NCBI GenBank assembly: GCA_965200875.1
Contig: OZ241456.1
Location: 1,561,774 to 1,625,773 of the forward strand
Reading direction: 5' to 3'
Source: Bdellovibrionales bacterium
GTDB lineage: Bacteria; Bdellovibrionota; Bdellovibrionia; Bdellovibrionales; UBA1609
Length of the DNA stretch: 64,000 bases
In this document: positions 1 through 64,000 of the stretch, in pieces
Numbering within the stretch: the stretch's first letter is position 1
How the letters are laid out: each line of letters opens with the position of its first letter
Notes under the pieces: model-generated
What the model was told of the DNA's origin: nothing
Database searches by the model: none
Seen by the model: the letters and a program-made list of their open reading frames with translations, nothing else
Translations under genes and position numbers: made by a program

Positions 1-8
1 TGACAGAT

Positions 9-1361
9 TTGTTTCAAGGTTTGATGCTTTACCTGACAGGGTTTTTGGTGATGGGTTTTGGCATTTATGCTCTAGGGGGTATAGGAGAGTTTTGGACTCA
101 CCTACCTTTAAGTCACCGCCTTCCTTTTGCCTCCATGAATGCAAATCCTCATTTTAATTCTGTGGGAGTATTTTGGGGAGACGCTTTAGTGGGAAGTGCA
201 GCTTTTTTATTTATGCACCAAGGAATATTAATGCGATTTCTGGCCACCAGAAGTATCAAACAGGCCCGCATGACTGCCTTGTTTAATATTCTTGTCTGTT
301 TACCTCTTTCTGCTATTACCGTGGGAGGGGCTGGCTGGATTGCCAAAGCCATTATTACAAAGCAGGAAAAAATTGGTTCTGCTTTGCCAGGCCATGAAGT
401 TTTAAATGTCAACGAAACTTATAATATTTTTATCAATGTGGCTTTTGAAGTTTTAAAACAATATGAAATACTTTTGGGTTTGGTAATAGCGGCTTTACTC
501 GCGGCTCTTATGTCTACAGTAGATACCCTTATCAACGCATCTGCAGCTATAGGAGTATATGATATTTACAAGCCCTTGGTGCGTCCCAAGGAAAGTGAAA
601 AACACTACCTTAAAGTGGCACGTCTAGCTTCAATTTTTGTAATTGGTATCAGTTTACTGCTGGTGATTTGGTTTTTTCGCCAAGAGGGAACTTTAATGTC
701 CATTCACTACAAAGGAATTATGACTATTATCCCGCCCGTGGTAACTACAATTTTTATAGCTTTGTTTTGGCCCCGCTTTAATGCTTTTTCAGCTATTTTA
801 GCAATGCTTGTCGGTGGAACAGCCACAGTTTTGACAGGAATATTCCCGGAACCCGTTATACACTTAAGAGAGTTTTTTCTGGGTGCCAAATCAGGGGACC
901 CTATTTATTTCCGTGCGGTTTTTGGAGTGATTTTAACAACTGTTATTGGTGTGATCACTTGTTTGCTCAGCTCTTCATCCAATGACACCAAAAGCTTAAA
1001 CCGAATAAGCGGTTTAACAGCGAATACACTGGACAAAGCTATGTATTTTTTTAAAGGAGGAAAACCCAACTTAAAACAAGGCAAAAAAGCAAAAAAACTT
1101 ACACTGTCTTCGAACATCCAGCTGAATAAGGGAGAAATTCTTATTTCCAAAAAGGTCTCTGATATTTTAAAGGCTGACTTAGGAGATAGAATATATGTGT
1201 CTGATAATCGTTGGTGGTTGGGTGGCATCCGATCCGGACATTTTGTTTTAAAGGGCTTGCATAGCAATAAAAATGAGGACTTGGTTTTTATTTCTGAGGA
1301 AAGTGTGAAGAGGGCTTATATGATCCCTGAGAAAAAAGTATTCCTAGAAAAAATTATCTGA
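9..1361 (+). CDS. Sodium:solute symporter family transporter, C-terminal part. The frame is open to the window start, so the gene is 5' truncated.
   Basis: Multi-TM hydrophobic profile. SSF-type motif GLVIAALLAALMSTVDTLINASAA. Soluble tail of about 110 aa. No stop upstream in frame. Confidence 0.5.
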   Translation: MFQGLMLYLTGFLVMGFGIYALGGIGEFWTHLPLSHRLPFASMNANPHFNSVGVFWGDALVGSAAFLFMHQGILMRFLATRSIKQARMTALFNILVCLPLSAITVGGAGWIAKAIITKQEKIGSALPGHEVLNVNETYNIFINVAFEVLKQYEILLGLVIAALLAALMSTVDTLINASAAIGVYDIYKPLVRPKESEKHYLKVARLASIFVIGISLLLVIWFFRQEGTLMSIHYKGIMTIIPPVVTTIFIALFWPRFNAFSAILAMLVGGTATVLTGIFPEPVIHLREFFLGAKSGDPIYFRAVFGVILTTVIGVITCLLSSSSNDTKSLNRISGLTANTLDKAMYFFKGGKPNLKQGKKAKKLTLSSNIQLNKGEILISKKVSDILKADLGDRIYVSDNRWWLGGIRSGHFVLKGLHSNKNEDLVFISEESVKRAYMIPEKKVFLEKII

Positions 1362-1397
1362 AACACATCTCTCCCTTGAAATCCACTTGGCAAATTT

Positions 1398-2291
1398 TTA
1401 TTTTTTGCCTTTATTTTTACCTTTATAATATTTGGCGTTTATCTGCTGAGCCAAATCCGGCAAATCCATAAAATGATCTCCTTTTCTTACATTGAAAGGC
1501 CGATCTTCTCCATCACATAATAAAACTTCTTTGATATATTTCTTAAAAGCATAAACAGGACCATAAATTTTATTGGAAAGATATATGGTAAAGCCCAACA
1601 CAATAAGCAAAAAACACATAGACAAAATAAAAAATAATAATAAAAATATTGTTATGATATTACTTTGCAAGACAGGCGAAATTTCCACAAAACGATTGAT
1701 AACTATTTTAATAAAAGAAACGGAAAATATACAATATGCGAACGCAAACAGAAAATAAGGAAACAACACTTGATAACAAAATGTATATTGTTCCTTTTCT
1801 ATGAACATTTTTCGTCTGAGGTTATGTTTTTGAATAATCAGGGAACGATCTTTCACAGCAAAGAACAGGGTCATTATAACACCAACAAATATTAATACAT
1901 CCGACAAATTAAAATATATCTTAAAAAAAGTCATCCAATCCAACACACCCCCTCGAAACATAATATCCAAACTTTCTCCCATCATCCCGGCAACAAAAAG
2001 TGTCACACCTATCCTCAAACCCATCAACCTTTGAACCAATATCAAGTTCAAAACAAAAAGTAATAATAGAAAAAATACAGAAAAGCCAAAAGGAGAAATG
2101 GCTGATATATACCCCAAGATATTTAATTGATCCATTAATACAAATGGAGTTTCCTGCACGGTAAAACCAAGAGGCCCTATTTTAACAGGATTATTTTTCA
2201 AGGCCACTTCTGCAAGCTCTTTGAGAACCTGATCGAACACGACAGCCAAAACGAGTATACCGGCAATAATAATCCAATCTTTTTTCTTCAC
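1398..2291 (-). CDS. Lipoprotein signal peptidase (LspA)-like membrane protein with an extra C-terminal TM and soluble extension
   Basis: N-terminal half has the LspA layout: FDQVLKE, GGVLDWMTF, and FNLSDVLIFVG with the two candidate catalytic Asp. About 140 further aa are not found in canonical LspA. Confidence 0.4.
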   Translation of the reverse strand: MKKKDWIIIAGILVLAVVFDQVLKELAEVALKNNPVKIGPLGFTVQETPFVLMDQLNILGYISAISPFGFSVFFLLLLFVLNLILVQRLMGLRIGVTLFVAGMMGESLDIMFRGGVLDWMTFFKIYFNLSDVLIFVGVIMTLFFAVKDRSLIIQKHNLRRKMFIEKEQYTFCYQVLFPYFLFAFAYCIFSVSFIKIVINRFVEISPVLQSNIITIFLLLFFILSMCFLLIVLGFTIYLSNKIYGPVYAFKKYIKEVLLCDGEDRPFNVRKGDHFMDLPDLAQQINAKYYKGKNKGKK

Positions 2292-2304
2292 TATACCAGC
2301 TCTT

Positions 2305-3948
2305 TCATTGATTTAAGTTTAACGGTATTTCCTTTTCCACTTTCATTAAAAATCGAAAATCACCATTATCACTTAAATAGTAGTTTAAAATATCTTTCTT
2401 TACAACTGTTATCTGATCTTCATGCCATAAGGGAATAAAAGCCAAATCATCATGGATGATTTTTTGCACCTGACTGTAAATGGCCTGTCTTTTTTCCCGA
2501 TTCATCTCGGTTATTCCCTGATCTAGGAGCTTATCGAGAAGTTTATTTTCATAAAACCCTCTGTTTCTTCCCTTTGGAGGATGTTCTCTTGAATGAAAGG
2601 CTACACGATAAATATCCGGATCTGTCGCTCCCACCCATTTCAGCAAAGCGAATTGAAATCTGCCCGCGTTTAAATCTCCGTAAAAAGTACCCCATTCAAA
2701 ACTCTCTATTTTCACTTTAAAACCCGCTTTTCTTAATTGCAAAGACAATATCCGTCCATGATCCACTGCTGATCGGGCACTGGAGGTTTTAAACGAAAAA
2801 GTTTTCTGACGACAGGAAAGAGGCAGGCGATGAAAAATATCTCTCGCTTTTTCAAGATTATAAGCGGAATTTTTAATATAAGGATTTAAAAAATAGTTAT
2901 GAGGACCCAATATTGTGGTGGCTGGATGGGCAAAAGTTCTTAATTTATGCTGTATAATTTTTAAACGATCTATGGAAGCTACTATAGCTTGACGTGTTTC
3001 CTTTTTTCTTAAACATTCATCCTGAAAATTAATCAGTAAATAGGTCATGGAAAGACCGGGACGACGAAAAATCTGAAATTGATCTTTTTTCTTTTCAAAA
3101 TAGCTTATTTTCTGAAAACTTATTTCTGATTGAGCAATATCAATTTCTCCATTTAACATTTTCTGGAAACGGGTAAAATCATCCCGTATAATTTTAAAAA
3201 TAACCCGGTTTATTTTTGGAGCTGGCCTTGCAGAAGGACGCGCTTTCAAAACCAGATGACTGGAACTGTTGCTTTCCAGCTGAAAAGGACCTGTGCCAAA
3301 AGGTGCTTTTTGAAAGCCTGAATCATCTGATAATATCTCCTGTTTGGGAAGAATTTTCAAAACAGGCAAATCTGAACTCAGAAATTTGGCGGATTCTTTC
3401 TTTAACTTAACTTTTAGTATGAACTGTCTCTTTTTCTCCTCCACATTTACAGACTCAATAATTTGAAATGCGGAGGAAAACGGACTTTTTTCTGAACGAT
3501 ATTCCTCAAAACTAAAGAGTAAATCTTCTTTAGTAATCTTTCTTTCATTGGAGAATTTTAAATCCTTATCTATATGAAAACTGTAAATTTTATCTTTATA
3601 ACTCCAACTCTGAGCGGCAGACGGCAGTGTTTTTAAATGCGGGCCACGGTATACAAGGGAGTGAAACAGCAGATCCCCTATTCGCATACCATTAGCATCC
3701 GTGGCCTTACGGGGATCCAAAGAGCGCGGTTCAGAACCCAGAGCCAACACTATATTTTGGCTGACCTTTTCTTGAGCGTTAGATGATCCATCTTCCTTGA
3801 TGGAATGAAGTGGCTTTGCGCCAGATTGCGCCATGTTAAATTGTTTTGAAGAGGATTTTCCGAAATAAAAAAAAGCCAAACCAATGAAAGTCAATACTCC
3901 CAAAGCACTTGATATAAAAACCAGGCGGTTTTTTCGCCAATTATTCAT
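2305..3948 (-). CDS. ABC transporter substrate-binding protein, peptide/nickel family 5
   Basis: 547 aa with an N-terminal signal anchor. Family-5 SBP-like sequence throughout (LALGSEPRSLDPRKATD, GTGPFQL). Confidence 0.7.
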   Translation of the reverse strand: MNNWRKNRLVFISSALGVLTFIGLAFFYFGKSSSKQFNMAQSGAKPLHSIKEDGSSNAQEKVSQNIVLALGSEPRSLDPRKATDANGMRIGDLLFHSLVYRGPHLKTLPSAAQSWSYKDKIYSFHIDKDLKFSNERKITKEDLLFSFEEYRSEKSPFSSAFQIIESVNVEEKKRQFILKVKLKKESAKFLSSDLPVLKILPKQEILSDDSGFQKAPFGTGPFQLESNSSSHLVLKARPSARPAPKINRVIFKIIRDDFTRFQKMLNGEIDIAQSEISFQKISYFEKKKDQFQIFRRPGLSMTYLLINFQDECLRKKETRQAIVASIDRLKIIQHKLRTFAHPATTILGPHNYFLNPYIKNSAYNLEKARDIFHRLPLSCRQKTFSFKTSSARSAVDHGRILSLQLRKAGFKVKIESFEWGTFYGDLNAGRFQFALLKWVGATDPDIYRVAFHSREHPPKGRNRGFYENKLLDKLLDQGITEMNREKRQAIYSQVQKIIHDDLAFIPLWHEDQITVVKKDILNYYLSDNGDFRFLMKVEKEIPLNLNQ

Positions 3949-4026
3949 TTTACATAACCTTTTTTATCCACAGATGATACGATACACTATATCAAAAAAT
4001 TTTACTTTCTCCAGAGGCTTATTCGT

Positions 4027-5466
4027 ATGCGTTTTGAAAAACCGGCACTTAATTTTTCCGGCCTAAAAGTTCCACTGATTGTATTTACTCTTTGTGGAAA
4101 CAGTTTACCTTCACACTCCTCTCAAACTTTCAAAACTTTAAAAGAATTTGAAAAACATCTGCAAAAAAACTCAATACCTCTACAGGAAATGGGTGTGATT
4201 GTGGCAGATGCAAATAAACCTCTTTATCAACTAAATGCAAATCAAAGTTTTATCCCAGCCTCTCTGATAAAGCTTTTTACCGCTTCCGCTTTGCTGGATT
4301 TATTATCCCCCTCTTTGCAATTCACTACGCGCTTCCTAACAAAACACAAAATCAAAGGGTCTGTTTTAAAAGGCGATCTTTATCTGAAAGGTGGAGGAGA
4401 TCCAGCTTTTGTCTCGGAAAGTCTATGGAACTTGGTGAATAACCTGAAACGCACTGGACTAAAAAAAATTGAAGGCGACTTAATTGTGGATGAAAGCCTT
4501 TTTGATGGAAAAATTAAAGGAGAGCGTCTCCCTCAACCCTCCCATTCCAGCTATGACGCTCCCGTAGGAGCTTTATCCTTTAACTGGAACACAGCTAATA
4601 TATATTTACGCCCTGGAAAAAAAAGGGGAGACCCTTTAGCAGTAATTGTTGACCCTTCTCCCTTATATTTTGCCAATATTGAAAATCATACAAAAACAGC
4701 AAAAAAACAAAGTGTTTTCATTCAAAGATACACAAAGAACTCACGGGAATCCCTGAAAATATCTGGTTCTCTTCCTCTTTTAAGTCCCGAAATTCTTATT
4801 TATAGAAATATTTTATACCCTGCAATATGGACGGGGTGGAATACTTTGAGTTTTCTTAAACAAAGAGGAATCTATATCACAGGGCGTATAAAAAAGGGGA
4901 AAACACCTCATAAAGCGTCTGTTCTGGCGGAATGGAAAAGCAGACCCCTGACAGAACATATTAAGCTAATGATGAAATACTCAAATAACTTTATGGTGGA
5001 AATGCTGGTTAAAAATATGGTCGTGGAATTGATGGGAAAAACAGGCAATTTAAAAGATGGACTGCAAATAATAAAAGAACATATTAAAAACCTGGGCATA
5101 AATCCTCAAGAATACAGCATGATACAAGCCTCAGGTCTCAGCAGAAAGAATAAACTCACACCATACCATTTGTTAAAAGTCCTGAAATACTGGCTAAATC
5201 ATCCTCTACAACCGGAATTTGAGTCAGCTTTGCCAATAGCTGGTGAAGATGGCACTTTAGAAAAATATTTTAAAAAATCCAACTTAAAGGGGCATATTCA
5301 TGCCAAAACAGGCAGTATCCGGGGAGTAACAGGGCTGGCCGGATATTTAACGACAAAAAAAGGAGAGAAAAAAATATTTGTTTTTCTCTTTAATGGTCCT
5401 GCCTCTTCTCAGAAAAAAGCAGAAGCATTGTTTCGAAAATGGGCGTATATCATATCGAACCTTTAA
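4027..5466 (+). CDS. dacB: D-alanyl-D-alanine carboxypeptidase/endopeptidase (PBP4, peptidase S13)
   Basis: SxxK motif in PASLIKLFTA, GGGDP motif, KTGS(I) motif near the C-terminus, and a signal peptide. Confidence 0.8.
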   Translation: MRFEKPALNFSGLKVPLIVFTLCGNSLPSHSSQTFKTLKEFEKHLQKNSIPLQEMGVIVADANKPLYQLNANQSFIPASLIKLFTASALLDLLSPSLQFTTRFLTKHKIKGSVLKGDLYLKGGGDPAFVSESLWNLVNNLKRTGLKKIEGDLIVDESLFDGKIKGERLPQPSHSSYDAPVGALSFNWNTANIYLRPGKKRGDPLAVIVDPSPLYFANIENHTKTAKKQSVFIQRYTKNSRESLKISGSLPLLSPEILIYRNILYPAIWTGWNTLSFLKQRGIYITGRIKKGKTPHKASVLAEWKSRPLTEHIKLMMKYSNNFMVEMLVKNMVVELMGKTGNLKDGLQIIKEHIKNLGINPQEYSMIQASGLSRKNKLTPYHLLKVLKYWLNHPLQPEFESALPIAGEDGTLEKYFKKSNLKGHIHAKTGSIRGVTGLAGYLTTKKGEKKIFVFLFNGPASSQKKAEALFRKWAYIISNL

Positions 5467-5582
5467 TCGGCAATGAAATTGCATATTATTTTCTCCTGAA
5501 CTGATATTTTTTAATATTTATGCAATATTGCTCCGCAGTATCAATACCCTTTATTCCCTATAAAGTTTTATAAGAAATCATC

Positions 5583-6314
5583 ATGTATCGTCTTTCGATT
5601 TTTACTTTAATGACTTTTCTGATGGCTTGCGGGCCTTCAATACCGGATGATTTTTTTAATTCTGGTCCAAGTCCTTATGGAAAATATTCAAAAGCCGGGG
5701 TGGAGTACTTTCAAGAAATTGGATTTTGTTTTGAGTTTGAGGAATGTAAAGACCCTAGTGTAAAAAAATGGACTTCCAAGGTTACGGTTAAAATATCCGG
5801 CAATTACACAGAATCAGATGAAATAGAGTTGGATAACATTATAGAAGAGCTGTCCGAGCTGACCGGGTTATCCATCACAAAGGTAACAGGTAACGCGGAC
5901 ATAAATATTTATTTTACAACACAAAATAAATTTAAAAAATACATTCCCCAATACAACGAAAATAATCCGCAAGATGGTTTGTTTTCCGTTAACTACGACA
6001 AAAATTATGTATTTTATACAGCCACTATTTGTATTGAAGATCGTTTTTCAGAACAAAAAAAGCACCATTTACTCAGAGAGGAATTGACTCAGAGCTTTGG
6101 ATTGGCTCAAGATTCTTACAAATATCCAAACAGTATTTTTCAGCAAGACCCTCAATACAGACCCACAGAATATGCGGAAATTGATAAAGAAGTTATTCAA
6201 ATTCTATACAGTAAAAAAGTAAAACCCGGAATGTCCCCGCAAGATGTGACTAATGTATTAACCATTCAACCCACTCAACCTGATCAACAAGTAGCCAGTG
6301 CCAACAATCAGTAG
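5583..6314 (+). CDS. Putative lipoprotein of unknown function
   Basis: Lipobox LMAC-G at residues 13-17. Conserved-looking HHLLREELTQSFGL segment. No confident family call. Confidence 0.4.
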   Translation: MYRLSIFTLMTFLMACGPSIPDDFFNSGPSPYGKYSKAGVEYFQEIGFCFEFEECKDPSVKKWTSKVTVKISGNYTESDEIELDNIIEELSELTGLSITKVTGNADINIYFTTQNKFKKYIPQYNENNPQDGLFSVNYDKNYVFYTATICIEDRFSEQKKHHLLREELTQSFGLAQDSYKYPNSIFQQDPQYRPTEYAEIDKEVIQILYSKKVKPGMSPQDVTNVLTIQPTQPDQQVASANNQ

Positions 6315-6352
6315 TCCGTGAAGAAGTCTCTATATGTGACATGCTTACTTAC

Positions 6353-9300
6353 TCATACAGAAGCTGTTTGCTCTATTGACTTCATGTTCAAGGAAATAAC
6401 TTTTGAAATTCCTTTTTCCTCCATTGTCACTCCATACAGATGACTGCATTCTTTCATAGTGTGTTTGTTGTGAGTAATAAGAATAATCTGGCTGACCTTA
6501 GCCATTTCCGCCAACAAAGAATTAAAACGAACAATATTTATATCATCCAGTGGCGCGTCCACCTCATCTAAAATACAAAACGGAGGAGGTTTGACAAGAA
6601 AAATGGAAAAAATTACAGCCACCGCCGTCATAGCTTTTTCCCCTCCGGAAAGAAGGTTCATATTCTGAACTTTTTTTCCAGGAGGCTGAACGATAATGTC
6701 CATGCCTTTTTCTGGATCTTTTGTCAAAACCAACTCTGCCCGACCTCCCTCAAAAAGAGCGGGCCACACCTTGGAAAAACAAGAATTTACTTCGTCAAAA
6801 ACCTCTTTAAATTTTCTGGAGCAAAAACTGTCAATTCTGTTTATCACCTGAGAAAGCTTCTCTTTTGAAATACATAAATCCTCATACTGTGTTCGATAAA
6901 ACTGATTTTCCTGTAAAAGCTCTTCATATTCTTTTAACGCCAAAAGATTCACTTCTCCCATACGGGAAAGTTTACTGTTTAATTTTTGAAGCTCCTGCTC
7001 CTTGGCCTCCCGGTCAAATTCTGCTGACACAAGTTTTAAAGTCTTCAAATCCATCTGATATTTTTCCGCGATTCTTTCCGCCAGTGTGGATGTTTTTAGC
7101 GAAAGGCTTTCAGATTGCAGTTTCAAATTACTTATGGCAGATTCCTGTTTTGTAAAAGTTTCCTGCAACTGAATAACAAAGGATTGATCAGCGTTTATTT
7201 GCTCTCTTAATGTCTCCTGCTCTTTCATTAGGGATTTTGTGTCTTCTTCCCTCTGTTCCATTTCCTGTTGAAAGACTTGTTTTTTCCTCTCTTTTTCTGT
7301 TAACTGATTTTCATATTTTTGAATCAATGTTTTTTTCTCTAGGGAATGGGAAAGTGCCTGTTTTTCATCCTGCTCCCCTCTCTCATACGACTGCCTGAGA
7401 AGAATATTCTTTTCTTTCATTGTGGCCAGAGCTGTTTCACATTCCGCCAATTCTTTCCACTGCTGATCTTTTCGCTTAAGCCATGTTTGTATCTCCCGAT
7501 CTTCTTTTTCACACTCCTTTGAAATCCTCTCCAGATCTCCTTGCAAAACCGAAACTTCAAGAGAAGATTGCTCCTCGAGAATAGCACTTCTTTTTTTTTG
7601 TAACTCCTGCACTTGTTTTTGACACTCCAATATTTCTCTTTGAATATCAGTTATTTCTGAAATCAAACGATCCTGATCCCTGTTAACACTTTCCAGATCT
7701 TTATTAATTTCCAAAATACTGATTTGAAAATCTCCACCCTCTTTACTTAACTCCGACAACCTGTTTGAGCTTTTATGAAACAAAGTTTTTGTTTTTTGCA
7801 ACTGAGCAAAAAGCGCGCCGATTTGCTGTTTCTTGCGCTCAACCTGAATCGGCAAATCTTTCATAGCTCGTTGATAAGAGAGAATGTTCATTTCCTCTTG
7901 CGCCTGAGGAAAGTCCCCGCCAATCAGATCCCCTTCCTGTGTCAGTACTTCTCCCGCCAAAGTGATAAAACACCAAGAAGGATATTTCCTCTTTAGACGA
8001 AGAGCTGTTTGTATATCTTCCACTACCACCGTGTTGGAAAAAAGCACTTTGATTAACTCCGTATTTCCCTCTGCCTGCTCTTTTAAGAAAAATTTAAAAC
8101 CGGATTCTTTTCGCAATGTCTCACTTGAGGCTTGAATTTTTTCCGAATCAATACAAGATGAAAAACCAATAAATCTGCAAATACCTTGTTTTTTCTGACT
8201 TAAAAACTCCAAAGCTGAAAATACAGATGTTTCCTCCTCACAGCAGAAAACAGATTTTAATCTCATGTCCATATAAGAGGAAACAGCTTTTTCCAACACC
8301 GGCGACGGAAGACGAATAGAGCTGGCAGTGTTTTTAAAATTATTTTTCCACTCTGAAGATTGCAGGAGAAATTGCATACCTTTTTCCCGCGCGCTTTGGT
8401 GGCTAGCCCATTTCTTAAGACTGTTCCACTCAGAATACAAAGCTTCCGCTGACATCCGCGCTTTTCCAAGGTTCTCTTCCTGAGACTGAATATCCGCTTT
8501 TAAAAAGTCCACTCTCTTTTGTAATTCCTGAACAGAATTCGTCACATTAAAACTCATCTGATTTTTTTGCTCCAAAGCTTCTTCGAGACGCAGTTTTTGG
8601 GATTTCAACTTTTGGGCCATCTGATTTTTTTGCTCCAACAGTTTTTTTCCATCCTCTGCCCTGCGATTTACGGCTTTGATTTTTTCAGTAATAGATTGAG
8701 CACGCTCCTTAGACAAAGCTTCCTCATGCCGGCAATTCATCATATCTGTTTTTAAAATTTGTTTTTTTTCAGACAATGAAGAAACATTTTTATAAACTCT
8801 GTTATATTCTTTTTTGAACCATTCCCATTTTTCATATAGATCTTTTTGTTTTTTCTCCAGCTGAATGATTTGATTCTGACTCTCTTTCATTTGGTGTAAA
8901 GTTTCCTGACGATTTTCCTGATAAGAGCGCGCCGATTGAGGATATAAGTTTTGTTTGTTTACTTGAATAAACGCTTTCAACCCGGCAATCTCTTTTTCCA
9001 AAGAGACAAATTGAGTTTTTATGGAATTTGTTGAAAGGGACAATGTATCCAGTTGTTTTTTATTTTTCTGATATATCTTTTCCCGTTCCTGCGTGCGAGC
9101 GCGAATTTTCTCCTGCTGTTCCTTGCAATCTGCATTTTTTCGTTGCTCCTCCTGAAGACGCGCATGTAAGGATTTCCTTTCTTTCTGAATCTGCTCCCGT
9201 TCCCACACATTGATTTCAATATCTTTATCCTGAATCTGTTTTTTAATATCTCTGAATTGCTCGGCGTTTTCAGACTGTTTCCTGAGTTTTGCAAGCTGAG

Positions 9301-9910
9301 TGCTTTGCTGAGACAAAATATCTTTTAGACGATTCAAATGGATTTCTGTCAAATCCAGTTTTCGTTCTGCTTCTTTTTTTCGGGAACGAAACTTGGACAC
9401 TCCTGCGGCAGATTCAATCAATGTTCTTTTTTGCTCCGGTTTAGAGGAAATAAAACTTTCCACCGATCCCTGTTCAATAAAACTAAACCCGTGAACACCA
9501 GCACCTGTATCCATGAATATCTCCTGCACATCCTTTAGCCGGCTGGACCGGGAATTAATAAAATATTCTGACTTGCCATCTCTATCTAATCTGCGGGTCA
9601 GCATAATTTCCGAACCATAAGAAACCTTTGATTGCGTGCGTTCCGCTTTGGAAAGTTCCATAATAAGAGAAACTTCCGCTATTCCACTTGGTGGATATTT
9701 TCCCGCGCCGGCAAAAATCAGATCTTCCATAGAAGAACCACGCAGATGCTTAGGGGCTGTTTCCCCCATCACCCATAAAAAAGCATCTACAACATTGGAC
9801 TTCCCACAACCATTAGGTCCTACAATACAGCTGACTCCTTCAGGAAAACGAATAGTCGTGCGATTTCCAAAAGATTTAAAACCTTTCATTTGTATCTGTT
9901 TGATTCTCAT
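6353..9910 (-). CDS. smc: Chromosome segregation protein SMC
   Basis: N-terminal MRIKQIQMKGFKSFG...GPNGCGKSN, long coiled coils, hinge, and C-terminal LSGGEKA...ILDEVDAPLD. Start chosen at the internal ATG at 9910 with an AAGGAA RBS. Confidence 0.9.
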   Translation of the reverse strand: MRIKQIQMKGFKSFGNRTTIRFPEGVSCIVGPNGCGKSNVVDAFLWVMGETAPKHLRGSSMEDLIFAGAGKYPPSGIAEVSLIMELSKAERTQSKVSYGSEIMLTRRLDRDGKSEYFINSRSSRLKDVQEIFMDTGAGVHGFSFIEQGSVESFISSKPEQKRTLIESAAGVSKFRSRKKEAERKLDLTEIHLNRLKDILSQQSTQLAKLRKQSENAEQFRDIKKQIQDKDIEINVWEREQIQKERKSLHARLQEEQRKNADCKEQQEKIRARTQEREKIYQKNKKQLDTLSLSTNSIKTQFVSLEKEIAGLKAFIQVNKQNLYPQSARSYQENRQETLHQMKESQNQIIQLEKKQKDLYEKWEWFKKEYNRVYKNVSSLSEKKQILKTDMMNCRHEEALSKERAQSITEKIKAVNRRAEDGKKLLEQKNQMAQKLKSQKLRLEEALEQKNQMSFNVTNSVQELQKRVDFLKADIQSQEENLGKARMSAEALYSEWNSLKKWASHQSAREKGMQFLLQSSEWKNNFKNTASSIRLPSPVLEKAVSSYMDMRLKSVFCCEEETSVFSALEFLSQKKQGICRFIGFSSCIDSEKIQASSETLRKESGFKFFLKEQAEGNTELIKVLFSNTVVVEDIQTALRLKRKYPSWCFITLAGEVLTQEGDLIGGDFPQAQEEMNILSYQRAMKDLPIQVERKKQQIGALFAQLQKTKTLFHKSSNRLSELSKEGGDFQISILEINKDLESVNRDQDRLISEITDIQREILECQKQVQELQKKRSAILEEQSSLEVSVLQGDLERISKECEKEDREIQTWLKRKDQQWKELAECETALATMKEKNILLRQSYERGEQDEKQALSHSLEKKTLIQKYENQLTEKERKKQVFQQEMEQREEDTKSLMKEQETLREQINADQSFVIQLQETFTKQESAISNLKLQSESLSLKTSTLAERIAEKYQMDLKTLKLVSAEFDREAKEQELQKLNSKLSRMGEVNLLALKEYEELLQENQFYRTQYEDLCISKEKLSQVINRIDSFCSRKFKEVFDEVNSCFSKVWPALFEGGRAELVLTKDPEKGMDIIVQPPGKKVQNMNLLSGGEKAMTAVAVIFSIFLVKPPPFCILDEVDAPLDDINIVRFNSLLAEMAKVSQIILITHNKHTMKECSHLYGVTMEEKGISKVISLNMKSIEQTASV

Positions 9911-9980
9911 TTCCTTATACTCCAATTTGCCTTTCACACAGTTTGTCTTCCGGTCTCCAACCAACACAGGGACTATTAAT

Positions 9981-10165
9981 CGTCTGTGAAAAAGGTTTTT
10001 TATATGTACAGCTTATTGCTCATACCTCACCGCTCGGTCTCAAACATGCGTTTTGCCACACACGCGTCTTTCAGTCGCGGTGGGTATGAGCAATAAGCTT
10101 TTTACCTCTTTCATTTTACAAGAAAACAAAAAGTTCGTTATAAAACCTTGCAATTATTTCCCCTG
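9981..10165. repeat. Family-B structured intergenic repeat, short variant
   Basis: GTGAAAAAGG left end. A 24/23-nt inverted repeat (AGCTTATTGCTCATACCTCACCGC at 10010-10033 and GCGGTGGGTATGAGCAATAAGCT at 10077-10099) surrounds a 43-nt loop. Homologous to 47605-47815, 44391-44530 and 49640-49870. Confidence 0.85.
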
Positions 10166-10230
10166 AAAATTATAAAAAAATCAAATAATAGTAATAGGTT
10201 AAAAGCTTTATCACAGGCTTCTATATAGTG

Positions 10231-10330
10231 GTCCGTGAAAAACCCTTTTCATACAACTGAAAAGCCAAGTTGTTGGCTTTCAGTCCCTTGCAGGTGGGAA
10301 TCAAGTCAAAATAACATACTTTTTCACGGA
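10231..10330. repeat. Family-A MITE/REP-like repeat
   Basis: GTCCGTGAAAAA ... TTTTTCACGG termini and an internal hairpin CTGAAAAGCCAA-GTTG-TTGGCTTTCAG. Homologous to 34916-35055. Confidence 0.85.
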
Positions 10331-10427
10331 GTACTACTTAGATTGACTGGATTATAATAAAGTTTTTTGACACAGTGCAAATAAAACATAGTGGAAATAA
10401 AGCACCAAAAACAAAAAAGGAATAATG

Positions 10428-10516
10428 CGGAGGGGGAGGGATTCGAACCCTCGGTACGGGTTTCCCCGTACGGCCGTTTAGCAAACGGCTGGTTTCAGCC
10501 ACTCACCCACCCCTCC
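10428..10516 (-). tRNA. tRNA-Ser (anticodon GCU)
   Basis: Hand-folded. Acceptor GGAGGGG/CCCCTCC, anticodon stem GCCGT/ACGGC with loop TTGCTAA, long variable arm CGTACGGGGAAACCCGTACC, T-arm GAGGG-TTCGAAT-CCCTC. No encoded CCA. Confidence 0.9.
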
Positions 10517-10619
10517 CGACTATAATTTCATTGATCAGGCAACAACTTATATTTACACTAATTTCCTGTAAAATTCTTAATAAAGAATTTTACACTAAAT
10601 TCCTGTAAAATGTCTATAT

Positions 10620-10693
10620 GCGCCCGTAGCTCAGCTGGATAGAGTACCTGACTACGGATCAGGGGGTCGGAGGTTCGAATCCTTCCGGGCGTG
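10620..10693 (+). tRNA. tRNA-Arg (anticodon ACG)
   Basis: Hand-folded. Acceptor GCGCCCG/CGGGCGT (G1-U72 wobble), D-arm GCTC-AGCTGGATA-GAGT, anticodon stem CCTGA/TCAGG with loop CTACGGA, T-arm GGAGG-TTCGAAT-CCTTC. Confidence 0.9.
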
Positions 10694-10707
10694 CATTTTT
10701 ACTAGAT

Positions 10708-11409
10708 TTATTCCCATTGGATTTTCACTTCTTCAAAATCATCTTCTTTTTTCTGCTTTTCCGGTTCTACAGGTTCTATAGGTTCTAAAATAACCTGCAT
10801 ATCTCCTGTAAAATGCACATTATAACCTTGCTCTCTGGCAGTTCTCACAAAATCAGCAATAAACTCATTTTTCTCCTGTTCATTTCTTTTCTCCAAGTGC
10901 TCTTTCAACCAGTCTTTATGCGCTATTTGCCGACGAATAATCTCTTCCGGATCTTTATAAATATCGTTTTCAAAAGGCTTTTCATCTAAATCCTGGAAAA
11001 CAGATTTTATAGAGGGATCATTAGAAAAACGCACACCCATATCCAAAGAAGAAACATCAGGTTCAATAGAATCTATGCTTTCCACCGGTTTTTTAAATTT
11101 TTCAGAAATAGTGTCATGAGATTGAATATCCTGCAGAAGTTTGAGACTTGCTTTTTTCTGTTCAATTTTTTCATCTATGGTAAGAGCTTTACCGGGTTGA
11201 TCCAAAACAGGGGTAAACGGAGAAGGTACTTTTTTATTTTGAAAAAAATACACACCAGCTGTAATTATACCCACCAAAAATAAAAAAGAGAAAAAATCAA
11301 AATCGTTTTTCTTCCTTTTTTTTGTTTTCGAAACGATTTGTTTTTTTTCTTTCCGGCGGGAATGATTATATTGTGAACGATGTCTGCTTTTTCTGCGACG
11401 AGTAGCCAT
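10708..11409 (-). CDS. Hypothetical membrane-anchored protein with a very basic N-terminus, one TM and an acidic tail
   Basis: Long ORF next to the tRNAs. Arg/Lys-rich first 40 aa followed by the hydrophobic segment FFSFLFLVGIITAGVYFF. No family recognised. Confidence 0.4.
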   Translation of the reverse strand: MATRRRKSRHRSQYNHSRRKEKKQIVSKTKKRKKNDFDFFSFLFLVGIITAGVYFFQNKKVPSPFTPVLDQPGKALTIDEKIEQKKASLKLLQDIQSHDTISEKFKKPVESIDSIEPDVSSLDMGVRFSNDPSIKSVFQDLDEKPFENDIYKDPEEIIRRQIAHKDWLKEHLEKRNEQEKNEFIADFVRTAREQGYNVHFTGDMQVILEPIEPVEPEKQKKEDDFEEVKIQWE

Positions 11410-11675
11410 AACAAAACACTTATCGGTTATAAATTACTTTTTATTAAACAGAAAAATAGAATTGTTCATCCACAAGCTATGGTCTTTTAACCCCTTTGAA
11501 AAGGTTTTTTTCAGTAATACATAAGGAAAAACTTAAAAATCCGGTAAAAATTTGTATATTTATTGGAAAACTGGTATAAATTCTTAGTCTTTCAGGGATG
11601 GGTTAAAGAACGCAATCAAAAATATTATATTACTTCAAAACCTGAGAATTTCCACTCTCACAGAATGGAGGTATA

Positions 11676-13370
11676 GTGAAACACAGAAATTTTTTTTTAA
11701 AAGACCGATTTATTTCCAACCGTATGGGTGTAATCATCTGTATTTTTACAGTTTTTTTGTTTCCAGCTTGGGCAAAACCAGTTCAAACTCAAAAAATAAT
11801 TGTATCTGGTCCTTCTAGTCATCTCATGGAAACGGTTAAAGATATTTATCGTCAAGGAGGCAATATCTTTGACGCGGCTATTGCCGGTGCTTTTACTCTC
11901 AGTGTGACACATCCGTATTTTGTATCTTTAGGTTGTGGAGGTTTTGCCTTGTTAAAAAGCAAAGCGGGAGGCCAGATTCAGGTTTTGGATTTTCGGGAAA
12001 CAGCACCTGTCGCAATATCAGAAGACTTTTATGTCAAAAACAAGCTTTCCTCCACGAAGACAGGATCCGCCGTGGGTGTCCCCGGTTTTGTTGCGGGCCA
12101 ATGGGCCATTCATCAAAAATATGGTTCTCTTCCCTGGGCTGAACTCATTAAACCGGCCATTAAACTGGCTGATAAAGGTTTTATGGTTTCAGGACAGTGG
12201 ATGAATAAAACAAAAGGCAAAAGAAAAAAATTTAATCTTTCCGGACAAAGAATTTTTTTTCACTCTGACGGCACACCTTATTTGCCGGGAAAGTTTGTTC
12301 AGCAAAAAAAACTTTTGAAAGCTTTAAGGCTCATTGAAAGAAAAAATAAAACCTTGTTTTATGACGGATTGATTGGAAAAGATATTGTAAAAACAGTATC
12401 AGAAAACAAAGGAGTGCTAAGTCTTGAGGATTTAAAAAATTATCAGGTACGTTGGCTAAAACCACTCTCTTTTTCTTTTGGTCAATACACAGTATACAGT
12501 ATGCCTCTTCCCAGCTCAGGGGGAATCATACTAGCTCGCGCAGCTCAGATCATACAGCATAAAAAAATACATGGGTTTTCTTTGTACAGTGTGAGCGAAT
12601 GGCATTTGTTGGGGGAAACGCTGGCTTTTTCTTTTCGCCCGCGTAGTCAGATGGGGGATTTAAGCCAGCCAGCTCCTTATTTAAAACACTGGCTTTCCCG
12701 CAAAAAACTACAGGATCTCAGCACTCAAATATCTTTAAAAAAGGTGAAAAAACTTCCGATTTTAAAAGATACTTTATTTCGTGAATCAAAAGACACCACT
12801 CATTTTTCCATAATGAACAATCAAGGGGAAGCGGTGTCCATGACTTTGACTTTAAACGGCAACTTTGGTTCTTTCCTTGTTACAGACAAATATGGCATTG
12901 TTTTGAACAATCAAATGGATGATTTTAATACCCGTCCGGGCAAGCCCAATCAATTTGGTTTAATACAAGGAAGAAACAACAAAGTGAAAACAGGGGGATA
13001 TCGTCCTTTAAGTTCTATGAGTCCCACTATTGTGGAAAAAAACGGAAAAACAGTGATGGTCTTAGGGGCAGCAGGCGGGCCTATGATTATCAGTTCGGTG
13101 TTACAAACTTTATACCGCCATTTGATGAATGGTTTAAATCTGGACTCTGCTGTTCAATCTCCTCGCGTACATCATCAGTTTTTACCACGGGTTTTGTTTG
13201 TGGAAAAAAATCGCTTTTCCCCTGTGGTTTTAAGTTTATTGAGAAAGCGAGGGCATTATATCAAAACCCGGGATTCCATTGCCAAGGTGTATGCGGTTTC
13301 TAGGAGAAAAGATGGACTTCTGGAAGGAGCTTTTGATGCCCGTGGTGAAGGCGCGACAGGCGGTTTATAG
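11676..13370 (+). CDS. ggt: Gamma-glutamyltransferase
   Basis: Autoprocessing/catalytic site DTTHFSIMN, plus GGPMIISSVLQ and MSPTIV motifs. Signal peptide present. Confidence 0.85.
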   Translation: MKHRNFFLKDRFISNRMGVIICIFTVFLFPAWAKPVQTQKIIVSGPSSHLMETVKDIYRQGGNIFDAAIAGAFTLSVTHPYFVSLGCGGFALLKSKAGGQIQVLDFRETAPVAISEDFYVKNKLSSTKTGSAVGVPGFVAGQWAIHQKYGSLPWAELIKPAIKLADKGFMVSGQWMNKTKGKRKKFNLSGQRIFFHSDGTPYLPGKFVQQKKLLKALRLIERKNKTLFYDGLIGKDIVKTVSENKGVLSLEDLKNYQVRWLKPLSFSFGQYTVYSMPLPSSGGIILARAAQIIQHKKIHGFSLYSVSEWHLLGETLAFSFRPRSQMGDLSQPAPYLKHWLSRKKLQDLSTQISLKKVKKLPILKDTLFRESKDTTHFSIMNNQGEAVSMTLTLNGNFGSFLVTDKYGIVLNNQMDDFNTRPGKPNQFGLIQGRNNKVKTGGYRPLSSMSPTIVEKNGKTVMVLGAAGGPMIISSVLQTLYRHLMNGLNLDSAVQSPRVHHQFLPRVLFVEKNRFSPVVLSLLRKRGHYIKTRDSIAKVYAVSRRKDGLLEGAFDARGEGATGGL

Positions 13371-13386
13371 CTCTTTTTTATATAAC

Positions 13387-14076
13387 TTAAAGTGCCATAT
13401 CTTTGCTGAGTGGAATTTGCGTTTTTTCTGAGCAATGTTTCAGATAATTCTCCAATACGGGCGGAAAAGACAAGTCTTTTACTATAGTCAAGCTTCTCAA
13501 AAAAGCAAACAAATGAAAATCGTTAAAACTGATTTGTTCCCCTAGATACCATTGATTTTCCCTATTTCCCGTCTGTTGTGAATGAGAAGGTTTTTTTTGT
13601 AAAAGCTTATCTTTTATTTTTAATAAAGTCTCTCCAATTTCTTTTTTAAATGGTTCTGTGTTTTCCAAAGCTTTGGCAAAAGACCCAATCATTTTCTCTT
13701 TTTTGGTTTGGAAATATTTACGAGCGGAAGGAGTCTTAAACTCTTCCATTGCTGAACTCACCCATCGGGGCATGACGAGGCTACAATAAGCTTTTCGCGC
13801 TTGTTCAAAGATCTCAAACAAAGAAGGATCCTCTTTTTTTGAGATAACCACTGGTGGATATTTTTCATCAATAAATTGCACAATATCCATACTCTCTGGC
13901 ATAAATTTCCCTGGTGTATATTCCAAAATGGGAACCATTTTTTGTCCGATCATGCTCACAGGTGTTTTTTCGTCGTCATTTAATAAAGTAACCTGTTCAA
14001 CAGATATGTTTTTAAGCCCGAAGATCATACGAGCTTTTACACAATAAGGGCAATGATCATAGATAAACAATTTCAT
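13387..14076 (-). CDS. Glutaredoxin 2-like protein (GST fold)
   Basis: N-terminal MKLFIYDHCPYCVKARMIFGLKNI (CPYC active site) and a Grx2-type length of about 229 aa. Confidence 0.7.
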   Translation of the reverse strand: MKLFIYDHCPYCVKARMIFGLKNISVEQVTLLNDDEKTPVSMIGQKMVPILEYTPGKFMPESMDIVQFIDEKYPPVVISKKEDPSLFEIFEQARKAYCSLVMPRWVSSAMEEFKTPSARKYFQTKKEKMIGSFAKALENTEPFKKEIGETLLKIKDKLLQKKPSHSQQTGNRENQWYLGEQISFNDFHLFAFLRSLTIVKDLSFPPVLENYLKHCSEKTQIPLSKDMAL

Positions 14077-14099
14077 TATTTAGTCCTCCGGTGGGTGGT

Positions 14100-15173
14100 T
14101 TAAGAAACTTTTACACTAGAAAAACCTTTATGGGAAAGGATTTTTTGCAGTAAACTGGATGGATTTTGTTTTTTAAGTTCTTTTGTTTTTACCCATAATA
14201 AGTTTTTTTGTTGAAATTTGCCAGCCCTTGAAAGTTGTTTCAGAGTGAAGGACTTGGAGAGAGAAACATAAATGGTATAGTGAGTAATGGAGTGGATAAA
14301 ATCATATTGGGCGGGGGCTTTGTTTTTTTTTAAAGCTCTTCCCGGAAAAGCCGGATAATTTTTTAAAACCGGAAGCGGATGGTTTTGCGCAAGAGCTATT
14401 TGATTTTTTTTAGTCAAAATAACCGGCTGATAAAACAATATTTCTTTTTTATTTTGTTTTTTAGCTATGGGAATGATGTCTGTTTGCTCCTGCCTAAAAG
14501 CCTTACAATTTTTTTTAAGAGGACAGATGAGACAAAGTGGGTTTCTGGCTTTACAGACAATAGCCCCTAATTCCATTAACGCCTGATTGACAACAGAAGA
14601 AGGATATTTTTCCATCCATCTATCCACTTCGTTTTGCAAAACTTTTTTGCCGGCTGTATTCCACCAGATTTTTTTAAAACCCAAAAAGCGAGTTATCACC
14701 CGAATGACATTGGCATCCAGCACTCCTGTTTTTTCATTAAAAGCCAGAGAGCTTACAGCTCTTGAGGTGTAAGGGCCAAAACCCGGAAATTTTAACAATT
14801 CTTTATAAGTTTTTGGGAAATATTTTTTTTCGTGGATAAGGCGAACAGACTTATGCAGATTTTTAATTCGAGAATAATAACCCAGTCCAGACCAATAAGG
14901 AAGCACTTCTTCCAAAGAAGCTTTTGCCAATACTTTCAAAGTGTTAAATTTTTTAATAAATTTTTCATAATAGGGGATGACTGTGTTTACAGTGGTCTGT
15001 TGCAACATAAACTCTGAAACCAATATGGTATAGGCTCCTTTTTTATTTCTCCAAGGAAGTGGTCTTTTGTGTTTTTCATACCACTTGATGAGTTCCCGTA
15101 AATTCGGTGCGGGGCCTGCTCCATCTGTCTTTTTGACTTTTTTCAAATCCCTTCCCCTCTCTTTTATCAGCAC
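14100..15173 (-). CDS. mutY: A/G-specific adenine DNA glycosylase
   Basis: LPWR motif, HhH-GPD region (GFGPYTSRAV), 4Fe-4S cysteine cluster C-x6-C-x2-C-x5-C (CKARNPLCLICPLKKNC), and a NUDIX-like C-terminal domain. GTG start. Confidence 0.8.
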   Translation of the reverse strand: MLIKERGRDLKKVKKTDGAGPAPNLRELIKWYEKHKRPLPWRNKKGAYTILVSEFMLQQTTVNTVIPYYEKFIKKFNTLKVLAKASLEEVLPYWSGLGYYSRIKNLHKSVRLIHEKKYFPKTYKELLKFPGFGPYTSRAVSSLAFNEKTGVLDANVIRVITRFLGFKKIWWNTAGKKVLQNEVDRWMEKYPSSVVNQALMELGAIVCKARNPLCLICPLKKNCKAFRQEQTDIIPIAKKQNKKEILFYQPVILTKKNQIALAQNHPLPVLKNYPAFPGRALKKNKAPAQYDFIHSITHYTIYVSLSKSFTLKQLSRAGKFQQKNLLWVKTKELKKQNPSSLLQKILSHKGFSSVKVS

Positions 15174-15188
15174 TGATCCAGTGCCGGA

Positions 15189-18100
15189 CTATTTACTGTT
15201 TAAAATGTCTAGTAAAACTTTTTCCATTTTCAAAAATCCGGATTTGTTTTTTATAGTGCCCTGAGCGAAGCGGGGCTTCCCTCCTCCTTTGCCATTTAAA
15301 CGAGGTGCAAGGATGTTTTTTAAAAGATCTCCGGCAGAGATATGTTGTCGTAATTCCTTGGACACAGTAACCACAATAGGATGCCCTTCTGCTTTTTCTC
15401 CAAGTGCTATTACCAAAGCCGGCCCGGAAAGTTTGGATTTTAACTGATCCGCTTTTTCCGCGAGAATTTTTCTGTCCTCTATGGGAAAGGTTGTCATCAA
15501 TAGCTCGCCTTTTATGTTCTGGCCTTTAAAAACTTTCGCATTTTTCAGAACCTTTTCCGGGTTAAAGGAAGAAGAAAGGCTTTCAATTTGTGTTTTAAGC
15601 CGATCTATTTCCTCCTCTTTTTTTTTGGCAACTGAAATAAAAGGGTTTTCTTTTTCGCTAAGAGTTTCCAAAGCACTTTGTTCTTCCTTGTTTTTTTCTG
15701 CACCAGCTTTCAGTTTGGGAAGAGGAAGTTTTAAGTATTTTCTAAGCTCTTCGTTTTGCCTAGCCAGAAAAACACTCCCCGAAATGGAATTATGTTTATA
15801 ATTTTTTCCTTTAGAGCTTTTAGAGGAATCTTGCCCACTTTTTTTGGAACTGACTTTGGAAAAAAAGGATTGCTTAAGCTCTTTTTTTAATTTTTTGATT
15901 TCCGATTCTTTTTCCTCAAACCAATGAATGAAGGGATTTTGAGATTTTGCAGATTCTGTTAAAGGGAGGTTTAAATATTCTCCAAGCTCTGTGTTTTGTT
16001 TTGCCAAAAGCTTAAACCACTTCTTTAAAACCTCGCTAGTCAGGGCTTGGATCCGGCGCACTCCTGACTGAACACCGGTTTCAGAAATAATTTTAAAATC
16101 ACCAATTTCGGAGGTGTTTTTAACATGAATACCACCACAAAGCTCAAAGCTTTCTCCCATTCGGATGGTGCGCGCCTCTTTCGCGTAATTTTCCCCTGCA
16201 AGAGAAATCGCACCTTGGCTTATAGCCTGTTCATAGGAACAAACTTTATCCGTCACAGCCTCGCCGGCCTGAATATAACTTTTTACTTTGTTTTCTATTT
16301 CCTTTAGCTCTTCATGGCTTAAAGGTTTTGGGTGGCTGAAATCAAATCTTAATTTTCCAGGCTCCACCAAGGATCCCATCTGCCGAATGGAGTTTCCAAG
16401 TATGACTCTTAAGGATTGGTTTAAAAGGTGAGTGGCGGAATGACTTTTAGCAATAAGCCTTCGGTGATCCGTATCCACTTTCATTTTACAAAGTTGACCA
16501 AGCTCCAACTTTCCTTTTAGCACTTTTACGGCGTGAAAAATCAAACTTCCCATTTTTTGAGCATCCAATACCTTGGCTACTCCCTCCTGCTTTTTTCCAT
16601 TTTCATCGGTGTAATTCCACTCAAAAAAACCTTTATCTCCAAGGGGCCCTCCCCCTTCCGGGTAAAAACAGGTCTTATCTGTTGTCAGCCAGTTAAGCTC
16701 TCCAACATCAAGCTGAGAGAGAAAAATTAACTCCAATTTTTCCGGATCATCAGACATTGTATCAGCCAGCGAAAACTCCTTGATTTGCGGAAGAAGCAAA
16801 ACTTTTCCATCTTCTTCACTTTTTTCATAGCCTGTAAACTCTGTGCTTTTTTTTTCAAAACATTGCAAAATATCACTTTCATGAATTTTTAAACAATTCC
16901 ATTGTTCCAATAATGCAAACCTGGCTTTTGTTTCATCAGAAACAACTTTGTGAGTGGTAGTTTTTTTTAAGCGAGCAATATCTTTTAAACGGTGTCTCTG
17001 TTTTTTGGAAACTGTGGAAAATCTGTTTTTTAAGTCTTCCAGATTCAAGGGATTTACAGCAAATCCTTTTTCCCGGGCAATGAGACAGGTGAGATCCGGT
17101 GGGAAGCCATAAGTGTTGTAAAGATCCCACACCATATCCTCAGGAATTTTTTTATCAGAAAGCATCTTTATTTTTTTCAAAAAAACATTTTGTCCATCCT
17201 GCAAACTTTGATGAAATAAATTATTTTCAGCTTTTATAATAGACATAATAAAGTCCTCTTCTTTTTTTAAGCTCGGGTAAATGGGACTCATTTTGTCAAT
17301 TACCGCCTGCGCACCAGCAGATAAAAGTTCTTTTTCTGAATGCAACTTATGGCTGTAAAAAAGAGCTCTTCTTAAAACACGTCTTAAAACATAATTTTCT
17401 CCCTCGCTTCCTGGTAAAACTCCATCCCCTATCAGGAAAGAAACGGCTCTGCTGTGGTCCGCTATTACCCGAAAGGCCACTTGCCTCTCTGCTTGTGTCC
17501 CCTGTTCCTCTTCTCCGGTAAAGTCATACTTAAGCCCCGATGTTTTTTCCAAAGCCATTATGATGTTTTTAAAAAGATCTGTGTGGTAATTGCTTTTTTG
17601 ACCTTGTAAAACCGCGGAAAGTCTTTCCAAACCCATACCGGTATCCACACAAGGTGTGGGAAGCTTTTCCCGGATTTTCTTATTTCCTTTAAAAAACTCG
17701 TTAAACTCCATAAAAACTAGGTTCCAAATTTCTGTCATATCTTCAGGGTTTGGTTCTTTTTTTGGTCCTTCATAATAATAAATTTCCGAGCAGGGACCTG
17801 AAGGACCTGTATCCCCCATGCGCCAGAAATTATCTTTTTCCCCTAAAAGAAATAATTTCTCTGTGGAAAAACCCTGATCTTTTTTCCATATTTCAAAGCT
17901 TTCCCGGTCTTCCTGAAAAACACTTGCCCAAAGCCGGTCTCTGGAAAGCCCAAGCTCTTCTGTGAGAAAGTAAAGGGCGTGGTCTATCGCCTTTTTTTTA
18001 AAATAAGAACCAAAGGAAAAGTTTCCCATCATTTCAAAAAAAGTATGATGAAAAGGAGAGTAACCAACCTCTTCCAGATCATTGTGTTTTCCTCCGGCAC

Positions 18101-18302
18101 GCATACATTTTTGGATACTGCATATCTGAGGGTGAGGGGGTTTTTTAAGGCTTAAAAAAAAATCTTTAAACGGGTTCATCCCTGCGTTGGTGAATAACAG
18201 GGAGGAATTTCCCTCAGGGATAAGAGTGGAGCTTTTAACCCAGAGGTGATCCTGATCCGTGAAATAGTTTTTAAACTTTTCTCTTAAGATCTGGCTTTTC
18301 AT
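15189..18302 (-). CDS. alaS: Alanine-tRNA ligase, unusually long at 1037 aa
   Basis: Class II AlaRS N-terminus (FTNAGMNPFKDFF), editing-domain HSATHLL and CGGIHV motifs, and a C-Ala domain with GGGKPRFAQG. Confidence 0.9.
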   Translation of the reverse strand: MKSQILREKFKNYFTDQDHLWVKSSTLIPEGNSSLLFTNAGMNPFKDFFLSLKKPPHPQICSIQKCMRAGGKHNDLEEVGYSPFHHTFFEMMGNFSFGSYFKKKAIDHALYFLTEELGLSRDRLWASVFQEDRESFEIWKKDQGFSTEKLFLLGEKDNFWRMGDTGPSGPCSEIYYYEGPKKEPNPEDMTEIWNLVFMEFNEFFKGNKKIREKLPTPCVDTGMGLERLSAVLQGQKSNYHTDLFKNIIMALEKTSGLKYDFTGEEEQGTQAERQVAFRVIADHSRAVSFLIGDGVLPGSEGENYVLRRVLRRALFYSHKLHSEKELLSAGAQAVIDKMSPIYPSLKKEEDFIMSIIKAENNLFHQSLQDGQNVFLKKIKMLSDKKIPEDMVWDLYNTYGFPPDLTCLIAREKGFAVNPLNLEDLKNRFSTVSKKQRHRLKDIARLKKTTTHKVVSDETKARFALLEQWNCLKIHESDILQCFEKKSTEFTGYEKSEEDGKVLLLPQIKEFSLADTMSDDPEKLELIFLSQLDVGELNWLTTDKTCFYPEGGGPLGDKGFFEWNYTDENGKKQEGVAKVLDAQKMGSLIFHAVKVLKGKLELGQLCKMKVDTDHRRLIAKSHSATHLLNQSLRVILGNSIRQMGSLVEPGKLRFDFSHPKPLSHEELKEIENKVKSYIQAGEAVTDKVCSYEQAISQGAISLAGENYAKEARTIRMGESFELCGGIHVKNTSEIGDFKIISETGVQSGVRRIQALTSEVLKKWFKLLAKQNTELGEYLNLPLTESAKSQNPFIHWFEEKESEIKKLKKELKQSFFSKVSSKKSGQDSSKSSKGKNYKHNSISGSVFLARQNEELRKYLKLPLPKLKAGAEKNKEEQSALETLSEKENPFISVAKKKEEEIDRLKTQIESLSSSFNPEKVLKNAKVFKGQNIKGELLMTTFPIEDRKILAEKADQLKSKLSGPALVIALGEKAEGHPIVVTVSKELRQHISAGDLLKNILAPRLNGKGGGKPRFAQGTIKNKSGFLKMEKVLLDILNSK

Positions 18303-18307
18303 GTTTT

Positions 18308-18760
18308 TCAGGGCCTTTCCTTTTCGGAAAAATGTTCATGTATCACTTTTTTTGCTGTAGCCCCTTCAAAGCCTCTATAGATCAGGAAATGATACATTTT
18401 TTTTATGGTATCTTGTGAGGGGTCTTCCGCAGGGTTCAGTTTTTTGGCGAGCCACCAGCGACACTTTTCTTCTTCTAAATCCTCTTGTTTTGAAATCAGC
18501 GGAAGCTTTTTCTTTTTCAAAGCCGATTGAATAAAAAGCCAGCCCTTCTTTTTTTTATGCAGTTGCCCAGCTAAACGGCCAGCCAGCTCTTCCGGATTTA
18601 TGAGCCATTTTTTTTCCCTAGCAAGTTTAAGGGCTTTTTCCACCGATACCTCATCAAATTTTTTCAATTTTAACTTCAATTCATATTCTGAGTGGGCACG
18701 ATAACTCAGATAGGTTTTGATTTTTTCCAATAAAATTTTTTCCGATGTTTTGTTTTCCAT
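18308..18760 (-). CDS. recX: Recombination regulator RecX
   Basis: 150-aa helical-repeat protein. LSYRAHSEYELKLKL is typical of RecX. Sits immediately upstream of alaS, as in many bacteria. Confidence 0.65.
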   Translation of the reverse strand: MENKTSEKILLEKIKTYLSYRAHSEYELKLKLKKFDEVSVEKALKLAREKKWLINPEELAGRLAGQLHKKKKGWLFIQSALKKKKLPLISKQEDLEEEKCRWWLAKKLNPAEDPSQDTIKKMYHFLIYRGFEGATAKKVIHEHFSEKERP

Positions 18761-18814
18761 TATTATTTTCGCTTGTCTTGACTCTACTATGCTTGCTTCT
18801 ATTCCAGATGGTTT

Positions 18815-19969
18815 TTATTTTTTTAATTTTAAGAACGGTTTTGTAGAACTTTCGGCGTTTTCAGTAAATCTATCATAATCTTTTTCCAAAGAGATACCCG
18901 CTGTAGCCATTTTTATTTTTTCCGAGGAAGAGGAAAAACGATGGCCTGCTCTTTCGGTAATTAAACCATCTTTTAACATTTTGATTAAATGCTGGTCAAA
19001 TGTCTGCATACCCCAGTGACTTTGACTTTGCTCCATAATTGTTCTTATTTTCCCTGCCGAAGCATTTTGTTCGATTTCTTTTTGTACTCTAAGGTTATTG
19101 ATTAATATCTCAACAGCGGGGATATATCCTGATTTGTCCTTTTTGGGAATCAATCTTTGGGAAAACACCGCTTTTAATGTGGAACTTAACATTAATTTTA
19201 TGCTGGTTTGTTCTTGAGCAGAAAACACACTTAAAATTCGAGGTACCACTTCCGCAGCTTCCGAAGTGTGAATAGTGGAAAATACTAAGTGTCCTGTTTC
19301 CGCCGCATTCAAAGCCGTGGAAATGGTATCCTTGGCTCGAAGTTCAGAAAATAAAATAATATCAGGATCTTGTCTTAAAGCAGCTTTTAAAGCCAAATTG
19401 GGATCATAACAATCCACTCCCATTTCTCTTTGAGTGATAAGACTGTGATAGTCCTGAATAAGAAATTCAATCGGGTCTTCAATAGTAATAATATGCTTAT
19501 TTTTGGTTCTGTTGATATGATTGATAATAACTGCCAGAGTTGTTGATTTTCCAACCCCGGTGGCACCGGCAATCAGGATTAAACCTCTTTCTGTCTTGCT
19601 TGAGATGTTTAATATTTCTTTTGGAAGATTCAGTTCTTCAAGAGAAGGGATTTGATGAGGGATATGCCGTATAACTACTCTAAGGCTCCCTCTCTGAAAA
19701 AAAATGTTAAAACGGAATCTCCCTACCCCCTTTAAACCGTAACCTATATCCACAGAACCATTAGTTCTTAATTTTTCCTGATGTGTGTCATTCAAGATCG
19801 GCAAAATAAGTTGTTCTATGCCTTGGTAACTGACTGTGGAAAACTCGGAGCTTAAAGTGGATAATTTGCGCTCTTTTCTCATAATGGGAGGAGCTCCCAC
19901 TTTTAAATGCAAGTCGCTGGCTTTTCTTTTGGTAAGCTCTACAAGTAACTGATTGATGTTTAATTCCAT
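18815..19969 (-). CDS. pilT: Type IV pilus retraction ATPase, PilT family
   Basis: ASDLHL N-terminal motif, Walker A GATGVGKST, Asp box, Walker B DPDIILFSELR, and His box TGHLVFSTIHT. Confidence 0.8.
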   Translation of the reverse strand: MELNINQLLVELTKRKASDLHLKVGAPPIMRKERKLSTLSSEFSTVSYQGIEQLILPILNDTHQEKLRTNGSVDIGYGLKGVGRFRFNIFFQRGSLRVVIRHIPHQIPSLEELNLPKEILNISSKTERGLILIAGATGVGKSTTLAVIINHINRTKNKHIITIEDPIEFLIQDYHSLITQREMGVDCYDPNLALKAALRQDPDIILFSELRAKDTISTALNAAETGHLVFSTIHTSEAAEVVPRILSVFSAQEQTSIKLMLSSTLKAVFSQRLIPKKDKSGYIPAVEILINNLRVQKEIEQNASAGKIRTIMEQSQSHWGMQTFDQHLIKMLKDGLITERAGHRFSSSSEKIKMATAGISLEKDYDRFTENAESSTKPFLKLKK

Positions 19970-20010
19970 TTTTCTCTCTTTGTTTTTTCTTTTTCACACC
20001 CGTCTAGTTA

Positions 20011-20115
20011 GTCCGCCGTGAAAAACCCATAGTGCTTTAATTATCACACTCTTTTTTCAGGTACTTTCCCAAGGAAAACGGGAATCCAGGAAAATCACAT
20101 ACTTTTTCACGGACC
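20011..20115. repeat. Family-A repeat, 105-bp variant lacking the 35-bp central hairpin
   Basis: Apart from the deleted segment, I see no differences from 34916-35055 when aligning by eye. The missing segment is CTGAAAGCCAAGTTGTTGGCTTTCAGTCCCGTGAA. Confidence 0.9.
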
Positions 20116-20146
20116 ACTAGTTAGTGAATCGGTGTATTTGACTTAT

Positions 20147-20168
20147 AAGTTTAAGATATCTTAAACTT
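20147..20168. promoter_or_regulatory. Perfect 22-bp palindrome in the pilT / cinA-recA divergent intergenic region; candidate operator
   Basis: AAGTTTAAGAT|ATCTTAAACTT read directly from the sequence. It lies 161 bp upstream of the cinA-like start. Confidence 0.35.
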
Positions 20169-20328
20169 CCTGATTTGATTGCTAAGATTGTTCGGGGTTT
20201 CATCCTTCAGGGTTTGGTTGAAAAGCTAGGGGAGGCTGAAAAATACCATAGAACCAAGACTTTTTGTTGTGATATATTTGTCAGTTTACGAGTAGTTTTA
20301 TAGAATTTCAGGAGGTTTTTGTAAAGAA

Positions 20329-20859
20329 ATGTCTTCCCAGTCAGAGTCTTCTTTTGAGGAATTGAGACAAAGAGCCTCTAATATACATTCTGTTCTCATG
20401 GATCGAAAACAAACCCTAGCTTTAGCTGAAAGCTTAACAGGGGGTCTGCTTTCTTATGTTTTGACAATAAAACCAAATGCCAGCCGGTTTTTTTTAGGTT
20501 CTATAGTTAGTTATTCTTATTTTGCCAAAACAAAGTTCCTAAATTTGCCCGAGGAATTATTGACCCAAAAGGGAGCTGTAAATGAATCTGCTTGCCAGCT
20601 GATGACACAAAGTGTTAAGAAAAACTGGAAAAGTGACTGGGCTTTGGCTGTCACAGGAGTGGCTGGTCCGGGAAAAATGGAGCATGATCCGGCTATAGGA
20701 GTGGGTTTTGTGGGGGTTTTAGGGCCTGACTTTGCAAAAGTGAAACAGTTTTTGCTCAAAAAAGAGACAGAGGAAAAAAAACGTCAGGACATACAGCATC
20801 AATCTGCTATTTTTGCATTGGATTTTTTGCAATCTTGTATAAAAATGGGCAAACAATAA
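20329..20859 (+). CDS. CinA C-terminal domain protein / nicotinamide-nucleotide amidohydrolase (PncC-like)
   Basis: LALAESLTGGLL and AVTGVAGPG motifs typical of the CinA/PncC domain. Sits directly upstream of recA. Confidence 0.75.
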   Translation: MSSQSESSFEELRQRASNIHSVLMDRKQTLALAESLTGGLLSYVLTIKPNASRFFLGSIVSYSYFAKTKFLNLPEELLTQKGAVNESACQLMTQSVKKNWKSDWALAVTGVAGPGKMEHDPAIGVGFVGVLGPDFAKVKQFLLKKETEEKKRQDIQHQSAIFALDFLQSCIKMGKQ

Positions 20860-20890
20860 ATAGAGCAACAAAAAATAGGAGGAAAAAGTT

Positions 20891-21985
20891 ATGAATGAAA
20901 AACAAAAAGCACTGGACTTGGCTATTACAGCCATTGAGAAACAATTTGGAAAAGGTTCCATTATGAAGTTGGGTGGAGGCCAGTCCATTTACGATAATGT
21001 GCCGGTTTATAGCACCGGATCGCTGGGCTTGGATATTGCTCTGGGTATTGGAGGACTTCCAAGAGGAAGAGTGGTGGAAATTTTTGGGCCGGAAAGCTCC
21101 GGGAAAACCACTTTGGCACTCACTACTGCCGCTCAGGCACAAAAAGCCGGTGGCACAGTGGCTTTTGTGGATGCTGAACACGCCTTGGATACCAATTACG
21201 CGGGAAAGCTTGGAGTGAATGTGCCAGATATGTTGATCTCTCAACCCGATGCGGGAGAGCAGGCCCTAGAAATAACGGAAACCCTAGTTCGCTCAGGAGC
21301 GATTGATGTTTTGATTGTGGATTCGGTTGCGGCTCTTACTCCCAAAGCGGAGATAGAGGGAGATATGGGGGATTCCCACATGGGCCTTCAGGCGCGCCTT
21401 ATGTCTCAAGCTCTTCGAAAACTCACCGCGGCTATTAACCGAAGCGGAACTTTGGTGATTTTCATCAATCAAATCAGAATGAAAATAGGTGTGATGTTTG
21501 GAAATCCTGAAACCACCACTGGAGGAAATGCCCTAAAATTTTACTCTTCGGTTCGTTTGGATGTGAGAAGAGTGGCGGCTTTGAAAAAAGGGGATCAGGT
21601 GATAGGAAACAAAACCGTAGTGAAAGTGGTGAAAAACAAAATGGCACCTCCTTTTCAACGCGCGGAATTTGACTTAATGTACGGAACAGGAATTTCCCAA
21701 TCTGCTGAGTTGCTGGACTTGGCCTGCAAGAAGGAGATCGTGCAGAAGTCAGGAGCTTGGTATAGCTTTGAAGGAAATAAAATTGGACAGGGAAGAGATA
21801 TGGCCAGGATCTTCCTAGATGAAAATCTCCCAACCAGAAATAAAATCCAACAGGCGGTTTTCAAGGCTTACAGTGTAAAAATAAATACCTCTCAAAGTGA
21901 GCCTTCCAAAGGAAACACACAGGGTAAAGGATCTATGTCGGCAGGTACAGGTAGAAAATCACCAAATGGGAAAACTCCTGCTTAG
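20891..21985 (+). CDS. recA: Recombinase A
   Basis: Near-canonical RecA sequence: [22 protein letters not shown]2 loop region, and [29 protein letters not shown]. Confidence 0.97.
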
Positions 21986-21987
21986 TA

Positions 21988-22058
21988 GCCTGTGAAAAAG
22001 GTGTTTTATACAACTAAAAGCCAAGTTGTTGGCTTTTAGTCCCGTGAAAACGGAAATC
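21988..22058. repeat. Family-A repeat, half copy, between the convergent recA and tadA genes
   Basis: CCTGTGAAAAAGGTGTTTTATACAA, then hairpin CTAAAAGCCAA-GTTG-TTGGCTTTTAG, then CCGT-GAAA-ACGG. It overlaps the last 7 codons and the stop of tadA. Confidence 0.85.
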
Positions 22059-22066
22059 TTTTTTTT
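22014..22066 (+). terminator. Candidate intrinsic terminator for recA, built from the repeat hairpins and possibly bidirectional
   Basis: 11-bp stem with GTTG loop at 22014-22039, a 4-bp GAAA-tetraloop hairpin at 22042-22053, then a T8 run at 22059-22066. Confidence 0.5.
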
Positions 22067-22482
22067 CGAAAAAAGCTCTTTAAAAGCTTTGAGCTTTCTT
22101 TGGCTAAAATTCCCTGATGAATCTCCACACGATGGTTGAGCCTTGAGTCCTCGGTGATTTGATACAGGGAATGAACAGCTCCAGCTTTGGAATCTTTACA
22201 GGCATATACCAGTCGTTTCAGACGGGTGGCCACAATGGCACCGGCACACATGGGGCAAGGTTCTAAAGTGACATAAAGAGTGCAATCATTCAGTCGCCAA
22301 GTGTTTAGTTTAAGGGAAGCTTGTTCTATCGCGAAAATCTCTGCGTGAGCAGTGGCTTTTTGAGATAATTCTTTTTGATTAAAAGCCTCAGCAATTATCT
22401 CATTTTCCCGAACAATCAAAGCCCCTACTGGCACTTCTCCTATTGTTCCTGCTTTTTCTGCAAGCTTAAAGGCTTTTTTCAT
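22036..22482 (-). CDS. tadA: tRNA adenosine(34) deaminase
   Basis: HAEIFAI (H-A-E) and PCPMCAGA zinc-binding motifs. Start placed at MKKAFKLAEKAG rather than at the longer ORF start. Confidence 0.85.
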   Translation of the reverse strand: MKKAFKLAEKAGTIGEVPVGALIVRENEIIAEAFNQKELSQKATAHAEIFAIEQASLKLNTWRLNDCTLYVTLEPCPMCAGAIVATRLKRLVYACKDSKAGAVHSLYQITEDSRLNHRVEIHQGILAKESSKLLKSFFRKKRFPFSRD

Positions 22483-22761
22483 AAAAAACAGATCTTCACA
22501 TTTATCTTTCAAAATAAAACAGCTCCTAAGTTTTGTTTTAAGACTCTCTGACTTATGGGTGCAAAATAAAGCTGTTCCCAACTTAATGACAGATATAAGA
22601 CTTTAGTATCCATAAATACCTTGGAAAATATCAGAAATCTTTGACTTTTTAAAGCTTTTTTGGCAATTTTCCTACTTGTTTATTTCTTTAGCGTTGGAAA
22701 AGAGTAGAGAAGCTACACCTTTTATTGAAGAAGCAAAAACTTTAAGGGTGAAAGAAACAAG

Positions 22762-24258
22762 ATGAAAAAAAATATTGATATTCCAAAAAATAATGTTACG
22801 CGAGTGCGCTTTGCTCCAAGCCCCACCGGCTGGTTGCATCTGGGAGGTGCACGCACAGCTTTGATAAACTATCTTTTTGCAAAAAATCAAAAAGGCACTT
22901 TTGTTTTACGGGTAGAGGATACAGATCTGGAAAGAGGAAAAGACACTTTCCTGAGGCAACAATTAAATAATTTAAAGTGGCTGGGTTTGGATTGGGATGA
23001 AGGCCCTCACCAGGAAACTTTGAAAGACCAAGGAGCTTATGGACCTTATCGTCAGAGCCAAAGACTGCCTCTTTATCAGAAATACTCCAGGGAACTGGTG
23101 CAATCCGGTAAAGCGTATTATTGTTTTTTAACAGACAAAGAGGTTCAGAAAATCAAACAATCTGCTCTGAAAAAAAATGAGCCTGCCCGGGTAAAAAGTC
23201 CCTATAGGGATAACAGTTTGGAACAAGCAAAAGAGAGGATTGCAAAAGGAGAATCAGCGGTTATTCGGTTTAAAGTTTCTGAAGTGAAGAAAACTTATGT
23301 GCTGACTGATATTGTGAGAGGAGAAGTGTCTTTTCCTTCGGATATGGTAGGAGATTTTGTGCTGATGAGATCTTCCGGTTTGCCGGTGTATAACTTCGCC
23401 TGTGCAGTGGATGACTATTCCATGAAAATATCACATATCTTTCGTTCGGAAGAGCATTTGGCCAATACCCTTCGGCAATTAATGATTTTTGAGGCTTTCG
23501 ACTGGCAGGTTCCGCTCTATGGGCATTTGTCTTTGATTTTGGGAGAAGATCGTAAAAAGCTCAGCAAACGTCATGGTGCTGTAAGCCTTGAAGAATATAA
23601 AAAAGGAGGATACTTAACTTCCGCTCTTTGTAACTTTCTGGTTCTTATGGGCTGGAATCCCAAGACAGAACAGGAAATTTTTTCTCTTCCTGAATTAATA
23701 AAATGTTTTTCTTTAAAAGGTTTAAATTCCTCTCCAGGAGCTTTTGATGTCAAAAAACTGGATTGGATCAACAATCAACACCTGAAAAACAAAACGGATG
23801 AACAATTATGGGAAAAATTACAACCTTTTTTTACAGAGGAAAACTTACAGTTTCCTGCGTCTTCTGAGTGGAGAAAAAAAGCGATTCAATCTTTAAGAGA
23901 TTCTTTTACTTCATTGCCAGAGGCCGTGGAAATTTTTCGATTTTTGTCAAAAAGTCATTTTAAAGTGGATGAAAGAGCAAAAGAGGTTTTGTGTTGGCCT
24001 TCCACTTCTTTGGTGTTAAAAGAGTGGCAATCTTTTTTGGAGTCCTTTACTGATAAGGAAATAAGTCGAGAGACTTTTTCTGAAATTTGTAAAAATATTC
24101 AAAAGAAAACTCAGGTAAAAGGAAAGTTTTTATTTATGCCAATCAGGACAGCGGTTTTAGGCAAACCTCAGGGAGTGGAGTTAAAAACCATTATCCCCTT
24201 AATTAGCTGTGACATTTTGCTTAAGAGGGTTATTGCGTTGAGAGAAAGTCAGATCTAA
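22762..24258 (+). CDS. gltX: Glutamate-tRNA ligase
   Basis: RFAPSPTGWLHLGGARTAL (HIGH region) and KLSKRHG (KMSKS). Confidence 0.92.
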   Translation: MKKNIDIPKNNVTRVRFAPSPTGWLHLGGARTALINYLFAKNQKGTFVLRVEDTDLERGKDTFLRQQLNNLKWLGLDWDEGPHQETLKDQGAYGPYRQSQRLPLYQKYSRELVQSGKAYYCFLTDKEVQKIKQSALKKNEPARVKSPYRDNSLEQAKERIAKGESAVIRFKVSEVKKTYVLTDIVRGEVSFPSDMVGDFVLMRSSGLPVYNFACAVDDYSMKISHIFRSEEHLANTLRQLMIFEAFDWQVPLYGHLSLILGEDRKKLSKRHGAVSLEEYKKGGYLTSALCNFLVLMGWNPKTEQEIFSLPELIKCFSLKGLNSSPGAFDVKKLDWINNQHLKNKTDEQLWEKLQPFFTEENLQFPASSEWRKKAIQSLRDSFTSLPEAVEIFRFLSKSHFKVDERAKEVLCWPSTSLVLKEWQSFLESFTDKEISRETFSEICKNIQKKTQVKGKFLFMPIRTAVLGKPQGVELKTIIPLISCDILLKRVIALRESQI

Positions 24259-24312
24259 CTTTTGTATTTTTGCATTTCATTATGGAGTAAAACTTGGATT
24301 AAAGAGGTGCTT

Positions 24313-25272
24313 ATGAAATCTTTTTTGCCTTTATTAACAGATGTGTTACAGGTCACCCATTCTGGGGCTTTAGCCTGCTTTGATCACATTGGTTCTGGAA
24401 ACCGTAACTTGGCTGACAAAGTTGCTGTAAACGCCATGAGACAGGCTTTTCAAAATGTTCCCATTAAAGGAAAAGTGGTGATTGGAGAAGGAGAAAGAGA
24501 TTCAGCACCTATGCTTTATATTGGAGAAAAGGTTGGTATGTGGGAAACACATCAAAGAGAGTGGGATATTGCTGTAGATCCCCTAGAGGGCACTAATCTT
24601 TGCGCCAAGGCCATTGGAGGAGCTATATCTGTTTTGGCACTTTCTGAAAAAGGCAGTTTGTTTAACGCACCTGATGTGTATATGGAAAAAATAGCTTGCG
24701 GACCATCCGCCAAAGGAGCTATTTCTTTGAATCAAAGTGTGGAAGACAATTTGAAATCCGTCAGCAAGGCTTTGGATAAAAATATTTCCAATGTGACTGT
24801 GGCTGTTCTGGATCGCCCTCGTCACAAAAAATTAATTCAATCCATTTACGCTTTAGGTGCACGAGTACATTTAATAGAAGATGGAGATTTGTCGGCTTCC
24901 ATTTTAACAGCTTGGAAAGAGCAAAGAGATGATGTATCAGTGGACTTAATAATGGGAACAGGTGGCTCTCCTGAGGGAGTTCTTTCGGCCAGTGCTCTTA
25001 AGTGTTTGGGTGGAGATTTTCAGGGTCGACTGGTTTTTCAAAATAAAGAGGAGAAAAAACGAGCAATGGAAATGGGTGTCACAAAACCTGATAAAATATA
25101 TAAAATGGATGAACTTGTAAAAACTCATGTTGTATTTTGTGCTACAGGGGTGACCAATGGCCCTTTATTAAAAGGGGTGACAAAAAAACAAGGAAGAATG
25201 GAAACAGAAAGTCTTTACATGAGTTCTTCCACAAAAGAATGTGTTAAAATTCGTGTCTCCAAACAAATATAA
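24313..25272 (+). CDS. glpX: Fructose-1,6-bisphosphatase class II
   Basis: GlpX-type sequence with DIAVDPLEGTN and GTGGSPEGVLSA. Start moved to the ATG at 24313. Confidence 0.85.
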   Translation: MKSFLPLLTDVLQVTHSGALACFDHIGSGNRNLADKVAVNAMRQAFQNVPIKGKVVIGEGERDSAPMLYIGEKVGMWETHQREWDIAVDPLEGTNLCAKAIGGAISVLALSEKGSLFNAPDVYMEKIACGPSAKGAISLNQSVEDNLKSVSKALDKNISNVTVAVLDRPRHKKLIQSIYALGARVHLIEDGDLSASILTAWKEQRDDVSVDLIMGTGGSPEGVLSASALKCLGGDFQGRLVFQNKEEKKRAMEMGVTKPDKIYKMDELVKTHVVFCATGVTNGPLLKGVTKKQGRMETESLYMSSSTKECVKIRVSKQI

Positions 25273-25284
25273 AGGAAGCAAAAA

Positions 25285-25614
25285 ATGAAAACAGTACATT
25301 GTTATCATTGTGGCAAGCAAGTGAAACTGGAATATAAAATCAGTTTTCGGGAAGAGTGTTTGCACTGCAAAGCAGACTTGCATATTTGTCGTAACTGCCG
25401 ATTTTACGATAAGTTGGCTTATAATGAATGTAAAGAATCTTCTGCCGAAAAAATCCAGGATAAAGAAAAAAACAATTACTGTGAATATTTTGATCCCTCT
25501 TCAGAAAATCAGGGAAAACCTCAGCTTTTGGAAAGAGAAAAACTGTTACAATCAGCGGAAGCCTTGTTTAAAAAAGACTTTCAATCAGGCGATACGAAAA
25601 ATGACAAACTTTAA
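25285..25614 (+). CDS. Small cysteine-rich zinc-ribbon protein, unknown function
   Basis: CxxC pairs (CYHCGK, CLHCK, CRNCRF) plus additional Cys residues (CKES, CEYF). Overlaps the gcvP start by 14 nt. Confidence 0.5.
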   Translation: MKTVHCYHCGKQVKLEYKISFREECLHCKADLHICRNCRFYDKLAYNECKESSAEKIQDKEKNNYCEYFDPSSENQGKPQLLEREKLLQSAEALFKKDFQSGDTKNDKL

Positions 25615-28600
25615 AAACATAAAAGCTGAGAAAAGGGATGAACTTTCCCTCCACCAGCATATTGAACCACCTACTCCCTCTCTGAAAAATCAAAAGAACA
25701 GAAACTCTGAGTTTTCCCGCCGACATATTGGCCCAACAAAAAAAGATATTTCAGAAATGTTAAAAACCCTTAACTGCAAAACACTGGATGAACTGATTGA
25801 AAAGTCCGCTCCTTCTGAAATTCTTACCCAAAAAGAGTTACATCTTCCAGAACCTCTCAGTGAAGAGGAATGTCTGAAAGAACTGAAAAATCGCGCACTG
25901 AAAAACAAAGTTTTTAAAAACTATATTGGCATGGGTTATTATGAAACCAACCTGCCCAAAGTGATCCAAAGAAATATTTTGGAAAACCCCGTATGGCTCA
26001 CCTCCTACACCCCTTATCAATCAGAAATATCTCAAGGGCGTCTTCAAGCCCTTTTGAACTTTCAAACCATGATTTTGGAACTGACAGAAATGGACACAGC
26101 CAATAGTTCTTTATTGGATGAAGGCACTTCTGCCGCGGAAGCTATAAGCATAGCCGTCAATAACCGGCAAGACCACAAAGTAAATGACATATTTATCGAT
26201 GAATATATTTTTCCTCAAACAAAAGAAGTGATTACAACCAGAGCCAAATCCATTGGATTGAATGTTATCGTGGGAAAAGCGACCCATATTAATTTTAACC
26301 AACAAAAATTTATTTGTACTGTTATTCAATATCCTGACTCCAGAGGAGAAGTGTATGATTGGGAATCTTTTTGCAAAAAAGCCAAAAAGCAGGATATCAT
26401 TTCCATATTTGTTGCTGACCCGCTCAGTTTATGCCTGCTAAAAACTCCAGGATCTATGGGGGCAGACATCGTAGCTGGCTCCTGCCAAAGAATGGGGATT
26501 CCTCTTTTCTTTGGTGGCCCTCATGCTGGTTACATTGCTGTAAAAGAAAAATATACCCGCTCTCTTCCGGGTCGGATTGTGGGGGTTTCTAAAGATCGTC
26601 ACGGGAAAAAAGCACTCCGGCTGGCTCTTCAAACAAGAGAGCAACATATCCGCCGGGAAAAAGCCACCAGCAACATTTGTACAGCACAAGCTCTTTTAGC
26701 CGTTTTATCCGGCATGTATGCTCTCTACCACGGACCAAACGGTTTAAGACAAATAGCCTCGCGTATTCACCTGTTGGCACTCAGTCTCAATGCTTCTTTA
26801 AGAAAAATAAATGTCACGCCAAAAAACAAGGGAAATATTTTTGATACTGTACAAATAGAATTGCCGACAAATAAAGCAAACGCTCTTTATGAAAAGTTTA
26901 TTCAAAATAAAATCAATATCGCAAAAATTCCACTTTGTGAGGCAAAGAAAAACACAGGCGAAAACATTGACAATACCGCGAGCAACAAAACACCAAACTC
27001 TGTAAAAGACAGTACTCACATAAACGGCAACACCTTACTTTCTTTTTCCATCAACGAAACCACTACAGAAGAAGACATAAAAGAAATTCTATTTTTAATA
27101 AAAGAGGGTCTGGAGGAAACAACAGAAAATGCTATGAAAAATATATTTCAAAATATTTCCTGCACCTACTTACCAGAAAAACTTATAAGAAAAACACCTT
27201 GTCTTAAACACCCCATGTTTCAAACTTATCATTCTGAAATCCAAATGCTTCGTTACATTCATCATCTGCAAGAGGGAGATCTATCGCTTACCCATTCTAT
27301 GATCCCTCTTGGTTCCTGCACCATGAAACTAAACGGAACCACAGAGCTTATGCCAGTAAGCTGGCCTGAGTTTTCATGTATTCATCCTTTTGCTCCCCCG
27401 TCTCAAACAAAAGCTTACACGCAAGTTATAAAAGAGCTGGAGCAATATTTATGTGAGATCACAGGCTTTAGTGCTGTGTCCTTTCAGCCCAACGCCGGTT
27501 CTCAAGGGGAATATGCTGGGCTTCTTATTATCCGCCGTTACCATGAACAACAAAAAAACAAAGAGAGAAACATTTGCCTTATCCCCTCCTCTGCCCACGG
27601 AACCAACCCAGCCTCCGCCATTATGGCAGGCTTAAAACCAATCACTGTAAATTGCGACAAAAAAGGCAATATTTCCAGAGAGGATTTACAAGAAAAAATC
27701 CACAAACACAAAAAAGAATTGGCAGTTTTTATGTTGACCTTTCCATCCACTTTCGGGGTGTTTGAAGAGCGTGTTCCTGAAATTTGTGAATGGGTGCACT
27801 CAGCTGGGGGATTGGTTTACCTAGATGGTGCAAATATGAACGCCTTAATAGGAATCAGTCGCCCGGCGGAATGGGGTGCGGATGTTTGTCATCTCAACTT
27901 ACACAAAACTTTTTGCATCCCTCACGGAGGAGGTGGGCCTGGAGTGGGTCCTGTTGCTGTGACAAACACTTTAAAAAAGTTTCTGCCAAGTCATCCAGTC
28001 ATTCCTGAGTGTGGACCAGAGGAAGGCATAACTGCTGTCAGCTCCGCTCCTTATGGAAGTGCCGGCATTTTGATGATTCCCTGGGCTTATATTCGCCTTA
28101 TGGGAGCAAAAGGTCTTAAAACTGCCACAAAAACAGCAGTTCTAAACGCTAACTATATAGCTCAAAAACTCAAGGCACACTATAAAATTCTTTACACAGG
28201 AAAAAACAACAAAGTAGCGCATGAATGTATTGTGGATTTTAGAAAATTCAAAAACACCGCAGAGATCACCGTGGATGATGTGGCAAAAAGGCTCACTGAC
28301 TATGGCTTTCACGCACCAACCATGAACTGGCCTGTACCTGGAACTCTTATGATTGAACCTACCGAAAGCGAAGATAAACAGGAGCTGAATCGCTTTTGTT
28401 CTGCACTTATTGAAATACGAAAAGAAATTCAAGAGATTGAAGAGAAAAAAGCAAGCCTGAAAAACAATGTTCTGAAAAATGCTCCTCACACTTTGGAAGA
28501 CGCCTTACAGGAAAACTGGAGCTTTCCCTATTCAAAAGAACAGGCTTTTTACCCTCTCCCTTGGGTCAGGGAACATAAGTTTTGGCCAAAAACCTCCCGC

Positions 28601-28657
28601 GTGGAAAATGCTTACGGCGATATTAATCTTTTTTGCTCCTGCCCGCCGCTTGTTTAA
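25601..28657 (+). CDS. gcvP: Glycine dehydrogenase (decarboxylating), single-chain P protein
   Basis: Full-length GcvP-like sequence with the PLP-lysine region NLHKTFCIPHGGGGPG. Start placed at the ATG at 25601 (MTNFKNIK); the upstream ORF extension overlaps the previous gene. Confidence 0.9.
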   Translation: MTNFKNIKAEKRDELSLHQHIEPPTPSLKNQKNRNSEFSRRHIGPTKKDISEMLKTLNCKTLDELIEKSAPSEILTQKELHLPEPLSEEECLKELKNRALKNKVFKNYIGMGYYETNLPKVIQRNILENPVWLTSYTPYQSEISQGRLQALLNFQTMILELTEMDTANSSLLDEGTSAAEAISIAVNNRQDHKVNDIFIDEYIFPQTKEVITTRAKSIGLNVIVGKATHINFNQQKFICTVIQYPDSRGEVYDWESFCKKAKKQDIISIFVADPLSLCLLKTPGSMGADIVAGSCQRMGIPLFFGGPHAGYIAVKEKYTRSLPGRIVGVSKDRHGKKALRLALQTREQHIRREKATSNICTAQALLAVLSGMYALYHGPNGLRQIASRIHLLALSLNASLRKINVTPKNKGNIFDTVQIELPTNKANALYEKFIQNKINIAKIPLCEAKKNTGENIDNTASNKTPNSVKDSTHINGNTLLSFSINETTTEEDIKEILFLIKEGLEETTENAMKNIFQNISCTYLPEKLIRKTPCLKHPMFQTYHSEIQMLRYIHHLQEGDLSLTHSMIPLGSCTMKLNGTTELMPVSWPEFSCIHPFAPPSQTKAYTQVIKELEQYLCEITGFSAVSFQPNAGSQGEYAGLLIIRRYHEQQKNKERNICLIPSSAHGTNPASAIMAGLKPITVNCDKKGNISREDLQEKIHKHKKELAVFMLTFPSTFGVFEERVPEICEWVHSAGGLVYLDGANMNALIGISRPAEWGADVCHLNLHKTFCIPHGGGGPGVGPVAVTNTLKKFLPSHPVIPECGPEEGITAVSSAPYGSAGILMIPWAYIRLMGAKGLKTATKTAVLNANYIAQKLKAHYKILYTGKNNKVAHECIVDFRKFKNTAEITVDDVAKRLTDYGFHAPTMNWPVPGTLMIEPTESEDKQELNRFCSALIEIRKEIQEIEEKKASLKNNVLKNAPHTLEDALQENWSFPYSKEQAFYPLPWVREHKFWPKTSRVENAYGDINLFCSCPPLV

Positions 28658-28672
28658 CTGATACATAACACT

Positions 28673-31453
28673 CTAAGCTGATTTTTTGACTTTTAAAAGC
28701 TTGTTTATAATTTCATGAACTTCTTGGCCTGTTTCATCCTGAGAAACAAAAAAACGCCAAATTCCATTTTCTTTATCTTGGTTAACAGCTTTTATCCAAA
28801 GGTCCATGTAATCCCATTTGGATTCATCCTTTGAGTTTTTCTTTCCTTTGACCTCCAGAACCATAAAGCTTTTATCCGAAAGCCTGATGATAAAATCAGG
28901 GGTATAGTTGTGTAAAACTCCATTATGAATATAATTTATTTCAAAACCCAAGTGATCATTTTTCACCCATGCTTCAACATGGGGGTTTTCGTCCAAGGCT
29001 TTTGCGTGGGCAAGCTCCCAAGTGCTATCCACAACAGTGCGATTGATATGTGTCTTCTTGAAAATTCCTGTTCTTTTTCCAGTGCGCCAATTTAAAGACT
29101 CTTTTGTTGAGCGGTATTTTGGATTTCTGTAAATGACAAAAAACTCTTTTTGATTTTGATGAGTAATGGCAGAAAGAACTTTTCTTACAATTTGCTCCAT
29201 ACCCATCATAACAGCAATTTTTCTTTTTGTTTTGTCTGCTTGAAAAGATTTTGGTTCTATTTGAAACTTATCAGAGTTTAAAAAGTCTTCTATAATTTTA
29301 AGCAACTGCGAAAGCGCAAAGTCCCGGTTCACTTTCTTTTTCCATTCCAAGTTTATCTGATCATAAATATTGAGGGCAGTGGTGAAAAAAAGTGTCTGTA
29401 TGCGAGTGTCCTGTTCTTTAAGAAGTTTCTCCATATCTATTGGTTTGATTTTTTCATAATCCGGTTCGCCATTTATTTCCGGAGCCATATCAACAAGCTT
29501 TCTGATTTCACTGATTTTTAAAGGCTTCACTTTAGTGAAATCAACTTTTAAAACAGGATTCAGCTCAAGATCAATCCTCTCCACATCTGGATAGGTGATT
29601 TTATATTTTTCTTTTTCAGGATCTGGAAAAATCGGCCACTTAGGCGAAACAGGCCGGGGATTACCTCCCTCTGCTTCTTCCTGAGGGATAAAAGAAAAAG
29701 GAATACCAAAAATATTCACATACTCCGGATCAAAAAATCCTTTATCGTTTAACTCATAAGAGGTTCGTCTTAAACCTCTCCCTACAATTTGTTCACATAA
29801 AAGCTGACTGGAAAAAGCTCTCAAACCCATAATATGGGTTACAGTTTGGCAATTCCAACCCTCAGTGAGCATAGCGACAGAAATAATATGTCTCAGCTGT
29901 TCCCCAGGTTTACCGATTTGTCCGGCGGTGTTCACCTTATCCCTTAACTCGGTCTCTTCTGCAAGCTTTGCTTTGTTCTGGCCTTTTCTGTTAGGAAAAT
30001 CTAAATCCGAATAAATAAGGGCAGTTTTGTCCTCTTTGCAAAGTTCAGGAATGGTCATTCTTTTTTTATCAAACATATACTTGATTCTATCCGCTGTTTC
30101 TTTTCTGTTTGTTACAGAGATCATAACCGGCGGAACTTGCATTTTGTTTGTCTGCCAATGTTTTAGGGTTTTGCTATAGTCATGGCCTAAAAGTAAATAA
30201 CCATTTCTTACCAACGAGGGAAGCATCTCCTCTGGTTTGGCTTTTCTGTTTAAATTGTCTTTCACATTTTCATTATCGTAAATGTGATACAGTTTTGATT
30301 TTAAATTTTTTGGATCTACTGGGCCATCATCCCTTACGACAAAGCGCGGAGTTTTTGTCAAGCCGGATTCCACGGCAGACATTAAACCAAAGTCACTTAC
30401 AATCCAATCAAACAAATCCTCTTTGTAAGAGGTCACGGCTTTTGTACCAGAGGGAGCAAAGGGGGTTGCTGAAAAGTCGAAACAACTTAAAATCCCCTTA
30501 TGTTTATGGATCCTGTCCAACCCTTTGATCCAACAAGTGGCCCTTTCTTTTTCTTTTGGATCAACCCCTGTCTGTTTTTCCTCACTTCTATGTCTCCAAG
30601 CATGATGAGCTTCATCGTTGATAACCAAAATTTTTCCGCCGGCTTTGGCTATATCTCCAAGAACATCCCTGAGATAGGCTTTCCCACTTTTAACACCTCT
30701 TTTATCGACGCTTTTTCTTTTTTGTAAGCTCTCCTCTGTATCCCACATAAGGGTATGCCAATTTTCGATATGAACCTTCCCCTGTCTCAGAAAGGGTAGC
30801 AAGTCATAAGGAACAATTTTTTTCTCTTCATAGTAATTTTCCGGTTTGTTAAAATCCAGCACAGAAAGACGGCTTTTGACTGTCAAGTTAGGGGCCACAA
30901 TAAACACATATTTTGAAAACCTTGGATCCTGTGGATAAGCTCTCTTGTTTAAAATTTGCCAAGCGATGGTCATGGCCATAACATAAGTTTTTCCTGTGCC
31001 AGTGGCCATTTTTACGCAAAGTCTTTCAAACTCTCCACCATCCTTTGGAATTTCAATCCCCACCTTCTCTTCAGCATGAGCTTCTTTTAACCAGATAAGA
31101 GTCTCCACAGCTTCTTTTTGGCAAAAGAAAAACTCATAACCCCGCCCGTTAGCTCCTTTTTTATTCCAAAACTCCAACAGTCTTTTGGTAATGCTTGTGA
31201 CTCCAGAGTATCCGGCTTCTCTCCATTTTTTCACCCTTGGGCGAATTTTATTCACTAAAGGCAGAGCAATAAAATCCCCTACTGACTGATATTTTTTGTC
31301 GGATGAAGCAATCACATAGCCCGCAGGTCGCCTGCCCTCTTTTATAAAATGCTTACCCCTTGTTCGCTCAAAATCCCAATGTTGTTTTGGCTCTTCAAAC
31401 GGAGAGTTGATAATCAGCTGATCAATTTTTTCTTTAAACTCTGGTCTACTCAT
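28673..31453 (-). CDS. res: Type III restriction enzyme, Res subunit (SF2 helicase plus C-terminal PD-(D/E)XK nuclease)
   Basis: Walker A MATGTGKT, DEAH box VINDEAHH, helicase motif VI QIVGRGLRR, and C-terminal YTPDFIIRL...LEVKGKK. Confidence 0.85.
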   Translation of the reverse strand: MSRPEFKEKIDQLIINSPFEEPKQHWDFERTRGKHFIKEGRRPAGYVIASSDKKYQSVGDFIALPLVNKIRPRVKKWREAGYSGVTSITKRLLEFWNKKGANGRGYEFFFCQKEAVETLIWLKEAHAEEKVGIEIPKDGGEFERLCVKMATGTGKTYVMAMTIAWQILNKRAYPQDPRFSKYVFIVAPNLTVKSRLSVLDFNKPENYYEEKKIVPYDLLPFLRQGKVHIENWHTLMWDTEESLQKRKSVDKRGVKSGKAYLRDVLGDIAKAGGKILVINDEAHHAWRHRSEEKQTGVDPKEKERATCWIKGLDRIHKHKGILSCFDFSATPFAPSGTKAVTSYKEDLFDWIVSDFGLMSAVESGLTKTPRFVVRDDGPVDPKNLKSKLYHIYDNENVKDNLNRKAKPEEMLPSLVRNGYLLLGHDYSKTLKHWQTNKMQVPPVMISVTNRKETADRIKYMFDKKRMTIPELCKEDKTALIYSDLDFPNRKGQNKAKLAEETELRDKVNTAGQIGKPGEQLRHIISVAMLTEGWNCQTVTHIMGLRAFSSQLLCEQIVGRGLRRTSYELNDKGFFDPEYVNIFGIPFSFIPQEEAEGGNPRPVSPKWPIFPDPEKEKYKITYPDVERIDLELNPVLKVDFTKVKPLKISEIRKLVDMAPEINGEPDYEKIKPIDMEKLLKEQDTRIQTLFFTTALNIYDQINLEWKKKVNRDFALSQLLKIIEDFLNSDKFQIEPKSFQADKTKRKIAVMMGMEQIVRKVLSAITHQNQKEFFVIYRNPKYRSTKESLNWRTGKRTGIFKKTHINRTVVDSTWELAHAKALDENPHVEAWVKNDHLGFEINYIHNGVLHNYTPDFIIRLSDKSFMVLEVKGKKNSKDESKWDYMDLWIKAVNQDKENGIWRFFVSQDETGQEVHEIINKLLKVKKSA

Positions 31454-31463
31454 TTTTTGTCCC

Positions 31464-31892
31464 TTATACCGAAGACTTTTTTAAAGAGGTTTTTGTTTGC
31501 TCTTTGCTCCAATAATCCATACTGCAAACTTTTTGCACACAACCTGCAAACTGAAGAACACCCTCATAAATTTTATCAATCGGTGTATCCAAATAAAGAT
31601 TTCCATCGTCTTCTTGAATACCATTGTTTAGCAATATACTGTTAAAGACTTTTTGCTTTGAAGAAGTATTGATCTCATAATTATAGGATAGACGCTGAAG
31701 AGCCATACCAAAATCACATATCCGAACATAATTTGCTCCTTTAGGACTTTCTTGAAAATAAATATCCACCATATCCCCATCCTCATGCAGAATAGGAGCT
31801 GTTAGTTGGTACTTGCCTGGCCTTCTCTCATAAACATGGAAGCTTGATCTTGTTTTGTTTAAAAGTTTAAGTATTTTTTCAGTATTCATCAT
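31464..31892 (-). CDS. 142-aa protein of unknown function (DUF1828-like by recollection) embedded between mod and res
   Basis: Same strand, 10 nt upstream of the res start and 64 nt downstream of the mod stop. Clean ORF with an ATG start. Confidence 0.55.
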   Translation of the reverse strand: MMNTEKILKLLNKTRSSFHVYERRPGKYQLTAPILHEDGDMVDIYFQESPKGANYVRICDFGMALQRLSYNYEINTSSKQKVFNSILLNNGIQEDDGNLYLDTPIDKIYEGVLQFAGCVQKVCSMDYWSKEQTKTSLKKSSV

Positions 31893-31956
31893 TTAAAAAA
31901 ACCTCATTTGTTCCAGTTCAGGAAAATAATCTTGCCAGTTTAACAACACTTTTGCA

Positions 31957-34620
31957 TTAAGAAACATTACTCTGTTTCTTAGACCCTTTAATTTTTTGGT
32001 TTGGAAAGTCCAAAATTTTTAAGGATTCGATACCTCGGTCATCAATAATTTTAACAGCGATTTTTTTATTTTTACCTTTTTTGAAAGGGAGGGAGACTGT
32101 CCCTCTGTATTTTTCTATAAGGCTTTGGTCTATTTCTGATTTCAAGCTTTTAGCGAGCTTTGCAAAGCCACCTTTTTTGCTCTCCATAGGGAAAAACACC
32201 TGCCTTGGAAATAAAGCCTCTCCGTCATAATCCGTATCCAAAACCCACATCGCGATTTTGTTTTTCCCACCGGATTCAATTTGATTGGTAGCGGGATTAT
32301 AGTAATCAAAGCCCTGCACTTCCACAATATACTCATCTTTTTTAGAGTTGTTTTTTACTTCCACATCGGGAGAACCTACAAGCCAAAAACTTTCTTTGGA
32401 TGATGATTTTTTCTTCAAATCAGAAGTTTGCAAATCCATATTCATTTCAATTTTAATAGCTTTTGTTCTGCCTGATTTATAGCCATCGATAAGACGACTT
32501 GCCTCCGGATCAAAACGAAAAGAGGCAAAAACAAGAATATCCGGTTTTTCTTTTTTTACTTCCATTTCCTTTAAAGCTTGTTCCACCTGTCTTTTATCCA
32601 TAGGAGCATGTTCCGGGCCAAAGGAGATCACAACCGATCTTGGGTTTTTAGTCATCCCTTCTGCATGCAAAAACTTAAATCCGGGAAGCCTTTCCAATTG
32701 AGAGAAATCCATATCTGTTGCAATCCCATTTTTACATTTAATACCGGATCTTCTCACTTCATCCAGCCATTCATATTTAAAACTGATTTTTTTGCTTTGC
32801 CCCAAGCTTTGAACTGTTGGAGAGGGGACAGCCTCCACTGTAAAAGGGCCTGTCACACGGGCTTTTGTCTTGTCCTTCAAGGGCTTATCATACAAAACTT
32901 CCTCTTTAGCTGGTTCATTATTGGCAATAGAGCCTAAGGTGATATGAGGGACTGTTTTATATTGAAATCCTGAGCTTACTCCTTCGGTTTTATTTTTTAG
33001 TTTATAGTAGTCAAAGTGAGCTGTCATTAGCCTTTGCTTGGCAAGAGTTATGGCCACACGGGAGGTATCACAAGTGATCCACCGCCGGCCCCATTTTTCT
33101 GCCACATAAGCTGTCGTACCGCTCCCGCAAGTGGGATCTAAAACCAAGTCCCCCGGGTCTGTCGTCATAAGAAGGCAACGCTCAATAACTCTTGTAGATG
33201 TTTGTACAATATAGCTTTTATCTAATTCTGTAAAAGTATCAATCCAATTGTTATTAATAGCTTGAACAGGCAAATCATCAAAATATTGAATATAATTTAA
33301 CCAATTTTTTGTTCCATATAATCTTTTTTCTTTAGCTAATTTTTTCATTCCGTTAAAGTTGGTTTTCCATGAATATCCTTTAGAGGATGAATAATTTTTT
33401 CCTTTATATTTAAAATCGAAAGTGCAGCTTGGAGTGTATCCAGAAGAAAAGAGATTTGAAAGACGAAAGAGTTTAGCATTACTTGGAACTAAGGATAGGT
33501 CTTTTTTTTCATCTTTAGTTAGACTCCTTCTCTCTCCATGTGGAAACTCTACTTTTGTAAATGGTGTATCTTTTCCTTTATTTTTTTCAGTAAATAGCCT
33601 TTGAAATTTAATATTTTCAATATTTTTTGTGTACCATATTATGTAATCCGATATTTCTGGAATCAATTTTATTCCAAGAGGACTATTTGTTCTAAATGAT
33701 ATTTGTCGAACAAAATTCTCTCTTCCAAAAATCTCATCCATAAGGTTTCGGACCAGATGGACATTTTCATCAGAGATTTGCACAAAGCAGGAACCACTTT
33801 CAGTTAAAAGTTCTCTTGTGAACAAAAGTCTATCCCTTAAATAGGACAAATAGGAATGGATGCCAAGCTCCCAAGTATCTCTAAAAGCCTTAAGCATTTC
33901 AGGTTCCGCTGTCAGATCCTCATCCTTTTTGTCTTTGACATCCCTTTTATTGGTAAAGGGCTGAAAGTTAGAACCATATTTAATCCCGTAAGGGGGATCA
34001 ATATAGACACATTGGATTTGCCCTCCCATGCCTTCTTTTTCAAGTAAAGAGTTCATCACCAGAAGGGAGTCACCGGCAATTAGACGGTTTTTCCAAAGCT
34101 TTTCATGCCGATAAAAGTCGATGGCGGAAGAGTCAGGCAGTTTCCCCTCTTTTTTAAAAAGAGATAGCTGCTCATAGTTAGCCGTGTTGGTTTTTCTCAC
34201 TTGCTCTATCACAGCCCTTGGGTCAATTCTTTCATGAGTGTGGAGTGAAATGGTGGGAACCTCAAAAGAGGCTCGCTCCTTCTTACCTGCCCAGTTTAGG
34301 TAAGGCTCAGATAAGTTTTTCAGTTTAGTAAGTGCCTCTTTGGCCTTTGTATAGGCTGTTTTATAGGATTCTTCAGAGGCTTCTTTATCGGCTGATTCAG
34401 GAGATCCTGAAAGACCATTTTCGATAATTTTTTCGATCTTTTCTCTTTTGGAATCAAAGCACAATTCAGGGGAAATATGAGGATCAAAAGCATATTCTTT
34501 TTTCTCCTCCTTAAGTGGTTCTGTTTTACTATTAACCAAGCCAACAGAAGGATTGTTTTTCCGCTTTTTCTTCTTATGCTTAAACTGTGTAATATCCAAT
34601 TTTCGAGCTGGTTTTCCCAT
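31957..34620 (-). CDS. mod: Type III DNA methyltransferase, Mod subunit (beta-class N6-adenine/N4 family) with a long C-terminal extension
   Basis: Motif IV VYIDPPYG precedes motif I DPTCGSGTTAYVA (beta permutation). Adjacent to res. Confidence 0.85.
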   Translation of the reverse strand: MGKPARKLDITQFKHKKKKRKNNPSVGLVNSKTEPLKEEKKEYAFDPHISPELCFDSKREKIEKIIENGLSGSPESADKEASEESYKTAYTKAKEALTKLKNLSEPYLNWAGKKERASFEVPTISLHTHERIDPRAVIEQVRKTNTANYEQLSLFKKEGKLPDSSAIDFYRHEKLWKNRLIAGDSLLVMNSLLEKEGMGGQIQCVYIDPPYGIKYGSNFQPFTNKRDVKDKKDEDLTAEPEMLKAFRDTWELGIHSYLSYLRDRLLFTRELLTESGSCFVQISDENVHLVRNLMDEIFGRENFVRQISFRTNSPLGIKLIPEISDYIIWYTKNIENIKFQRLFTEKNKGKDTPFTKVEFPHGERRSLTKDEKKDLSLVPSNAKLFRLSNLFSSGYTPSCTFDFKYKGKNYSSSKGYSWKTNFNGMKKLAKEKRLYGTKNWLNYIQYFDDLPVQAINNNWIDTFTELDKSYIVQTSTRVIERCLLMTTDPGDLVLDPTCGSGTTAYVAEKWGRRWITCDTSRVAITLAKQRLMTAHFDYYKLKNKTEGVSSGFQYKTVPHITLGSIANNEPAKEEVLYDKPLKDKTKARVTGPFTVEAVPSPTVQSLGQSKKISFKYEWLDEVRRSGIKCKNGIATDMDFSQLERLPGFKFLHAEGMTKNPRSVVISFGPEHAPMDKRQVEQALKEMEVKKEKPDILVFASFRFDPEASRLIDGYKSGRTKAIKIEMNMDLQTSDLKKKSSSKESFWLVGSPDVEVKNNSKKDEYIVEVQGFDYYNPATNQIESGGKNKIAMWVLDTDYDGEALFPRQVFFPMESKKGGFAKLAKSLKSEIDQSLIEKYRGTVSLPFKKGKNKKIAVKIIDDRGIESLKILDFPNQKIKGSKKQSNVS

Positions 34621-34667
34621 AACTTCCCCTTCCTTAGGACTTCATATTTAGCCAACACATTACTTTA

Positions 34668-34802
34668 TGTCTGCCGTGAAAAATCTCCAATGTTTTAATT
34701 ATCAACACTTTTTTTCATGTACTTTCCCAAGGAAACTGAAAGCCAAGTTGTTGGCTTTCAGTCCCGTGAAAACGGGAATCCAGGAAAATCACATACTTTT
34801 TC
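34668..34802. repeat. Family-A repeat, full-length diverged copy
   Basis: GCCGTGAAAAA ... both hairpins ... CTTTTTCAC. First of two tandemly arranged copies between the Type III R-M system and the next module. Confidence 0.9.
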
Positions 34803-34915
34803 ACTTGCGACTTTCTTATTCAAAACCCACAAATTAGCGTTTCGGAAAAGACAAAACAGGTCTTAAGAAAAACAAAAAAACCGGACTTTTGGTTCAGAAA
34901 AAACCTGAATAAATA

Positions 34916-35055
34916 GTCCGCCGTGAAAAACCCATAGTGCTTTAATTATCACACTCTTTTTTCAGGTACTTTCCCAAGGAAACTGAAAGCCAAGTTGTTG
35001 GCTTTCAGTCCCGTGAAAACGGGAATCCAGGAAAATCACATACTTTTTCACGGAC
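34916..35055. repeat. Family-A repeat, 140-bp reference copy
   Basis: Imperfect TIRs GTCCGCCGTGAAAAAC / CTTTTTCACGGAC. Internal hairpins ACTGAAAGCCAA-GTTG-TTGGCTTTCAGT and CCCGT-GAAA-ACGGG. Confidence 0.9.
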
Positions 35056-35242
35056 CAATAAATAATAAAGCATTATATTCGTGAAAATTCGGATTTCGAA
35101 TTTTTACTCCTTCAAAACCATTTAAATAGCCAATTTTAAATGATCCCAATTTTGCTTATGAAAGAAATAAAACAATCAATAATTTTTAAAAGGGAGTATA
35201 TTATGCAAAAAACAAAGAAAAAAATAGAACAAGCGATATATT

Positions 35243-37657
35243 TTATTGCCAATTATACGACAGATGACCACTTTTTGTTTGTATCCTGTCATTTGATGCA
35301 TCTTTTGCAGATAATTTTTCTCCTGTTTTTGAGCAAATAAAATATTTTTCAAAATTTTCTATATCGTGAAAACAGGCTTTCATATCAGCAAGATTTTCGT
35401 TATATAAATTATCATGGGAAGCTTCATTTCCAAAAAATTGTGTACTTCTTAGATTTTCAATAGCTTGAATGACATTGGAGTCCATCTTTTTCTTTTTTAC
35501 TCTTGCTAACAAAGAGCTTAACAACTCTTCTAAAGTTCTTTTTTCATTAGTTGCACCTGACTTAAATTTCATTTCGGCCCCTAGATTTTCACAAATTTGT
35601 TTTAAAAGGTTTTCTACATATTTGCGCAGTTTATTTCCAAGAACATCTACATTTGATTCTTCAATCTGTTTTCTAATACTCTCTTTTAAATGTAATATTG
35701 GTTCATCCATGAAAGAACCAATATCATTATTCCACTTTATTTGCTTAATTAACCAACTTTTTGGCTTAACCAGAGAGGATAAATATTTAAACCACTCGTC
35801 TTCATGGGTTAAAACAAGAATTTGCCACTCAGAAAACTTGTTTACAAGAAGTTGACCGAATTGTTGCCTGTGATTTTTATCAAAACTGGATATAATATCA
35901 TCAAGTATAAAAAAATTATTTTTCTTGTTAAAAATTTTTACAGAAGACAGAAACAAACATAATCCCAGACAATTTATATAAGATTCACTCATAAGCATTT
36001 TTGGACTCTCCAAAGCAGTATTCCTAAAGTTTAAATGATATGATATTCCCACAAAGTCATCTTCATTATCCAATATAGGTTTTAATTTTATATCTTTGAT
36101 ATTGTCTGTAGGATTCATAAAAACGAATAACTGATTCATTTCAGTAGAAGTAGAGTCTAAAAACAACTCCATTTCATTTTTTTGGCAATCTGAAAAAGAC
36201 TTATATATTTCACTTACAGTTTTTATCTGAGAGCGAATTACTGTTTCCTCATTTTTTAACTTCTGAATATCCTGAAAACACGCTTTTGCCAAGTTGATTT
36301 TTTTTGCCATGTCAATTTTGGAAATACCTGATTCCTTTATAGAGTTTTTAAATAAATCAAGCGGACTTTTTATTTTATCAAAAGAAAAATCTTTTGCCTT
36401 ACAAATATATTCATCATAGTAATCTATCCTGTCAAAATTCAGCTCTCTTGAAAAAACTTTATACAACTCTCTGAAGCTTTTTAGTGAGTGTTCCAAGTAC
36501 TCTTTGGTGCTACTAAAATCAGAAGTACCCATACAACTTAATTCTCCAACTCTTTTTAGCATTTCACCTGTTTCTCTGATACCTTCTTCTATGTTGTTCT
36601 TATTTTGTTTTAAAACTTCTATTTCATCCTCTAAAGTTTGTAATACATCCAATCTTTCTTTTATCGAATTTAAAAGCTCTTCTGCTGGTATATCCTGCAA
36701 ACATAAAGGACATTTGTCCTTTTCATCTAGGATTTTTGTTTTAATAATATGCTCTGCATTTTTAAGAAGAGGTTTTATTTTAATGCCTTTTAGTTTTTGT
36801 TTATCTTCAAAAATTTTCTTAAAGGAGTTTTGGAAAATACTTAAGTGTTCAAGGAGCTGATTAAAGACAGACTCTTTTGCTTTAATGTTTGATAGCTCTT
36901 TTGTTATATCAGTTTTTAGCTGTAATTTTGGATCAGGTTTTTCTTTTGCAAGTTCTTTTTCCAATTTTTTAAAAGATTCCCAGGAATTGATATCAAATCC
37001 AAGATTTAATTCTTTAATCATAGAGTGAATTGTTGAAAAAAATTGCTCCTCTGTATTTATGTTTGTATTTATAACTTTCAGTAAGTCTGCTTGTTTGGAT
37101 GATATTTGACTGTCAAAGCTTTTTGTTTTGAGAGTTCTCTTTAAAGAATTTACTGATTTTTTTAACACTTCTTTTGTTTTCTTCACTTCTGAGTAACCAA
37201 TTAAGTTGGATATATCTGATAGCCTTTCTGATTTTGTGGAAATAATAAATTTTGTCAACTCATCACTACGAATCATTAAGTTTTCCATCTGAGATTGATT
37301 CAAATAGTTTTTAAAAGAATCTTTATTGTTGGAATGTCTGGACACAAAGCGATTGTTTTTTGTTTCCAATGTTTTTTTTGAATTTAAGGGGGAGTTAGAA
37401 AACTCCACTTCCACCTGACAAATATCTTGGTTATTTAGCTCTTTATTGCGGATGCCGGCATTTTTAGGTATTTCTTCTCCTTTTAAGTGTGATATTTTAT
37501 CATACAAAAACCATTCAATACTGTCAGTTATAGTGCTTTTTCCTGTTCCATTATCTCCATATAACAAAAAGGATTGCTTTTTAAGAGAGATATCTAAATC
37601 TTTTTTTACCCCTCTAAAACCTTTTATTGTTATTTTTTGTATTTCATTTCTCTGCAT
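35243..37657 (-). CDS. PrrC/RloC-family (AAA_13-like) ABC ATPase with a coiled-coil CxxC zinc hook and a HEPN-like C-terminal domain; putative anticodon nuclease
   Basis: Walker A GDNGTGKST, about 400 aa of K/E/L-rich coiled-coil-like sequence containing CPLC (36710-36721), signature-like MSESYINCLGL, Walker B FFILDDIISSFD, LTHE, and a tail with LRKYVE ... LRSTQFFGNEASH. Confidence 0.6.
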   Translation of the reverse strand: MQRNEIQKITIKGFRGVKKDLDISLKKQSFLLYGDNGTGKSTITDSIEWFLYDKISHLKGEEIPKNAGIRNKELNNQDICQVEVEFSNSPLNSKKTLETKNNRFVSRHSNNKDSFKNYLNQSQMENLMIRSDELTKFIISTKSERLSDISNLIGYSEVKKTKEVLKKSVNSLKRTLKTKSFDSQISSKQADLLKVINTNINTEEQFFSTIHSMIKELNLGFDINSWESFKKLEKELAKEKPDPKLQLKTDITKELSNIKAKESVFNQLLEHLSIFQNSFKKIFEDKQKLKGIKIKPLLKNAEHIIKTKILDEKDKCPLCLQDIPAEELLNSIKERLDVLQTLEDEIEVLKQNKNNIEEGIRETGEMLKRVGELSCMGTSDFSSTKEYLEHSLKSFRELYKVFSRELNFDRIDYYDEYICKAKDFSFDKIKSPLDLFKNSIKESGISKIDMAKKINLAKACFQDIQKLKNEETVIRSQIKTVSEIYKSFSDCQKNEMELFLDSTSTEMNQLFVFMNPTDNIKDIKLKPILDNEDDFVGISYHLNFRNTALESPKMLMSESYINCLGLCLFLSSVKIFNKKNNFFILDDIISSFDKNHRQQFGQLLVNKFSEWQILVLTHEDEWFKYLSSLVKPKSWLIKQIKWNNDIGSFMDEPILHLKESIRKQIEESNVDVLGNKLRKYVENLLKQICENLGAEMKFKSGATNEKRTLEELLSSLLARVKKKKMDSNVIQAIENLRSTQFFGNEASHDNLYNENLADMKACFHDIENFEKYFICSKTGEKLSAKDASNDRIQTKSGHLSYNWQ

Positions 37658-37850
37658 TGTTTTTACTCCGTATTTCATCAAGAGCATTGGAAATATTTGT
37701 GGATGACAAATTACCCTTATTATGAAGACTTATTATAATATCAATAATTTCCGGGCAGGAGTATTGGTCTTTATCTTCATTTAATTTCTTAAAAAAAGAT
37801 TTAATCAGCTCTGCCCCAGTTTTTGGTTTTTTATTGTTTTCTTCACTCAT
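37644..37850 (-). CDS. 68-aa hypothetical protein, translationally coupled on both sides
   Basis: Its ATG at 37850 overlaps the upstream TGA (ATGAGTGA). Its stop at 37644 overlaps the ATPase ATG at 37657. No family recognised. Confidence 0.5.
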   Translation of the reverse strand: MSEENNKKPKTGAELIKSFFKKLNEDKDQYSCPEIIDIIISLHNKGNLSSTNISNALDEIRSKNNAEK

Positions 37851-38292
37851 AAAAGCTCCAATCAATATCGAAGTGATTTTCCGGCACATCAGATAAATCC
37901 GGAAAACCAGATTTGTTGTTGCAAATAGGGTAACAGCCGTATTTTTTTAAAAAATCCAAAATAAAAAAACTTTCCAAATCTTCAACAGACTTTTTCCAGA
38001 TAGAACTTAAAGAGCTGAAGTTTAAATATGTAAAATACACTTTTGATTTTTTTTGATAATTAAACAAACCTTTGTTATTTGAAGCTCCTGTTAGATGATC
38101 TTTAAACCTAGATTTTATACTGTTTGTTTTTTTTTCGCTCATGCCAATATAGATCAACCTTGAGCTTTTGAAAGGATAAGGTATTTTGTAGTCTTTACTT
38201 TTTAGAAAATAAAGCCCGATGGCTTTATCCTCAATAAGAGAAATTTCTGTATGAGTTAACTCTGTTAAAGCCGGAAAATTTATTTTATACAA
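37843..38292 (-). CDS. GIY-YIG nuclease domain protein
   Basis: GLYFL (GIY), LIYIGMSE (YIG), SRFKDH (Arg), and EDLESFFILDFLKKYGCYPICN (Glu ... Asn) in the canonical order and spacing. TTG start. Confidence 0.55.
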   Translation of the reverse strand: MYKINFPALTELTHTEISLIEDKAIGLYFLKSKDYKIPYPFKSSRLIYIGMSEKKTNSIKSRFKDHLTGASNNKGLFNYQKKSKVYFTYLNFSSLSSIWKKSVEDLESFFILDFLKKYGCYPICNNKSGFPDLSDVPENHFDIDWSFYE

Positions 38293-38310
38293 TTATAATA
38301 ATCCTTATTT

Positions 38311-38514
38311 TTATAGCTTCTTATATCTATATTTGTTTTTGATATTTGCACTAAAGTATTTGCCATGTGATTCTGCATTCATTAAGTTCGTATGTTCGTC
38401 TTTTGGCACATCAAAATATTGATAAACACTTCCATCTTTAAACTCTATTTCTAAAACTTGTTCTTCATGTCCTATTGATTCCAAGTTTGAAGATTCCACT
38501 TGTTGTCTTTGCAT
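38311..38514 (-). CDS. KTSC domain protein
   Basis: VESSNLESIGH...LEIEFKDGSVYQYFDVP...SHGKYFSANIKNKYRY matches the KTSC-domain pattern. AGGAGG RBS 7 nt before the ATG at 38514. Confidence 0.65.
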   Translation of the reverse strand: MQRQQVESSNLESIGHEEQVLEIEFKDGSVYQYFDVPKDEHTNLMNAESHGKYFSANIKNKYRYKKL

Positions 38515-38980
38515 CTTTATACCTCCTTCATTTGCGATAACCAATTATCTTTATTATTAATTTAAACATTATTTTTCTTTAATACTTTTAATAAATCCCT
38601 CTGTATCAAAATCAATTCATTTGAAATGGTAGACTGTTTTTAATTCATAATATTACCTCCTAAAGTTTTATTTACACTTTTTTTTTCACTTTGAACAAAT
38701 AGCGTTATTCTCAGTAAAATTTTGTCGTAAAAGATGTTTTTTCTGGATTTCCTGCTTTCATGTGAAGACAGGAGATTTTAAATTCCTCGTTTCAGTAAAA
38801 GTAAAGAGCAAACAAATAAAAGATATGTATTTTTTATTTCTGAATTTTGAAAAACTCTTTCTTTGTATATTTTTTAAACTGTTACTGTTTCAGTTATTGT
38901 TTTTCCTTTTTCATGTAGAGTTTAAACAATTTCTAAAGAAGTTTCCAAGGAAAAAGCTGTTAACACATTTGAACATTTAC

Positions 38981-39005
38981 AATAATGGCATCATAATTCT
39001 TCCCT
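38981..39005. repeat. 25-bp perfect direct repeat, copy 1, just downstream of the Rpn stop
   Basis: AATAATGGCATCATAATTCTTCCCT, identical to 39326-39350. The offset is 345 bp, which is in frame. Confidence 0.95.
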
Positions 39006-39012
39006 TTGACTC

Positions 39013-40068
39013 TTAGTCACCACTCTTAAGTTTTTTAATTTCTTCTTCGGAAAGCCCCGTGCCTTTGCAAAGAACATGCAAATCCACTCCAGTTTTAAGT
39101 AATTTTGCAATCAGCTCTTTTTGACCTTCCTGACGGCCTTGTTGCATGCCTTGTTGCATACCTTCCTGTATACCTTCCTGCCGGCCTTGTTGCATGCCTT
39201 GTTGCATACCTTCCTGTATACCTTCCTGCCGGCCTTGTTGCATACCTTCCTGTATACCTTCCTGACGGCCTTGTTGCATGCCTTGTTGCATGCCTTGTTG
39301 CCTAGCTTCATCATACGAAGATTTTAATAATGGCATCATAATTCTTCCCTCCTCTTTCACTGTGGCTTGTTCAATCTCTTTTACAATCTCCCAATTAAAT
39401 GCTGGATCATATCGCCGTATATAATCTACTGCTCGACCGATCAATGCCTCTCGCTCACTGGAACTAAGACCCTGACCTATCGTAAAAAGCTCCTTCACTT
39501 TTGATTCATCAAGTCGCCAGATATGTTTTAGAATATACAAAATAGGACGAGTTGTCAAATCCCTGGCCTCCTTTGACACATCTAAAGACTGAATATTCAA
39601 GACCCGCGGACGAAAATTCAACACATTATCTGCAAATCTCTCTTTTAATTCACCTTGGAAATTATACAGGTACTCGTGAAAATCAAGAGGCCATTTACCT
39701 GTCTTTGTTGCACTCTGGTTAATAAACACAGGGAGAATAGGATTTCGTGTATCTTGATAAATCCCTACCTGATATATTAAAAACTGTCTCATCAAATCTT
39801 GGTCGTATTGGCTTTTGTGTTCCATTAAGAATAATATTCTAGCAGGTTTTTGAGAGCTTTTAAGCAGAGCTGAAACCAAGAGGTCCATGCGTTTTTCTTT
39901 TGCGGATTTGTCAATAAAAGTTGTGGCTTCTGTTTTAAGGGTGTTCCAATCAAAAAGTTTCATTTCCTCTTTTGAGAGAACGAGGCTTAGGATATCCACA
40001 CAATACTTGGTTTGTGAGTAAACCTCTTTGAATAAATGATCATGTAAAAAATTTCTTTTTGTTTTCAT
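39013..40068 (-). CDS. Rpn family recombination-promoting nuclease / putative transposase (PD-(D/E)XK, Transposase_31-like)
   Basis: N-terminal FKEVYS..., a D...E-x-K core (RMDLLVSA...ILFLMEHKS), a C-terminal Q/G/M-rich repeat block, and an HTH-like tail GTGLSEEEIKKL. Confidence 0.7.
   Translation of the reverse strand: MKTKRNFLHDHLFKEVYSQTKYCVDILSLVLSKEEMKLFDWNTLKTEATTFIDKSAKEKRMDLLVSALLKSSQKPARILFLMEHKSQYDQDLMRQFLIYQVGIYQDTRNPILPVFINQSATKTGKWPLDFHEYLYNFQGELKERFADNVLNFRPRVLNIQSLDVSKEARDLTTRPILYILKHIWRLDESKVKELFTIGQGLSSSEREALIGRAVDYIRRYDPAFNWEIVKEIEQATVKEEGRIMMPLLKSSYDEARQQGMQQGMQQGRQEGIQEGMQQGRQEGIQEGMQQGMQQGRQEGIQEGMQQGMQQGRQEGQKELIAKLLKTGVDLHVLCKGTGLSEEEIKKLKSGD
39125..39304. repeat. Coding tandem repeat, 15 x 12 nt with 48-nt higher order, inside the Rpn gene
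   Basis: Units of the form CCTTSYTGNNNN (for example CCTTCCTGACGG, CCTTGTTGCATG, CCTTCCTGTATA) encoding QQGM/QEGI/RQEG tetrapeptides. Confidence 0.9.
39326..39350. repeat. 25-bp perfect direct repeat, copy 2, inside the Rpn gene at the N-domain / C-domain junction
   Basis: Identical to 38981-39005. On the coding strand it reads AGGGAAGAATTATGATGCCATTATT, preceded by AGG so that the SD-like AGGAGGG sits 7 nt before the first ATG of an ATGATG pair. Confidence 0.95.
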
Positions 40069-40123
40069 AGCTCTGGAAAATGGAATATAAAAAGATTTTT
40101 GTCAATAGAATTTGTATATTTTT

Positions 40124-42292
40124 CTATTTTAATCTTTTTTCTGCTAATCTTTGGTTTTGTATAGAAAAACCTAATAGACTAGCAATTTTTTGTTTCTTCT
40201 TATATTTAATAGGGTGCATATAAATATATTGTGCCACTATATGCTTTAAAAGACATATAGCCTGAGTATTTTTTTCATCCTGTAGCTCTTTATACAGAAT
40301 CCTGATTCTATCAACATCTAAATCTTTTTTATGCCAAGTATGAATATACAAATTAATTAACTTGGAAGCCACTGTGTTACTCTCTGTGTTTACAGAGTTA
40401 GCAATATCAACAATTTTATAGTATCCTATAGAGTGTATAATTTTGTGTAACCATCCCCATAAAATACCATAAGACATCTGATCCACTATCACTTTACTGA
40501 TTTGTTCTATTTTCTCTGGAGATGATTCTTTTTTGGAAATTTGTTCCAATCTAGATTGGATAAACTTTTCAATTATCGTTCTTTCATTTAACATGAATTC
40601 CATAAAACTTTTTAATAATCTCAATCCGACATTTTGAGCTTCTTTAAATAAAATTTTTAACTTTTCTTTTTCCAATGATCCGTATTGATTTCTAAGAATC
40701 TGTCCAATTATTTCCATCGTTCTTGCAGATTTTTTAATTTCAATTAAAGTGCTATTTTCAGTGTTCATCTGTTCTGCGTCAGTATCATTCGTAGAGCGTT
40801 GTTTATCTTTGATTTCCAATTCTTTACTTCGTTCTTTTTCTACACTATGAGTAGATCCAGGTAATGTAATATTATTAAAAATACTATGCAGTTCTTTGAT
40901 AAATCCTTTTTCATCCCCTGATAAAGACGCTTCCTTATATTGGCTAAATATATTATGAGTATAATCAGTAATATTTTCTATTAAATTTTTATCTTTTGTA
41001 TGATGAGTGATAAAAACTAAAATATTAGCACTGTCTTTTTGATACACTTTAGATATTAATTTATTAATTACTTCTTTTTTGTTGTTAATATTTTCTGCAA
41101 TATACTTGGCAACAAAATAATAATATATATATATGTATCCAAAATTGTATAAATTATTTTTCTCTCTTAATATATTTGCACTTACTAAAATTTCTGAAAA
41201 ATTGCGCCCGCGAGGTACAATAAACTTTTTCCCATATTTTTTTAAAAAATCCTGTAATTGAGTATCGGAGATATTTCTTACATTATTGTCAAACATCCAA
41301 TACGCAAGGTGTGTAAGGAAATTAAAATAAGAGTCTATCTCTTCTACTATAATATGTATTTTAGAGAGTGATATAGTTATCATTGCTTGATAACAATGAC
41401 CATAAGAGGTTTGTTGTAAGTCTTGATTGGGACTTATCAGCTCAATAGAATTAAAAATAGATAAAATAAAAAAAGGGTAGCTTGGAACAATATTATGACC
41501 AATAATAATGTTAATAGAACTAGTGCATTGATCCAATCTGTTTAAATGCTGTTTGTTTTGATAATCAAAATCTGTATCTTCATGTAGGGAGATACACTTT
41601 TTGATAAGTTCTTCTCTTTTTTTATGTCCAAAAACTAATATTGAATAGCTTTTAAAATATTTATATTTTGATTTTTCAGATGGTATATTTGTTAATTGAT
41701 TAGCTAAAAGAATTGCACCTTGAAAATGATCTCGAATGGATAAAATAAATTTATCGAAATCTTCTTTGGTTATTTTCTTTCTTTCATCTACATCATCAAT
41801 AATTAAAATTCTTTTTTCTTTAGGAACATGGATCGACCCTGAAAATTGGTTTTTATATTCTTTTTGTGTAGCTTTTTTCAAAGCTCCAGATTTAGGAATT
41901 TTATTGCCTTCCATGAGGACTGGATAAAAACCGGCCTTCATATATCGCAAAAATAAAATATGAGCTAGGGCTGTCTTTCCACTTTGTTCTTCTCCATAAA
42001 GTAAAATATATGGATTATCAAATGTATTAATTGCTATTAATTTTTCAGAATTTATTTCGTTATGCTCTAAATTTACATCAGCAGTTTTGTCTTTTGTTGT
42101 AATGTCTGGATACACAAACTGTTTATCTAATGGTGTTGTATCAAAAGAGTTTTTCAGTAATTGATTTTGAAAATCTGGGTTTATTTCAGGTTTTGAGATT
42201 TTATCAACAACATGTTTTATACCTTCATATACATTTTTCCAAGCTGAGTCTTTATCATTCCATTTAGTTATAGCTTTGCCATCTTTTGGCAA
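40124..42292 (-). CDS. STAND/NLR-like P-loop NTPase, the C-terminal 722 codons of a TIR-NTPase gene split by an in-frame TAG
   Basis: Walker A GEEQSGKT and Walker B RILIIDDVDE. The ORF begins at an in-frame TTG whose product reads LPKDGKAITKW, the normal continuation of a TIR domain. Confidence 0.65.
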   Translation of the reverse strand: MPKDGKAITKWNDKDSAWKNVYEGIKHVVDKISKPEINPDFQNQLLKNSFDTTPLDKQFVYPDITTKDKTADVNLEHNEINSEKLIAINTFDNPYILLYGEEQSGKTALAHILFLRYMKAGFYPVLMEGNKIPKSGALKKATQKEYKNQFSGSIHVPKEKRILIIDDVDERKKITKEDFDKFILSIRDHFQGAILLANQLTNIPSEKSKYKYFKSYSILVFGHKKREELIKKCISLHEDTDFDYQNKQHLNRLDQCTSSINIIIGHNIVPSYPFFILSIFNSIELISPNQDLQQTSYGHCYQAMITISLSKIHIIVEEIDSYFNFLTHLAYWMFDNNVRNISDTQLQDFLKKYGKKFIVPRGRNFSEILVSANILREKNNLYNFGYIYIYYYFVAKYIAENINNKKEVINKLISKVYQKDSANILVFITHHTKDKNLIENITDYTHNIFSQYKEASLSGDEKGFIKELHSIFNNITLPGSTHSVEKERSKELEIKDKQRSTNDTDAEQMNTENSTLIEIKKSARTMEIIGQILRNQYGSLEKEKLKILFKEAQNVGLRLLKSFMEFMLNERTIIEKFIQSRLEQISKKESSPEKIEQISKVIVDQMSYGILWGWLHKIIHSIGYYKIVDIANSVNTESNTVASKLINLYIHTWHKKDLDVDRIRILYKELQDEKNTQAICLLKHIVAQYIYMHPIKYKKKQKIASLLGFSIQNQRLAEKRLK

Positions 42293-42322
42293 GGCTTGAA
42301 TGTTTTTTAAAACAGTGTCTTT

Positions 42323-42631
42323 CTATGCACAGTCTCTTAAAATTACCGGAATCACAATAGTATTTTTTTTGTCTTTTAAATTTAAAGCAATATTCATCTC
42401 TTTCTTACAATTATTAGAAGCAAGGAAATCTGGGCTGAGTAATAACAAAATAATATGGGCTTCTTTCATTTTTTTTTCTATTACAGGATCCCATTCTTCA
42501 CCTGCTTGGATTTCTTTGTCTGACCAGTCAGATATTTTACCTTCATCTCTTAAAAGAGTAAGGTGTTTTTCTAAAGAGTCTTGATGTTTTGCATCTATAT
42601 GTGTATAGCTGTAAAATAAACGAATGTTCAT
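42323..42631 (-). CDS. TIR domain fragment (102 aa) ending at an in-frame amber codon
   Basis: LFYSYTHIDAKHQDSLEKHL...EAHIILLLLSPDFLASNNCKKEM...VIPVILRDCA-TAG matches the bacterial TIR pattern up to the usual C-D/P-W position. Confidence 0.7.
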   Translation of the reverse strand: MNIRLFYSYTHIDAKHQDSLEKHLTLLRDEGKISDWSDKEIQAGEEWDPVIEKKMKEAHIILLLLSPDFLASNNCKKEMNIALNLKDKKNTIVIPVILRDCA

Positions 42632-42833
42632 AATGAATGTTACCTAGTTAGATTTATTTTAGATTCTCAAAAGAGAATCGTTATAATATATTTCATTCAG
42701 TACTTTTATGCAAATAAATTTTTATATAATTTTTTGAAGATGTACTGTGTTGTTTACGATGTTCCATTTTTTACAGCGAGATTGTCCAAAAAATTGTGAT
42801 GGTTAAGAGATTGTTCAAAGACTTTTATGTAGA

Positions 42834-43427
42834 TTAGTCCCAGGTTGTTTTAGCCCAGCAAATACCAATGATTTTACCTTTGTATTTGTTTTCTCTTAGA
42901 AAGTCCGATATGGCCCGCAAATGTGATCCGGTGGTTATCACATCATCCAAAATATATAATATTTTAGGTTCTTTGTTTTTAAACCCTTTCCAAATATAAT
43001 TTTGCTTAAAAAATTCAGGGTTTCTTTCCCCGGAAAGATGAACAGACTCTTGATCCTCTTTTATTTCAACAGGCCATTCAACCAACCACCCTAGCAGTGA
43101 TTGTAAAAGTTCCCTAAATAAATCTTCAAATCTATTATTATATTCAGGATGAGATTTTGTTTTAGAACTTGGAACAGCAGTTAACACCCAACCCTTTGGG
43201 TTTGTTTTTAGTAACAGTTCAACATCTTCTTTAAATTGCTTAATAGCTTTTTCACGATATGACCATTCTGGCGTGCATCTTTTGGAAGGGGATTTTTTAA
43301 AATTCAAAATCAGAGAATTTGTTGGACCACCTTCATAGCCCGTACTGGATTTGTATTCTCTCGCATATACCCAAATATCGTCAGGTTTTATATGAGGTAA
43401 ATGTTGTTCTTTAAATTTATTCCACAC
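42834..43427 (-). CDS. Phosphoribosyltransferase (type I PRTase, ComF-like)
   Basis: PRPP-binding loop ILYILDDVITTGSHL. GTG start overlaps the DprA-like stop by 11 nt. Confidence 0.7.
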   Translation of the reverse strand: MWNKFKEQHLPHIKPDDIWVYAREYKSSTGYEGGPTNSLILNFKKSPSKRCTPEWSYREKAIKQFKEDVELLLKTNPKGWVLTAVPSSKTKSHPEYNNRFEDLFRELLQSLLGWLVEWPVEIKEDQESVHLSGERNPEFFKQNYIWKGFKNKEPKILYILDDVITTGSHLRAISDFLRENKYKGKIIGICWAKTTWD

Positions 43428-44379
43428 TGGACTGATGATCTATATGTTTTAAAATATCTGAGGTTTCTTTTACTCTGATAGCTCCTCGTTTTTCATAAGT
43501 GGAGGGCCATTTGATGTTTAGATTGTCAAAACAGGAGTCCATTATAAATAGTTTTTTGTTTTGCCTAAAACATTCCCTCGCCTGAACAAGAGATCCACTT
43601 GTATCTCCCGCTTCCACAATGACAGTGGCTTTTGAAATAGACGCCATTGTTTTGTTCCTTCTTGGGAAATGAAATTTACGATAATTAAAAGGTTCTTTAG
43701 CGTATTTGTAAAAAGGGACCTGACTGATCAGTAAAAAATCCTTTGCAATTTTATCCTGTAAATTTTTATTTTCTTTAGGATAATATTTGTTGATAGGGGT
43801 ACCTATAACTCCTATAGTGAGCTTATTATTATCAATAGCCGATTGATGGGCTACTGTATCAATCCCTAAAGCTAAACCTGACACAATGGTAAATCCCTCA
43901 TCTGACAATTCTTTGGATAAATTTCTGGCGTTTTTGATTCCTTCAGCAGAGGGTTTTCTTGATCCCACTATTGAAATGCAGGGAGTTTCTAATATATCCA
44001 AATTTCCTTTGCAATAAAATAGTCCTATGGGGTATTGACTTCTTAAATTCTCCGGGTATTGAAAAGCTTTATTTACAACTATTGAAAAATCTCTCATTCC
44101 ATCACAAAATGCAGTATCTAAAAAGCCTTGCACTTCATTTTTTATTTGGTCAGGAGTCTTTTTAAATGAAAAAAGATCCAGCTGATGTGGTATTTGTTTT
44201 AACGCTTCAGAAGGAGTGTTATTAACAAACATTTCCTGTAAAGCTTTTTCTTTTAAAGTTTTTTCTTCATTGCTGTGGATAGCCCATAGCACTTCATAAG
44301 CAAGCATCTCCTTTGAAGGAGAGATTACATTTTTTTCTATAAAACTTATTATATCCTGCATATTAAAGAATACTGCCAT
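43417..44379 (-). CDS. DprA/Smf-like Rossmann (SLOG superfamily) protein
   Basis: GSRKPSAEG...FTIVSGLALGIDTVAHQSAI...IGVIGTPINKYYPKENKNL...LLISQVPF matches the DprA core. Confidence 0.75.
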   Translation of the reverse strand: MAVFFNMQDIISFIEKNVISPSKEMLAYEVLWAIHSNEEKTLKEKALQEMFVNNTPSEALKQIPHQLDLFSFKKTPDQIKNEVQGFLDTAFCDGMRDFSIVVNKAFQYPENLRSQYPIGLFYCKGNLDILETPCISIVGSRKPSAEGIKNARNLSKELSDEGFTIVSGLALGIDTVAHQSAIDNNKLTIGVIGTPINKYYPKENKNLQDKIAKDFLLISQVPFYKYAKEPFNYRKFHFPRRNKTMASISKATVIVEAGDTSGSLVQARECFRQNKKLFIMDSCFDNLNIKWPSTYEKRGAIRVKETSDILKHIDHQSSVE

Positions 44380-44390
44380 TAAGTTATTAA

Positions 44391-44530
44391 CAAGTCAAAA
44401 TAACACACCGCGAGGCGAGTTCGGCTTTGAGCACGGAGCTGGCGAAGACTGATCCGTGGCAAAACACCTATGTTTTCGTCCTAGCGATGAGGTATGAACA
44501 AAGTAAACCGGTCATATAAAAAGACTTTTT
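44391..44530. repeat. Family-B repeat, diverged copy in inverted orientation
   Basis: CGCGAGGCGAGTTCGGCTTTGAGCAC...GTGGCAAAAC...GAGGTATGAAC aligns to the reverse complement of 47640-47745. Begins 12 bp from the DprA-like start codon. Confidence 0.8.
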
Positions 44531-44734
44531 GTTGCTTGCGATTATTTGTATCCTGATTTCTTCTGTGAAAAATCCCTATAATGTGGAAAAACCCCCGTAA
44601 TGCCTTGTTTTGAACTACATAGTCTTTTGACTTTTCATCAACAACCTATTATTTTGTGCGTTATTACTTTCCGTTTTTAAAGAAATATGTCAAATATTTC
44701 CTAAATAGTACTAAAAACATACAAAAATATAAAA

Positions 44735-45544
44735 ATGCTTAAGCCTTATTTTTCAGAAGATTCTTTCAAGCTCTATCATGGGGATTGTCGTGATGTTTTG
44801 AACACTATTCCTGCGAACAGCGTGGATATGGTTTTTGCAGACCCCCCTTACAATTTGTCAAACGGTGGATTTTCTGTCAAAGCTGGAAAAAGGGTCGATG
44901 TTCATAAAGGAGACTGGGATCAAAGCCTTGGCACAGATAAGGACTTTGCTTTTCATTTAAGTTGGATTAAAGCCTGCCAGCGGGTGTTAAAGCCGGAAGG
45001 CACAATTTGGATCAGCGGAACTTATCATTCCATTTATCAATGCGGTTTTGCACTTCAACAGTCCGGTTTTCGGATTCTTAATGATATCGCTTGGTATAAA
45101 CCAAACGCCGCTCCAAACATTGGTTGTCGCTGTTTTGCGGCAAGCCATGAAACCCTGATATGGGCTTGTAAGGATCCAAAGGCAAAATACACATTTCATT
45201 ATGAAGACATGAAGAACGGTTCTTGGGAAAAAGACTTTATTAAAAAACCAAGCAAGCAAATGCGCTCTGTTTGGGCTGTCAATACTCCAGCCTCTTCTGA
45301 AAAAACATACGGCAAACACCCTACACAAAAACCTTTGGAACTTTTAAAACGAATTGTCAGAGCTTCTTCCAATAAAGGAGATATAATATTGGATCCTTTC
45401 ACCGGAAGCTCCACAACCGGAATCGCCGCTTATCTTTCAGAAAGGTCTTTTATCGGTATTGAGAAAGAAAAAGCTTTTTTGGAGCTATCCATCCATCGCT
45501 TTCAGGATTTAAAAAACTCTTTTCAATTAGAACTTTCCCCTTAA
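44735..45544 (+). CDS. Type II DNA methyltransferase, beta-class N6-adenine/N4-cytosine (CcrM/M.HinfI/M.RsrI-like architecture)
   Basis: FADPPYNL (motif IV) lies upstream of ILDPFTGSSTTG (motif I), followed by the HPTQKP motif. Confidence 0.85.
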   Translation: MLKPYFSEDSFKLYHGDCRDVLNTIPANSVDMVFADPPYNLSNGGFSVKAGKRVDVHKGDWDQSLGTDKDFAFHLSWIKACQRVLKPEGTIWISGTYHSIYQCGFALQQSGFRILNDIAWYKPNAAPNIGCRCFAASHETLIWACKDPKAKYTFHYEDMKNGSWEKDFIKKPSKQMRSVWAVNTPASSEKTYGKHPTQKPLELLKRIVRASSNKGDIILDPFTGSSTTGIAAYLSERSFIGIEKEKAFLELSIHRFQDLKNSFQLELSP

Positions 45545-45550
45545 AATACT

Positions 45551-46333
45551 ATGGCACAAGCAAACAACAAATCTTGGAAAAAAATATTCAATAAATACAA
45601 CATTCACAAACATTCTTTTGATAAAGCACCCTTTCCTATTTCAGCGGAACAAATTAAAAAAGCCTGTCAGGAGTTCGAAAAAACCGTAGCAAAAGAAGTT
45701 CGTATACTTTGTACACAAACCTGCCAAGAAGATCGCCCTGATATTTTTAAAGAAAAAGGACTTTTTTTATTACCTGTTAAAAACGGCCAATATAATATCA
45801 TAAAAGGTGAGGGTTATATTGATATTCCAGCTATTATGGCTACTAAAGATTACACATCAAAATTGGATTTTGAGTTGGATACAGCAAAAGTTGGTCAATC
45901 AGAGATGCAACATCTTGACTATGCTTATGCTTCAAGCCTTATAAAAACATTCATAGGAGATGAAAACCTTGTTTTAACCATTCGAGGCAGGAAATATACA
46001 GAAAGGCCGTTTGAATTTTTTGTTAACAAACACCGGATCCAAGTCTGTGGAGTACAGACGGAAGTGGATGCTGGTTATGAAGGGAGAAATACTGTTGTTT
46101 TAGTGGAAGCGAAAAACAGACAAACGGACAATGTGATTATCAGACAACTTTATTATCCTTTTAGAAAGTGGCAACAAGAAACCAATAAAAAAGTCATAAA
46201 TTTATTTTTTCAGAAAGATTCTAAAACTGGTGTTTTCTCTATTTGGCAATTTGGATTTGATTGCAAAGAAAACTATAACAGTATAAAACTGGAAAAATCA
46301 GAAAAATTTAATATTTATAATGCAAATAAATAG
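45551..46333 (+). CDS. Putative Type II restriction endonuclease (PD-(D/E)XK)
   Basis: Starts 6 nt after the methyltransferase stop. Candidate catalytic motif VDAGYEGRNTVVLVEAK (D...E-x-K). Confidence 0.6.
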   Translation: MAQANNKSWKKIFNKYNIHKHSFDKAPFPISAEQIKKACQEFEKTVAKEVRILCTQTCQEDRPDIFKEKGLFLLPVKNGQYNIIKGEGYIDIPAIMATKDYTSKLDFELDTAKVGQSEMQHLDYAYASSLIKTFIGDENLVLTIRGRKYTERPFEFFVNKHRIQVCGVQTEVDAGYEGRNTVVLVEAKNRQTDNVIIRQLYYPFRKWQQETNKKVINLFFQKDSKTGVFSIWQFGFDCKENYNSIKLEKSEKFNIYNANK

Positions 46334-46362
46334 GTGAAAGGAGGGGTTTCACGCTCGACAAA

Positions 46363-47385
46363 TTAGAGCTTTAAGCTTTCCTGTAGCTCTTTAATTTTCT
46401 CTGCTGATACACCAGTGATTTCAATGATATCAGAAATCTGCATATTTTTTTGGAGCATATTCAAAGCTATTTGTTCCATGCCTGTCTTCAAACCTTTCTC
46501 CATGCCTGTCTTCAAACCTTTCTCCATGCCTGTCTTCAAACCTTTCTCCATGCCTGTCTTCAAACCTTTCTCCATGCCTTTGTTAAAAGCATAAGCTTTC
46601 TCTGCACGCTGATCTCTTAAAAACTTCTCTCGTGCTTCCTCTTCTCGGCGCAAATCCTCATCCTGGGACAAATCTTTTAAATGTTCCATTGCTCTTCTCA
46701 TCTCTTCCCCCTTACTCGTTGATAATATATCCCACTCTCTTTTTCCTATGTGGCAGGACTCTTTTAAAAGATAGCACCATAAGTCCCGCAAATCAACTAT
46801 CTCCTTCAGACTCTCTGGCCTCGCTCTCATAAACTTACTTAATTCCACAAACACTATCTTTTCATCATCGATCAAGGAAGAATGTGGATCTTTATCCGAT
46901 CGCAAAGAAAAGGAATTGATAAAATCTCTATACTTTTTTACCGGAAGAACATCAAAGTCTGTGAAAACCAAAGAATATGCAGGGCAAATACTGCTGTAAT
47001 CTGCTGACTTCTTTAAACTCTCCGTGTAAAGTCTAGACCAATAAAAAAGCACTCTTTTCAAAAAACCTATTTTTAAGACAGACTGTATTTCCACATTCAC
47101 AGTTTCTCCGGTACTGAGTCTTATTCTCAAATCCAGAACAATTTGCTTGTTGTCTGCCAAAGAGGGATAAAGGGAGCTATCTAAGAGAGTTAATGTTTCT
47201 TCATCAACAAGGGAATCCAATGCTTTTTTATCTCCTATAAAGGATATATCTTGCACTTTTTGATTGGGATGAAGGGGTAAAAAGGCATTTAAAAGAGATT
47301 TCAGGACTTCTTTGTTTTTGGAGAAATAGGTCTTGAACATGAGGTCCTGGCTTAAGTTTAGAAATTTGCTACGATTTGTTTTCAT
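46363..47385 (-). CDS. Rpn family / PD-(D/E)XK nuclease family transposase-like protein (PDDEXK_2 / TIGR01784-like)
   Basis: VLDLRIRL...TVNVEIQS core (D...E-I-Q), a C-terminal (GMEKGLKT)x4 repeat, and an HTH-like ITGVSAEKIKEL tail. Confidence 0.7.
   Translation of the reverse strand: MKTNRSKFLNLSQDLMFKTYFSKNKEVLKSLLNAFLPLHPNQKVQDISFIGDKKALDSLVDEETLTLLDSSLYPSLADNKQIVLDLRIRLSTGETVNVEIQSVLKIGFLKRVLFYWSRLYTESLKKSADYSSICPAYSLVFTDFDVLPVKKYRDFINSFSLRSDKDPHSSLIDDEKIVFVELSKFMRARPESLKEIVDLRDLWCYLLKESCHIGKREWDILSTSKGEEMRRAMEHLKDLSQDEDLRREEEAREKFLRDQRAEKAYAFNKGMEKGLKTGMEKGLKTGMEKGLKTGMEKGLKTGMEQIALNMLQKNMQISDIIEITGVSAEKIKELQESLKL
46477..46581. repeat. Coding tandem repeat, 4 perfect copies of a 24-nt unit plus a partial fifth
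   Basis: CATGCCTGTCTTCAAACCTTTCTC at 46477, 46501, 46525 and 46549, then CATGCCTTT. Confidence 0.95.
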
Positions 47386-47604
47386 GTGTAAAGCTCCTTT
47401 AAAAAAAGTGGTTTATTGTTAATAAATAGTTTATGCAAAATCCGTGCCAAACTGATTTCAGCTGACATTTTTCCTGTAAAAATAGTCCTTGCAAAATCCG
47501 TGCCAAAATGATCTCAGCGGATAGTATGGATTATGAATAAGAGGGTTTGATATTGCCAAACACGATTTTTACGGGAGATTTGGCAAACGTATTATCTTAA
47601 GAGG

Positions 47605-47932
47605 CCCGTGAAAAAGAGTGTTTATATGTACAGCTTATTTGCTCATACCTCACCGCTCGGTCTCAAACATGCGTTTTGCCACACACGCGTCTTTCAGTCG
47701 CGGTGTGCTCAAAGCCGAACTCGCCTCGCGTTGGGTATGAGCAATAAGTTTTTTACATTTTTCCGGCAAACAAAGTGTTTCGTTATAAAACTTTGCAAGT
47801 ATTTTCCGAACTAACAAGTGGCTCGTAAAAAAGCCAAGTTGTTGGTTTTTCAGTCCCGTGAAAACGGGAATTTTGTTGAGTTTTAGGCAAATGTTCCATC
47901 CATTTTCCTTAAAAAAATGTACTTTTTCACGC
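47605..47932. repeat. Composite repeat: family B (long variant with a 27-nt insert) fused to a family-A half copy
   Basis: CCCGTGAAAAAGAGTGTTTATATGTACAGCTTATTTGCTCATACC..., then GGGTATGAGCAATAAG ... AAGCCAAGTTGTTGGTTTTTCAGTCCCGTGAAAACGGG ... CTTTTTCAC. Confidence 0.85.
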
Positions 47933-48448
47933 CTGATTAAAAAGTGATCATAATGTGTTAAAAACTTTTTCACAGGGGATTATCTTAGAGAGTGTAAAAT
48001 TTACATACATTCATATTTATTTCTATAAAGCCGTTTTTTTTAAGGGCAGGGTCTTGTCATTGATTCCAGTTTTGTATTATAAAAGTGTAATAGTATTTTC
48101 TTGAAAAACATTTGTTTGGGATATCCACAGGTTGTTATGGTTCAAACAGCATCATAACTACAGGAGCTTGCTTTTATACTTTGGGTTCAAAATTGTAGGA
48201 TATATCACAATAAATGTTGTGGGTTTACTGAAGCTTTTAAAGTATAAAAAGTGTAGAGTATAAAGAACTACAACAGTATGGAAAACAAGCAACATAAGAA
48301 TTTTTGAATGAAAGCTGGGAAACAGCAAGAAACATAAACAAGCAATATGAAGTTTAAAAAACAGCAAAAAAAATGAAAGCTGAAAAAACAGCAAAAAAAT
48401 AAAAAACAGGAACAAAACAAATAAAAAATCTATAAGGAGGAAACAAAG

Positions 48449-49408
48449 ATGAGAACAGGAAACAATGTGTATGTAAATGATTGTACAATTTCAAGTGCTG
48501 GTAAAAGAGCGCGTTGCTTTGGAGATACTCACTTAATTGGTCGGTCTTTTTCCCACCTGATTGTTAAAAATCTTTTGAAAACTGTTGGTTTGTCTTTTTC
48601 GTTGGTGCTTTTTTCCTTAAGTGTTTTCGCTGAGATAAATTTTTTTGCCTGTAATGATATAACTCAGCAAAGCTATAACGAATATAAACTTGTTTATGAA
48701 AATGATCCGGGAAATGTGAGGAAAATTTACAACATGAGTATAGAGGCAATTTGTTTGGGAAAAATGGATGAGGGGATGACTTTGTTGGAACGATCTTCTG
48801 ATGGAGGACATGTGGAAGGTTCTTTCTATATGGCTGTTTATTATAAAACAGATAAGACTTTTGATACTAACAGAGGAACAACCAGAGATCCGGAAAATTT
48901 TAATGCTTCTTTATTTTACTACAAAAGGGCAGTAGCTCAGATTGAAGAAAATCCCAACTATCCTGAAGATACTTACAGCAATATACCTTGGTTGGAAGAA
49001 CATAACCAAACCAGTGTGGAGGTGTTTACAATGATACCTATGATGTATTATAGAGGGTATATTAACGCTGTTAATGATATGCTTAACAATGTGGATAGAG
49101 TAGTGTATATAGACACTTTGGAAGCTTTGGAAAAAATGAAACAAACCAGTGAACAATGCCTTGAGCGACCTTCTCTTCCGGTATGGAAAGAGAAACAAGA
49201 GCACGCCTATAAAGTGATGCAGGTGCATTGTCAGGCCATGCGGGATTTTTCTATACATGTTTATCCCTTGGAGCAGAAGAGAATAAGAATAGCTGAAGAG
49301 TGTGTTGGTTCTTTAAAGGATTGCTCTGAACATGGTAATATTTTAAATAATGAAATTGCTCCTTTAATGGAAAATATGATGGCAAGATTACATTCTGTTT
49401 CTCTTTAG
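48449..49408 (+). CDS. Hypothetical secreted or membrane-anchored protein
   Basis: Strong AAGGAGG RBS and a hydrophobic signal-like segment GLSFSLVLFSLSVFA. No confident family, though it may contain Sel1/TPR-like helices. Confidence 0.45.
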   Translation: MRTGNNVYVNDCTISSAGKRARCFGDTHLIGRSFSHLIVKNLLKTVGLSFSLVLFSLSVFAEINFFACNDITQQSYNEYKLVYENDPGNVRKIYNMSIEAICLGKMDEGMTLLERSSDGGHVEGSFYMAVYYKTDKTFDTNRGTTRDPENFNASLFYYKRAVAQIEENPNYPEDTYSNIPWLEEHNQTSVEVFTMIPMMYYRGYINAVNDMLNNVDRVVYIDTLEALEKMKQTSEQCLERPSLPVWKEKQEHAYKVMQVHCQAMRDFSIHVYPLEQKRIRIAEECVGSLKDCSEHGNILNNEIAPLMENMMARLHSVSL

Positions 49409-49446
49409 AATGTACAAAAAATAGATTTTAGCCACTTTACACAGCA

Positions 49447-49905
49447 GACGGAGCTTAAAGACGCGTGCGCGAAAAAGTGCATGTTTGATTATTCCAAACG
49501 GGGAAGTATTAGTAAGAGCACTTATCCACTAAACGGACTTATTCAAGATCGACTATTGAGTCACCTGTGAAAAAGTATGTTATTTTTTTCTGGATTTCCG
49601 TTTTCACGGGACTGAAAAGGATTTTTCACGGCTGAATAAATAATAAAGCATTGTTATTACTTGATTTTTTTTATAAAAGGTTCGGAAAAAATTGCAAGGT
49701 CTTACAATACAACCTTTATTTTCTTGCAAAAAGTATCAGTGAAAAAGATTTTACCAATACCCATTGCGAGGTGAGTTCGGCTTTGAACACGTCGCGACTG
49801 AAAGACGCGCGCGTGGCAAAACGCCTGTTTGAGCCCGAGCGGTGAAGTATTGGTAAGAGCATACTCTCACTAAACAGATTTATTCAAACCCAACTATTTA
49901 GGCCG
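49447..49905. repeat. Cluster of three repeat copies: B fragment, A fragment, then a full inverted B
   Basis: 49447-49550 is a B right half, 49564-49633 is an A copy lacking the large hairpin, and 49640-49870 is the long variant of B in inverted orientation with stem TACCAATAC/GTATTGGTA. Confidence 0.85.
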
Positions 49906-50014
49906 GCTAAAGTTTTGGGACGCTTTGTCTGATGGTTTTTTACAAAAAAACTTTTAAGAAAAAAGTATTTTAACCGATAATATTGCTAAACCTGCTTTTA
50001 ATGGGAGGCTGGAT

Positions 50015-50767
50015 ATGCGTATTATCTTTTTTATGCTTTATTTTCTAAGTGTTTCATATACAGAAAATAGTAGTAGTTCTTGGGATAGTGTTGCAGACCA
50101 AGAAAAACCAAAGGAAAATACCCGAGACCGTAATACTTGTGAACAGAAAGAAGACAATTTAGAATTGAAACATAATAATACGCCCGTGCCTCTTAATTGC
50201 AGTTGTAAGTCGAAAGGTAATAACGAAACACTGGTTGAACAATGTTTCAACACATATATTTGCAAGGAAAAGTGTAAAGATTATATCAGCGATAATGCAA
50301 ACTTTTGTGATAACATTCCCAACAACAGGAACAATGAGAATGCTCTTTGCCAAAGAAGCTGTAATGAAGATCCTCCTAACTTCATGACACCATCTTCCGC
50401 AGTTTCCCAGGCTGTAAATAACTGTGATCAGAAAAATAGAAGAAAGCTACAAGACCAGTTAGTTGAAAACTGTCGGAGTAGAATAAACAACATTGAAAGA
50501 TCGCCACCTCATACTGGTGCGACATTGGTGTGTCCGGGTAGAGCCGGCTGTGAAAGGTATTGCCAAAGCAAGGCTCAGGAACAAATCAATGGTATGCGAA
50601 GCAATTGCGAAGTGAAAACTAAAGGTGGTTTCAGGCTGTGTGAGTACAATTTGAATAATCGGTTACGCCATGTTCTTCTACAAAATTCTGGCCAATTACC
50701 TCAGGTTTTCACGGGACTAAAAGCCAACAACTTGGCTTTCAGTTTCCAAGAGAGACCTTTCACATAA
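50015..50767 (+). CDS. Cysteine-rich secreted protein, unknown function
   Basis: GGGAGG RBS, a signal-like N-terminus, and many Cys residues scattered through the mature part (I did not make an exact count). The last ~21 codons are encoded by a family-A repeat. Confidence 0.45.
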   Translation: MRIIFFMLYFLSVSYTENSSSSWDSVADQEKPKENTRDRNTCEQKEDNLELKHNNTPVPLNCSCKSKGNNETLVEQCFNTYICKEKCKDYISDNANFCDNIPNNRNNENALCQRSCNEDPPNFMTPSSAVSQAVNNCDQKNRRKLQDQLVENCRSRINNIERSPPHTGATLVCPGRAGCERYCQSKAQEQINGMRSNCEVKTKGGFRLCEYNLNNRLRHVLLQNSGQLPQVFTGLKANNLAFSFQERPFT

Positions 50768-50840
50768 ACAGATAAATCACTCACTTAAACAGAGGTTTTT
50801 CACGGCGGACTAAATAAGTAAAAAACTTATTGCTCATACC
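50705..50840. repeat. Family-A repeat in inverted orientation, followed by a family-B left-arm fragment
   Basis: TTTTCACGGGACTAAAAGCCAACAACTTGGCTTTCAGT ... GTTTTTCACGGCGGAC, then AAAAACTTATTGCTCATACC. Confidence 0.85.
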
Positions 50841-50954
50841 ATACCCGTTCTTCGATTGATTTTCAGGAGTTATGGTGTTATATTTTAAAGAAGTCAAACA
50901 GTATAAAAAAACAGCTATGGTGTATTTACATAAGTTTTCATTAGAGGAGCAATA

Positions 50955-51962
50955 GTGGAAAAAGTGTCTTTAAGTTTACAAAATTTGAAAAAAAAACTTT
51001 CCAATAAACAAATATCCCCTCTTTATTTTATTATAGGGCCGGAAGCTTTTTTAATGAAAGAAATCTTACAGGCAATAAAGTCTTGTGTGCTGTCTCCTGA
51101 AACAGCTGACTTTAACTGTGAAATTTTTAAAGCTGGTGAGGGAGAAATGGAGCGAATGCGTGAGGCCATGGAAACACTTCCTGTGTTTTCCGAAAGAAGA
51201 GTGATTGTCTGTGAATCAGCACACAAACTGAAAGAATCGGACTGGAAAATTCTTTTACCGATCGTGAAAGCACCAGTGGAAACCTGTGTGCTGATTTTTG
51301 TCTCTTCAGCACCGGATAAAAGAAAAAAAATAATCAAGGAGCTTATATCTTACTCTGAAATTTTGTCGGCTGAAACTCCCAAGGACAAAGAATGGATAAT
51401 GTGGCTTAAAGAGATGGGAAAAAAAGAAGGGCTTTCTTTTTCGGATTCAGCTATCGCACTTATTAAAGAATATGCTTGTTATGACTTAATGAATTTAGAC
51501 ACGGAAATTAAAAAACTGAAAAGGTTTCTGGGGTCAAAGAAACACATTTCTGAAAAGGATGTGTTGGCTGTTGTTCCTCGTGTTCGTCCTGAAAATATTT
51601 TTGCTCTGTCAGAAGCTATTGGTCAAAAGGATATGCCCTCCGCACTTATGTGTTTGGCACGGCTGTTGGAGGACAATCAAAATGAAGTGGGAGCTTTAGC
51701 TTTAATCAGTCGCCATATTCGTATATTGGCTCGTGTAAAAGAGGGGCTTAAAAAAGGCAACACAGAGAAGACGATTTGTCATAAAACCGGTGTGCCTTAT
51801 TTCTTTATTCAAAATTATATTCAGTCAGCTAACCTATGGACAGAGAAAAAAATTGTTTCCGCGCTTTCAGCACTGAAAGCCACAGATAAAGCCCTTAAGT
51901 CCTCACCTGTTTCTGCACATATATGGTTGGAAAATTTTATTATTAAAACCTGTTCTGCTTAA
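50955..51962 (+). CDS. holA: DNA polymerase III delta subunit
   Basis: 335 aa, HolA-like N-terminus (PLYFIIGPEAFL), overall delta-subunit layout, and a GTG start. Confidence 0.7.
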   Translation: MEKVSLSLQNLKKKLSNKQISPLYFIIGPEAFLMKEILQAIKSCVLSPETADFNCEIFKAGEGEMERMREAMETLPVFSERRVIVCESAHKLKESDWKILLPIVKAPVETCVLIFVSSAPDKRKKIIKELISYSEILSAETPKDKEWIMWLKEMGKKEGLSFSDSAIALIKEYACYDLMNLDTEIKKLKRFLGSKKHISEKDVLAVVPRVRPENIFALSEAIGQKDMPSALMCLARLLEDNQNEVGALALISRHIRILARVKEGLKKGNTEKTICHKTGVPYFFIQNYIQSANLWTEKKIVSALSALKATDKALKSSPVSAHIWLENFIIKTCSA

Positions 51963-52033
51963 AAAATATGGATGAAAAACCCTAAAAAATGTGTTAAAAT
52001 CTATTTTATAGACTTTTTTGTTATTATATAGTG

Positions 52034-52088
52034 GTCTGTGAAAAAGTATGTGATTTCCCTGGATTCTCGTTTTCACGGGACTAAAAGA
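52034..52088. repeat. Family-A repeat, half copy upstream of metK
   Basis: GTCTGTGAAAAAGTATGTGATTTCCCTGGATTCTCGTTTTCACGGGACTAAAAG. Confidence 0.8.
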
Positions 52089-52176
52089 TTGACTGTGTTT
52101 TATTGTCTTGATAATAACTCTTTTTATCACCCTGATCTACAAATCCAGGCAGGGGTACTATGGCGAGGGTACTATA

Positions 52177-53322
52177 ATGAATAATTTTCTTTTTACGAGT
52201 GAATCTGTTTCAGAGGGCCACCCCGATAAAATTGCTGATCAAATCAGTGATGTTTTGTTGGACGCTTTTTTAAGGCAGGATCCTCAAAGCCGGGTGGCTT
52301 GTGAAGTGATGTTAACAAGAGGACTGGTTGTTGTGGGTGGAGAGATTACCACCAGTGGATATGTGGATATTCAAAATGAAGTCAGACAGGTTATCCGAAA
52401 AATTGGGTATGATCACGGAGACAAGGGTTTTGACTATAAATCCTGTTCTGTTTTAACAGCTATTGATTCTCAAAGCCAGGATATTGCCCGCGGAATTGGC
52501 CAGGGAGAATCACAAGGAGCTGGCGATCAAGGTTTGGTATTTGGTTATGCCGTGGATGAAACAGAAGAATATATGCCTTTAAGTATTTCTCTTTCTCATA
52601 AATTAATGAGAGTTTTGGCGGATTTCAGAAAAAAAGAAGAAAGACATATATGGCCGGACAGTAAAAGTCAAGTGACAGTGGAATACAGAAACGGAAAGAC
52701 AGCTCATATTCCTTCTGTGGTGCTTTCCACTCAACATGCTCCTGATATTAAAATAGAGGATTTAAGAGAGTTTATTATTGAAGAAGTTATCAAAAAAGTA
52801 ATACCGGAGAAATATTTAAAAGAGAAACATAAATTTTACATTAATCCCACAGGGCGTTTTGTAATCGGAGGCCCTTCAGGAGATTGTGGTTTGACCGGAA
52901 GGAAAATCATCGTAGATACTTATGGAGGACATGGTGCTCATGGAGGTGGCAGTTTTTCCGGAAAAGATCCTTCAAAAGTGGACCGCTCAGGAGCTTATGC
53001 CGCCCGCCATATCGCCAGAAACATTGTGTCTGCCGGGTTGGCTCGAAAATGTCTTGTTCAAATAGCTTATGCCATTGGTGTGGCCAAACCGGTGAGTCTT
53101 TCCATTCAGGCTTATGGCACCTTAAAAGTACCTGAAGAAAAACTGACAAAAGTGGTGCAAAAGCTCTGGGATCTGAGGCCATCGGCAATAATTACTCAAT
53201 TTGATTTATTAAAGCCTATATACTCTAACACAGCGGTTTATGGGCATTTTGGAAGAAAAGAATTGGGCTTTACCTGGGAAAAATCAGATAAAGTGGAAGA
53301 ACTGAAGTCTGAATTTCCTTAA
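52177..53322 (+). CDS. metK: S-adenosylmethionine synthase
   Basis: [26 protein letters not shown], and [16 protein letters not shown] motifs. Start moved to the ATG at 52177. Confidence 0.95.
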
Positions 53323-53371
53323 AACAGTTTAACCAGCTTTGCCTCTGGTGGCTACATTATATAAGTAAACC

Positions 53372-53587
53372 ATGAAGACCAAAAGAAAAATAACCACCAC
53401 TGTTTATCTTACAGAAGAGCAAAACACTTTGCTTAAAGAGCTTAGGCAACGATCCAAAGTGCCTGTTGCTGAGTATGTTCGGCAAGGAGTGGATTTGATA
53501 CTGCATAAAAACGCCCACCTTATACCTGGTCAGCTTTCTTTTACTTTGGATAAAAAAAATGAAAAACCGGGTCGTGGACACAAATGA
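53372..53587 (+). CDS. Ribbon-helix-helix (CopG/Arc-like) small protein
   Basis: ITTTVYLTEEQNTLLKEL...VPVAEYVRQGVDLIL fits the RHH beta-alpha-alpha pattern. Its stop overlaps the lepA ATG (ATGA). Confidence 0.5.
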   Translation: MKTKRKITTTVYLTEEQNTLLKELRQRSKVPVAEYVRQGVDLILHKNAHLIPGQLSFTLDKKNEKPGRGHK

Positions 53588-55491
53588 CTCCGAAAAAAAA
53601 TCACCAAGATCAGGACTCTCCGGCTCAAAGCCGAATACGCAATTTTTCCATAATTGCCCATATTGATCATGGTAAATCCACCTTGGCGGATTGTTTTTTG
53701 GAGTTCACCAAAGCTGTGGATGAAAGACAAAAAAAAGAACAGTTTTTGGATCAAATGGAACTAGAAAGAGAACGGGGAATTACCATTAAAGCACAAACCG
53801 TGCGCCTTTCTTATAAAGCAAAAGATGGTTTAGTGTATCAGCTGAATTTAATAGATACTCCAGGTCATGTTGATTTTTCTTATGAAGTGTCCCGCTCTCT
53901 TTCCGCTTGTGAAGGGGTTTTGCTGGTGGTGGACGCATCACAAGGAGTGGAAGCGCAAACAATGGCTCATGCCTCTTTGGCTTTAACCAAAGACCTGATA
54001 ATTATTCCCGTATTAAATAAAATTGATCTTCCTGCTTCTCAACCGGATGAGGTTTCTCTTCAACTGGAAGAGCTTATAGGAATCAAAAAAGAAGAAATTA
54101 TTTTTGTCAGTGCCAAGGAGAAAATCGGCATTCAAGATATATTGGAAAGAGTGGTTCGTGATATTCCTCCACCTTCTGCTCTTAACTTGAGTACTCCTGA
54201 AAATAAGAAATCATCCGGTAATCAAATCATGGATCATTCCCCCTCCTCCCCGATAGCGGAAGGCTTTTTACGCGCTTTGATTTTTGATTCTTGGTTTGAC
54301 AGCTATCAAGGGGTGGTGATTTTATGTCGTGTGGTTGAAGGGCGAATTAAAGTGGGGGATGAAGTGCGTTTTATACAGGGCCGAAAAGAAAGCACGGTAT
54401 TGAAATTGGGAGTTTTTACCCCTTTTCCTTATAATTTGAAAGAGCTTAAAACCGGAGAAGTGGGTTTTGTGATTACAGGCATTAAAGGTATAAAGGATGT
54501 TATTGTGGGGGACACTTTAACCCATACCGAAGCACCGGCTTTGTCTCCTCTGGCTGGTTTTAAAAAGCTTAAACCTCTGGTGTTTTCCAGTTTGTTTCCT
54601 TCTGATTCCAAGGATTTTGTTCAGCTGAAAACCGCTTTGGAAAAACTGGTTCTCAATGATTCCTCTTTGGTTTTTGAAACAGAAAACTCTCCTGCTCTGG
54701 GTTTTGGCTTTCGATGTGGTTTTTTGGGATTACTGCATCTGGAGATTATTCAAGAACGGTTGGAAAGAGAATTTAATCTGAATCTGATTATCACAGCCCC
54801 CTCTGTTATTTATAAAGTGTTTACAAAAGCAGGAGAAGTTCAGAAACTGGATAACCCCTCTGCTTTACTTGATCCTTCCAAGATTGAACATATTGAAGAA
54901 CCTTTTGTTCGCGTTGATATTCATTCTCCTAGTGAATATGTAGGGGGTATTTTAAAACTTTGTGAAGAAAGAAGAGGAGAGCAGATTCGAATGGAATACA
55001 GCTCAGGAAACAGAATGATTATAGAGTATCGTCTTCCCATGAGTGAGATCGTAATGGATTTTCATGATCGTTTAAAGTCTGTTTCGCGCGGTTATGCTTC
55101 GATGGAATATGAGTGGATGGGCTTTTCTCCCTCAGAGCTGGTGAAATTGGATATTTTATTAAATGGAGAAAAAGTAGACGCGCTATCTGTGATTTTGCAT
55201 CGTTCAAAAGCACAAAAGAAAGGCCGTGCTCTGGTGAAGAAATTAAAGGAGCTTATTCATAGACAACAGTATCAGATAGCCATTCAAGCTGGCATAGGTT
55301 CCAAAATTATTGCGAGGGAAACTATCAGTGCTTTAAGAAAAGATGTGACAGCCAAGTGTTATGGAGGGGATATTACCAGAAAGAGAAAACTGTTGGAAAA
55401 ACAAAAAAAAGGAAAAAAAAGGATGAAAGCCATTGGGAAAGTGGATGTGCCTCAATCTGCTTTTATGGCTGTATTAAAAGCAGATGATTAA
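53584..55491 (+). CDS. lepA: Translation elongation factor 4
   Basis: IRNFSIIAHIDHGKSTLAD, DTPGHVDF, NKIDL, and the LepA C-terminal domain. Carries an N-terminal extension and a ~30-aa insert. Confidence 0.92.
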   Translation: MTPKKNHQDQDSPAQSRIRNFSIIAHIDHGKSTLADCFLEFTKAVDERQKKEQFLDQMELERERGITIKAQTVRLSYKAKDGLVYQLNLIDTPGHVDFSYEVSRSLSACEGVLLVVDASQGVEAQTMAHASLALTKDLIIIPVLNKIDLPASQPDEVSLQLEELIGIKKEEIIFVSAKEKIGIQDILERVVRDIPPPSALNLSTPENKKSSGNQIMDHSPSSPIAEGFLRALIFDSWFDSYQGVVILCRVVEGRIKVGDEVRFIQGRKESTVLKLGVFTPFPYNLKELKTGEVGFVITGIKGIKDVIVGDTLTHTEAPALSPLAGFKKLKPLVFSSLFPSDSKDFVQLKTALEKLVLNDSSLVFETENSPALGFGFRCGFLGLLHLEIIQERLEREFNLNLIITAPSVIYKVFTKAGEVQKLDNPSALLDPSKIEHIEEPFVRVDIHSPSEYVGGILKLCEERRGEQIRMEYSSGNRMIIEYRLPMSEIVMDFHDRLKSVSRGYASMEYEWMGFSPSELVKLDILLNGEKVDALSVILHRSKAQKKGRALVKKLKELIHRQQYQIAIQAGIGSKIIARETISALRKDVTAKCYGGDITRKRKLLEKQKKGKKRMKAIGKVDVPQSAFMAVLKADD

Positions 55492-56539
55492 AAAGTTCAC
55501 CGGCTTTTTTGCCGGCATTTTTATTTTTATTTGGGTGATTTTGATTGCTCTTTTTTTAAGATGGAGCATGTTGGAAGTGTATGTTCTACCCTTTCATGGA
55601 ATGATGCCCACTCTTTTTCCAAACGATCATGTTATTGTGAATAAAATGGCTTATGGTTTGCGCTGGCCTTTTTCCTCTCGTTATGTTTCAAACTGGTCTG
55701 AACCAAAAAGAGGGGAAGTTATTGTCTTTCGATCTCCTTTTGATCCGGATTCGCTTTCCATACGCAGAGTGATTGGCATTCCAGGAGATCGCATATTTTT
55801 TGAAAATGGCAATTTGTACATAAATGAAAAAAAAGTTATTAAACGTCTGCCCTCTCTTCGAAAAAAAGATTTTTCCTGGGTCAGAGATGAGGATTTTTCG
55901 GATGGAGGCAAAACAGAAGATAAAAGCCATTATGTTCATTGGGAGGAGACTCTTTCCGATTCCTCTTACAGTATTTTACTGAAAAAGAGAGAAAAAAATT
56001 ACTTGATTTTTGGCCCTTATCGCGTCCCACCCCGGTATTATTTTGTGATGGGAGATCACAGGGATCAGTCTCAGGATAGCAGGACCTGGCCAGCGCGCAT
56101 TCAAAAAGCAAAAGGAATGGTGACTTTTTCCCGTTTATCTGCTGGAGATGAAACTATTTCCATTCCCAAGAGCACTTTGGTTCGAACAGGTGATTTGAAA
56201 TTGCCGGAATATTTTGAAACTAAGCAGGATACTTTACTAAAAGGACCTTTTGTGGAGGTGAAAGTATCCGCGAAAAAAGCAGGTTTGGCGGGGAATGTGT
56301 CTGCTGGGCAGATAAATGTTATTGAAGGGAAATTATCCCATCATCTGAGTGTGAATAATGTAAAGGCTCTCAAAGGAGGCTTAGATGAGAATCTGGTGTT
56401 GGAATCGGATATTTTAGGTAAAGTCATTCGGGTTTGGTTTAGCTGTGAAAAAACTTTAACAGGTGTTCCCTTTCTTTGTGATCCCCGATATATGAGATGG
56501 AATCGCACTTTTTTCCCCATTCACCAGAAAAATATTTAA
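55484..56539 (+). CDS. lepB: Signal peptidase I, long form
   Basis: N-terminal TM, then a GMMPTL segment at the position of the usual SMxPTL Ser box (the nucleophile Ser is not obvious here), RGEVIVFRSP, and GDHRDQSQDSR boxes. Sits downstream of lepA. Confidence 0.8.
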   Translation: MIKKFTGFFAGIFIFIWVILIALFLRWSMLEVYVLPFHGMMPTLFPNDHVIVNKMAYGLRWPFSSRYVSNWSEPKRGEVIVFRSPFDPDSLSIRRVIGIPGDRIFFENGNLYINEKKVIKRLPSLRKKDFSWVRDEDFSDGGKTEDKSHYVHWEETLSDSSYSILLKKREKNYLIFGPYRVPPRYYFVMGDHRDQSQDSRTWPARIQKAKGMVTFSRLSAGDETISIPKSTLVRTGDLKLPEYFETKQDTLLKGPFVEVKVSAKKAGLAGNVSAGQINVIEGKLSHHLSVNNVKALKGGLDENLVLESDILGKVIRVWFSCEKTLTGVPFLCDPRYMRWNRTFFPIHQKNI

Positions 56540-56739
56540 TTCTTATTGGTTTAGTGGTGATGAAACATTTTTTAATTTGCTTGTTTCATGTCATCCTGAT
56601 AAAGTAAGACATCAGTGTTTGTTCAAAAAAATACTTTAAACTGAGTCGGTTGGGAAGTAATTGTGGTTCTTTTTTCATCTGCTTTAGTATGGTGGCCAAG
56701 CTGTGGAGATTTACAAAATTCAAGCCGAAGGAGAATAAT

Positions 56740-57708
56740 ATGGAAAAAAAATCCCCCTCAAACAAAAAAACACTTTTAGGTATAGACGATTTATCCACTA
56801 AAGATCTTGAGTTCATTCTTCAGACAGCCGGGCTGTTTAAGAAAGAATTTTATAAAACTGGTCGCATTATTCATTGTATTGACTCTGAACAAACAAAGGG
56901 CATGGTGGTTCAGCTGTTGTTTGCTGAACCCAGCACACGCACCCGCGCCAGTTTTGAAGTGGCTTGTGGAAAACTGGGAATAGCAGTGACTTCTTTATGG
57001 AATCTGCATTTTTCCAGTATGGCAAAAGGGGAAACCCTAGAGGATACTCTTCAGTGTCTTATTGCTTTAAAACCCAATATGATTGTGATTCGTTGTGGAG
57101 ATTTTAAATCTGCGGAGAATTTTTTACGCTCAAGTCCCATACCTGTTATTAATGCAGGACTGGGGGCTATGGAGCATCCTACTCAGGCTTTAGTGGATGC
57201 CTTTACCATTAAAGAGAAAAAAGGAAAAATAGAAAATGAAAAAGTGCTAATTGTTGGAGATGTTTTACACTCCCGTGTGGCCAATTCCAATTTAAAATTG
57301 CTTGCTCGTCTTGGAGCTAAGCTTGGAATGTGTACTCCTGAATCATTAAGCCCCGCAGATAAACAAGCTTGGAAAGATGTGGTTCGTTTTGATTCATTGG
57401 AAACCGGTATTAAGTGGGCAGATGTCATAATGTGTTTAAGGGTACAAAGGGAAAGACATTCTTTGCGCAACATTGGTTTCTCTATGGCTGAGTACAGGGA
57501 CAATTATCGAATTGGGCAGGAGGAAATGGATGTTTTCCATCCTGATGGTGTGCTTTTACACCCTGGTCCGGCAGTACGAGGTGTGGAAATTTCAAATCAG
57601 GCTTTAGATGATTCACGCTGTCATATTGTGACTCAAGTGGAAAACGGCTCACATGTTCGTTCAGCTATCATAACCCTCATGTTGAATTTGGAGATAAAAT
57701 CATTATGA
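56740..57708 (+). CDS. pyrB: Aspartate carbamoyltransferase catalytic subunit
   Basis: FAEPSTRTRASFE, HPTQAL and HPGP motifs. Start at the ATG at 56740 with an AAGGAGA RBS. Confidence 0.9.
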   Translation: MEKKSPSNKKTLLGIDDLSTKDLEFILQTAGLFKKEFYKTGRIIHCIDSEQTKGMVVQLLFAEPSTRTRASFEVACGKLGIAVTSLWNLHFSSMAKGETLEDTLQCLIALKPNMIVIRCGDFKSAENFLRSSPIPVINAGLGAMEHPTQALVDAFTIKEKKGKIENEKVLIVGDVLHSRVANSNLKLLARLGAKLGMCTPESLSPADKQAWKDVVRFDSLETGIKWADVIMCLRVQRERHSLRNIGFSMAEYRDNYRIGQEEMDVFHPDGVLLHPGPAVRGVEISNQALDDSRCHIVTQVENGSHVRSAIITLMLNLEIKSL

Positions 57709-58805
57709 ATCAGACAGAACCTGCTTCAAAAACAGAGGCTGGATTTCTTGTTCTGGAAACAGGTGAAGTATTTAGCGGGCGATTCCTTGGAGGTACAGAG
57801 CGCGCAGGAGAAGTGGTGTTTAACACTTCCCATAGTGGTTATGAGGAAATGGCCACAGATCCTTCTTATTTTAATCAAATTTTAGTGATGACAGCTCCCA
57901 TGCAGGGAAACTATGGAGATAGTGATGAGGTTTGGGAATCTTCCCGCATTCATATTCAGGCATTGGTGTGCATGGAAATGCAGGATAATCAAAAAAATTC
58001 CGGATGGAAAAACAAATTAATTTCTTATGGTGTTCCGATTTTATCAGAGGTGGATACCCGGTCTCTTGTATTACTTTTAAGAAAAAAAGAGGGGCTTTGG
58101 GGAGCTTTAGTAAGAGGGTCGGACTGGCAAAAGGCTAAAAAGCGGGCTGGTCATTTTATTGTGGCCGGTCAGAAAATGGAAAAAGATTGGCCTTTCATGG
58201 TAGCGAGAAAATCACCAGAGGAAATAAAAGGGAATAAAGCCAAAGGGCCACGCGTGGCGGTTATGGATTTTGGCTGTAAGCAAAATATTATTCGAGAATT
58301 GGTGAAAAGATGTAGTGCTGTTTGTGTATTTCCTCCTCGTGTTTCCGCAAAGGAGATTATGGTTTGGAAACCTTCCGGTCTTCTGCTTTCCAACGGACCT
58401 GGAGATCCTGCGCAGGTAAAACAAGCCGTAGACACAGTGCGCACACTTTTGGGGGAGATTTTTATTTTTGGAATTTGCATGGGTCATCAGATTCTGGCTT
58501 TGGCTTTAGGAGGGAAAACCTATCGTTTGAAATTCGGGCACAGGGGAAGCAATCATCCCGTCCGAGATGAGTTACTGAAAAAAATTTATGTGACCAGCCA
58601 AAATCATGGTTACGCCGTAAAAAAGGAAAGTCTACCTTCTTCCATTCAGGTGACTCATACCAATTTGAATGACAACACTGTGGAAGGTTTTTTTTCAAAG
58701 AAAGAGAACTGCCTAGGGATTCAATTTCATCCTGAAAGTCATCCCGGCCCCCGTGAAGCTAAAGACCTGTTTGATTTTTTTATAAAATCCCTGAAGAGAA
58801 AATAA
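57705..58805 (+). CDS. carA: Carbamoyl-phosphate synthase small (glutaminase) subunit
   Basis: GICMGHQ nucleophile elbow and a C-terminal FHPE region. Overlaps the pyrB stop by 4 nt. Confidence 0.9.
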   Translation: MNQTEPASKTEAGFLVLETGEVFSGRFLGGTERAGEVVFNTSHSGYEEMATDPSYFNQILVMTAPMQGNYGDSDEVWESSRIHIQALVCMEMQDNQKNSGWKNKLISYGVPILSEVDTRSLVLLLRKKEGLWGALVRGSDWQKAKKRAGHFIVAGQKMEKDWPFMVARKSPEEIKGNKAKGPRVAVMDFGCKQNIIRELVKRCSAVCVFPPRVSAKEIMVWKPSGLLLSNGPGDPAQVKQAVDTVRTLLGEIFIFGICMGHQILALALGGKTYRLKFGHRGSNHPVRDELLKKIYVTSQNHGYAVKKESLPSSIQVTHTNLNDNTVEGFFSKKENCLGIQFHPESHPGPREAKDLFDFFIKSLKRK

Positions 58806-58832
58806 GCCGTCGTACACAATAAAGTGTAAACA

Positions 58833-60293
58833 TTATCTTCTGTGAGTGCGCAAATTTCTTCTCAGAAACAAGACAAAAGAACCTAGAACAATCAATAAAG
58901 AACCAAAGTATTTTATGAATCTCCCGGGATCTTTATTTATGGAAAACACACTAGCCACCGGCACACCTCTTTCATCTTCTTCAAAACCAGACTGATAAAT
59001 GGTGTAACCAGCAAACTTTAAAGGATGATTCATGGAAATAATTTTTGTATTTTCTCCCTGATTCACTTGCACCTCACTTTCGTAACCTTCAGCTTTAAAA
59101 CTGGAAGGGTACCTGACCACTTTAAAATTCTTTAACCGTAACTGAAAACCTAGGTCTTTTCTTTCGTTAATGTAGGCCACTATATATACTTTATCCTCAT
59201 CAAAGAAAAACAAATGTGAGTTAAGCCCCATCCACTTTTTTTCGCCTTTAAACTCCACCTGAATGGCTGAATGAGTCCGCTCACTCACTCTTTTTTGAGG
59301 GATGAATAAAGTATCCGGCAACGCCTTGGGCAAATACTCCAGCAAACGAAATTCAAAATCCATCCAACCGGTTTTTATACGACTGAGAGCTGAAATATCC
59401 TCTCTTAAATTCTCTTTTTTCAGACCCGCATCCCGCAAAGCGGAACCCGTTTGCAAAAAACCTTCCTGGTGTTTTTTCGATCCTGGTTTTTGTAGTCTGT
59501 ATTTTAGTTTTTCCCCTTCGGGTGACAACAAAAGCCGAGGCAACTCTCTCTTTCGTGTGGCAGATTGACTCTTAAGCTTTTTCTCTGGTGGCAAAGATTT
59601 TAATAAAATAATTTCTGCAGGTCCCAAAGGTAATTTTACCTGATCCATCCAAGGAGGCTTAAACATCCATTTTACTATCTGCGTCTGACTTCCGACTATC
59701 TGAAAACGCAAAGCCGGCCCTCCCCTTAAAGCCGGCTCATACTTTTCACGAGCCAAAGCAGAAGGATAAAAAGCAGTTATTTTCAGCATATCAGCACCTA
59801 TTTGCGCGATATGAGGTTTTCCCGGACGAGGAGGACTGCGAAAAAAATAAACCTGTTTTCGATACAATTCCGTTAAATTTTTTGCGTCAAAAGAGGAGTA
59901 CATCATAAGCAAAGCGGATTCTGTGACAATTTGCGATCCCTCTTCCTCCAAAGCCAACCTTAAATTGCCATCCACACCGTAAAACCGGGTGATTACAGAC
60001 CCTGTAAGCACAAATATAATGCCAAAATGCGCCAGTAAAAAAGCAATATGTTTTTTTTTCCACGGCCAACGATCAATCATTACAGCAATAATATTGAGAG
60101 CCAAAAGAGAGGCAAGCACTGTCATCCAGGTAGAACGATAAATAAGCTCTTGAGCGGCAACACGTCCTTGAGCCGACTCATAAAAAGTGCCCACAGCAAA
60201 TAACAAAACCAATGCTGACAAAGTCAAAACAGCCAACTTAAGGGAACAAAAAAAGCTATATATATAAGTTAGGAAGTTTATTATAAATTTCAA
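58833..60293 (-). CDS. ResB/Ccs1-family cytochrome c biogenesis protein
   Basis: N-terminal TM pair, a large periplasmic region, and a C-terminal TM with the GYTIYQSGF region typical of ResB. The TTG start is uncertain and overlaps the upstream gene by 38 nt. Confidence 0.55.
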   Translation of the reverse strand: MKFIINFLTYIYSFFCSLKLAVLTLSALVLLFAVGTFYESAQGRVAAQELIYRSTWMTVLASLLALNIIAVMIDRWPWKKKHIAFLLAHFGIIFVLTGSVITRFYGVDGNLRLALEEEGSQIVTESALLMMYSSFDAKNLTELYRKQVYFFRSPPRPGKPHIAQIGADMLKITAFYPSALAREKYEPALRGGPALRFQIVGSQTQIVKWMFKPPWMDQVKLPLGPAEIILLKSLPPEKKLKSQSATRKRELPRLLLSPEGEKLKYRLQKPGSKKHQEGFLQTGSALRDAGLKKENLREDISALSRIKTGWMDFEFRLLEYLPKALPDTLFIPQKRVSERTHSAIQVEFKGEKKWMGLNSHLFFFDEDKVYIVAYINERKDLGFQLRLKNFKVVRYPSSFKAEGYESEVQVNQGENTKIISMNHPLKFAGYTIYQSGFEEDERGVPVASVFSINKDPGRFIKYFGSLLIVLGSFVLFLRRNLRTHRR

Positions 60294-61083
60294 AAATCAC
60301 CTTACTTAGACGCTGTTTTACCGGTTCTGCTTTTTCAGGAACAATTTGTTTACTGCTTTCATTCATATACAACTTGCGATTCAGCTCAATCATTAAAGCC
60401 TGCCGGCCATCCTTCGGGCAACCGTATTTTTCCACAATAGTTCCTCCTGTATAAGGGTGATTTAAACATACTTCAAAACCCTGATTCCGATAAGCCGTTA
60501 TCACCTGCTCCGTCCATTCGGCTGTGGCAGTTTTTCCTTTTTCGTTTCCTATAACTATATCGGCTCTGTATTCACCAGGATCTCTGTGCGCGTTTGTTCC
60601 TTGGGAGGGCATACTGTGAATATCCAAATGATAAATATTTTCGGCACCAGTTTTATTCAAGCTTTCGTAAAGGGAGTCAATATCGCGAAAAAAACCTTCA
60701 TAATATTTTTTCAAAATATTTTCGTGTAACTGCCGGCTTAAAGGGTTTTTAAATAAAACATAACCAGCTGTTGTTTTTCTCCAATGAAGTCCTGTGGGAT
60801 GAGAACCGGAAGGATTGCCACTACCTTCCAAGGAATCACAGTCTACATCCGTGGGCCAACGGTTGCAATCCACCACATAACGATGATATGGAGTGACCAC
60901 TGTTGGTATTTTATGTTGATCCAAAGCTGACTGATACATATCAGCCACAAAGCGATCCACATCATACATTAAAGTCACTTCATCCAGCTCTTTAAGCCAA
61001 GGACATTCTTCCACTACCTGTTCCCCGTTATGGGGAATGCTGACTAAAATCGATTTTTTGCTTAAAGCGTGTTCTTTACTCAT
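60256..61083 (-). CDS. N-formylglutamate amidohydrolase family protein
   Basis: SIPHNG ..., DVDR, and LDIHSM motifs in FGase-like order. Confidence 0.55.
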   Translation of the reverse strand: MSKEHALSKKSILVSIPHNGEQVVEECPWLKELDEVTLMYDVDRFVADMYQSALDQHKIPTVVTPYHRYVVDCNRWPTDVDCDSLEGSGNPSGSHPTGLHWRKTTAGYVLFKNPLSRQLHENILKKYYEGFFRDIDSLYESLNKTGAENIYHLDIHSMPSQGTNAHRDPGEYRADIVIGNEKGKTATAEWTEQVITAYRNQGFEVCLNHPYTGGTIVEKYGCPKDGRQALMIELNRKLYMNESSKQIVPEKAEPVKQRLSKVIFEIYNKLPNLYI

Positions 61084-61101
61084 ACTCAGCTCCTTATTCC
61101 A

Positions 61102-62478
61102 CTATTTTGAAATAGAAATTGTTTTTACATTCATAAATTCATAAAAACCAAAACTGGATAATTCCCGACCGTATCCTGAATCTTTAATACCACCAAACGG
61201 AAGTGCCGGATGAGAATGCAAAGCCTGATTTACCACACATGCCCCTGCTTGCAAATAATTACGCGCCCATTTTTCGGCTTGTTCCATATCCCTGCTGAAA
61301 ACCGCCGCTCCCAAACCATAAGGAGAAATGTTAGCTTTCCGCAAAGCAGACTCTTCATCCGGCACAGTAATAATCCAAGCCACAGGACCAAACAGTTCTT
61401 CCTCAAAAACGCACACATTATCAGTAGTAGCATCGCTCTTCAAGACAGTAGGCGGATAAAAATATCCTTTTTGCTCAGGCAACTGCGCACCTAAAACCAC
61501 CTGCGCGCCCTTTGCCTTTAAAAAAGCTACCTGACTTTGCAAATGTTCCCTTAAGTCTTTGCGAGCCAAAGGCCCAAGAAGAGTATCGGGTAAAACAGGG
61601 TTTTCCATTTTATAGGACTTCATTTTTTCCACCACAAGAGCCGTAAATTTTTCCGCATTTTTTCTGGTGACTATAAAACGCTTGGCAGAAATACAACTTT
61701 GCCCGCTGTTATTCATCCGAGACAAAACACACTCTCTACTGGCCAATTCCAAATCCGCTGAATCCAAAATCACATAAGGATCGCTCCCTCCTAATTCCAA
61801 CACACTTTTTTTTAAATAACGACCCGCCAATGCAGAAACCACTCGACCAGCTTTTACGCTTCCGGTTAGAGAAAGCCCCCGTACGCGCCGATCGGCAATT
61901 ATTTTTTCTGTTTGTTCTATGGAGATAGGTAAATTCTGGTACACTCCCAAAGGAAAACCAGCCTTAATAAACAGTTTTTCCAGTTCAGTCGCACACAACA
62001 TAACATTAGGAGCATGTTTCAAAAACACAGTATTACCCCCCAACAAAACAGGTAGCGCGAAACGAAGCACCTGCCAAAAAGGAAAATTCCAAGGCATAAT
62101 ACCTAAAATAATCCCCAGAGGCTGAAAACTAACATAAGAGTTTTCAGGAGCAGAGGGCAGGTTGGTTTTATCCGCCAAAAAAACAGGAGCTTGTTCAGAC
62201 ACATATTCACAAAGCTTGATACACTTTTCCACTTCCGCCAATGACTGTTGAAGAGGTTTACCCATTTCATGGGTTATAAGAGTCGCCAAAGTTTTTTTTT
62301 CGGATTTTAAAAGGTTTTTTAAATTTTGAACAAAAACAATTCTTTTATGGATATCCAGAGCACTCCAGCTGGACAAAACACGAGTGGAAAAAGAAAATTT
62401 TTTCTCCAGTTCCTCATCAGACAGAAAAAGTGTCTCACCAAATTCTTCTTCTGTAAAAGGATTGATTGATCGAAACAT
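61102..62478 (-). CDS. NAD(P)-dependent aldehyde dehydrogenase (succinate-semialdehyde dehydrogenase-like)
   Basis: ALDH motifs FPFWQV, LELGGSDP, catalytic Cys in GQSCISAKR, and EELFGPV. Confidence 0.8.
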   Translation of the reverse strand: MFRSINPFTEEEFGETLFLSDEELEKKFSFSTRVLSSWSALDIHKRIVFVQNLKNLLKSEKKTLATLITHEMGKPLQQSLAEVEKCIKLCEYVSEQAPVFLADKTNLPSAPENSYVSFQPLGIILGIMPWNFPFWQVLRFALPVLLGGNTVFLKHAPNVMLCATELEKLFIKAGFPLGVYQNLPISIEQTEKIIADRRVRGLSLTGSVKAGRVVSALAGRYLKKSVLELGGSDPYVILDSADLELASRECVLSRMNNSGQSCISAKRFIVTRKNAEKFTALVVEKMKSYKMENPVLPDTLLGPLARKDLREHLQSQVAFLKAKGAQVVLGAQLPEQKGYFYPPTVLKSDATTDNVCVFEEELFGPVAWIITVPDEESALRKANISPYGLGAAVFSRDMEQAEKWARNYLQAGACVVNQALHSHPALPFGGIKDSGYGRELSSFGFYEFMNVKTISISK

Positions 62479-62486
62479 TTTTTATC

Positions 62487-63206
62487 TTAATGAAAAGAAG
62501 TGTCCAAAGAAAATGGCCCTGGAGTAAAAGGGCGAGATTTTGCCAGCTGTTTCCGTTTTAAAATCAACCACAACCAAGCCAGCTGAGAGTCCATTTCAAT
62601 CAAACCTTCAGCTGTAATAGATCCACGCGAGTTTTCTTCCTGTACAGAATCATGGGAAGGACTAATCAAAATACAGCGATCAATTTTACACATTTTTGCC
62701 ACGCTTTGAAAAGTATTTTTTTTGGATTTTTCTGAAAAATACAATAATGTAAATTTGGCAACTTTGCCCTGTTTCTTTTTATATACACTCAAATAGTTTG
62801 AATTGTACTTCTTGCTACAAAAAATTTTCATTATATTTTTTTCAAATGTTCCCACTTTTGCTGACACCAAGAGAGCACGGGAAGACCCCATTAAAAAGTC
62901 TGGAAGACCTGTAAGCCTGACCATGCGATCGTATAAACCCAAACTGATTAAAAAAGACATTAACTTCAAATGCACGGGAGAATCAAAAGTTTCCCCTTTA
63001 TTCGTTAAACCAAACATCCAAGCGGGTGGTTTTACTTTATATTTCTTTAAAATTTCCCGAGCTTTGGCCACACGCACCGCTACATCCGGGATTCGTAAGC
63101 AGTGAATAAACATCTCATTGGATTCCAGAACAAGATCATTAAAAACCGCTGCAGTTTTATGATATTGAACATCTTTTTTTGCCGGCAATTCATTTTTCTT
63201 ACGCAT
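62487..63206 (-). CDS. Hypothetical protein with weak acyltransferase (FabD-like) resemblance
   Basis: Long ORF 8 nt upstream of the ALDH gene. GLPDFLMGSSRALL loosely resembles the GHSLG elbow. Low-confidence function. Confidence 0.3.
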   Translation of the reverse strand: MRKKNELPAKKDVQYHKTAAVFNDLVLESNEMFIHCLRIPDVAVRVAKAREILKKYKVKPPAWMFGLTNKGETFDSPVHLKLMSFLISLGLYDRMVRLTGLPDFLMGSSRALLVSAKVGTFEKNIMKIFCSKKYNSNYLSVYKKKQGKVAKFTLLYFSEKSKKNTFQSVAKMCKIDRCILISPSHDSVQEENSRGSITAEGLIEMDSQLAWLWLILKRKQLAKSRPFTPGPFSLDTSFH

Positions 63207-63544
63207 CGGATAAATTCTCCTTAAATTATATTTTGTCGTTCAAGCGGTTCATGGCAACTCAAATAGATTATTATTTTCTCCTGATGAGTTTCAACAACAA
63301 AATATTAAAAAAAGCAACAAAACATTTAAAAAAACAACAAAACAAGTTACATTTTTACATCACTTTGAAAACATTTCACTTATCAGACTTCCAAATATCC
63401 TTATCTGAGGTGCCACTCCTTTCTGTTTCCAAGCCAATCACCCGGAAAGAAGTTTGCTACAAAAAAAGCAAACAGGACCTTGGTTTGTTCCAAAATCCGC
63501 TAAAAATATTGTGAAGGAGCTTTTGCCCTGATAAGCTTTTTTCA

Positions 63545-64000
63545 ATGAAAAGTTTATTTTGGCATTATCCCCGTAAATGGGGTTTATCCGTTTTTAGATT
63601 TTTATCCGCCAAAAAATACTGGCTTTTGATCCTGACAGGAGCTTACTGTATTGCAGACTTGGTTGTGATTAGTTTACATCCTGTCTTCCTGTTGGATAAA
63701 GCTCCTCTGCCTGTCCTTAGCCGTTCTTCACGACAAAAGACTGATGGAGTAGAATCACAATATATGCCTATATGGGACTTAAATATGTTCCACAACGAAG
63801 AAATACCTATTGAAGACATTGTGCAAAATGACACACCTCAAAAGTCCCGCCTGCCTCTCCAGCTAAATGGCGTTATTGTTTACAGAAACTCAAACTACTC
63901 CATCGCCAGTATCACGCTAAAAGACCAAAATTTATCTGGAGCATACCGCGTAGGGGAACAAATAGAAAAAACAGATACTATAAGCAAAGCGTCTAAAGTG
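63545..64000 (+). CDS. Type II secretion system protein C-like (GspC), 3' truncated by the window end
   Basis: My own translation from the ATG at 63545 gives MKSLFWHYPRKW..., a single TM (YWLLILTGAYCIADLVVISL), then ...SRLPLQLNGVIVYRNSNYSIASITLKDQNLSGAYRVGEQI, which resembles the GspC HR domain. The frame stays open to position 64000. Confidence 0.4.
   Translation, partial: MKSLFWHYPRKWGLSVFRFLSAKKYWLLILTGAYCIADLVVISLHPVFLLDKAPLPVLSRSSRQKTDGVESQYMPIWDLNMFHNEEIPIEDIVQNDTPQKSRLPLQLNGVIVYRNSNYSIASITLKDQNLSGAYRVGEQIEKTDTISKASKV

Follow-up and report, generated by a model that had tools for sequence, protein, structure and literature searches.

Lamassu/ABC-3C anti-phage systems (LmuA-LmuC-LmuB; DdmABC), and the 'long' type especially, are the closest described relatives of the locus reported here. 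They combine an effector, a small middle component and an SMC/Rad50-like ATPase, encoded by translationally coupled genes. In solved Lamassu complexes, docking and oligomerisation go through the C-terminal domain of LmuA, and the short LmuC is reported to be HTH-like. Long-type LmuB proteins display an hhhhDD Walker B together with a single CxxC (bioRxiv 10.1101/2025.04.02.646746). The effectors listed for Lamassu are Cap4, Mrr, protease, Sir2, FMO, HNH, SMEK, lipase and others; GIY-YIG is not among them. RloC, which like PrrC is an anticodon nuclease, joins an ABC ATPase, a Rad50-like CxxC coiled coil and a C-terminal HEPN-type domain in a single polypeptide of similar length (~800 aa), and its gene frequently lies near R-M genes. 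SbcCD/Mre11-Rad50 complexes have a zinc-hook coiled-coil ABC ATPase encoded beside a nuclease gene. GIY-YIG nucleases are found in a defence context in PD-T4-3, PD-Lambda-1 and Uzume, which are single-gene systems (bioRxiv 10.1101/2024.10.26.620412).

Our study concerns a cassette within a 64,000-nucleotide stretch of DNA from a Bdellovibrionales bacterium (the window). We propose, with moderate confidence, a defence-type module of three genes that is mobile between genomes and follows the Lamassu/ABC-3C plan, with a KTSC gene as an optional fourth member; in it the ATPase would sense DNA and a GIY-YIG nuclease would be the effector. An earlier note on this DNA knew of no described PrrC/RloC system with these partners, and we found no described system of any kind with them in the defence libraries or the literature searched; the combination of a small GIY-YIG nuclease, a predicted HTH-like protein and a putative zinc-hook ATPase with a HEPN-like domain is an unnamed module.

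Organisation of the cassette

The minus strand holds all four ORFs, and the sequence, read directly, displays operon-type junctions between them. The 804-, 68- and 149-aa products are identical in public gene calls. The features are as follows.

38311..38514, minus strand: KTSC-domain protein (Pfam KTSC), 67 aa from ATG 38514; alternative start TTG 38544
37843..38292, minus strand: minimal, stand-alone GIY-YIG nuclease, 149 aa, TTG start; LmuA position
37644..37850, minus strand: middle component (MC), 68 aa, predicted three-helix HTH-like; LmuC position
35243..37657, minus strand: LmuB-like ABC ATPase of the SMC/Rad50 coiled-coil type, 804 aa; HEPN-like domain at its C-terminus
37532..37558, minus strand: Walker A GDNGTGKST, residues 34-42, catalytic Lys40; invariant in the ATPase family alignment
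36701..36712, minus strand: CPLC, residues 316-319, putative zinc hook, flanked by two arms of heptad periodicity (alignment)
35879..35992, minus strand: ABC signature MSESYINCLGL (residues 556-566) through Walker B/D-loop FFILDDIISSFD (residues 582-593)
35801..35812, minus strand: H-loop LTHE, residues 616-619; T617, H618 and E619 invariant
35342..35710, minus strand: HEPN-like four-helix domain, about residues 650-772 (predicted structure and Foldseek)
35246..35341, minus strand: ATPase C-terminal segment, residues 773-804; zinc ribbon in most family members, degenerate here

The junctions are as the earlier note described them. The KTSC TAA stop (38313-38311) is followed 18 nt downstream by TTG 38292, which AAGGA precedes; the nuclease TGA (37845-37843) and the start of the 68-aa ORF (ATG 37850) overlap within ATGAGTGA; and the 68-aa ORF runs 14 nt into the ATPase ORF (ATG 37657), ending at TGA 37646-37644. 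The motifs quoted in that note were likewise all found, namely GDNGTGKST, CPLC, MSESYINCLGL, FFILDDIISSFD, LTHE, LRKYVE (residues 677-682) and LRSTQFFGNEASH (residues 736-748) in the ATPase, and GLYF, YIGMS and SRFKDH in the 149-aa protein. Its placement of the KTSC start at TTG 38544 is revised, as ATG 38514, with AAGGAGG 7 nt before it, is the more likely start.

Domain architecture of the three core proteins

As the earlier note had claimed from its motifs, the 149-aa protein is a true, if divergent, GIY-YIG nuclease; its fold, a profile match and a complete set of catalytic residues all show this. The AF2 model (pLDDT 93) comprises one domain only, and its best Foldseek matches are GIY-YIG nucleases: T4 EndoII and Hpy188I in the PDB, and phage GIY-YIG endonucleases in BFVD (probability 0.95-0.96). 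The broadened nuclease profile matches the UvrC GIY-YIG domain 1yd6 (E 2.7e-6), and Pfam GIY_YIG_2 matches are sub-threshold in 44 of 46 family members. Alignments show the catalytic set Y28, Y48, R62, H66, E107 and N125 to be invariant or nearly so, and PGAP annotates the homologue from Aliiroseovarius as belonging to the GIY-YIG nuclease family. We predict that this protein is a DNase effector. It differs from the Lamassu effectors in being a bare nuclease, since the LmuA C-terminal docking and oligomerisation domain was not found in the single-domain model. No PADLOC model, LmuA included, matches it, and in this it also differs from the single-gene GIY-YIG systems.

The 68-aa middle protein is predicted from its sequence to be three-helix and HTH-like, as reported for short LmuC, and its profile matches the Myb/GARP DNA-binding domain 1irz (E 3.8e-4). 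Its position and its coupling to the neighbouring genes likewise fit the published picture of short LmuC. Pfam and PADLOC searches gave no family for it, and its small size and the lack of an LmuC model match are points of difference from the Lamassu middle component.

The ATPase is an SMC/Rad50-type protein, with a Pfam SMC_N match (5e-19) and weak NCBIfam Rad50 and RecF matches. Its best PADLOC match is LmuB (PDLC03859, 1.4e-24), which spans residues 6-628 and nearly the full model. LmuB is the top defence-library match in all 20 of the 20 ATPase family members searched, with a modest similarity of 85-105 bits over ~600 residues; no solved short-Lamassu LmuB is among the PDB sequence matches of the ATPase. 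Its hhhhDD-type Walker B, FFILDD, is invariant in the alignment. The earlier note had also identified a Rad50-type CxxC, and this is borne out: C316, P317, L318 and C319 are invariant across the family, CPxC is retained in distant homologues, and CPLC falls in a break between flanking stretches of 3.5-residue (heptad) periodicity. The zinc hook itself is putative, with Pfam Rad50_zn_hook sub-threshold at 0.009 (4.6e-4 in the best family member). The LmuB match, the gene order, and the hhhhDD Walker B with a single CxxC make the ABC three-component (Lamassu) scheme, which the earlier note offered as an alternative, a better frame than an RloC-like one; the HTH-like middle protein and the location in defence islands are further likenesses to Lamassu.

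A point of difference from Lamassu is the fused C-terminal HEPN-like domain of the ATPase, followed in most relatives by a CxxC...CxC zinc ribbon of which only C775 is left here. In the AF2 model (pLDDT 83) the tail folds like HEPN, with a four-helix up-down layout that agrees with this fold, helices 2 and 3 being separated by an insert. Of the 11 best PDB matches in Foldseek, 9 are described as HEPN domains or as proteins that carry one; these include 2hsb (probability 1.0, E 0.03, TMt 0.63; the E-values are weak), 1wol, the HEPN toxins 7bxo and 7ae6, Csm6 8jbb, and 4nqf. A tenth match, 2q00, is classed as HEPN-T/Parep1 (PMC3710099). Pfam, PADLOC and PDB sequence searches with the tail gave no match. 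R678-x3-E682-x3-K686 lies on helix 2, and E-x3-K and N-x3-H occupy canonical HEPN positions (layout per PMC3710099). His748 and Asn744 are invariant and correctly placed for the Rx4-6H motif that closes helix 3; the Arg of this motif is not kept in the alignments, position 743 being Gly here and variable across the family. The tail thereby resembles known HEPN families described as 'H conserved, lacks R' (PMC3710099). Both the HEPN-like fold and the R-x3-E plus His arrangement (R678-x3-E682 and S747-H748, present and conserved) agree with what the earlier note had read from the sequence.

That note had further called the ATPase RloC-like, and here the architecture stands while membership of the family does not. 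An RloC-type model would make the ATPase a self-contained sensor-effector, in which the Rad50-like region senses DNA damage or ends and switches on a HEPN RNase, for example against tRNA, with the 68-aa protein as a regulator and the GIY-YIG nuclease as a secondary, clade-specific addition. The shared domain order (ABC head, CxxC coiled coil, second head half, C-terminal HEPN-like domain with R-x3-E...S-H) speaks for it, as does the Walker B/D-loop DDxISSxDxNH, common to the ATPase and a genuine RloC-like AAA_13 protein. The CPxC, R-x3-E-x3-[KR] and the His of N-x3-H are kept in nearly all distant MC+ATPase homologues that lack the GIY-YIG gene; a Hymenobacter homologue has the full RNxxxxH, though without the R-x3-E arginine. 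The cassette also adjoins R-M genes, as do some rloC genes. Against this, LmuB is always the best match, and the window ATPase has no PrrC or AAA_13 match in Pfam or PADLOC, so that PrrC/RloC membership is not supported; AAA_13 matches only 4 of 20 family members. A BLASTP comparison with an RloC-like protein scores 28 bits, and hhalign aligns just 80 columns around the signature and Walker B (probability 62%), leaving the tail unaligned. The missing Rx4-6H Arg is needed for PrrC activity (PMC3710099), and the Glu-to-His spacer of the tail is 65 residues, compared with 36-52 in RloC (PMC2610378). Conserved partner genes are not a feature of RloC; the ATPase gene here is always found coupled to that of the middle protein and, within this clade, to that of the GIY-YIG nuclease. 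We therefore consider the RloC-type model unlikely, while holding it to be the strongest competitor of the Lamassu-like reading.

Conservation, genomic context and a model for activity

The earlier note had proposed a gene-neighbourhood survey, which we carried out on 80 related loci. The ATPase is present in 80/80, the middle protein in 79/80 and the nuclease in 77/80, and the order effector, middle component, ATPase is kept with coupled junctions in 77/80. Among the 77 loci carrying all three genes, 74 have a middle-protein ORF that overlaps the ATPase ORF, and the gap between nuclease and middle protein is ≤14 nt; the middle protein is typically ~65 aa and the ATPase ~805 aa across the 80 loci. 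Triad loci occur in Bacteroidota, Nitrospirota, Planctomycetota, Bdellovibrionota and other phyla. So frequent a recurrence of the three downstream genes as a unit, across many phyla, goes far beyond what chance would give. Pairwise identity co-varies among the three proteins (r = 0.79-0.87), and the nuclease is the best-conserved partner (mean identity 64% vs 45%).

There are more than 240 full-length ATPase homologues, and the distribution is patchy, with ~321 matches in 185,579 species genomes. A single match in 2.9 million viral contigs indicates that the module is cellular and not phage-borne. Two alphaproteobacterial plasmids retain the nuclease (E 1e-48 to 1e-51), but in divergent transcription and with an ATPase that is 25% identical. 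Coupling of the middle protein to the ATPase extends to distant homologues on plasmids and in archaea, and the GIY-YIG gene is absent beside the more distant MC+ATPase pairs; this raises the possibility that the nuclease is an addition, and that the ancestral effector is the ATPase tail.

The cassette lies within a low-GC island (27-30% vs 37-40%) that also carries Type III MTase, Rpn, TIR-STAND and ShosT-like genes. The Type III R-M system noted earlier beside the cassette is present, its methyltransferase (31957-34620; PADLOC MTase_III 2e-158) starting 622 nt past the ATPase stop. The genes that recur next to the cassette in other genomes encode Type III MTase (8 loci), Type I HsdS (7) and HsdR (4), OLD nucleases (5), RloC-like AAA_13 proteins (4) and Schlafen-like proteins (4), and at least 25 of the 80 loci have one or more of these R-M, OLD, RloC-like or Schlafen-like neighbours. 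An archaeal relative is embedded within a BREX-5 locus. The recurrence of Type I/III R-M, OLD nuclease and RloC-like genes as neighbours makes a defence role likely, judged from genomic context.

These data bear on a further model, similar to SbcCD/Mre11-Rad50, in which the ATPase, a small DNA-binding protein and a GIY-YIG nuclease in place of Mre11/SbcD form a DNA-end or hairpin processor, which would cut foreign DNA without killing the cell or act in repair. DNA-end sensing is a likely activity in common, and the putative Rad50-type zinc hook, the SMC_N head and the weak Rad50/RecF matches fit such a processor. Lamassu itself has been proposed to be SbcCD-derived, and a best-conserved nuclease is expected of an integral catalytic subunit. 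The nuclease here is, however, not an Mre11-type phosphoesterase, and the coiled coil is much shorter. SbcCD has no counterpart of the fused HEPN-like domain; the cassette adds a middle protein and has a mobile, defence-linked context. The patchy distribution also stands against the model, and the low-GC island, plasmid carriage and R-M/defence neighbours argue against a housekeeping repair role. We judge it quite improbable, and more so than the RloC-type model.

Our Lamassu-like reading suggests the following model for the activity of the module. The sensor would be a dimeric Rad50/LmuB-like ATPase joined by the CPLC zinc hook, which may target aberrant or foreign DNA such as ends and replication intermediates. 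The HTH-like middle protein could aid DNA binding by the ATPase and bridge the complex. The minimal GIY-YIG nuclease would be the DNA-cutting effector, which the complex would keep switched off until ATP-dependent sensing sets it free or turns it on. The HEPN-like domain probably has one of two roles, either docking and regulating the nuclease or serving as a second, RNA-directed effector; an RNase and a DNase may be paired in one module, as the earlier note had suggested.

The KTSC gene

The survey also bears on the claim of a coupled four-gene cassette. A single coupled cassette, in which the GIY-YIG and 68-aa genes co-occur with the ATPase, is confirmed; its core is three genes, and KTSC mostly does not co-occur, lying directly upstream of the triad in only ~6/80 loci. 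A KTSC-like 72-aa family adjoins 13/80, and a KTSC or KTSC-like protein flanks ~19/80 in all. It is very improbable that only chance brought the four genes together, or that KTSC is an obligatory fourth subunit, in spite of their tight packing in the window and the recurrence of KTSC beside the triad: synteny and co-inheritance exclude chance adjacency for the triad, and most loci have no KTSC gene, that of the nearest relative (L001) among them. The KTSC protein has a Pfam KTSC (PF13619) match above the cut-off (E 1.6e-22), and the domain has been called DNA-binding and linked to conflict systems (PMC9503650). We regard it as a facultative upstream accessory, predicted to be a small DNA-binding domain.

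Organisation and conservation of the cassette

The cassette consists of four minus-strand ORFs that follow one another head to tail in the window:

38311-38514 (to 38544 with a TTG start), minus strand: KTSC protein, 67 aa (77 aa)
37843-38292, minus strand: GIY-YIG-like nuclease, 149 aa
37644-37850, minus strand: middle protein, 68 aa
35243-37657, minus strand: ATPase, 804 aa

The junctions between these ORFs are as the earlier note had given them, and every motif quoted there is found in the sequence. The KTSC stop lies 18 nt from the TTG codon of the nuclease, the nuclease and 68-aa ORFs overlap in ATGAGTGA, and the 68-aa ORF overlaps that of the ATPase by 14 nt. Public gene calls give the same 804-, 68- and 149-aa products; for KTSC the ATG at 38514, with AAGGAGG 7 nt upstream, is the more likely start. 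The GC content of the cassette stretch is 27-30%, against 37-40% in its surroundings. An Rfam scan of 34.5-39.1 kb returned no RNA families, and a promoter and terminator scan found fewer sites than in shuffled sequences and was uninformative.

More than 240 full-length homologues of the ATPase were found, each about 805 aa long. When one genome per species was scanned, 321 relatives came up; 80 loci were retained for neighbourhood analysis, with core genes counted by profile searches over all of their ORFs. The nearest relatives in the species-genome scan belong to Bdellovibrionales MAGs (62% and 56% identity); the remaining loci come chiefly from Bacteroidota, Nitrospirota and anammox Planctomycetota, among others. 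The middle protein is encoded directly upstream of the ATPase in 79 of the 80 loci, and the two ORFs overlap in 74 of 77. The nuclease is present in 77 loci; two of the three misses are contig ends, and one locus (L071) truly lacks the gene. The pairwise identities of the core proteins are correlated (r = 0.79-0.87), and mean identity is highest for the nuclease (64%, against 45% for the middle protein and ATPase). On two alphaproteobacterial plasmids the ATPase is only 25% identical and a nuclease homologue is retained (E 1e-48 to 1e-51) in divergent transcription, so that the nuclease-ATPase link outlasts a change of gene orientation. KTSC stands immediately upstream of this triad in only about six of the 80 loci, and a 72-aa KTSC-like family (hhalign probability 56%, E 1e-4) flanks 13 further ones. 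The core is three genes, to which KTSC is a facultative accessory; of the four-gene unit first proposed, the conserved three-gene core stands and the fixed membership of KTSC is given up. KTSC has been called a DNA-binding domain and is present in other conflict systems that combine an ATPase with an endoDNase (PMC9503650). The family spans many phyla, with at least about 320 species-level genomes carrying it, and also occurs on plasmids and within BREX and R-M loci; genomes with the triad include those of Flavobacterium psychrophilum DSM 3660, Elizabethkingia meningoseptica and Pedobacter xixiisoli. A single viral contig among 2.9 million carries the ATPase.

The three core proteins

Residues 1-630 of the ATPase match SMC_N (5e-19), and the best defence model is LmuB (PDLC03859, 1.4e-24), which is covered over almost its whole length and is the top defence-model match in 20 of 20 family members. 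The PrrC model does not match the window ATPase, and AAA_13 matches only four of the 20 members. Invariant across the family are the Walker A motif (K40), the SES signature, the Walker B sequence FFILDD, the SSFD D-loop, the THE H-loop and CPLC, a putative zinc hook (residues 316-319). Two stretches of strong 3.5-residue hydrophobic periodicity flank the non-periodic break that holds the last of these, and the match to Rad50_zn_hook stays below threshold. Long-type LmuB proteins are characterized by hhhhDD and exactly one CxxC (bioRxiv 10.1101/2025.04.02.646746), and the window ATPase has both traits. Run against the PDB, the full ATPase profile matched SMC heads, Rad50 heads and a retron ATPase only, with no LmuB, the solved short LmuB included, and no RloC; the absence of the short LmuB from these sequence matches indicates that the relationship between the ATPase and LmuB is a distant one.

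Pfam GIY-YIG models match the 149-aa protein below threshold, yet do so in 44 and 35 of 46 family members. Its AlphaFold2 model is one confident domain (pLDDT 93) whose top Foldseek matches are GIY-YIG nucleases, among them T4 EndoII and Hpy188I in the PDB (weak E-values) and phage GIY-YIG endonucleases in BFVD (probability 0.95-0.96). Only about 140 relatives came out of a profile search across 1.84 billion representatives. The close family alone was unsuccessful in a PDB profile search; the profile broadened with distant relatives from that larger search matches the UvrC GIY-YIG domain 1yd6 (E 2.7e-6), with YIG/Tyr48, Arg62, His66 and Glu107 opposite the corresponding UvrC residues. Tyr28, Tyr48, Arg62, His66, Glu107 and Asn125 are invariant or nearly so. 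The protein is a genuine GIY-YIG nuclease without an extra domain and is probably active.

Pfam and PADLOC scans of the 68-aa middle protein gave no match; a search with its family profile did match a three-helix Myb/GARP DNA-binding domain, that of ARR10 (E 3.8e-4). In every distant homologue examined, the ATPase has a small coupled partner of 58-79 aa. One such distant pair, on the haloarchaeal plasmid pHTIA of Halorhabdus tiamatea (locus L085, 3799-6463), is embedded between the pglX and pglZ genes in a locus annotated as BREX-5, with a similar ATPase tail and the zinc ribbon present. A DarT gene beside a distant homologue was considered as an alternative effector and rejected, as it belongs to a separate DarT-NADAR pair.

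Searches of the ATPase tail (residues 620-804) against Pfam, PADLOC and PDB sequences gave nothing meaningful, so the fold assignment comes from Foldseek. By their descriptions, nine of the 11 best PDB matches to the AlphaFold2 model (pLDDT 83) are HEPN domains or proteins that carry one, and a tenth, 2q00, has been classed in the HEPN-T/Parep1 family (PMC3710099). The matches include 2hsb (probability 1.0, E 0.03, TMt 0.63), 1wol, the HEPN toxins 7bxo and 7ae6, and Csm6. The model shows exactly the canonical HEPN layout (PMC3710099), with E682-x3-K686 on the second helix, then an insert, and N744-x2-S747-H748 ending the third helix. Position 743, where HEPN proteins have the Arg, is Gly in the window and variable in the family, and the tail resembles HEPN families listed as having a conserved His and lacking the Arg (PMC3710099). 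R678-x3-E682, with S-H after a spacer of 65 residues, parallels the Arg-x3-Glu-x36-52-(Ser)His triad of RloC (PMC2610378). CPxC, R-x3-E-x3-[KR] and N-x3-H are retained in nearly all distant homologues without the nuclease gene, and the tail therefore has its own function; in Hymenobacter the R-x3-E arginine is missing and a full RNxxxxH is present. A C-terminal CxxC...CxC zinc ribbon ends most family members; in the window (35246-35341, ATPase residues 773-804) it is degenerate, with three of the four cysteines gone, and the same is seen in the Bdellovibrionales relatives.

Relationship to Lamassu and RloC

The ATPase had been called RloC/PrrC-like in the earlier note. In four genomes (L031:3038-5329, and loci L039, L061 and L068) a genuine RloC-like ATPase directly adjoins the triad (AAA_13 2.5e-112, PDC-S06 9e-139, PrrC 9e-12, a CLFCG hook and RRFLE...x36...FSH), and two zinc-hook ATPase systems therefore co-occur there. 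The window ATPase has only the signature/Walker B/H-loop block in common with this neighbour (BLASTP 28 bits; hhalign 80 columns, probability 62%) and the tails do not align, so membership of RloC/PrrC fails; what survives of the comparison is the likeness in architecture, which runs parallel to that of RloC. Operon layout and HMM evidence favour Lamassu, the ABC three-component (ABC-3C) layout of effector (LmuA), middle protein (LmuC) and ATPase (LmuB). The cassette differs from it in two defining features: LmuA has a C-terminal docking domain, which the GIY-YIG nuclease lacks, and no described LmuB has a HEPN domain, whereas this ATPase has a HEPN-like one.

The combination of partners had been put forward as novel, and we found no matching system in the literature searched, outside whose scope the original ABC-3C paper (Krishnan et al., 2020) lies. 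GIY-YIG is absent from the Lamassu effector lists of a review and of the 2025 survey, and a 2024 survey of 132 systems has it in three single-gene systems only (bioRxiv 10.1101/2024.10.26.620412). PADLOC models detect the ATPase alone, as LmuB-like, and leave the nuclease and middle protein undetected; defence-system censuses therefore probably overlook the family. The cassette is a putative variant of the SMC-based three-component defence systems; it is widespread, and the libraries searched do not recognise it as a system.

On balance we think it probable that the cassette forms a Lamassu-like sensor-effector complex; its role in defence, its sensing of DNA and any activity as an RNase are inferences. 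Abnormal DNA would be recognised by a dimer of the zinc-hook ATPase together with the HTH-like middle protein, and an ATP-dependent rearrangement would then free or activate the GIY-YIG DNase. The HEPN-like tail may dock the nuclease in place of the missing LmuA adaptor, or may serve as a second, RNA-directed effector. More speculatively, the triad might represent a widespread defence family, as yet without a name, whose single Rad50-like zinc-hook sensor has two nucleases under its control: a free minimal GIY-YIG DNase that docks without the Lamassu adaptor domain and an RNase-type HEPN built into the sensor, with a non-canonical site of His and Asn and no Arg. Such a family could be the evolutionary link that joins systems of the Lamassu/SbcCD type to those of the RloC type. 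If functional, the cassette would add GIY-YIG as a new effector class in SMC-based immunity, together with a new architecture in which the effector has no docking domain and a HEPN domain is fused to the sensor. It would also allow a natural test of the way in which Lamassu-like sensors retain their effectors and let them go, and of whether Lamassu and RloC have in common a logic that couples DNA-damage or DNA-end sensing to nucleic-acid destruction.

We regard an RloC-type model, in which the tail is the main effector, as unlikely. An SbcCD-like complex for DNA-end processing appears more improbable still. That the genes adjoin by chance, or that KTSC is a fourth subunit which the system always requires, can hardly be entertained.

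Genomic neighbourhood

A Type III methyltransferase (2e-158) follows the cassette in the window after 622 nt. Other features around the cassette are:

34669-34804 and 34916-35051: two copies of a 136-nt repeat, each with the perfect palindrome ACTGAAAGCCAAGTTGTTGGCTTTCAGT
28673-31453, minus strand: 926-aa ORF downstream of the methyltransferase, in the position expected for Res
39013-40068, minus strand: Rpn/YhgA-like recombination-promoting nuclease, upstream of the cassette, with a run of QQGMQQGRQEGIQEG repeats
42323-42631 and then 40124-42292, minus strand: TIR ORF (102 aa) and STAND NTPase ORF (722 aa), upstream
42834-43427, minus strand: ShosT-like phosphoribosyltransferase protein (PADLOC ShosT 9e-24), upstream

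The repeat copies are direct, 90% identical, and lie in the gap between the ATPase stop and the methyltransferase start. Their palindrome occurs twice more in the window (22013-22040 and 50716-50743; 0 expected by chance), and the repeat looks like a dispersed REP/MITE-like element. A PDB sequence search with the putative Res ORF gave no match. The Rpn/YhgA-like gene has a GC content of about 40% within an island of 27-29%, and the ShosT-like gene is another defence-type gene of the same low-GC island. The TIR and STAND ORFs jointly match one long defence protein (NCBIfam DS8_antiphage, 333-993 of 994; PADLOC PDC-S60, 201-895 of 906) and are probably a single gene split or truncated into two.

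Elsewhere the triad recurrently adjoins genes for Type III methyltransferases (8 loci), for the Type I subunits HsdS (7) and HsdR (4), for OLD-family nucleases (5), for RloC-like ATPases (4) and for Schlafen/AlbA-like proteins (4). One or more of these neighbours occur at no fewer than 25 of the 80 loci. At L005:3048-5021, L018:3426-5285, L007 and L014 (Nitrospirota, Brocadia and Bacteroidales), an OLD-family ATPase-TOPRIM nuclease lies directly upstream of the triad. Between the two stands either KTSC or a 98-aa WYL-like-looking protein (L005:5028-5324) with no Pfam match, and the whole may be a larger composite module.

Follow-up and report, generated by a model that had tools for sequence, protein, structure and literature searches.

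A probable recent nonsense mutation in a TIR-nSTAND4 defence gene of a putative low-GC defence island

The interrupted frame and its neighbourhood

The window, the 64-kb stretch of DNA analysed here, carries on its minus strand a TIR-STAND gene (40124..42631) that is read in a single frame of 835 codons, one of which is an internal TAG, followed by a terminal TAG. All features given below lie on this strand. The 5' ORF (42323..42631) encodes 102 aa, ends in ...VIPVILRDCA and covers the N-terminal two-thirds of a TIR domain, with strands A–D and helices A–C. It is closed by the premature TAG at 42325–42323, past which ten in-frame sense codons (KDTVLKNIQA) lead to a TTG at 42292–42290. This TTG is the earliest possible restart codon after the stop and, in the ORF list, the mechanical start of a 722-aa ORF, whose 722 codons run to the natural stop of the gene, a TAG at 40126–40124. 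The natural and the premature stop are both followed by an A and share the tetranucleotide TAG-A. An earlier note on this DNA had described the TIR and P-loop ORFs as one 835-codon frame split by a TAG, and our translation agrees with it in every coordinate.

The gene has a GC content of 27% and lies amid Shosta, two restriction-modification systems and an LmuB-like ATPase, with ShosT/ShosA and Rpn as its adjacent genes. The locus is best read as a defence island of low GC content in a Bdellovibrionota-like genome, and this context, together with homology to the validated protein DS-8 (see below), suggests a role in defence.

In a synteny comparison, the genomes of the nearest orthologues share with the window only the TIR-STAND gene and a distant Rpn gene. 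Just downstream of the TIR-STAND gene, both nearest orthologue loci (L001 and L002) carry a ~279-aa gene and a DUF5131 gene. We considered these as possible lost partners and found the pair neither in the window (tblastn) nor in any of the 80 other loci; it therefore represents a neighbouring cassette rather than a conserved partner, and that the window lacks it is no sign of decay.

Domain architecture and relatives

The 102-aa ORF alone scores 56.9 bits with Pfam TIR_2 and 39.2 bits with Pfam TIR. The repaired protein reaches 57.2 bits for TIR_2 (PF13676, cut-off 28) and 36.6 bits for TIR (PF01582, cut-off 21.3), and the ThsB1-like TIR model of PADLOC spans its residues 5–148 with 143 bits, a likeness to the ThsB component of Thoeris. 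In an AF2 model built for the orthologue P0002 (pLDDT 87, pTM 0.80), the TIR domain comprises residues 1–148, with strand D at residues 92–97 and the last long helix at residues 127–148. Judged by this model and the PADLOC match, codons 104–148 (42188..42322) make up the C-terminal third of the domain, which is severed from the 5' ORF. No single polypeptide encoded by the window allele holds a complete TIR fold: the ORF stops at residue 102, and residues 103–148 lie beyond the stop.

The CxxE motif in helix C contributes Glu78 (GAG, 42398..42400), which pairs with a Glu in the alignments with Cat1 and TLR15 and which we take, from what is known of TIR NADases, to be the catalytic residue of the NAD-cleaving site. 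This residue is invariant in 107 family sequences and is present in the window gene. By analogy with the wider family, the TIR effector would be a toxic NADase.

Profile matches place a STAND NTPase and a helical C-terminal module, the putative sensor, at residues 164–821 (40169..42142). Walker A (GEEQSGKT, G213–T220; 41972..41995) and Walker B (ILIIDD, I275–D280; 41792..41809) can be read directly in the sequence and conform to the patterns GxxxxGK[ST] and hhhhDD. In the 107 family sequences, G213, G218, K219 and D279 are invariant and D280 is nearly so. The NTPase matches Pfam nSTAND_NTPase4 (PF24406) with 34.6 bits (cut-off 27), and residues 164–821 match positions 331–993 of the 994 in the NCBIfam profile NF053861, DS8_antiphage (E 3.6e-152).

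Nearly all of the best 120 homologue matches are fused TIR and STAND proteins of ~840–880 aa. The family comprises 1,705 representatives at 50% identity (E<=1e-30), and the two closest orthologues are 64–67% identical to the window protein. Among species-representative genomes, 50 of the 54 full-length loci are uninterrupted, so the two parts are not normally separate genes, an arrangement that the earlier note had named as evidence against its reading. The gene is best read as a member of a TIR-nSTAND4 family and, on its profile matches, as an effector-swapped relative of DS-8 and PADLOC PDC-S60.

DS-8 is an experimentally validated anti-phage protein, which loses defence when its predicted effector catalytic residues or a likely NTPase-critical residue are mutated (PMC13092281). 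The STAND NTPase and C-terminal helical module of the window protein are homologous to those of DS-8, and both are single-protein systems with the effector at the N-terminus. However, the effector of the window gene is a TIR domain, whereas that of DS-8 is a metallophosphatase; the window protein scores 508 bits, below the equivalog cut-off of 790 for NF053861, with a match confined to positions 331–993; and the window copy carries a stop. On plasmids, metallophosphoesterase-STAND relatives are found beside TIR-STAND relatives. As judged from these homologies, the TIR-nSTAND4 family is an effector-swapped sibling of DS-8. PDC-S60, a single-gene candidate, is the best PADLOC match for the STAND and C-terminal part (profile positions 199–895 of 906, E 3.4e-77). 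PADLOC provides no cut-off for this match, and profile positions 1–198 are unmatched, indicating either a different N-terminal domain or one that the profile does not model. PDC-S60 itself is a computational prediction, and the literature that we searched does not mention it.

The tripartite arrangement of effector, STAND NTPase and helical sensor resembles that of Avs/bNACHT proteins and of the plant TIR-NLRs RPP1 and ROQ1, both of which are also matched by the TIR profile. With the P0002 model, Foldseek retrieves NLRC4, RPP1, NLRP3 and EfAvs5 (probability 1.00, E 1e-9 to 3e-6); the alignment with the RPP1 tetramer extends over 571–595 columns and includes the TIR domain. The TM-scores of these matches are low (~0.2–0.25). 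In contrast to Avs/bNACHT proteins, the window protein has an NTPase of the nSTAND4 group (PF24406), and PADLOC and Pfam gave no match to an Avs1–5 or NACHT model at E<=0.01.

An alignment of the TIR domain with Cat1 (E 4e-10) takes in the CxxE Glu. Unlike in Thoeris, the gene has ShosT/ShosA and Rpn as neighbours instead of a ThsA-type partner; ShosA matches the ThsA model at only E 0.008, and the locus lacks the ThsB and ThsA pair of that system. A further difference from Thoeris and from TIR enzymes such as Cat1 and AbTir is that this TIR domain is fused to its own sensor, which makes NAD+ depletion a likelier output than signal production.

An intact copy would thus encode a single-gene TIR-STAND anti-phage protein of the abortive-infection type. 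By analogy with characterised STAND/NLR defence proteins, its helical C-terminal domain would sense a phage product, the P-loop NTPase would then drive oligomerisation, and the clustered N-terminal TIR domains would cleave NAD+. The assignment of phage sensing to the C-terminal module is drawn from the same analogy.

The premature stop and the rest of the gene

The premature TAG (42323..42325) stands in place of the codon for Trp103. In a MAFFT alignment of 119 homologues, all 115 sequences with a residue in this column have a Trp (the four gaps are N-truncated proteins), and W103 is likewise invariant in alignment A2 (107 rows). In the two nearest orthologues this stretch is TGTGCATGGAAAGACAC, against TGTGCATAGAAAGACAC in the window. 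At the DNA level, TGTGCA-TGG-AAAGACAC in these two orthologues corresponds to TGTGCA-TAG-AAAGACAC in the window, with identical flanks. The earlier note had recognised the site as the conserved TIR Trp and had proposed looking for TGG in relatives; both the alignments and the orthologue DNA bear it out. Since the stop falls at an invariant Trp, the ancestral codon can be inferred, and by this comparison it was TGG, hit by a single G>A transition. The change follows the usual GC>AT direction of mutational bias. In the repaired gene, 450 single-base changes lead to a stop, 58 of which are GC>AT transitions, and 18 of these 58 fall in the nine Trp codons. A Trp codon is therefore an ordinary nonsense target, and the position of the stop is by itself no sign of design.

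Apart from the stop, the gene appears undamaged. Sixty-two alignment columns reach a conservation of at least 95% across the family, and the window protein matches 60 of them; the two exceptions are the stop itself and one Y>F change. Its amino-acid substitution rate is indistinguishable from that of intact orthologues (Tajima relative-rate chi2 0.01–2.3). The view that no further decay is visible thus stands, and the absence of decay in the rest of the gene indicates that the lesion is young.

The conservation and relative-rate tests fit a very recent mutation and an artefact alike.

Other family members are also disrupted, independently and in about 3–4 of the 54 species-representative genomes (~6%). 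Frameshifts are found in three of these 54 loci (L005, L047 and L065), an in-frame TAA lies shortly before the P-loop in three assemblies (L084–086), and L083 carries a 1-nt insertion. Split copies elsewhere in the family consist of pieces of 131+755 aa and 216+625 aa, and the split points differ between all broken members. As read from these assemblies, independent disruption recurs among the relatives.

Origin and consequences of the stop codon

We consider it probable that the nonsense mutation is real and recent and has abolished the function of a TIR-nSTAND4 defence gene; most likely this is an ordinary, freshly inactivated gene rather than a new mechanism. On this reading, translation would end after TIR strand D, giving a 102-aa product parted from the sensor and missing the final third of its TIR domain, and any STAND protein initiated at the TTG ten codons further on would have no effector. 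The earlier note had placed nonsense inactivation first, an error second and a leaky amber third, and this ranking survives our tests.

An error of sequencing, consensus or assembly, in which case the organism has TGG and an intact gene, is unlikely. The call is a single base in a single assembly and has no independent copy, and the intact remainder of the gene is equally expected from an error. The exact protein clusters have a single member each (among 15 billion sequences), exact look-ups of P0001, the 102-aa ORF and LepA returned no independent copy, and a degenerate 23-nt pattern around the stop codon had no match in JGI metagenomes. A LepA with 92% identity on a Logan contig (P0126) marks a congeneric genome. 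With the nearest orthologue only ~66% identical and the exact proteins in single-member clusters, a single consensus base carries the evidence for the allele. Should the source be a metagenome-assembled genome, as the genomes of the nearest relatives are, a TGG/TAG polymorphism in the population might also be masked by the consensus.

Nevertheless, we saw no splits or truncations in the other genes checked across the 64-kb window, indicating a low local error rate. The other ORFs scanned with Pfam are unsplit (AlaRS, RecA with positions 1–262 of 262, SMC, GltX, Aldedh with positions 9–461 of 461, and others), which argues against a noisy assembly. The single 1.83-Mb contig points to long reads as the probable source of the assembly. 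Such assemblies typically err by homopolymer indels and not by substitutions, and the site lies outside homopolymers and repeats. Genuine disruptions in ~6% of family members also speak against an error. We infer that the change is biological rather than a base-call error, and that it entails loss of function. Methylation-linked miscalls at CATG were considered as well and found no support in a weak test, the motif not being notably depleted (139 observed against 161 expected).

It is very improbable that the codon is a leaky or conditionally suppressed amber, through which low readthrough, or a suppressor tRNA of host or phage, would yield a small or infection-triggered dose of the full-length protein. 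The frame downstream of the stop is perfectly preserved, and a toxic effector would be a plausible object of dosage control. However, a stop at this site is seen in none of the 115 homologues, and the lesions of the relatives are of other kinds at other sites (TAA and frameshifts). The TAG-A tetranucleotide is the gene's own normal terminator. Stop usage in the 45 ORFs of the window is TAA 28, TAG 11 and TGA 6; TAG thus ends 11 of 45 ORFs, including this gene, which rules out an alternative genetic code with TAG reassigned. The 141 nt downstream of the stop form no notable RNA structure when compared with shuffled sequences (z = -0.9), and a small hairpin there is not kept in the orthologue DNA. 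The only tRNAs in the 64-kb window of this 1.83-Mb genome are tRNA-Ser(GCU) and tRNA-Arg(ACG), and none has a CUA anticodon. Near-cognate decoding and the known phage amber suppressors usually insert Gln, Tyr or Lys, whereas the residue at the site is an invariant Trp. These results agree with the last place that had been given to a leaky amber.

We hold it to be just as improbable that the two ORFs form a two-polypeptide system, in which a short TIR protein and a separately translated STAND protein reassemble into a functional whole. Both ORFs are open and adjacent, the TTG restart lies 30 nt past the stop, and split copies (131+755 aa and 216+625 aa) exist elsewhere in the family. However, the break interrupts the TIR fold just past strand D rather than at a domain border, the domain ending near residue 148. 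The downstream ORF has no Shine-Dalgarno-like motif within 25 nt upstream of its TTG (CACTGTTTTAAAAAACATTCAAGCC), and no in-frame ATG lies between the premature stop and the P-loop. The split points of the other broken members all differ, as random lesions would, and 50 of 54 genomic copies are fused.

Least probable of all is a conditional switch, in which the full-length toxic protein is made only with an amber-suppressor tRNA, for example from a stop-codon-recoding phage; were it true, the gene would be a trap for such phages or a dosage-limited effector.

As a recent nonsense allele, the window copy represents one more defence gene, probably of the abortive-infection type, lost through a point mutation, and in this respect adds little. 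Defence islands turn over rapidly, and the allele fits both this turnover and the autoimmunity cost that is presumed for effectors of the TIR/NLR type; the idea that it reveals what the system costs to maintain is speculative. If TGG and TAG alleles coexist in the population, the locus would be a modest example of an immune gene under ongoing selection. The clean natural knock-out and its unambiguous TAG>TGG repair provide a ready isogenic pair for work on toxicity and defence in the uncharacterised TIR-nSTAND4 family, with its ~1,700 clusters at 50% identity.

The split TIR-STAND reading frame

One-frame translation of the minus strand, read over 40000–42800, gives a TIR-STAND frame of 835 codons (40124–42631) with a single internal stop. 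The 102-aa ORF starts with ATG at 42631 and ends in VIPVILRDCA, followed by TAG at 42325–42323. Ten codons in the same frame (KDTVLKNIQA) then lead to the TTG at 42292 that opens the 722-aa ORF, which terminates with TAG at 40126–40124. Sequence reading, ORF list and translation thus confirm every element of the TAG-split frame described in an earlier note. Pfam matches TIR_2 and TIR both in the 102-aa ORF and in the protein repaired to tryptophan, with nSTAND_NTPase4 downstream. The 722-aa ORF shows no Shine-Dalgarno-like motif at its TTG restart codon and no in-frame ATG ahead of the P-loop. The TIR ORF also contains an A9 run (42469–42477, GAAAAAAAAATG) and an A8 run (42365–42372, GACAAAAAAAATACT; both minus strand and in frame), which are potential slippage sites with no relation to the premature stop.

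We searched 5.8 billion protein clusters with an X at the stop (E ≤ 1e-5) and obtained 450 matches; of the top 120, almost every one is a fused TIR and nSTAND4 protein of ~840–880 aa. The sole 100% match is the 722-aa ORF itself, on a contig of 1,831,459 bp, the nearest relatives are P0002 and P0003 (~66% and ~65% identical), and no search found an orthologue above ~66% identity. When 119 homologues are aligned with MAFFT, all 115 sequences with a residue at the stop column have tryptophan, and a 107-row alignment counts Trp103 among its 24 invariant columns. The DNA of both nearest orthologues reads TGTGCATGGAAAGACAC where the window reads TGTGCATAGAAAGACAC, a single G>A difference, and the TAG therefore does sit at the conserved TIR tryptophan. 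Since the homologues are fused, their column is tryptophan and the orthologue DNA differs by this one change, the possibility that the two parts are normally separate genes with a stop here proved negative. That a nonsense change struck a tryptophan codon is unremarkable, because 18 of the 58 stop-creating GC>AT transitions in the repaired gene fall in its nine TGG codons.

Kinship with DS-8 and predicted function

With PADLOC, the STAND and C-terminal part matches the candidate system PDC-S60 (E 3.4e-77) and the TIR part a ThsB1-like model; residues 164–821 match positions 331–993 of the NCBIfam model DS8_antiphage (E 3.6e-152, under the equivalog cut-off). In an AF2 model of P0002 (pLDDT 87, pTM 0.80), the TIR domain (residues 1–148, strand D 92–97, last helix 127–148) is followed by a P-loop domain and then by a C-terminal half made entirely of helices, and Foldseek matches the model to NLRC4, the plant TIR-NLR RPP1, NLRP3 and EfAvs5. 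When all 1.84 billion representatives were scanned, 1,705 relatives passed a threshold of E ≤ 1e-30, the majority with a length of ~850 aa. Judged from these sequence and model matches, the window gene belongs to a widespread, uncharacterised TIR-nSTAND4 family, an effector-swapped sibling of DS-8. DS-8 is a validated single-protein system that joins a metallophosphatase at the N-terminus to a STAND NTPase, and defence requires both domains (PMC13092281). The STAND modules are homologous, whereas the N-terminus is a metallophosphatase in DS-8 and a TIR domain in the window gene. Relatives headed by TIR and by metallophosphoesterase both occur in plasmid records.

By analogy with Avs, NLR proteins and DS-8, the helical C-terminus would bind a phage-derived trigger, the bound protein would oligomerise, driven by the NTPase, and the clustered TIR domains would hydrolyse NAD+ via E78. 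The premature stop would cost the TIR fold its final third and uncouple effector from sensor, and the TAG allele is therefore expected to be null.

Origin of the premature stop

The remainder of the gene is in good condition. Of 62 columns with conservation of 95% or more among 106 full-length homologues, the window protein retains 60, which is inside the normal range of intact family members; it deviates at the stop and at one Y>F. Tajima relative-rate comparisons with P0002 and P0003 (four outgroups) reveal no rate acceleration (chi2 0.01–2.3), and the gene has kept E78 (CxxE), Walker A (G213, G218, K219) and Walker B (D279). The earlier note's remark that no other decay is visible thus holds. 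With the remaining gene intact and no acceleration, the lesion is either very young or not real.

Searches turned up neither reads nor a sister strain. We consider a real TGG>TAG mutation quite likely, favoured indirectly by three observations. No other checked window gene is split (AlaRS, RecA, SMC, GltX, GlpX, aldehyde dehydrogenase, GcvP, MetK and others), the site lies outside any homopolymer, and separate disruptions are common in the TIR-nSTAND4 family. Three homologue loci, L084 (767–3331), L085 and L086, carry an in-frame TAA in place of the residue just before GEEQSGKT of the P-loop; their DNA is identical across three assemblies (ENA, JGI/NCBI and Logan). In L083 (96–2730) a single extra A separates CCT from GTA, and this 1-nt insertion precedes the conserved TIR tryptophan by six codons. 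L005, L047 and L065 are frameshifted and L029 has a late stop; these four belong to a set of 54 full-length loci in species-representative genomes. These same points make an error an improbable source of the TAG, even though an intact remainder would also fit a lesion that is not real.

TAG serves as a stop in this organism: 45 window ORFs end in TAA (28), TAG (11) or TGA (6), and TAG-A, the tetranucleotide at the premature stop, also terminates the 722-aa ORF. The only tRNAs that ARAGORN and Rfam detect in the 64-kb window are tRNA-Ser(GCU) and tRNA-Arg(ACG), the 141 nt from the stop fold no better than shuffles (z = −0.9), and the one small hairpin there relies on a GGC codon absent from the orthologues; to regulated suppression of the TAG we assign a very slight chance. 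Recent nonsense inactivation, the reading preferred at the outset, is supported by the intact remainder, the unsplit window genes and the independently disrupted relatives. The interrupted gene is probably an ordinary, recent nonsense pseudogene of a known defence-gene kind and, as such, of low general interest.

Defence island and lineage

The TIR-STAND gene (27% GC, against ~37% for the window) lies in a defence island (28673–47385) between gcvP (25424–28657) and holA/metK (50955–53322). The island opens with a type III-like restriction-modification unit, composed of a BPTD_3080-family restriction endonuclease (28673–31453), a DUF1828 protein (31464–31892) and a type III-like methyltransferase (31957–34620). 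An LmuB-like SMC ATPase (35243–37687) has no recognisable LmuA with it in the island, which also holds a 149-aa, weakly GIY-YIG-like ORF and a KTSC protein. Directly upstream of the TIR-STAND gene is an apparently intact Shosta system (ShosT 42834–43427, ShosA 43417–44379), and a type II methyltransferase (44735–45544) is paired with a DUF6996/6997 restriction enzyme (45551–46333).

Two Rpn/YhgA-like PD-(D/E)XK 'transposase' (nuclease) genes (39013–40068 and 46363–47385) bracket the TIR-STAND/Shosta/type II block, and both carry 12-nt tandem repeats near their 3' ends (39076–39345, QQGM/QEGI units, and 46480–46581). An Rpn gene also adjoins the TIR-STAND gene in the nearest orthologue loci, L001 and L002. 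In these two loci a conserved gene pair comes after TIR-STAND and encodes a ~279-aa protein without a Pfam match and a DUF5131 (PF07505) protein (L001 12637–14205, L002 12629–14203; 79% and 84% identical, respectively, between the loci); the pair is missing from the window and the other 80 loci.

A dispersed family of REP/MITE-like palindromic intergenic repeats, such as TTTCAGTCCCGTGAAAACGGGAAT (six copies) and GCGAGGCGAGTTCGGCTTTGAGCAC (three copies), occurs at 22034, 34669–35074, 44403–44435, 47645–47871, 49554–49850, 50705–50747 and 52063. A 136-nt tandem pair at 34669–35051 belongs to this family, and inverted copies, 94–98% complementary, flank a ~15-kb low-GC segment (35.0–49.6 kb). Over the whole window, ACGT is strongly depleted (10 observed, 56 expected under a second-order Markov model) and other 4-bp palindromes are near expectation, which suggests that this lineage has a restriction system specific for ACGT. 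The window LepA (53584–55491) shares 78% identity with the LepA of Bdellovibrionales MAG OZ251471.1, the carrier of P0003, and its named matches are from Bdellovibrionales, Pseudobdellovibrionaceae and Oligoflexia. A 92%-identical LepA (P0126) lies on a 5.5-kb Logan contig, and a congeneric organism is therefore present in public reads.

Follow-up and report, generated by a model that had tools for sequence, protein, structure and literature searches.

A probable short-toxin ShosTA module beside a broken TIR-STAND gene in a Bdellovibrionales defence island

The window analysed here, a 64,000-nucleotide stretch of the genome of a Bdellovibrionales bacterium (contig OZ241456.1), contains a pair of overlapping minus-strand genes that resemble the ShosTA toxin-antitoxin system. 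The upstream member, shosA-like (43417..44379), encodes a DprA-like putative antitoxin of 320 amino acids, which is composed of an N-terminal helical region followed by a DprA Rossmann domain and was assigned from Pfam, PADLOC and PDB comparisons. The downstream member, shosT-like (42834..43427), starts at a GTG codon and encodes a predicted toxin of the short subtype, a single-domain phosphoribosyltransferase (PRTase) of 197 amino acids recognized by PADLOC and by an AlphaFold (AF2) model. The stop of the first gene and the start of the second lie in an 11-nucleotide overlap (43417..43427, minus strand; GTGTGGAATAA), which the original prediction had described correctly and which suggests that translation of the two is coupled. 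Beyond the shosT-like stop codon, an AT-rich spacer of 202 bp (42632..42833; 25% GC), present as a single copy in the genome, leads to a TIR-STAND gene on the same strand whose open frame begins at 42631, in agreement with the distance of about 200 bp first reported. This gene is broken. Its TIR part (42323..42631, minus strand; Pfam TIR_2, 3.8e-15) is closed by one in-frame TAG (42323-42325), the amber codon that had been noticed earlier, and is followed by a 722-amino acid frame containing the STAND NTPase and sensor part (40124..42292, minus strand; PADLOC PDC-S60, 2.9e-77; Pfam nSTAND_NTPase4).

On the opposite side of the pair, a dispersed repeat of ~130 bp (44403..44530) separates the shosA-like gene from a divergent methyltransferase gene. 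A blastn search of the whole genome identified 15 further copies of this repeat with 73-94% identity, two of which lie inside the window (~47611-47736 and 49766-49850). The methyltransferase (44735-45544) and an adjacent DUF6996/DUF6997 endonuclease (45551-46333) form a type II restriction-modification (R-M) pair on the plus strand (44735..46333), supported by Pfam (N6_N4_Mtase, 3.8e-56; DUF6997, 2.9e-48) and PADLOC (MTase_II, 4.1e-95; REase_II, 1.3e-35). The block is bounded by two minus-strand nuclease genes, an Rpn/YhgA-like PD-(D/E)XK gene at 39013..40068 (Pfam Transposase_31, 2.2e-19) and an Rpn-like PDDEXK_2 gene at 46363..47385 (Pfam PDDEXK_2, 2.3e-33), and in two congeners (L002 and L048) the pair is likewise flanked by PDDEXK_2 genes. 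The ShosTA pair, the TIR-STAND gene, the type II R-M genes and a Lamassu-like cassette share a low-GC defence island between Rpn-like nuclease genes. A scan of positions 39900-44800 found a promoter-like site in the spacer (42714-42685, minus strand) and no terminator-like site between the shosT-like and TIR genes, so co-transcription is possible and the two may share a transcript. The number of promoters in that scan equals the shuffled expectation, which makes the scan uninformative as to operon structure.

The larger protein of the pair had been proposed to contain a DprA/Smf core, and the segments named in support, GSRKPS (residues 139-144), SGLALGIDTVAH (167-178) and YYPKEN (199-204), are all present in the minus-strand product. 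Profile searches recover both the general and the specialized family, with matches to Pfam DNA_processg_A (1.7e-55) and to the PADLOC ShosA model PDLC03961 (4.7e-80), the latter spanning residues 26-316 and profile positions 23-296 of 303. Against the PDB, the protein matches Streptococcus pneumoniae DprA (3uqz) at 1.4e-33 and E. coli ShosA (8zva/9vzo) at ~6e-19. When aligned to the E. coli structures, the ssDNA-binding residues R139, R234 and R261 correspond to R141, R241 and R268; the first two are retained in all 46 family members compared and position 268 is arginine or lysine in 45 of 46. According to Pfam and PADLOC, the protein is DprA along its whole length, with no effector domain fused to it. 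The placement of DprA in the SLOG superfamily, also part of the original prediction, holds at the level of the superfamily only, as the match to Pfam LDcluster4 (5.7e-05) is under the cut-off and that to the PADLOC ThsA STALD model reaches just 0.0083.

The smaller protein, carrying ILDDVITTGSHL, was rightly recognized as a PRTase, on the evidence of the PADLOC ShosT model (PDLC03962, 9e-24, profile positions 18-214 of 237), the PRPP-loop motif and the predicted fold. Pfam yields no match at E<=0.01, phmmer finds no match to ShosT in the PDB, and PDB searches with the single sequence or with a 43-sequence profile recover the PRPP loop only (E>=0.013), so that a comparison of folds was needed. 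The AF2 model (pLDDT 92.8) comprises one domain with a PRTase fold, for which Foldseek identifies Helicobacter pylori ComFC (7p0h) as the best PDB match (E 1.8e-6, TMq 0.57), whilst the ShosT structures 8zvb/c/d are matched at E ~1e-4 with 12-13% identity. Residues N42, K44, K45, P86, R99, D161, D162, G167 and G188 are invariant in the family, the invariance of D161/D162 having been counted over 43 homologs. Judged from the PRPP-loop motif rather than from superposition, this acidic pair would be the counterpart of D331/D332, which are required for the toxicity of E. coli ShosT. The pyrophosphatase-like N-domain of the E. coli toxin (residues 1-164) is absent from the 197-residue protein, and all 84 PRTase homologs collected are 108-237 amino acids long. 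Since the pyrophosphatase mutant R56A lowers E. coli ShosT toxicity only marginally, this domain is probably accessory to ShosTA and not defining. With the ssDNA-binding arginines kept, the PRPP-loop aspartates invariant and dN/dS values of 0.15-0.19 for the shosA-like and 0.18-0.23 for the shosT-like gene, both genes look functional.

The two genes travel together and with little else. The DprA-like gene lies immediately upstream of the PRTase gene, on the same strand, in 46 of 47 related distant loci, and the two genes overlap by 4-20 nucleotides in the nearest relatives (L048-L050), as they do in an E. coli plasmid. The pair is spread across Bdellovibrionota, Pseudomonadota, Bacteroidota, Acidobacteriota, Chloroflexota and other phyla, and is also carried by a P2-like phage, where it lies close to cos, and by the E. 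coli plasmid. There is no conserved third gene: 417 ORFs from the neighbourhoods were scanned in four sets, and in none of these sets did any Pfam family appear in more than three ORFs. In L001 and L049, reverse-transcriptase genes close to the pair raised the possibility of a retron-PRTase link, which was rejected because other loci do not conserve the association and the window lacks it. ShosT is present in 7 of 100 relatives, each time in a different neighbourhood, and the neighbours in other loci include SIR2-HerA, DarT-Macro, reverse transcriptase, R-M and HsdR genes. The earlier identification of the pair with the catalogued system Rst_DprA-PPRT is borne out by the PADLOC ShosA and ShosT matches, the DefenseFinder name now being ShosTA. 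The family was therefore already known and the window contains an ordinary two-gene module of it, which is very probably an autonomous toxin-antitoxin and abortive-infection module of the short-toxin subtype, with toxicity, antitoxicity, trigger and defence all predicted by homology.

The mechanism of this family was described in the original prediction as unknown, a statement that is now outdated. E. coli ShosTA is a published type IV toxin-antitoxin system in which ShosA works through ssDNA and RecA rather than through a small-molecule signal (PMC11961720, PMC12961424). ShosA neutralizes the toxicity of ShosT without binding it directly, the system protects against phage, and the two genes cloned alone defend against T7 and lambda, with T7 plating reduced by six orders of magnitude. 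We infer a mechanism for the window pair from this homologous system. The ShosT-like PRTase would bind PRPP via its DD loop and transfer or consume phosphoribosyl groups on an acceptor, an activity that would disturb nucleotide and DNA metabolism and lead to replication damage. The ShosA-like protein would not bind the toxin; instead, it would bind ssDNA and recruit host RecA to repair or prevent the damage. A host RecA is encoded in the same genome (PF00154, 2e-137; C1:1582679-1583470, corresponding to ~20906-21697 of the window). Phage infection, by shutting off the host or flooding the cell with phage ssDNA, may then take away or divert the antitoxin and leave the toxin to kill or arrest the cell.

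In common with the system of E. coli APEC O1 and KTE181 (PDB 8ZVA-8ZVD, 9VZO), the window pair is co-directional with the DprA-like gene first, combines a DprA Rossmann domain bearing three ssDNA-binding basic residues with a PRTase fold bearing an acidic PRPP-loop pair, resides in a hotspot or defence island and is matched by both PADLOC family models. However, E. coli ShosT is a two-domain protein of 424 amino acids with a 164-residue pyrophosphatase/HAD-like N-domain, its similarity to the window toxin is below phmmer detection, and E. coli ShosA is only remotely similar to the window antitoxin, which is nearer to bona fide DprA. PsyrTA and RqlHI share with the pair a DprA-like antitoxin, a toxin with a PRTase domain and a toxin-antitoxin logic, but the PsyrT/RqlH toxin has a RecQ-like helicase whereas the window toxin has no helicase domain, and the PADLOC PsyrA model matches the DprA-like protein at 5.7e-25 compared with 4.7e-80 for ShosA.

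The position of the pair beside a TIR gene had led to the proposal of a single three-gene defence system, in which an NAD-derived signal produced by the TIR enzyme would be sensed by the DprA-like SLOG protein and modified or acted upon by the PRTase. This arrangement recalls Thoeris (ThsB TIR and ThsA SLOG-effector), where a TIR gene also adjoins a SLOG-superfamily gene, and the proposal is favoured by the shared strand, the 202-bp spacer lacking a predicted terminator, the superfamily membership of DprA with its weak LDcluster4 and STALD matches, and a distant locus in Pedobacter (L033) where a pentapeptide-TIR gene lies two genes downstream of the pair. Despite this, the TIR-STAND gene is found beside the pair in 0/46 distant loci and 0/7 relatives, and any TIR within 5 kb in only 1/46, that one being unrelated to TIR-STAND; TIR_2 matches near L003 (~21 kb from the pair) and L029 (~11 kb if on the same contig) are under the cut-off and were not counted. 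Across 39 genomes a single TIR neighbour was seen where the genomic TIR density predicts ~0.09, which fits the ordinary clustering of genes in defence islands. Three of the 100 relatives carry TIR-STAND and seven carry ShosT, yet both occur in one congener only, where they are 723 kb apart, and no DprA or PRTase gene lies within 8 kb of any of three intact TIR-STAND orthologs. Other features argue in the same direction. ThsA joins a SLOG/STALD sensor to a SIR2, transmembrane or Macro effector, whereas the window protein, which matches ThsA with just 13 bits, keeps its ssDNA-binding arginines and is predicted to be a DprA-type ssDNA binder with no effector attached; the TIR domain has a STAND NTPase sensor of its own fused to it, an arrangement shared with single-gene systems; purifying selection acts on the pair although the TIR gene is broken; the two differ in GC3 (20-24% for TIR-STAND, 27% for the pair); and E. 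coli ShosTA functions without any TIR. The proposed signalling link is thus extremely improbable. Pairs of this kind almost never adjoin TIR genes and the E. coli pair defends alone, so that the proposal fails the refutation test originally set for it, and the simple co-location of independent systems, originally offered as the alternative, is favoured by the locus comparisons, the 723-kb separation and the E. coli result. Comparison with more than 50 related genomes shows the proximity of the pair to the broken TIR gene to be a coincidence of the defence island, and the tempting story of a TIR next to a SLOG protein, being a matter of neighbourhood only, should not be taken further as a candidate signalling system.

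The TIR-STAND gene is instead a separate, single-gene NLR-like defence gene (PADLOC PDC-S60, DS-8-like) that has been inactivated by a nonsense codon. The position of the stop is occupied by tryptophan in 15/15 aligned homologs, intact homologs are 841-877 amino acids long, and the STAND part scores 508 bits against NCBIfam DS8_antiphage, under the cut-off of 790. In this genome TAG serves as a normal stop codon, closing 185 of 1196 long open frames. Genome-wide amber recoding or read-through was considered and rejected, since TAG accounts for 18 of 89 single-stop junctions between long frames compared with an expectation of 15.5%, which is no clear enrichment.

Two other readings accept the pair as a unit and differ as to its role. 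The genes could be spare components of natural transformation, a DprA with a ComF-like PRTase, having no part in defence or toxicity. In favour of this, the DprA-like protein matches DprA of S. pneumoniae (1.4e-33) better than ShosA of E. coli (6e-19), H. pylori ComFC is the best solved structure for the PRTase model, and there is a weak NCBIfam comF match (3.2e-5). Members of the ComF family are expected to have an N-terminal four-cysteine zinc finger. The window PRTase has two cysteines only (C51 and C190), and therefore no such finger, and both proteins miss their equivalog cut-offs by far (dprA, TIGR00732, 160.9 bits against 191.15; comF, TIGR00201, 23.9 against 233.55). The genome encodes housekeeping candidates at other sites, namely another DprA at C1:293665-294288 and a better ComF candidate at C1:99033-99587. 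The patchy distribution of the pair (7/100 relatives, in differing neighbourhoods), its carriage by P2-like phages and plasmids and its setting beside R-M, TIR-STAND and Lamassu-like genes in an island of low GC also speak against a competence role, and make this reading very improbable. A working toxin-antitoxin that merely stabilizes its island or mobile element, without protecting this host against phage to any meaningful degree, is somewhat easier to envisage but still quite unlikely. The Rpn-like nuclease genes and dispersed repeat that flank the pair, its mobility among congeners and the fact that ShosTA was first described as a toxin-antitoxin pair, ahead of any phage test, are consistent with addiction. 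However, the homologous E. coli system exerts the strong effect on T7 described above, the pair is consistently found among defence genes in other loci, and addiction and defence can coexist.

A further possibility concerns the origin of the short pairs, which might constitute a distinct, uncharacterized branch that arose from DprA-ComFC, the competence pair; this appears unlikely. If it were so, the single-domain ComF-like PRTase would target ssDNA or a DNA-linked acceptor rather than the purine pool, no pyrophosphatase partner would be needed, and the same ssDNA would be the substrate that the DprA-like antitoxin repairs or competes for. Whatever its origin, a well-populated short-toxin branch of ShosTA is documented here on chromosomes, plasmids and P2-like phages. 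The pyrophosphatase domain of the sole characterized member is missing from its toxin, which is as ComFC-like as it is ShosT-like, and the search for the acceptor of the PRTase would be simpler in this branch; no published experiment on the short single-domain ShosT subtype was found. Close parallels are the short pairs of P2-like phages and of plasmids, for example those of Burkholderia phage Mana (CPT_Mana_051/052) and E. coli plasmid NZ_CP010208 (WP_001367158/WP_000175354), which have the same architecture, with overlapping genes and similar sizes (DprA ~280-300 and PRTase ~208-225 amino acids), although they are borne by a phage and a plasmid whereas the window pair is chromosomal. Their PRTases belong to the same family as that of the window (tblastn 5e-13 and 6e-11, 89-97% query cover) with only 26-28% identity, and are annotated, together with their partners, merely as 'nucleotide-binding protein', 'phosphoribosyltransferase' or 'hypothetical protein'.

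The two genes lie on the minus strand, where the stop codon of the shosA-like ORF (43417-44379; 320 aa) and the GTG start of the shosT-like ORF (42834-43427; 197 aa) fall within an 11-nt overlap, GTGTGGAATAA. The DprA-like product carries the motifs GSRKPS (residues 139-144), SGLALGIDTVAH (167-178) and YYPKEN (199-204), and the phosphoribosyltransferase (PRTase) carries ILDDVITTGSHL. The TIR ORF starts at 42631 on the same strand, 202 bp past the shosT-like ORF; the DprA-like/PRTase/TIR layout and motifs of the original prediction are all present when ORFs, overlap and spacing are re-read on this strand. In Pfam, the shosA-like protein matches DNA_processg_A (1.7e-55) and, below threshold, the SLOG family LDcluster4 (5.7e-05). 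Its match to PADLOC ShosA (PDLC03961) extends over nearly the full length (4.7e-80), those to PsyrA (5.7e-25) and ThsA-STALD (0.0083) being far poorer. The shosT-like protein has no Pfam match and is matched by PADLOC ShosT (PDLC03962; 9e-24). Rst_DprA-PPRT, the system cited in the original prediction, is now named ShosTA in DefenseFinder, and the PADLOC matches of both genes confirm that assignment. The pair is very probably an autonomous toxin-antitoxin or abortive-infection module of the ShosTA family, of a short-toxin subtype.

The two-gene ShosTA of E. coli APEC O1, cloned alone, protects against T7 and lambda (PMC9122126; PMC11961720), and E. coli ShosTA is a type IV toxin-antitoxin system (PMC11961720, PMC12961424). 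Toxicity of ShosT requires the PRPP-binding residues D331/D332 and R285 (PMC11961720). ShosA does not bind ShosT; it dimerises, binds ssDNA via R139, R234 and R261, and recruits RecA (PMC11961720, PMC12961424). Host shut-off by T7 Gp0.7 and phage ssDNA have been proposed as triggers, and the characterised system involves neither a TIR protein nor a small-molecule signal (PMC11961720, PMC12961424). By homology, the window toxin would be PRPP-dependent, and the antitoxin would work via ssDNA and RecA without binding the toxin. The DNA-binding basic residues of ShosA correspond to R141, R241 and R268 in the shosA-like protein. R141 and R241 are kept in all 46 family members, 45 of which have R or K at position 268; RecA is encoded in the window genome. 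The shosA-like protein aligns with E. coli ShosA (8zva/9vzo) at about 6e-19, S. pneumoniae DprA (3uqz) being a better match (1.4e-33), and at 160.9 bits it does not reach the cut-off of the NCBIfam dprA equivalog (191.15). A second DprA (293665) and a better ComF candidate (99033) are encoded on the window genome's own contig. Both genes of the pair are under purifying selection, with dN/dS of 0.15-0.23 against three congeneric copies.

The searches placed 84 homologs in the shosT-like family, with lengths of 108-237 aa and most near 200 aa; its invariant positions are N42, K44, K45, P86, R99, D161, D162, G167 and G188. In single-sequence and profile searches against the PDB, the PRPP loop is the sole part of the protein recognisable by sequence. 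A confident AlphaFold model built from the homolog alignment is a single PRTase domain (pLDDT 92.8, pTM 0.89), whose top fold match in the PDB is H. pylori ComFC (7p0h; E 1.8e-6, TMq 0.57); E. coli ShosT (8zvb/c/d; E about 1e-4, TMq 0.47-0.60) is also matched, and purine PRTases come next. Whereas E. coli ShosT has 424 aa and a pyrophosphatase-like N-domain (residues 1-164), the window toxin is single-domain and lacks this unit, and is therefore a short ShosT subtype. In E. coli the N-domain has a marginal share in toxicity (R56A mutant; PMC11961720). The system tested by Rousset et al. (pFR105) is presumably of the long type, as it comes from E. coli APEC O1, the strain from which Pu et al. 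characterised the 424-aa ShosT. Burkholderia phage Mana, which is P2-like, has the short architecture beside its cos site, and an E. coli plasmid carries it too; a literature search found no experiment on this type. The competence protein ComFC acts together with DprA in transformation, and the literature searched held no mention of ComFC and ShosTA together. A less likely reading is that the short, ComF-like toxins are a branch with a DNA-linked substrate; it draws on the fold similarity of the model, and ShosT itself is matched just as well.

A signalling link from the TIR enzyme through the SLOG (DprA-like) protein to the PRTase, as originally proposed, would predict that such pairs and TIR genes travel together. 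Among distant relatives, scanned with one genome per species, 47 loci encode a toxin relative; 46 of them have a co-directional ShosA-like gene immediately upstream, and none of these 46 has a homolog of the window TIR or STAND. Of these genomes, 39 (about 172 Mb) were searched in full with TIR_2, and among the 35 matches a single one fell within 5 kb of a pair, where about 0.09 would be expected; clustering of defence genes in islands gives this level. In this sample, pairs are rarely near TIR genes. The only TIR neighbour found is a pentapeptide-repeat-TIR gene two genes downstream of the pair in Pedobacter gandavensis, differing in architecture from the window TIR-STAND; there, FRG-domain and pentapeptide-repeat-TIR genes (L033, 10658-13127) directly follow ShosTA on the same strand. 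In none of the four scan sets (417 ORFs in all, within 5 kb of pairs) did a Pfam family exceed three ORFs, as a conserved third gene would, and the neighbours are varied: SIR2-HerA, DarT-Macro, reverse transcriptases, GmrSD, DpnII, Piwi, conjugation and housekeeping genes. In one Bdellovibrionales MAG a dense defence island (L001, 4181-13748) holds a DarT-Macro fusion, HerA plus SIR2, and ShosTA, followed by a reverse transcriptase.

Closer relatives give the same picture. Of 100 genomes that share the genus or the family, seven have the toxin, three have TIR-STAND and one has both, a same-genus Bdellovibrionales MAG (G044, OZ251471.1) in which 723 kb separate them. The three closest pair copies (77, 76 and 66% identity) each have a different neighbourhood, free of TIR genes out to 8 kb; conversely, the three nearest TIR-STAND orthologs that are intact (65, 64 and 49% identity) have neither DprA nor PRTase within that distance. 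Composition differs as well, with GC of 27-30% and GC3 of 20-24% in TIR-STAND against 34% and 27% in the pair (genome, 37.1% GC). The signalling link is left without support by the distant loci, the relatives, this reverse test and composition; the adjacency is unique to the window genome, and the neighbouring TIR gene is a single-gene system in its own right, now broken.

That neighbour (40124-42631, minus strand) matches the PADLOC single-gene candidate PDC-S60 (2.9e-77), and its STAND and sensor part scores 508 bits against NCBIfam DS8_antiphage, below the cut-off of 790. An in-frame TAG (42323-42325) ends the TIR ORF, and a 722-aa STAND frame then follows. In homologs where it is intact, the gene encodes a TIR-STAND protein of about 841-877 aa, and all 15 homologs aligned have tryptophan at the TAG position. 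Recoding of TAG was rejected, a genome-wide test showing it to be an ordinary stop codon. As the frame is intact apart from the TAG, the gene was broken recently, barring an error in the assembly. Defence genes in decay seem to be common in the genus; in a congener (G051), two ShosT-like copies separated by about 20 kb (C7:496791-497360 and 476504-476854) have one in-frame TAG each. In the two closest orthologs, the intact TIR-STAND is preceded by a Transposase_31 gene and followed by the same two genes (L051, 10629-12203; L052, 10637-12205), one product (about 279 aa) having no Pfam match and the other (about 242 aa) being a DUF5131 protein. The window lacks both, an Rpn-like gene directly following TIR-STAND; this may point to a three-gene module or to truncation of the window copy.

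The pair is set in a low-GC mosaic that includes this Rpn-like gene (39013-40068), TIR-STAND, ShosTA, a dispersed repeat, a type II restriction-modification pair (44735-46333) and a second Rpn-like gene (46363-47385). The repeat (about 44403-44530) is about 130 bp long and lies between shosA and the methyltransferase gene, which is divergent. The genome has 15 further copies with identities of 73-94%, and two of these (about 47611-47736 and 49766-49850) are in the window, next to the second Rpn-like gene. PDDEXK_2 genes flank the pair in two congeners too.
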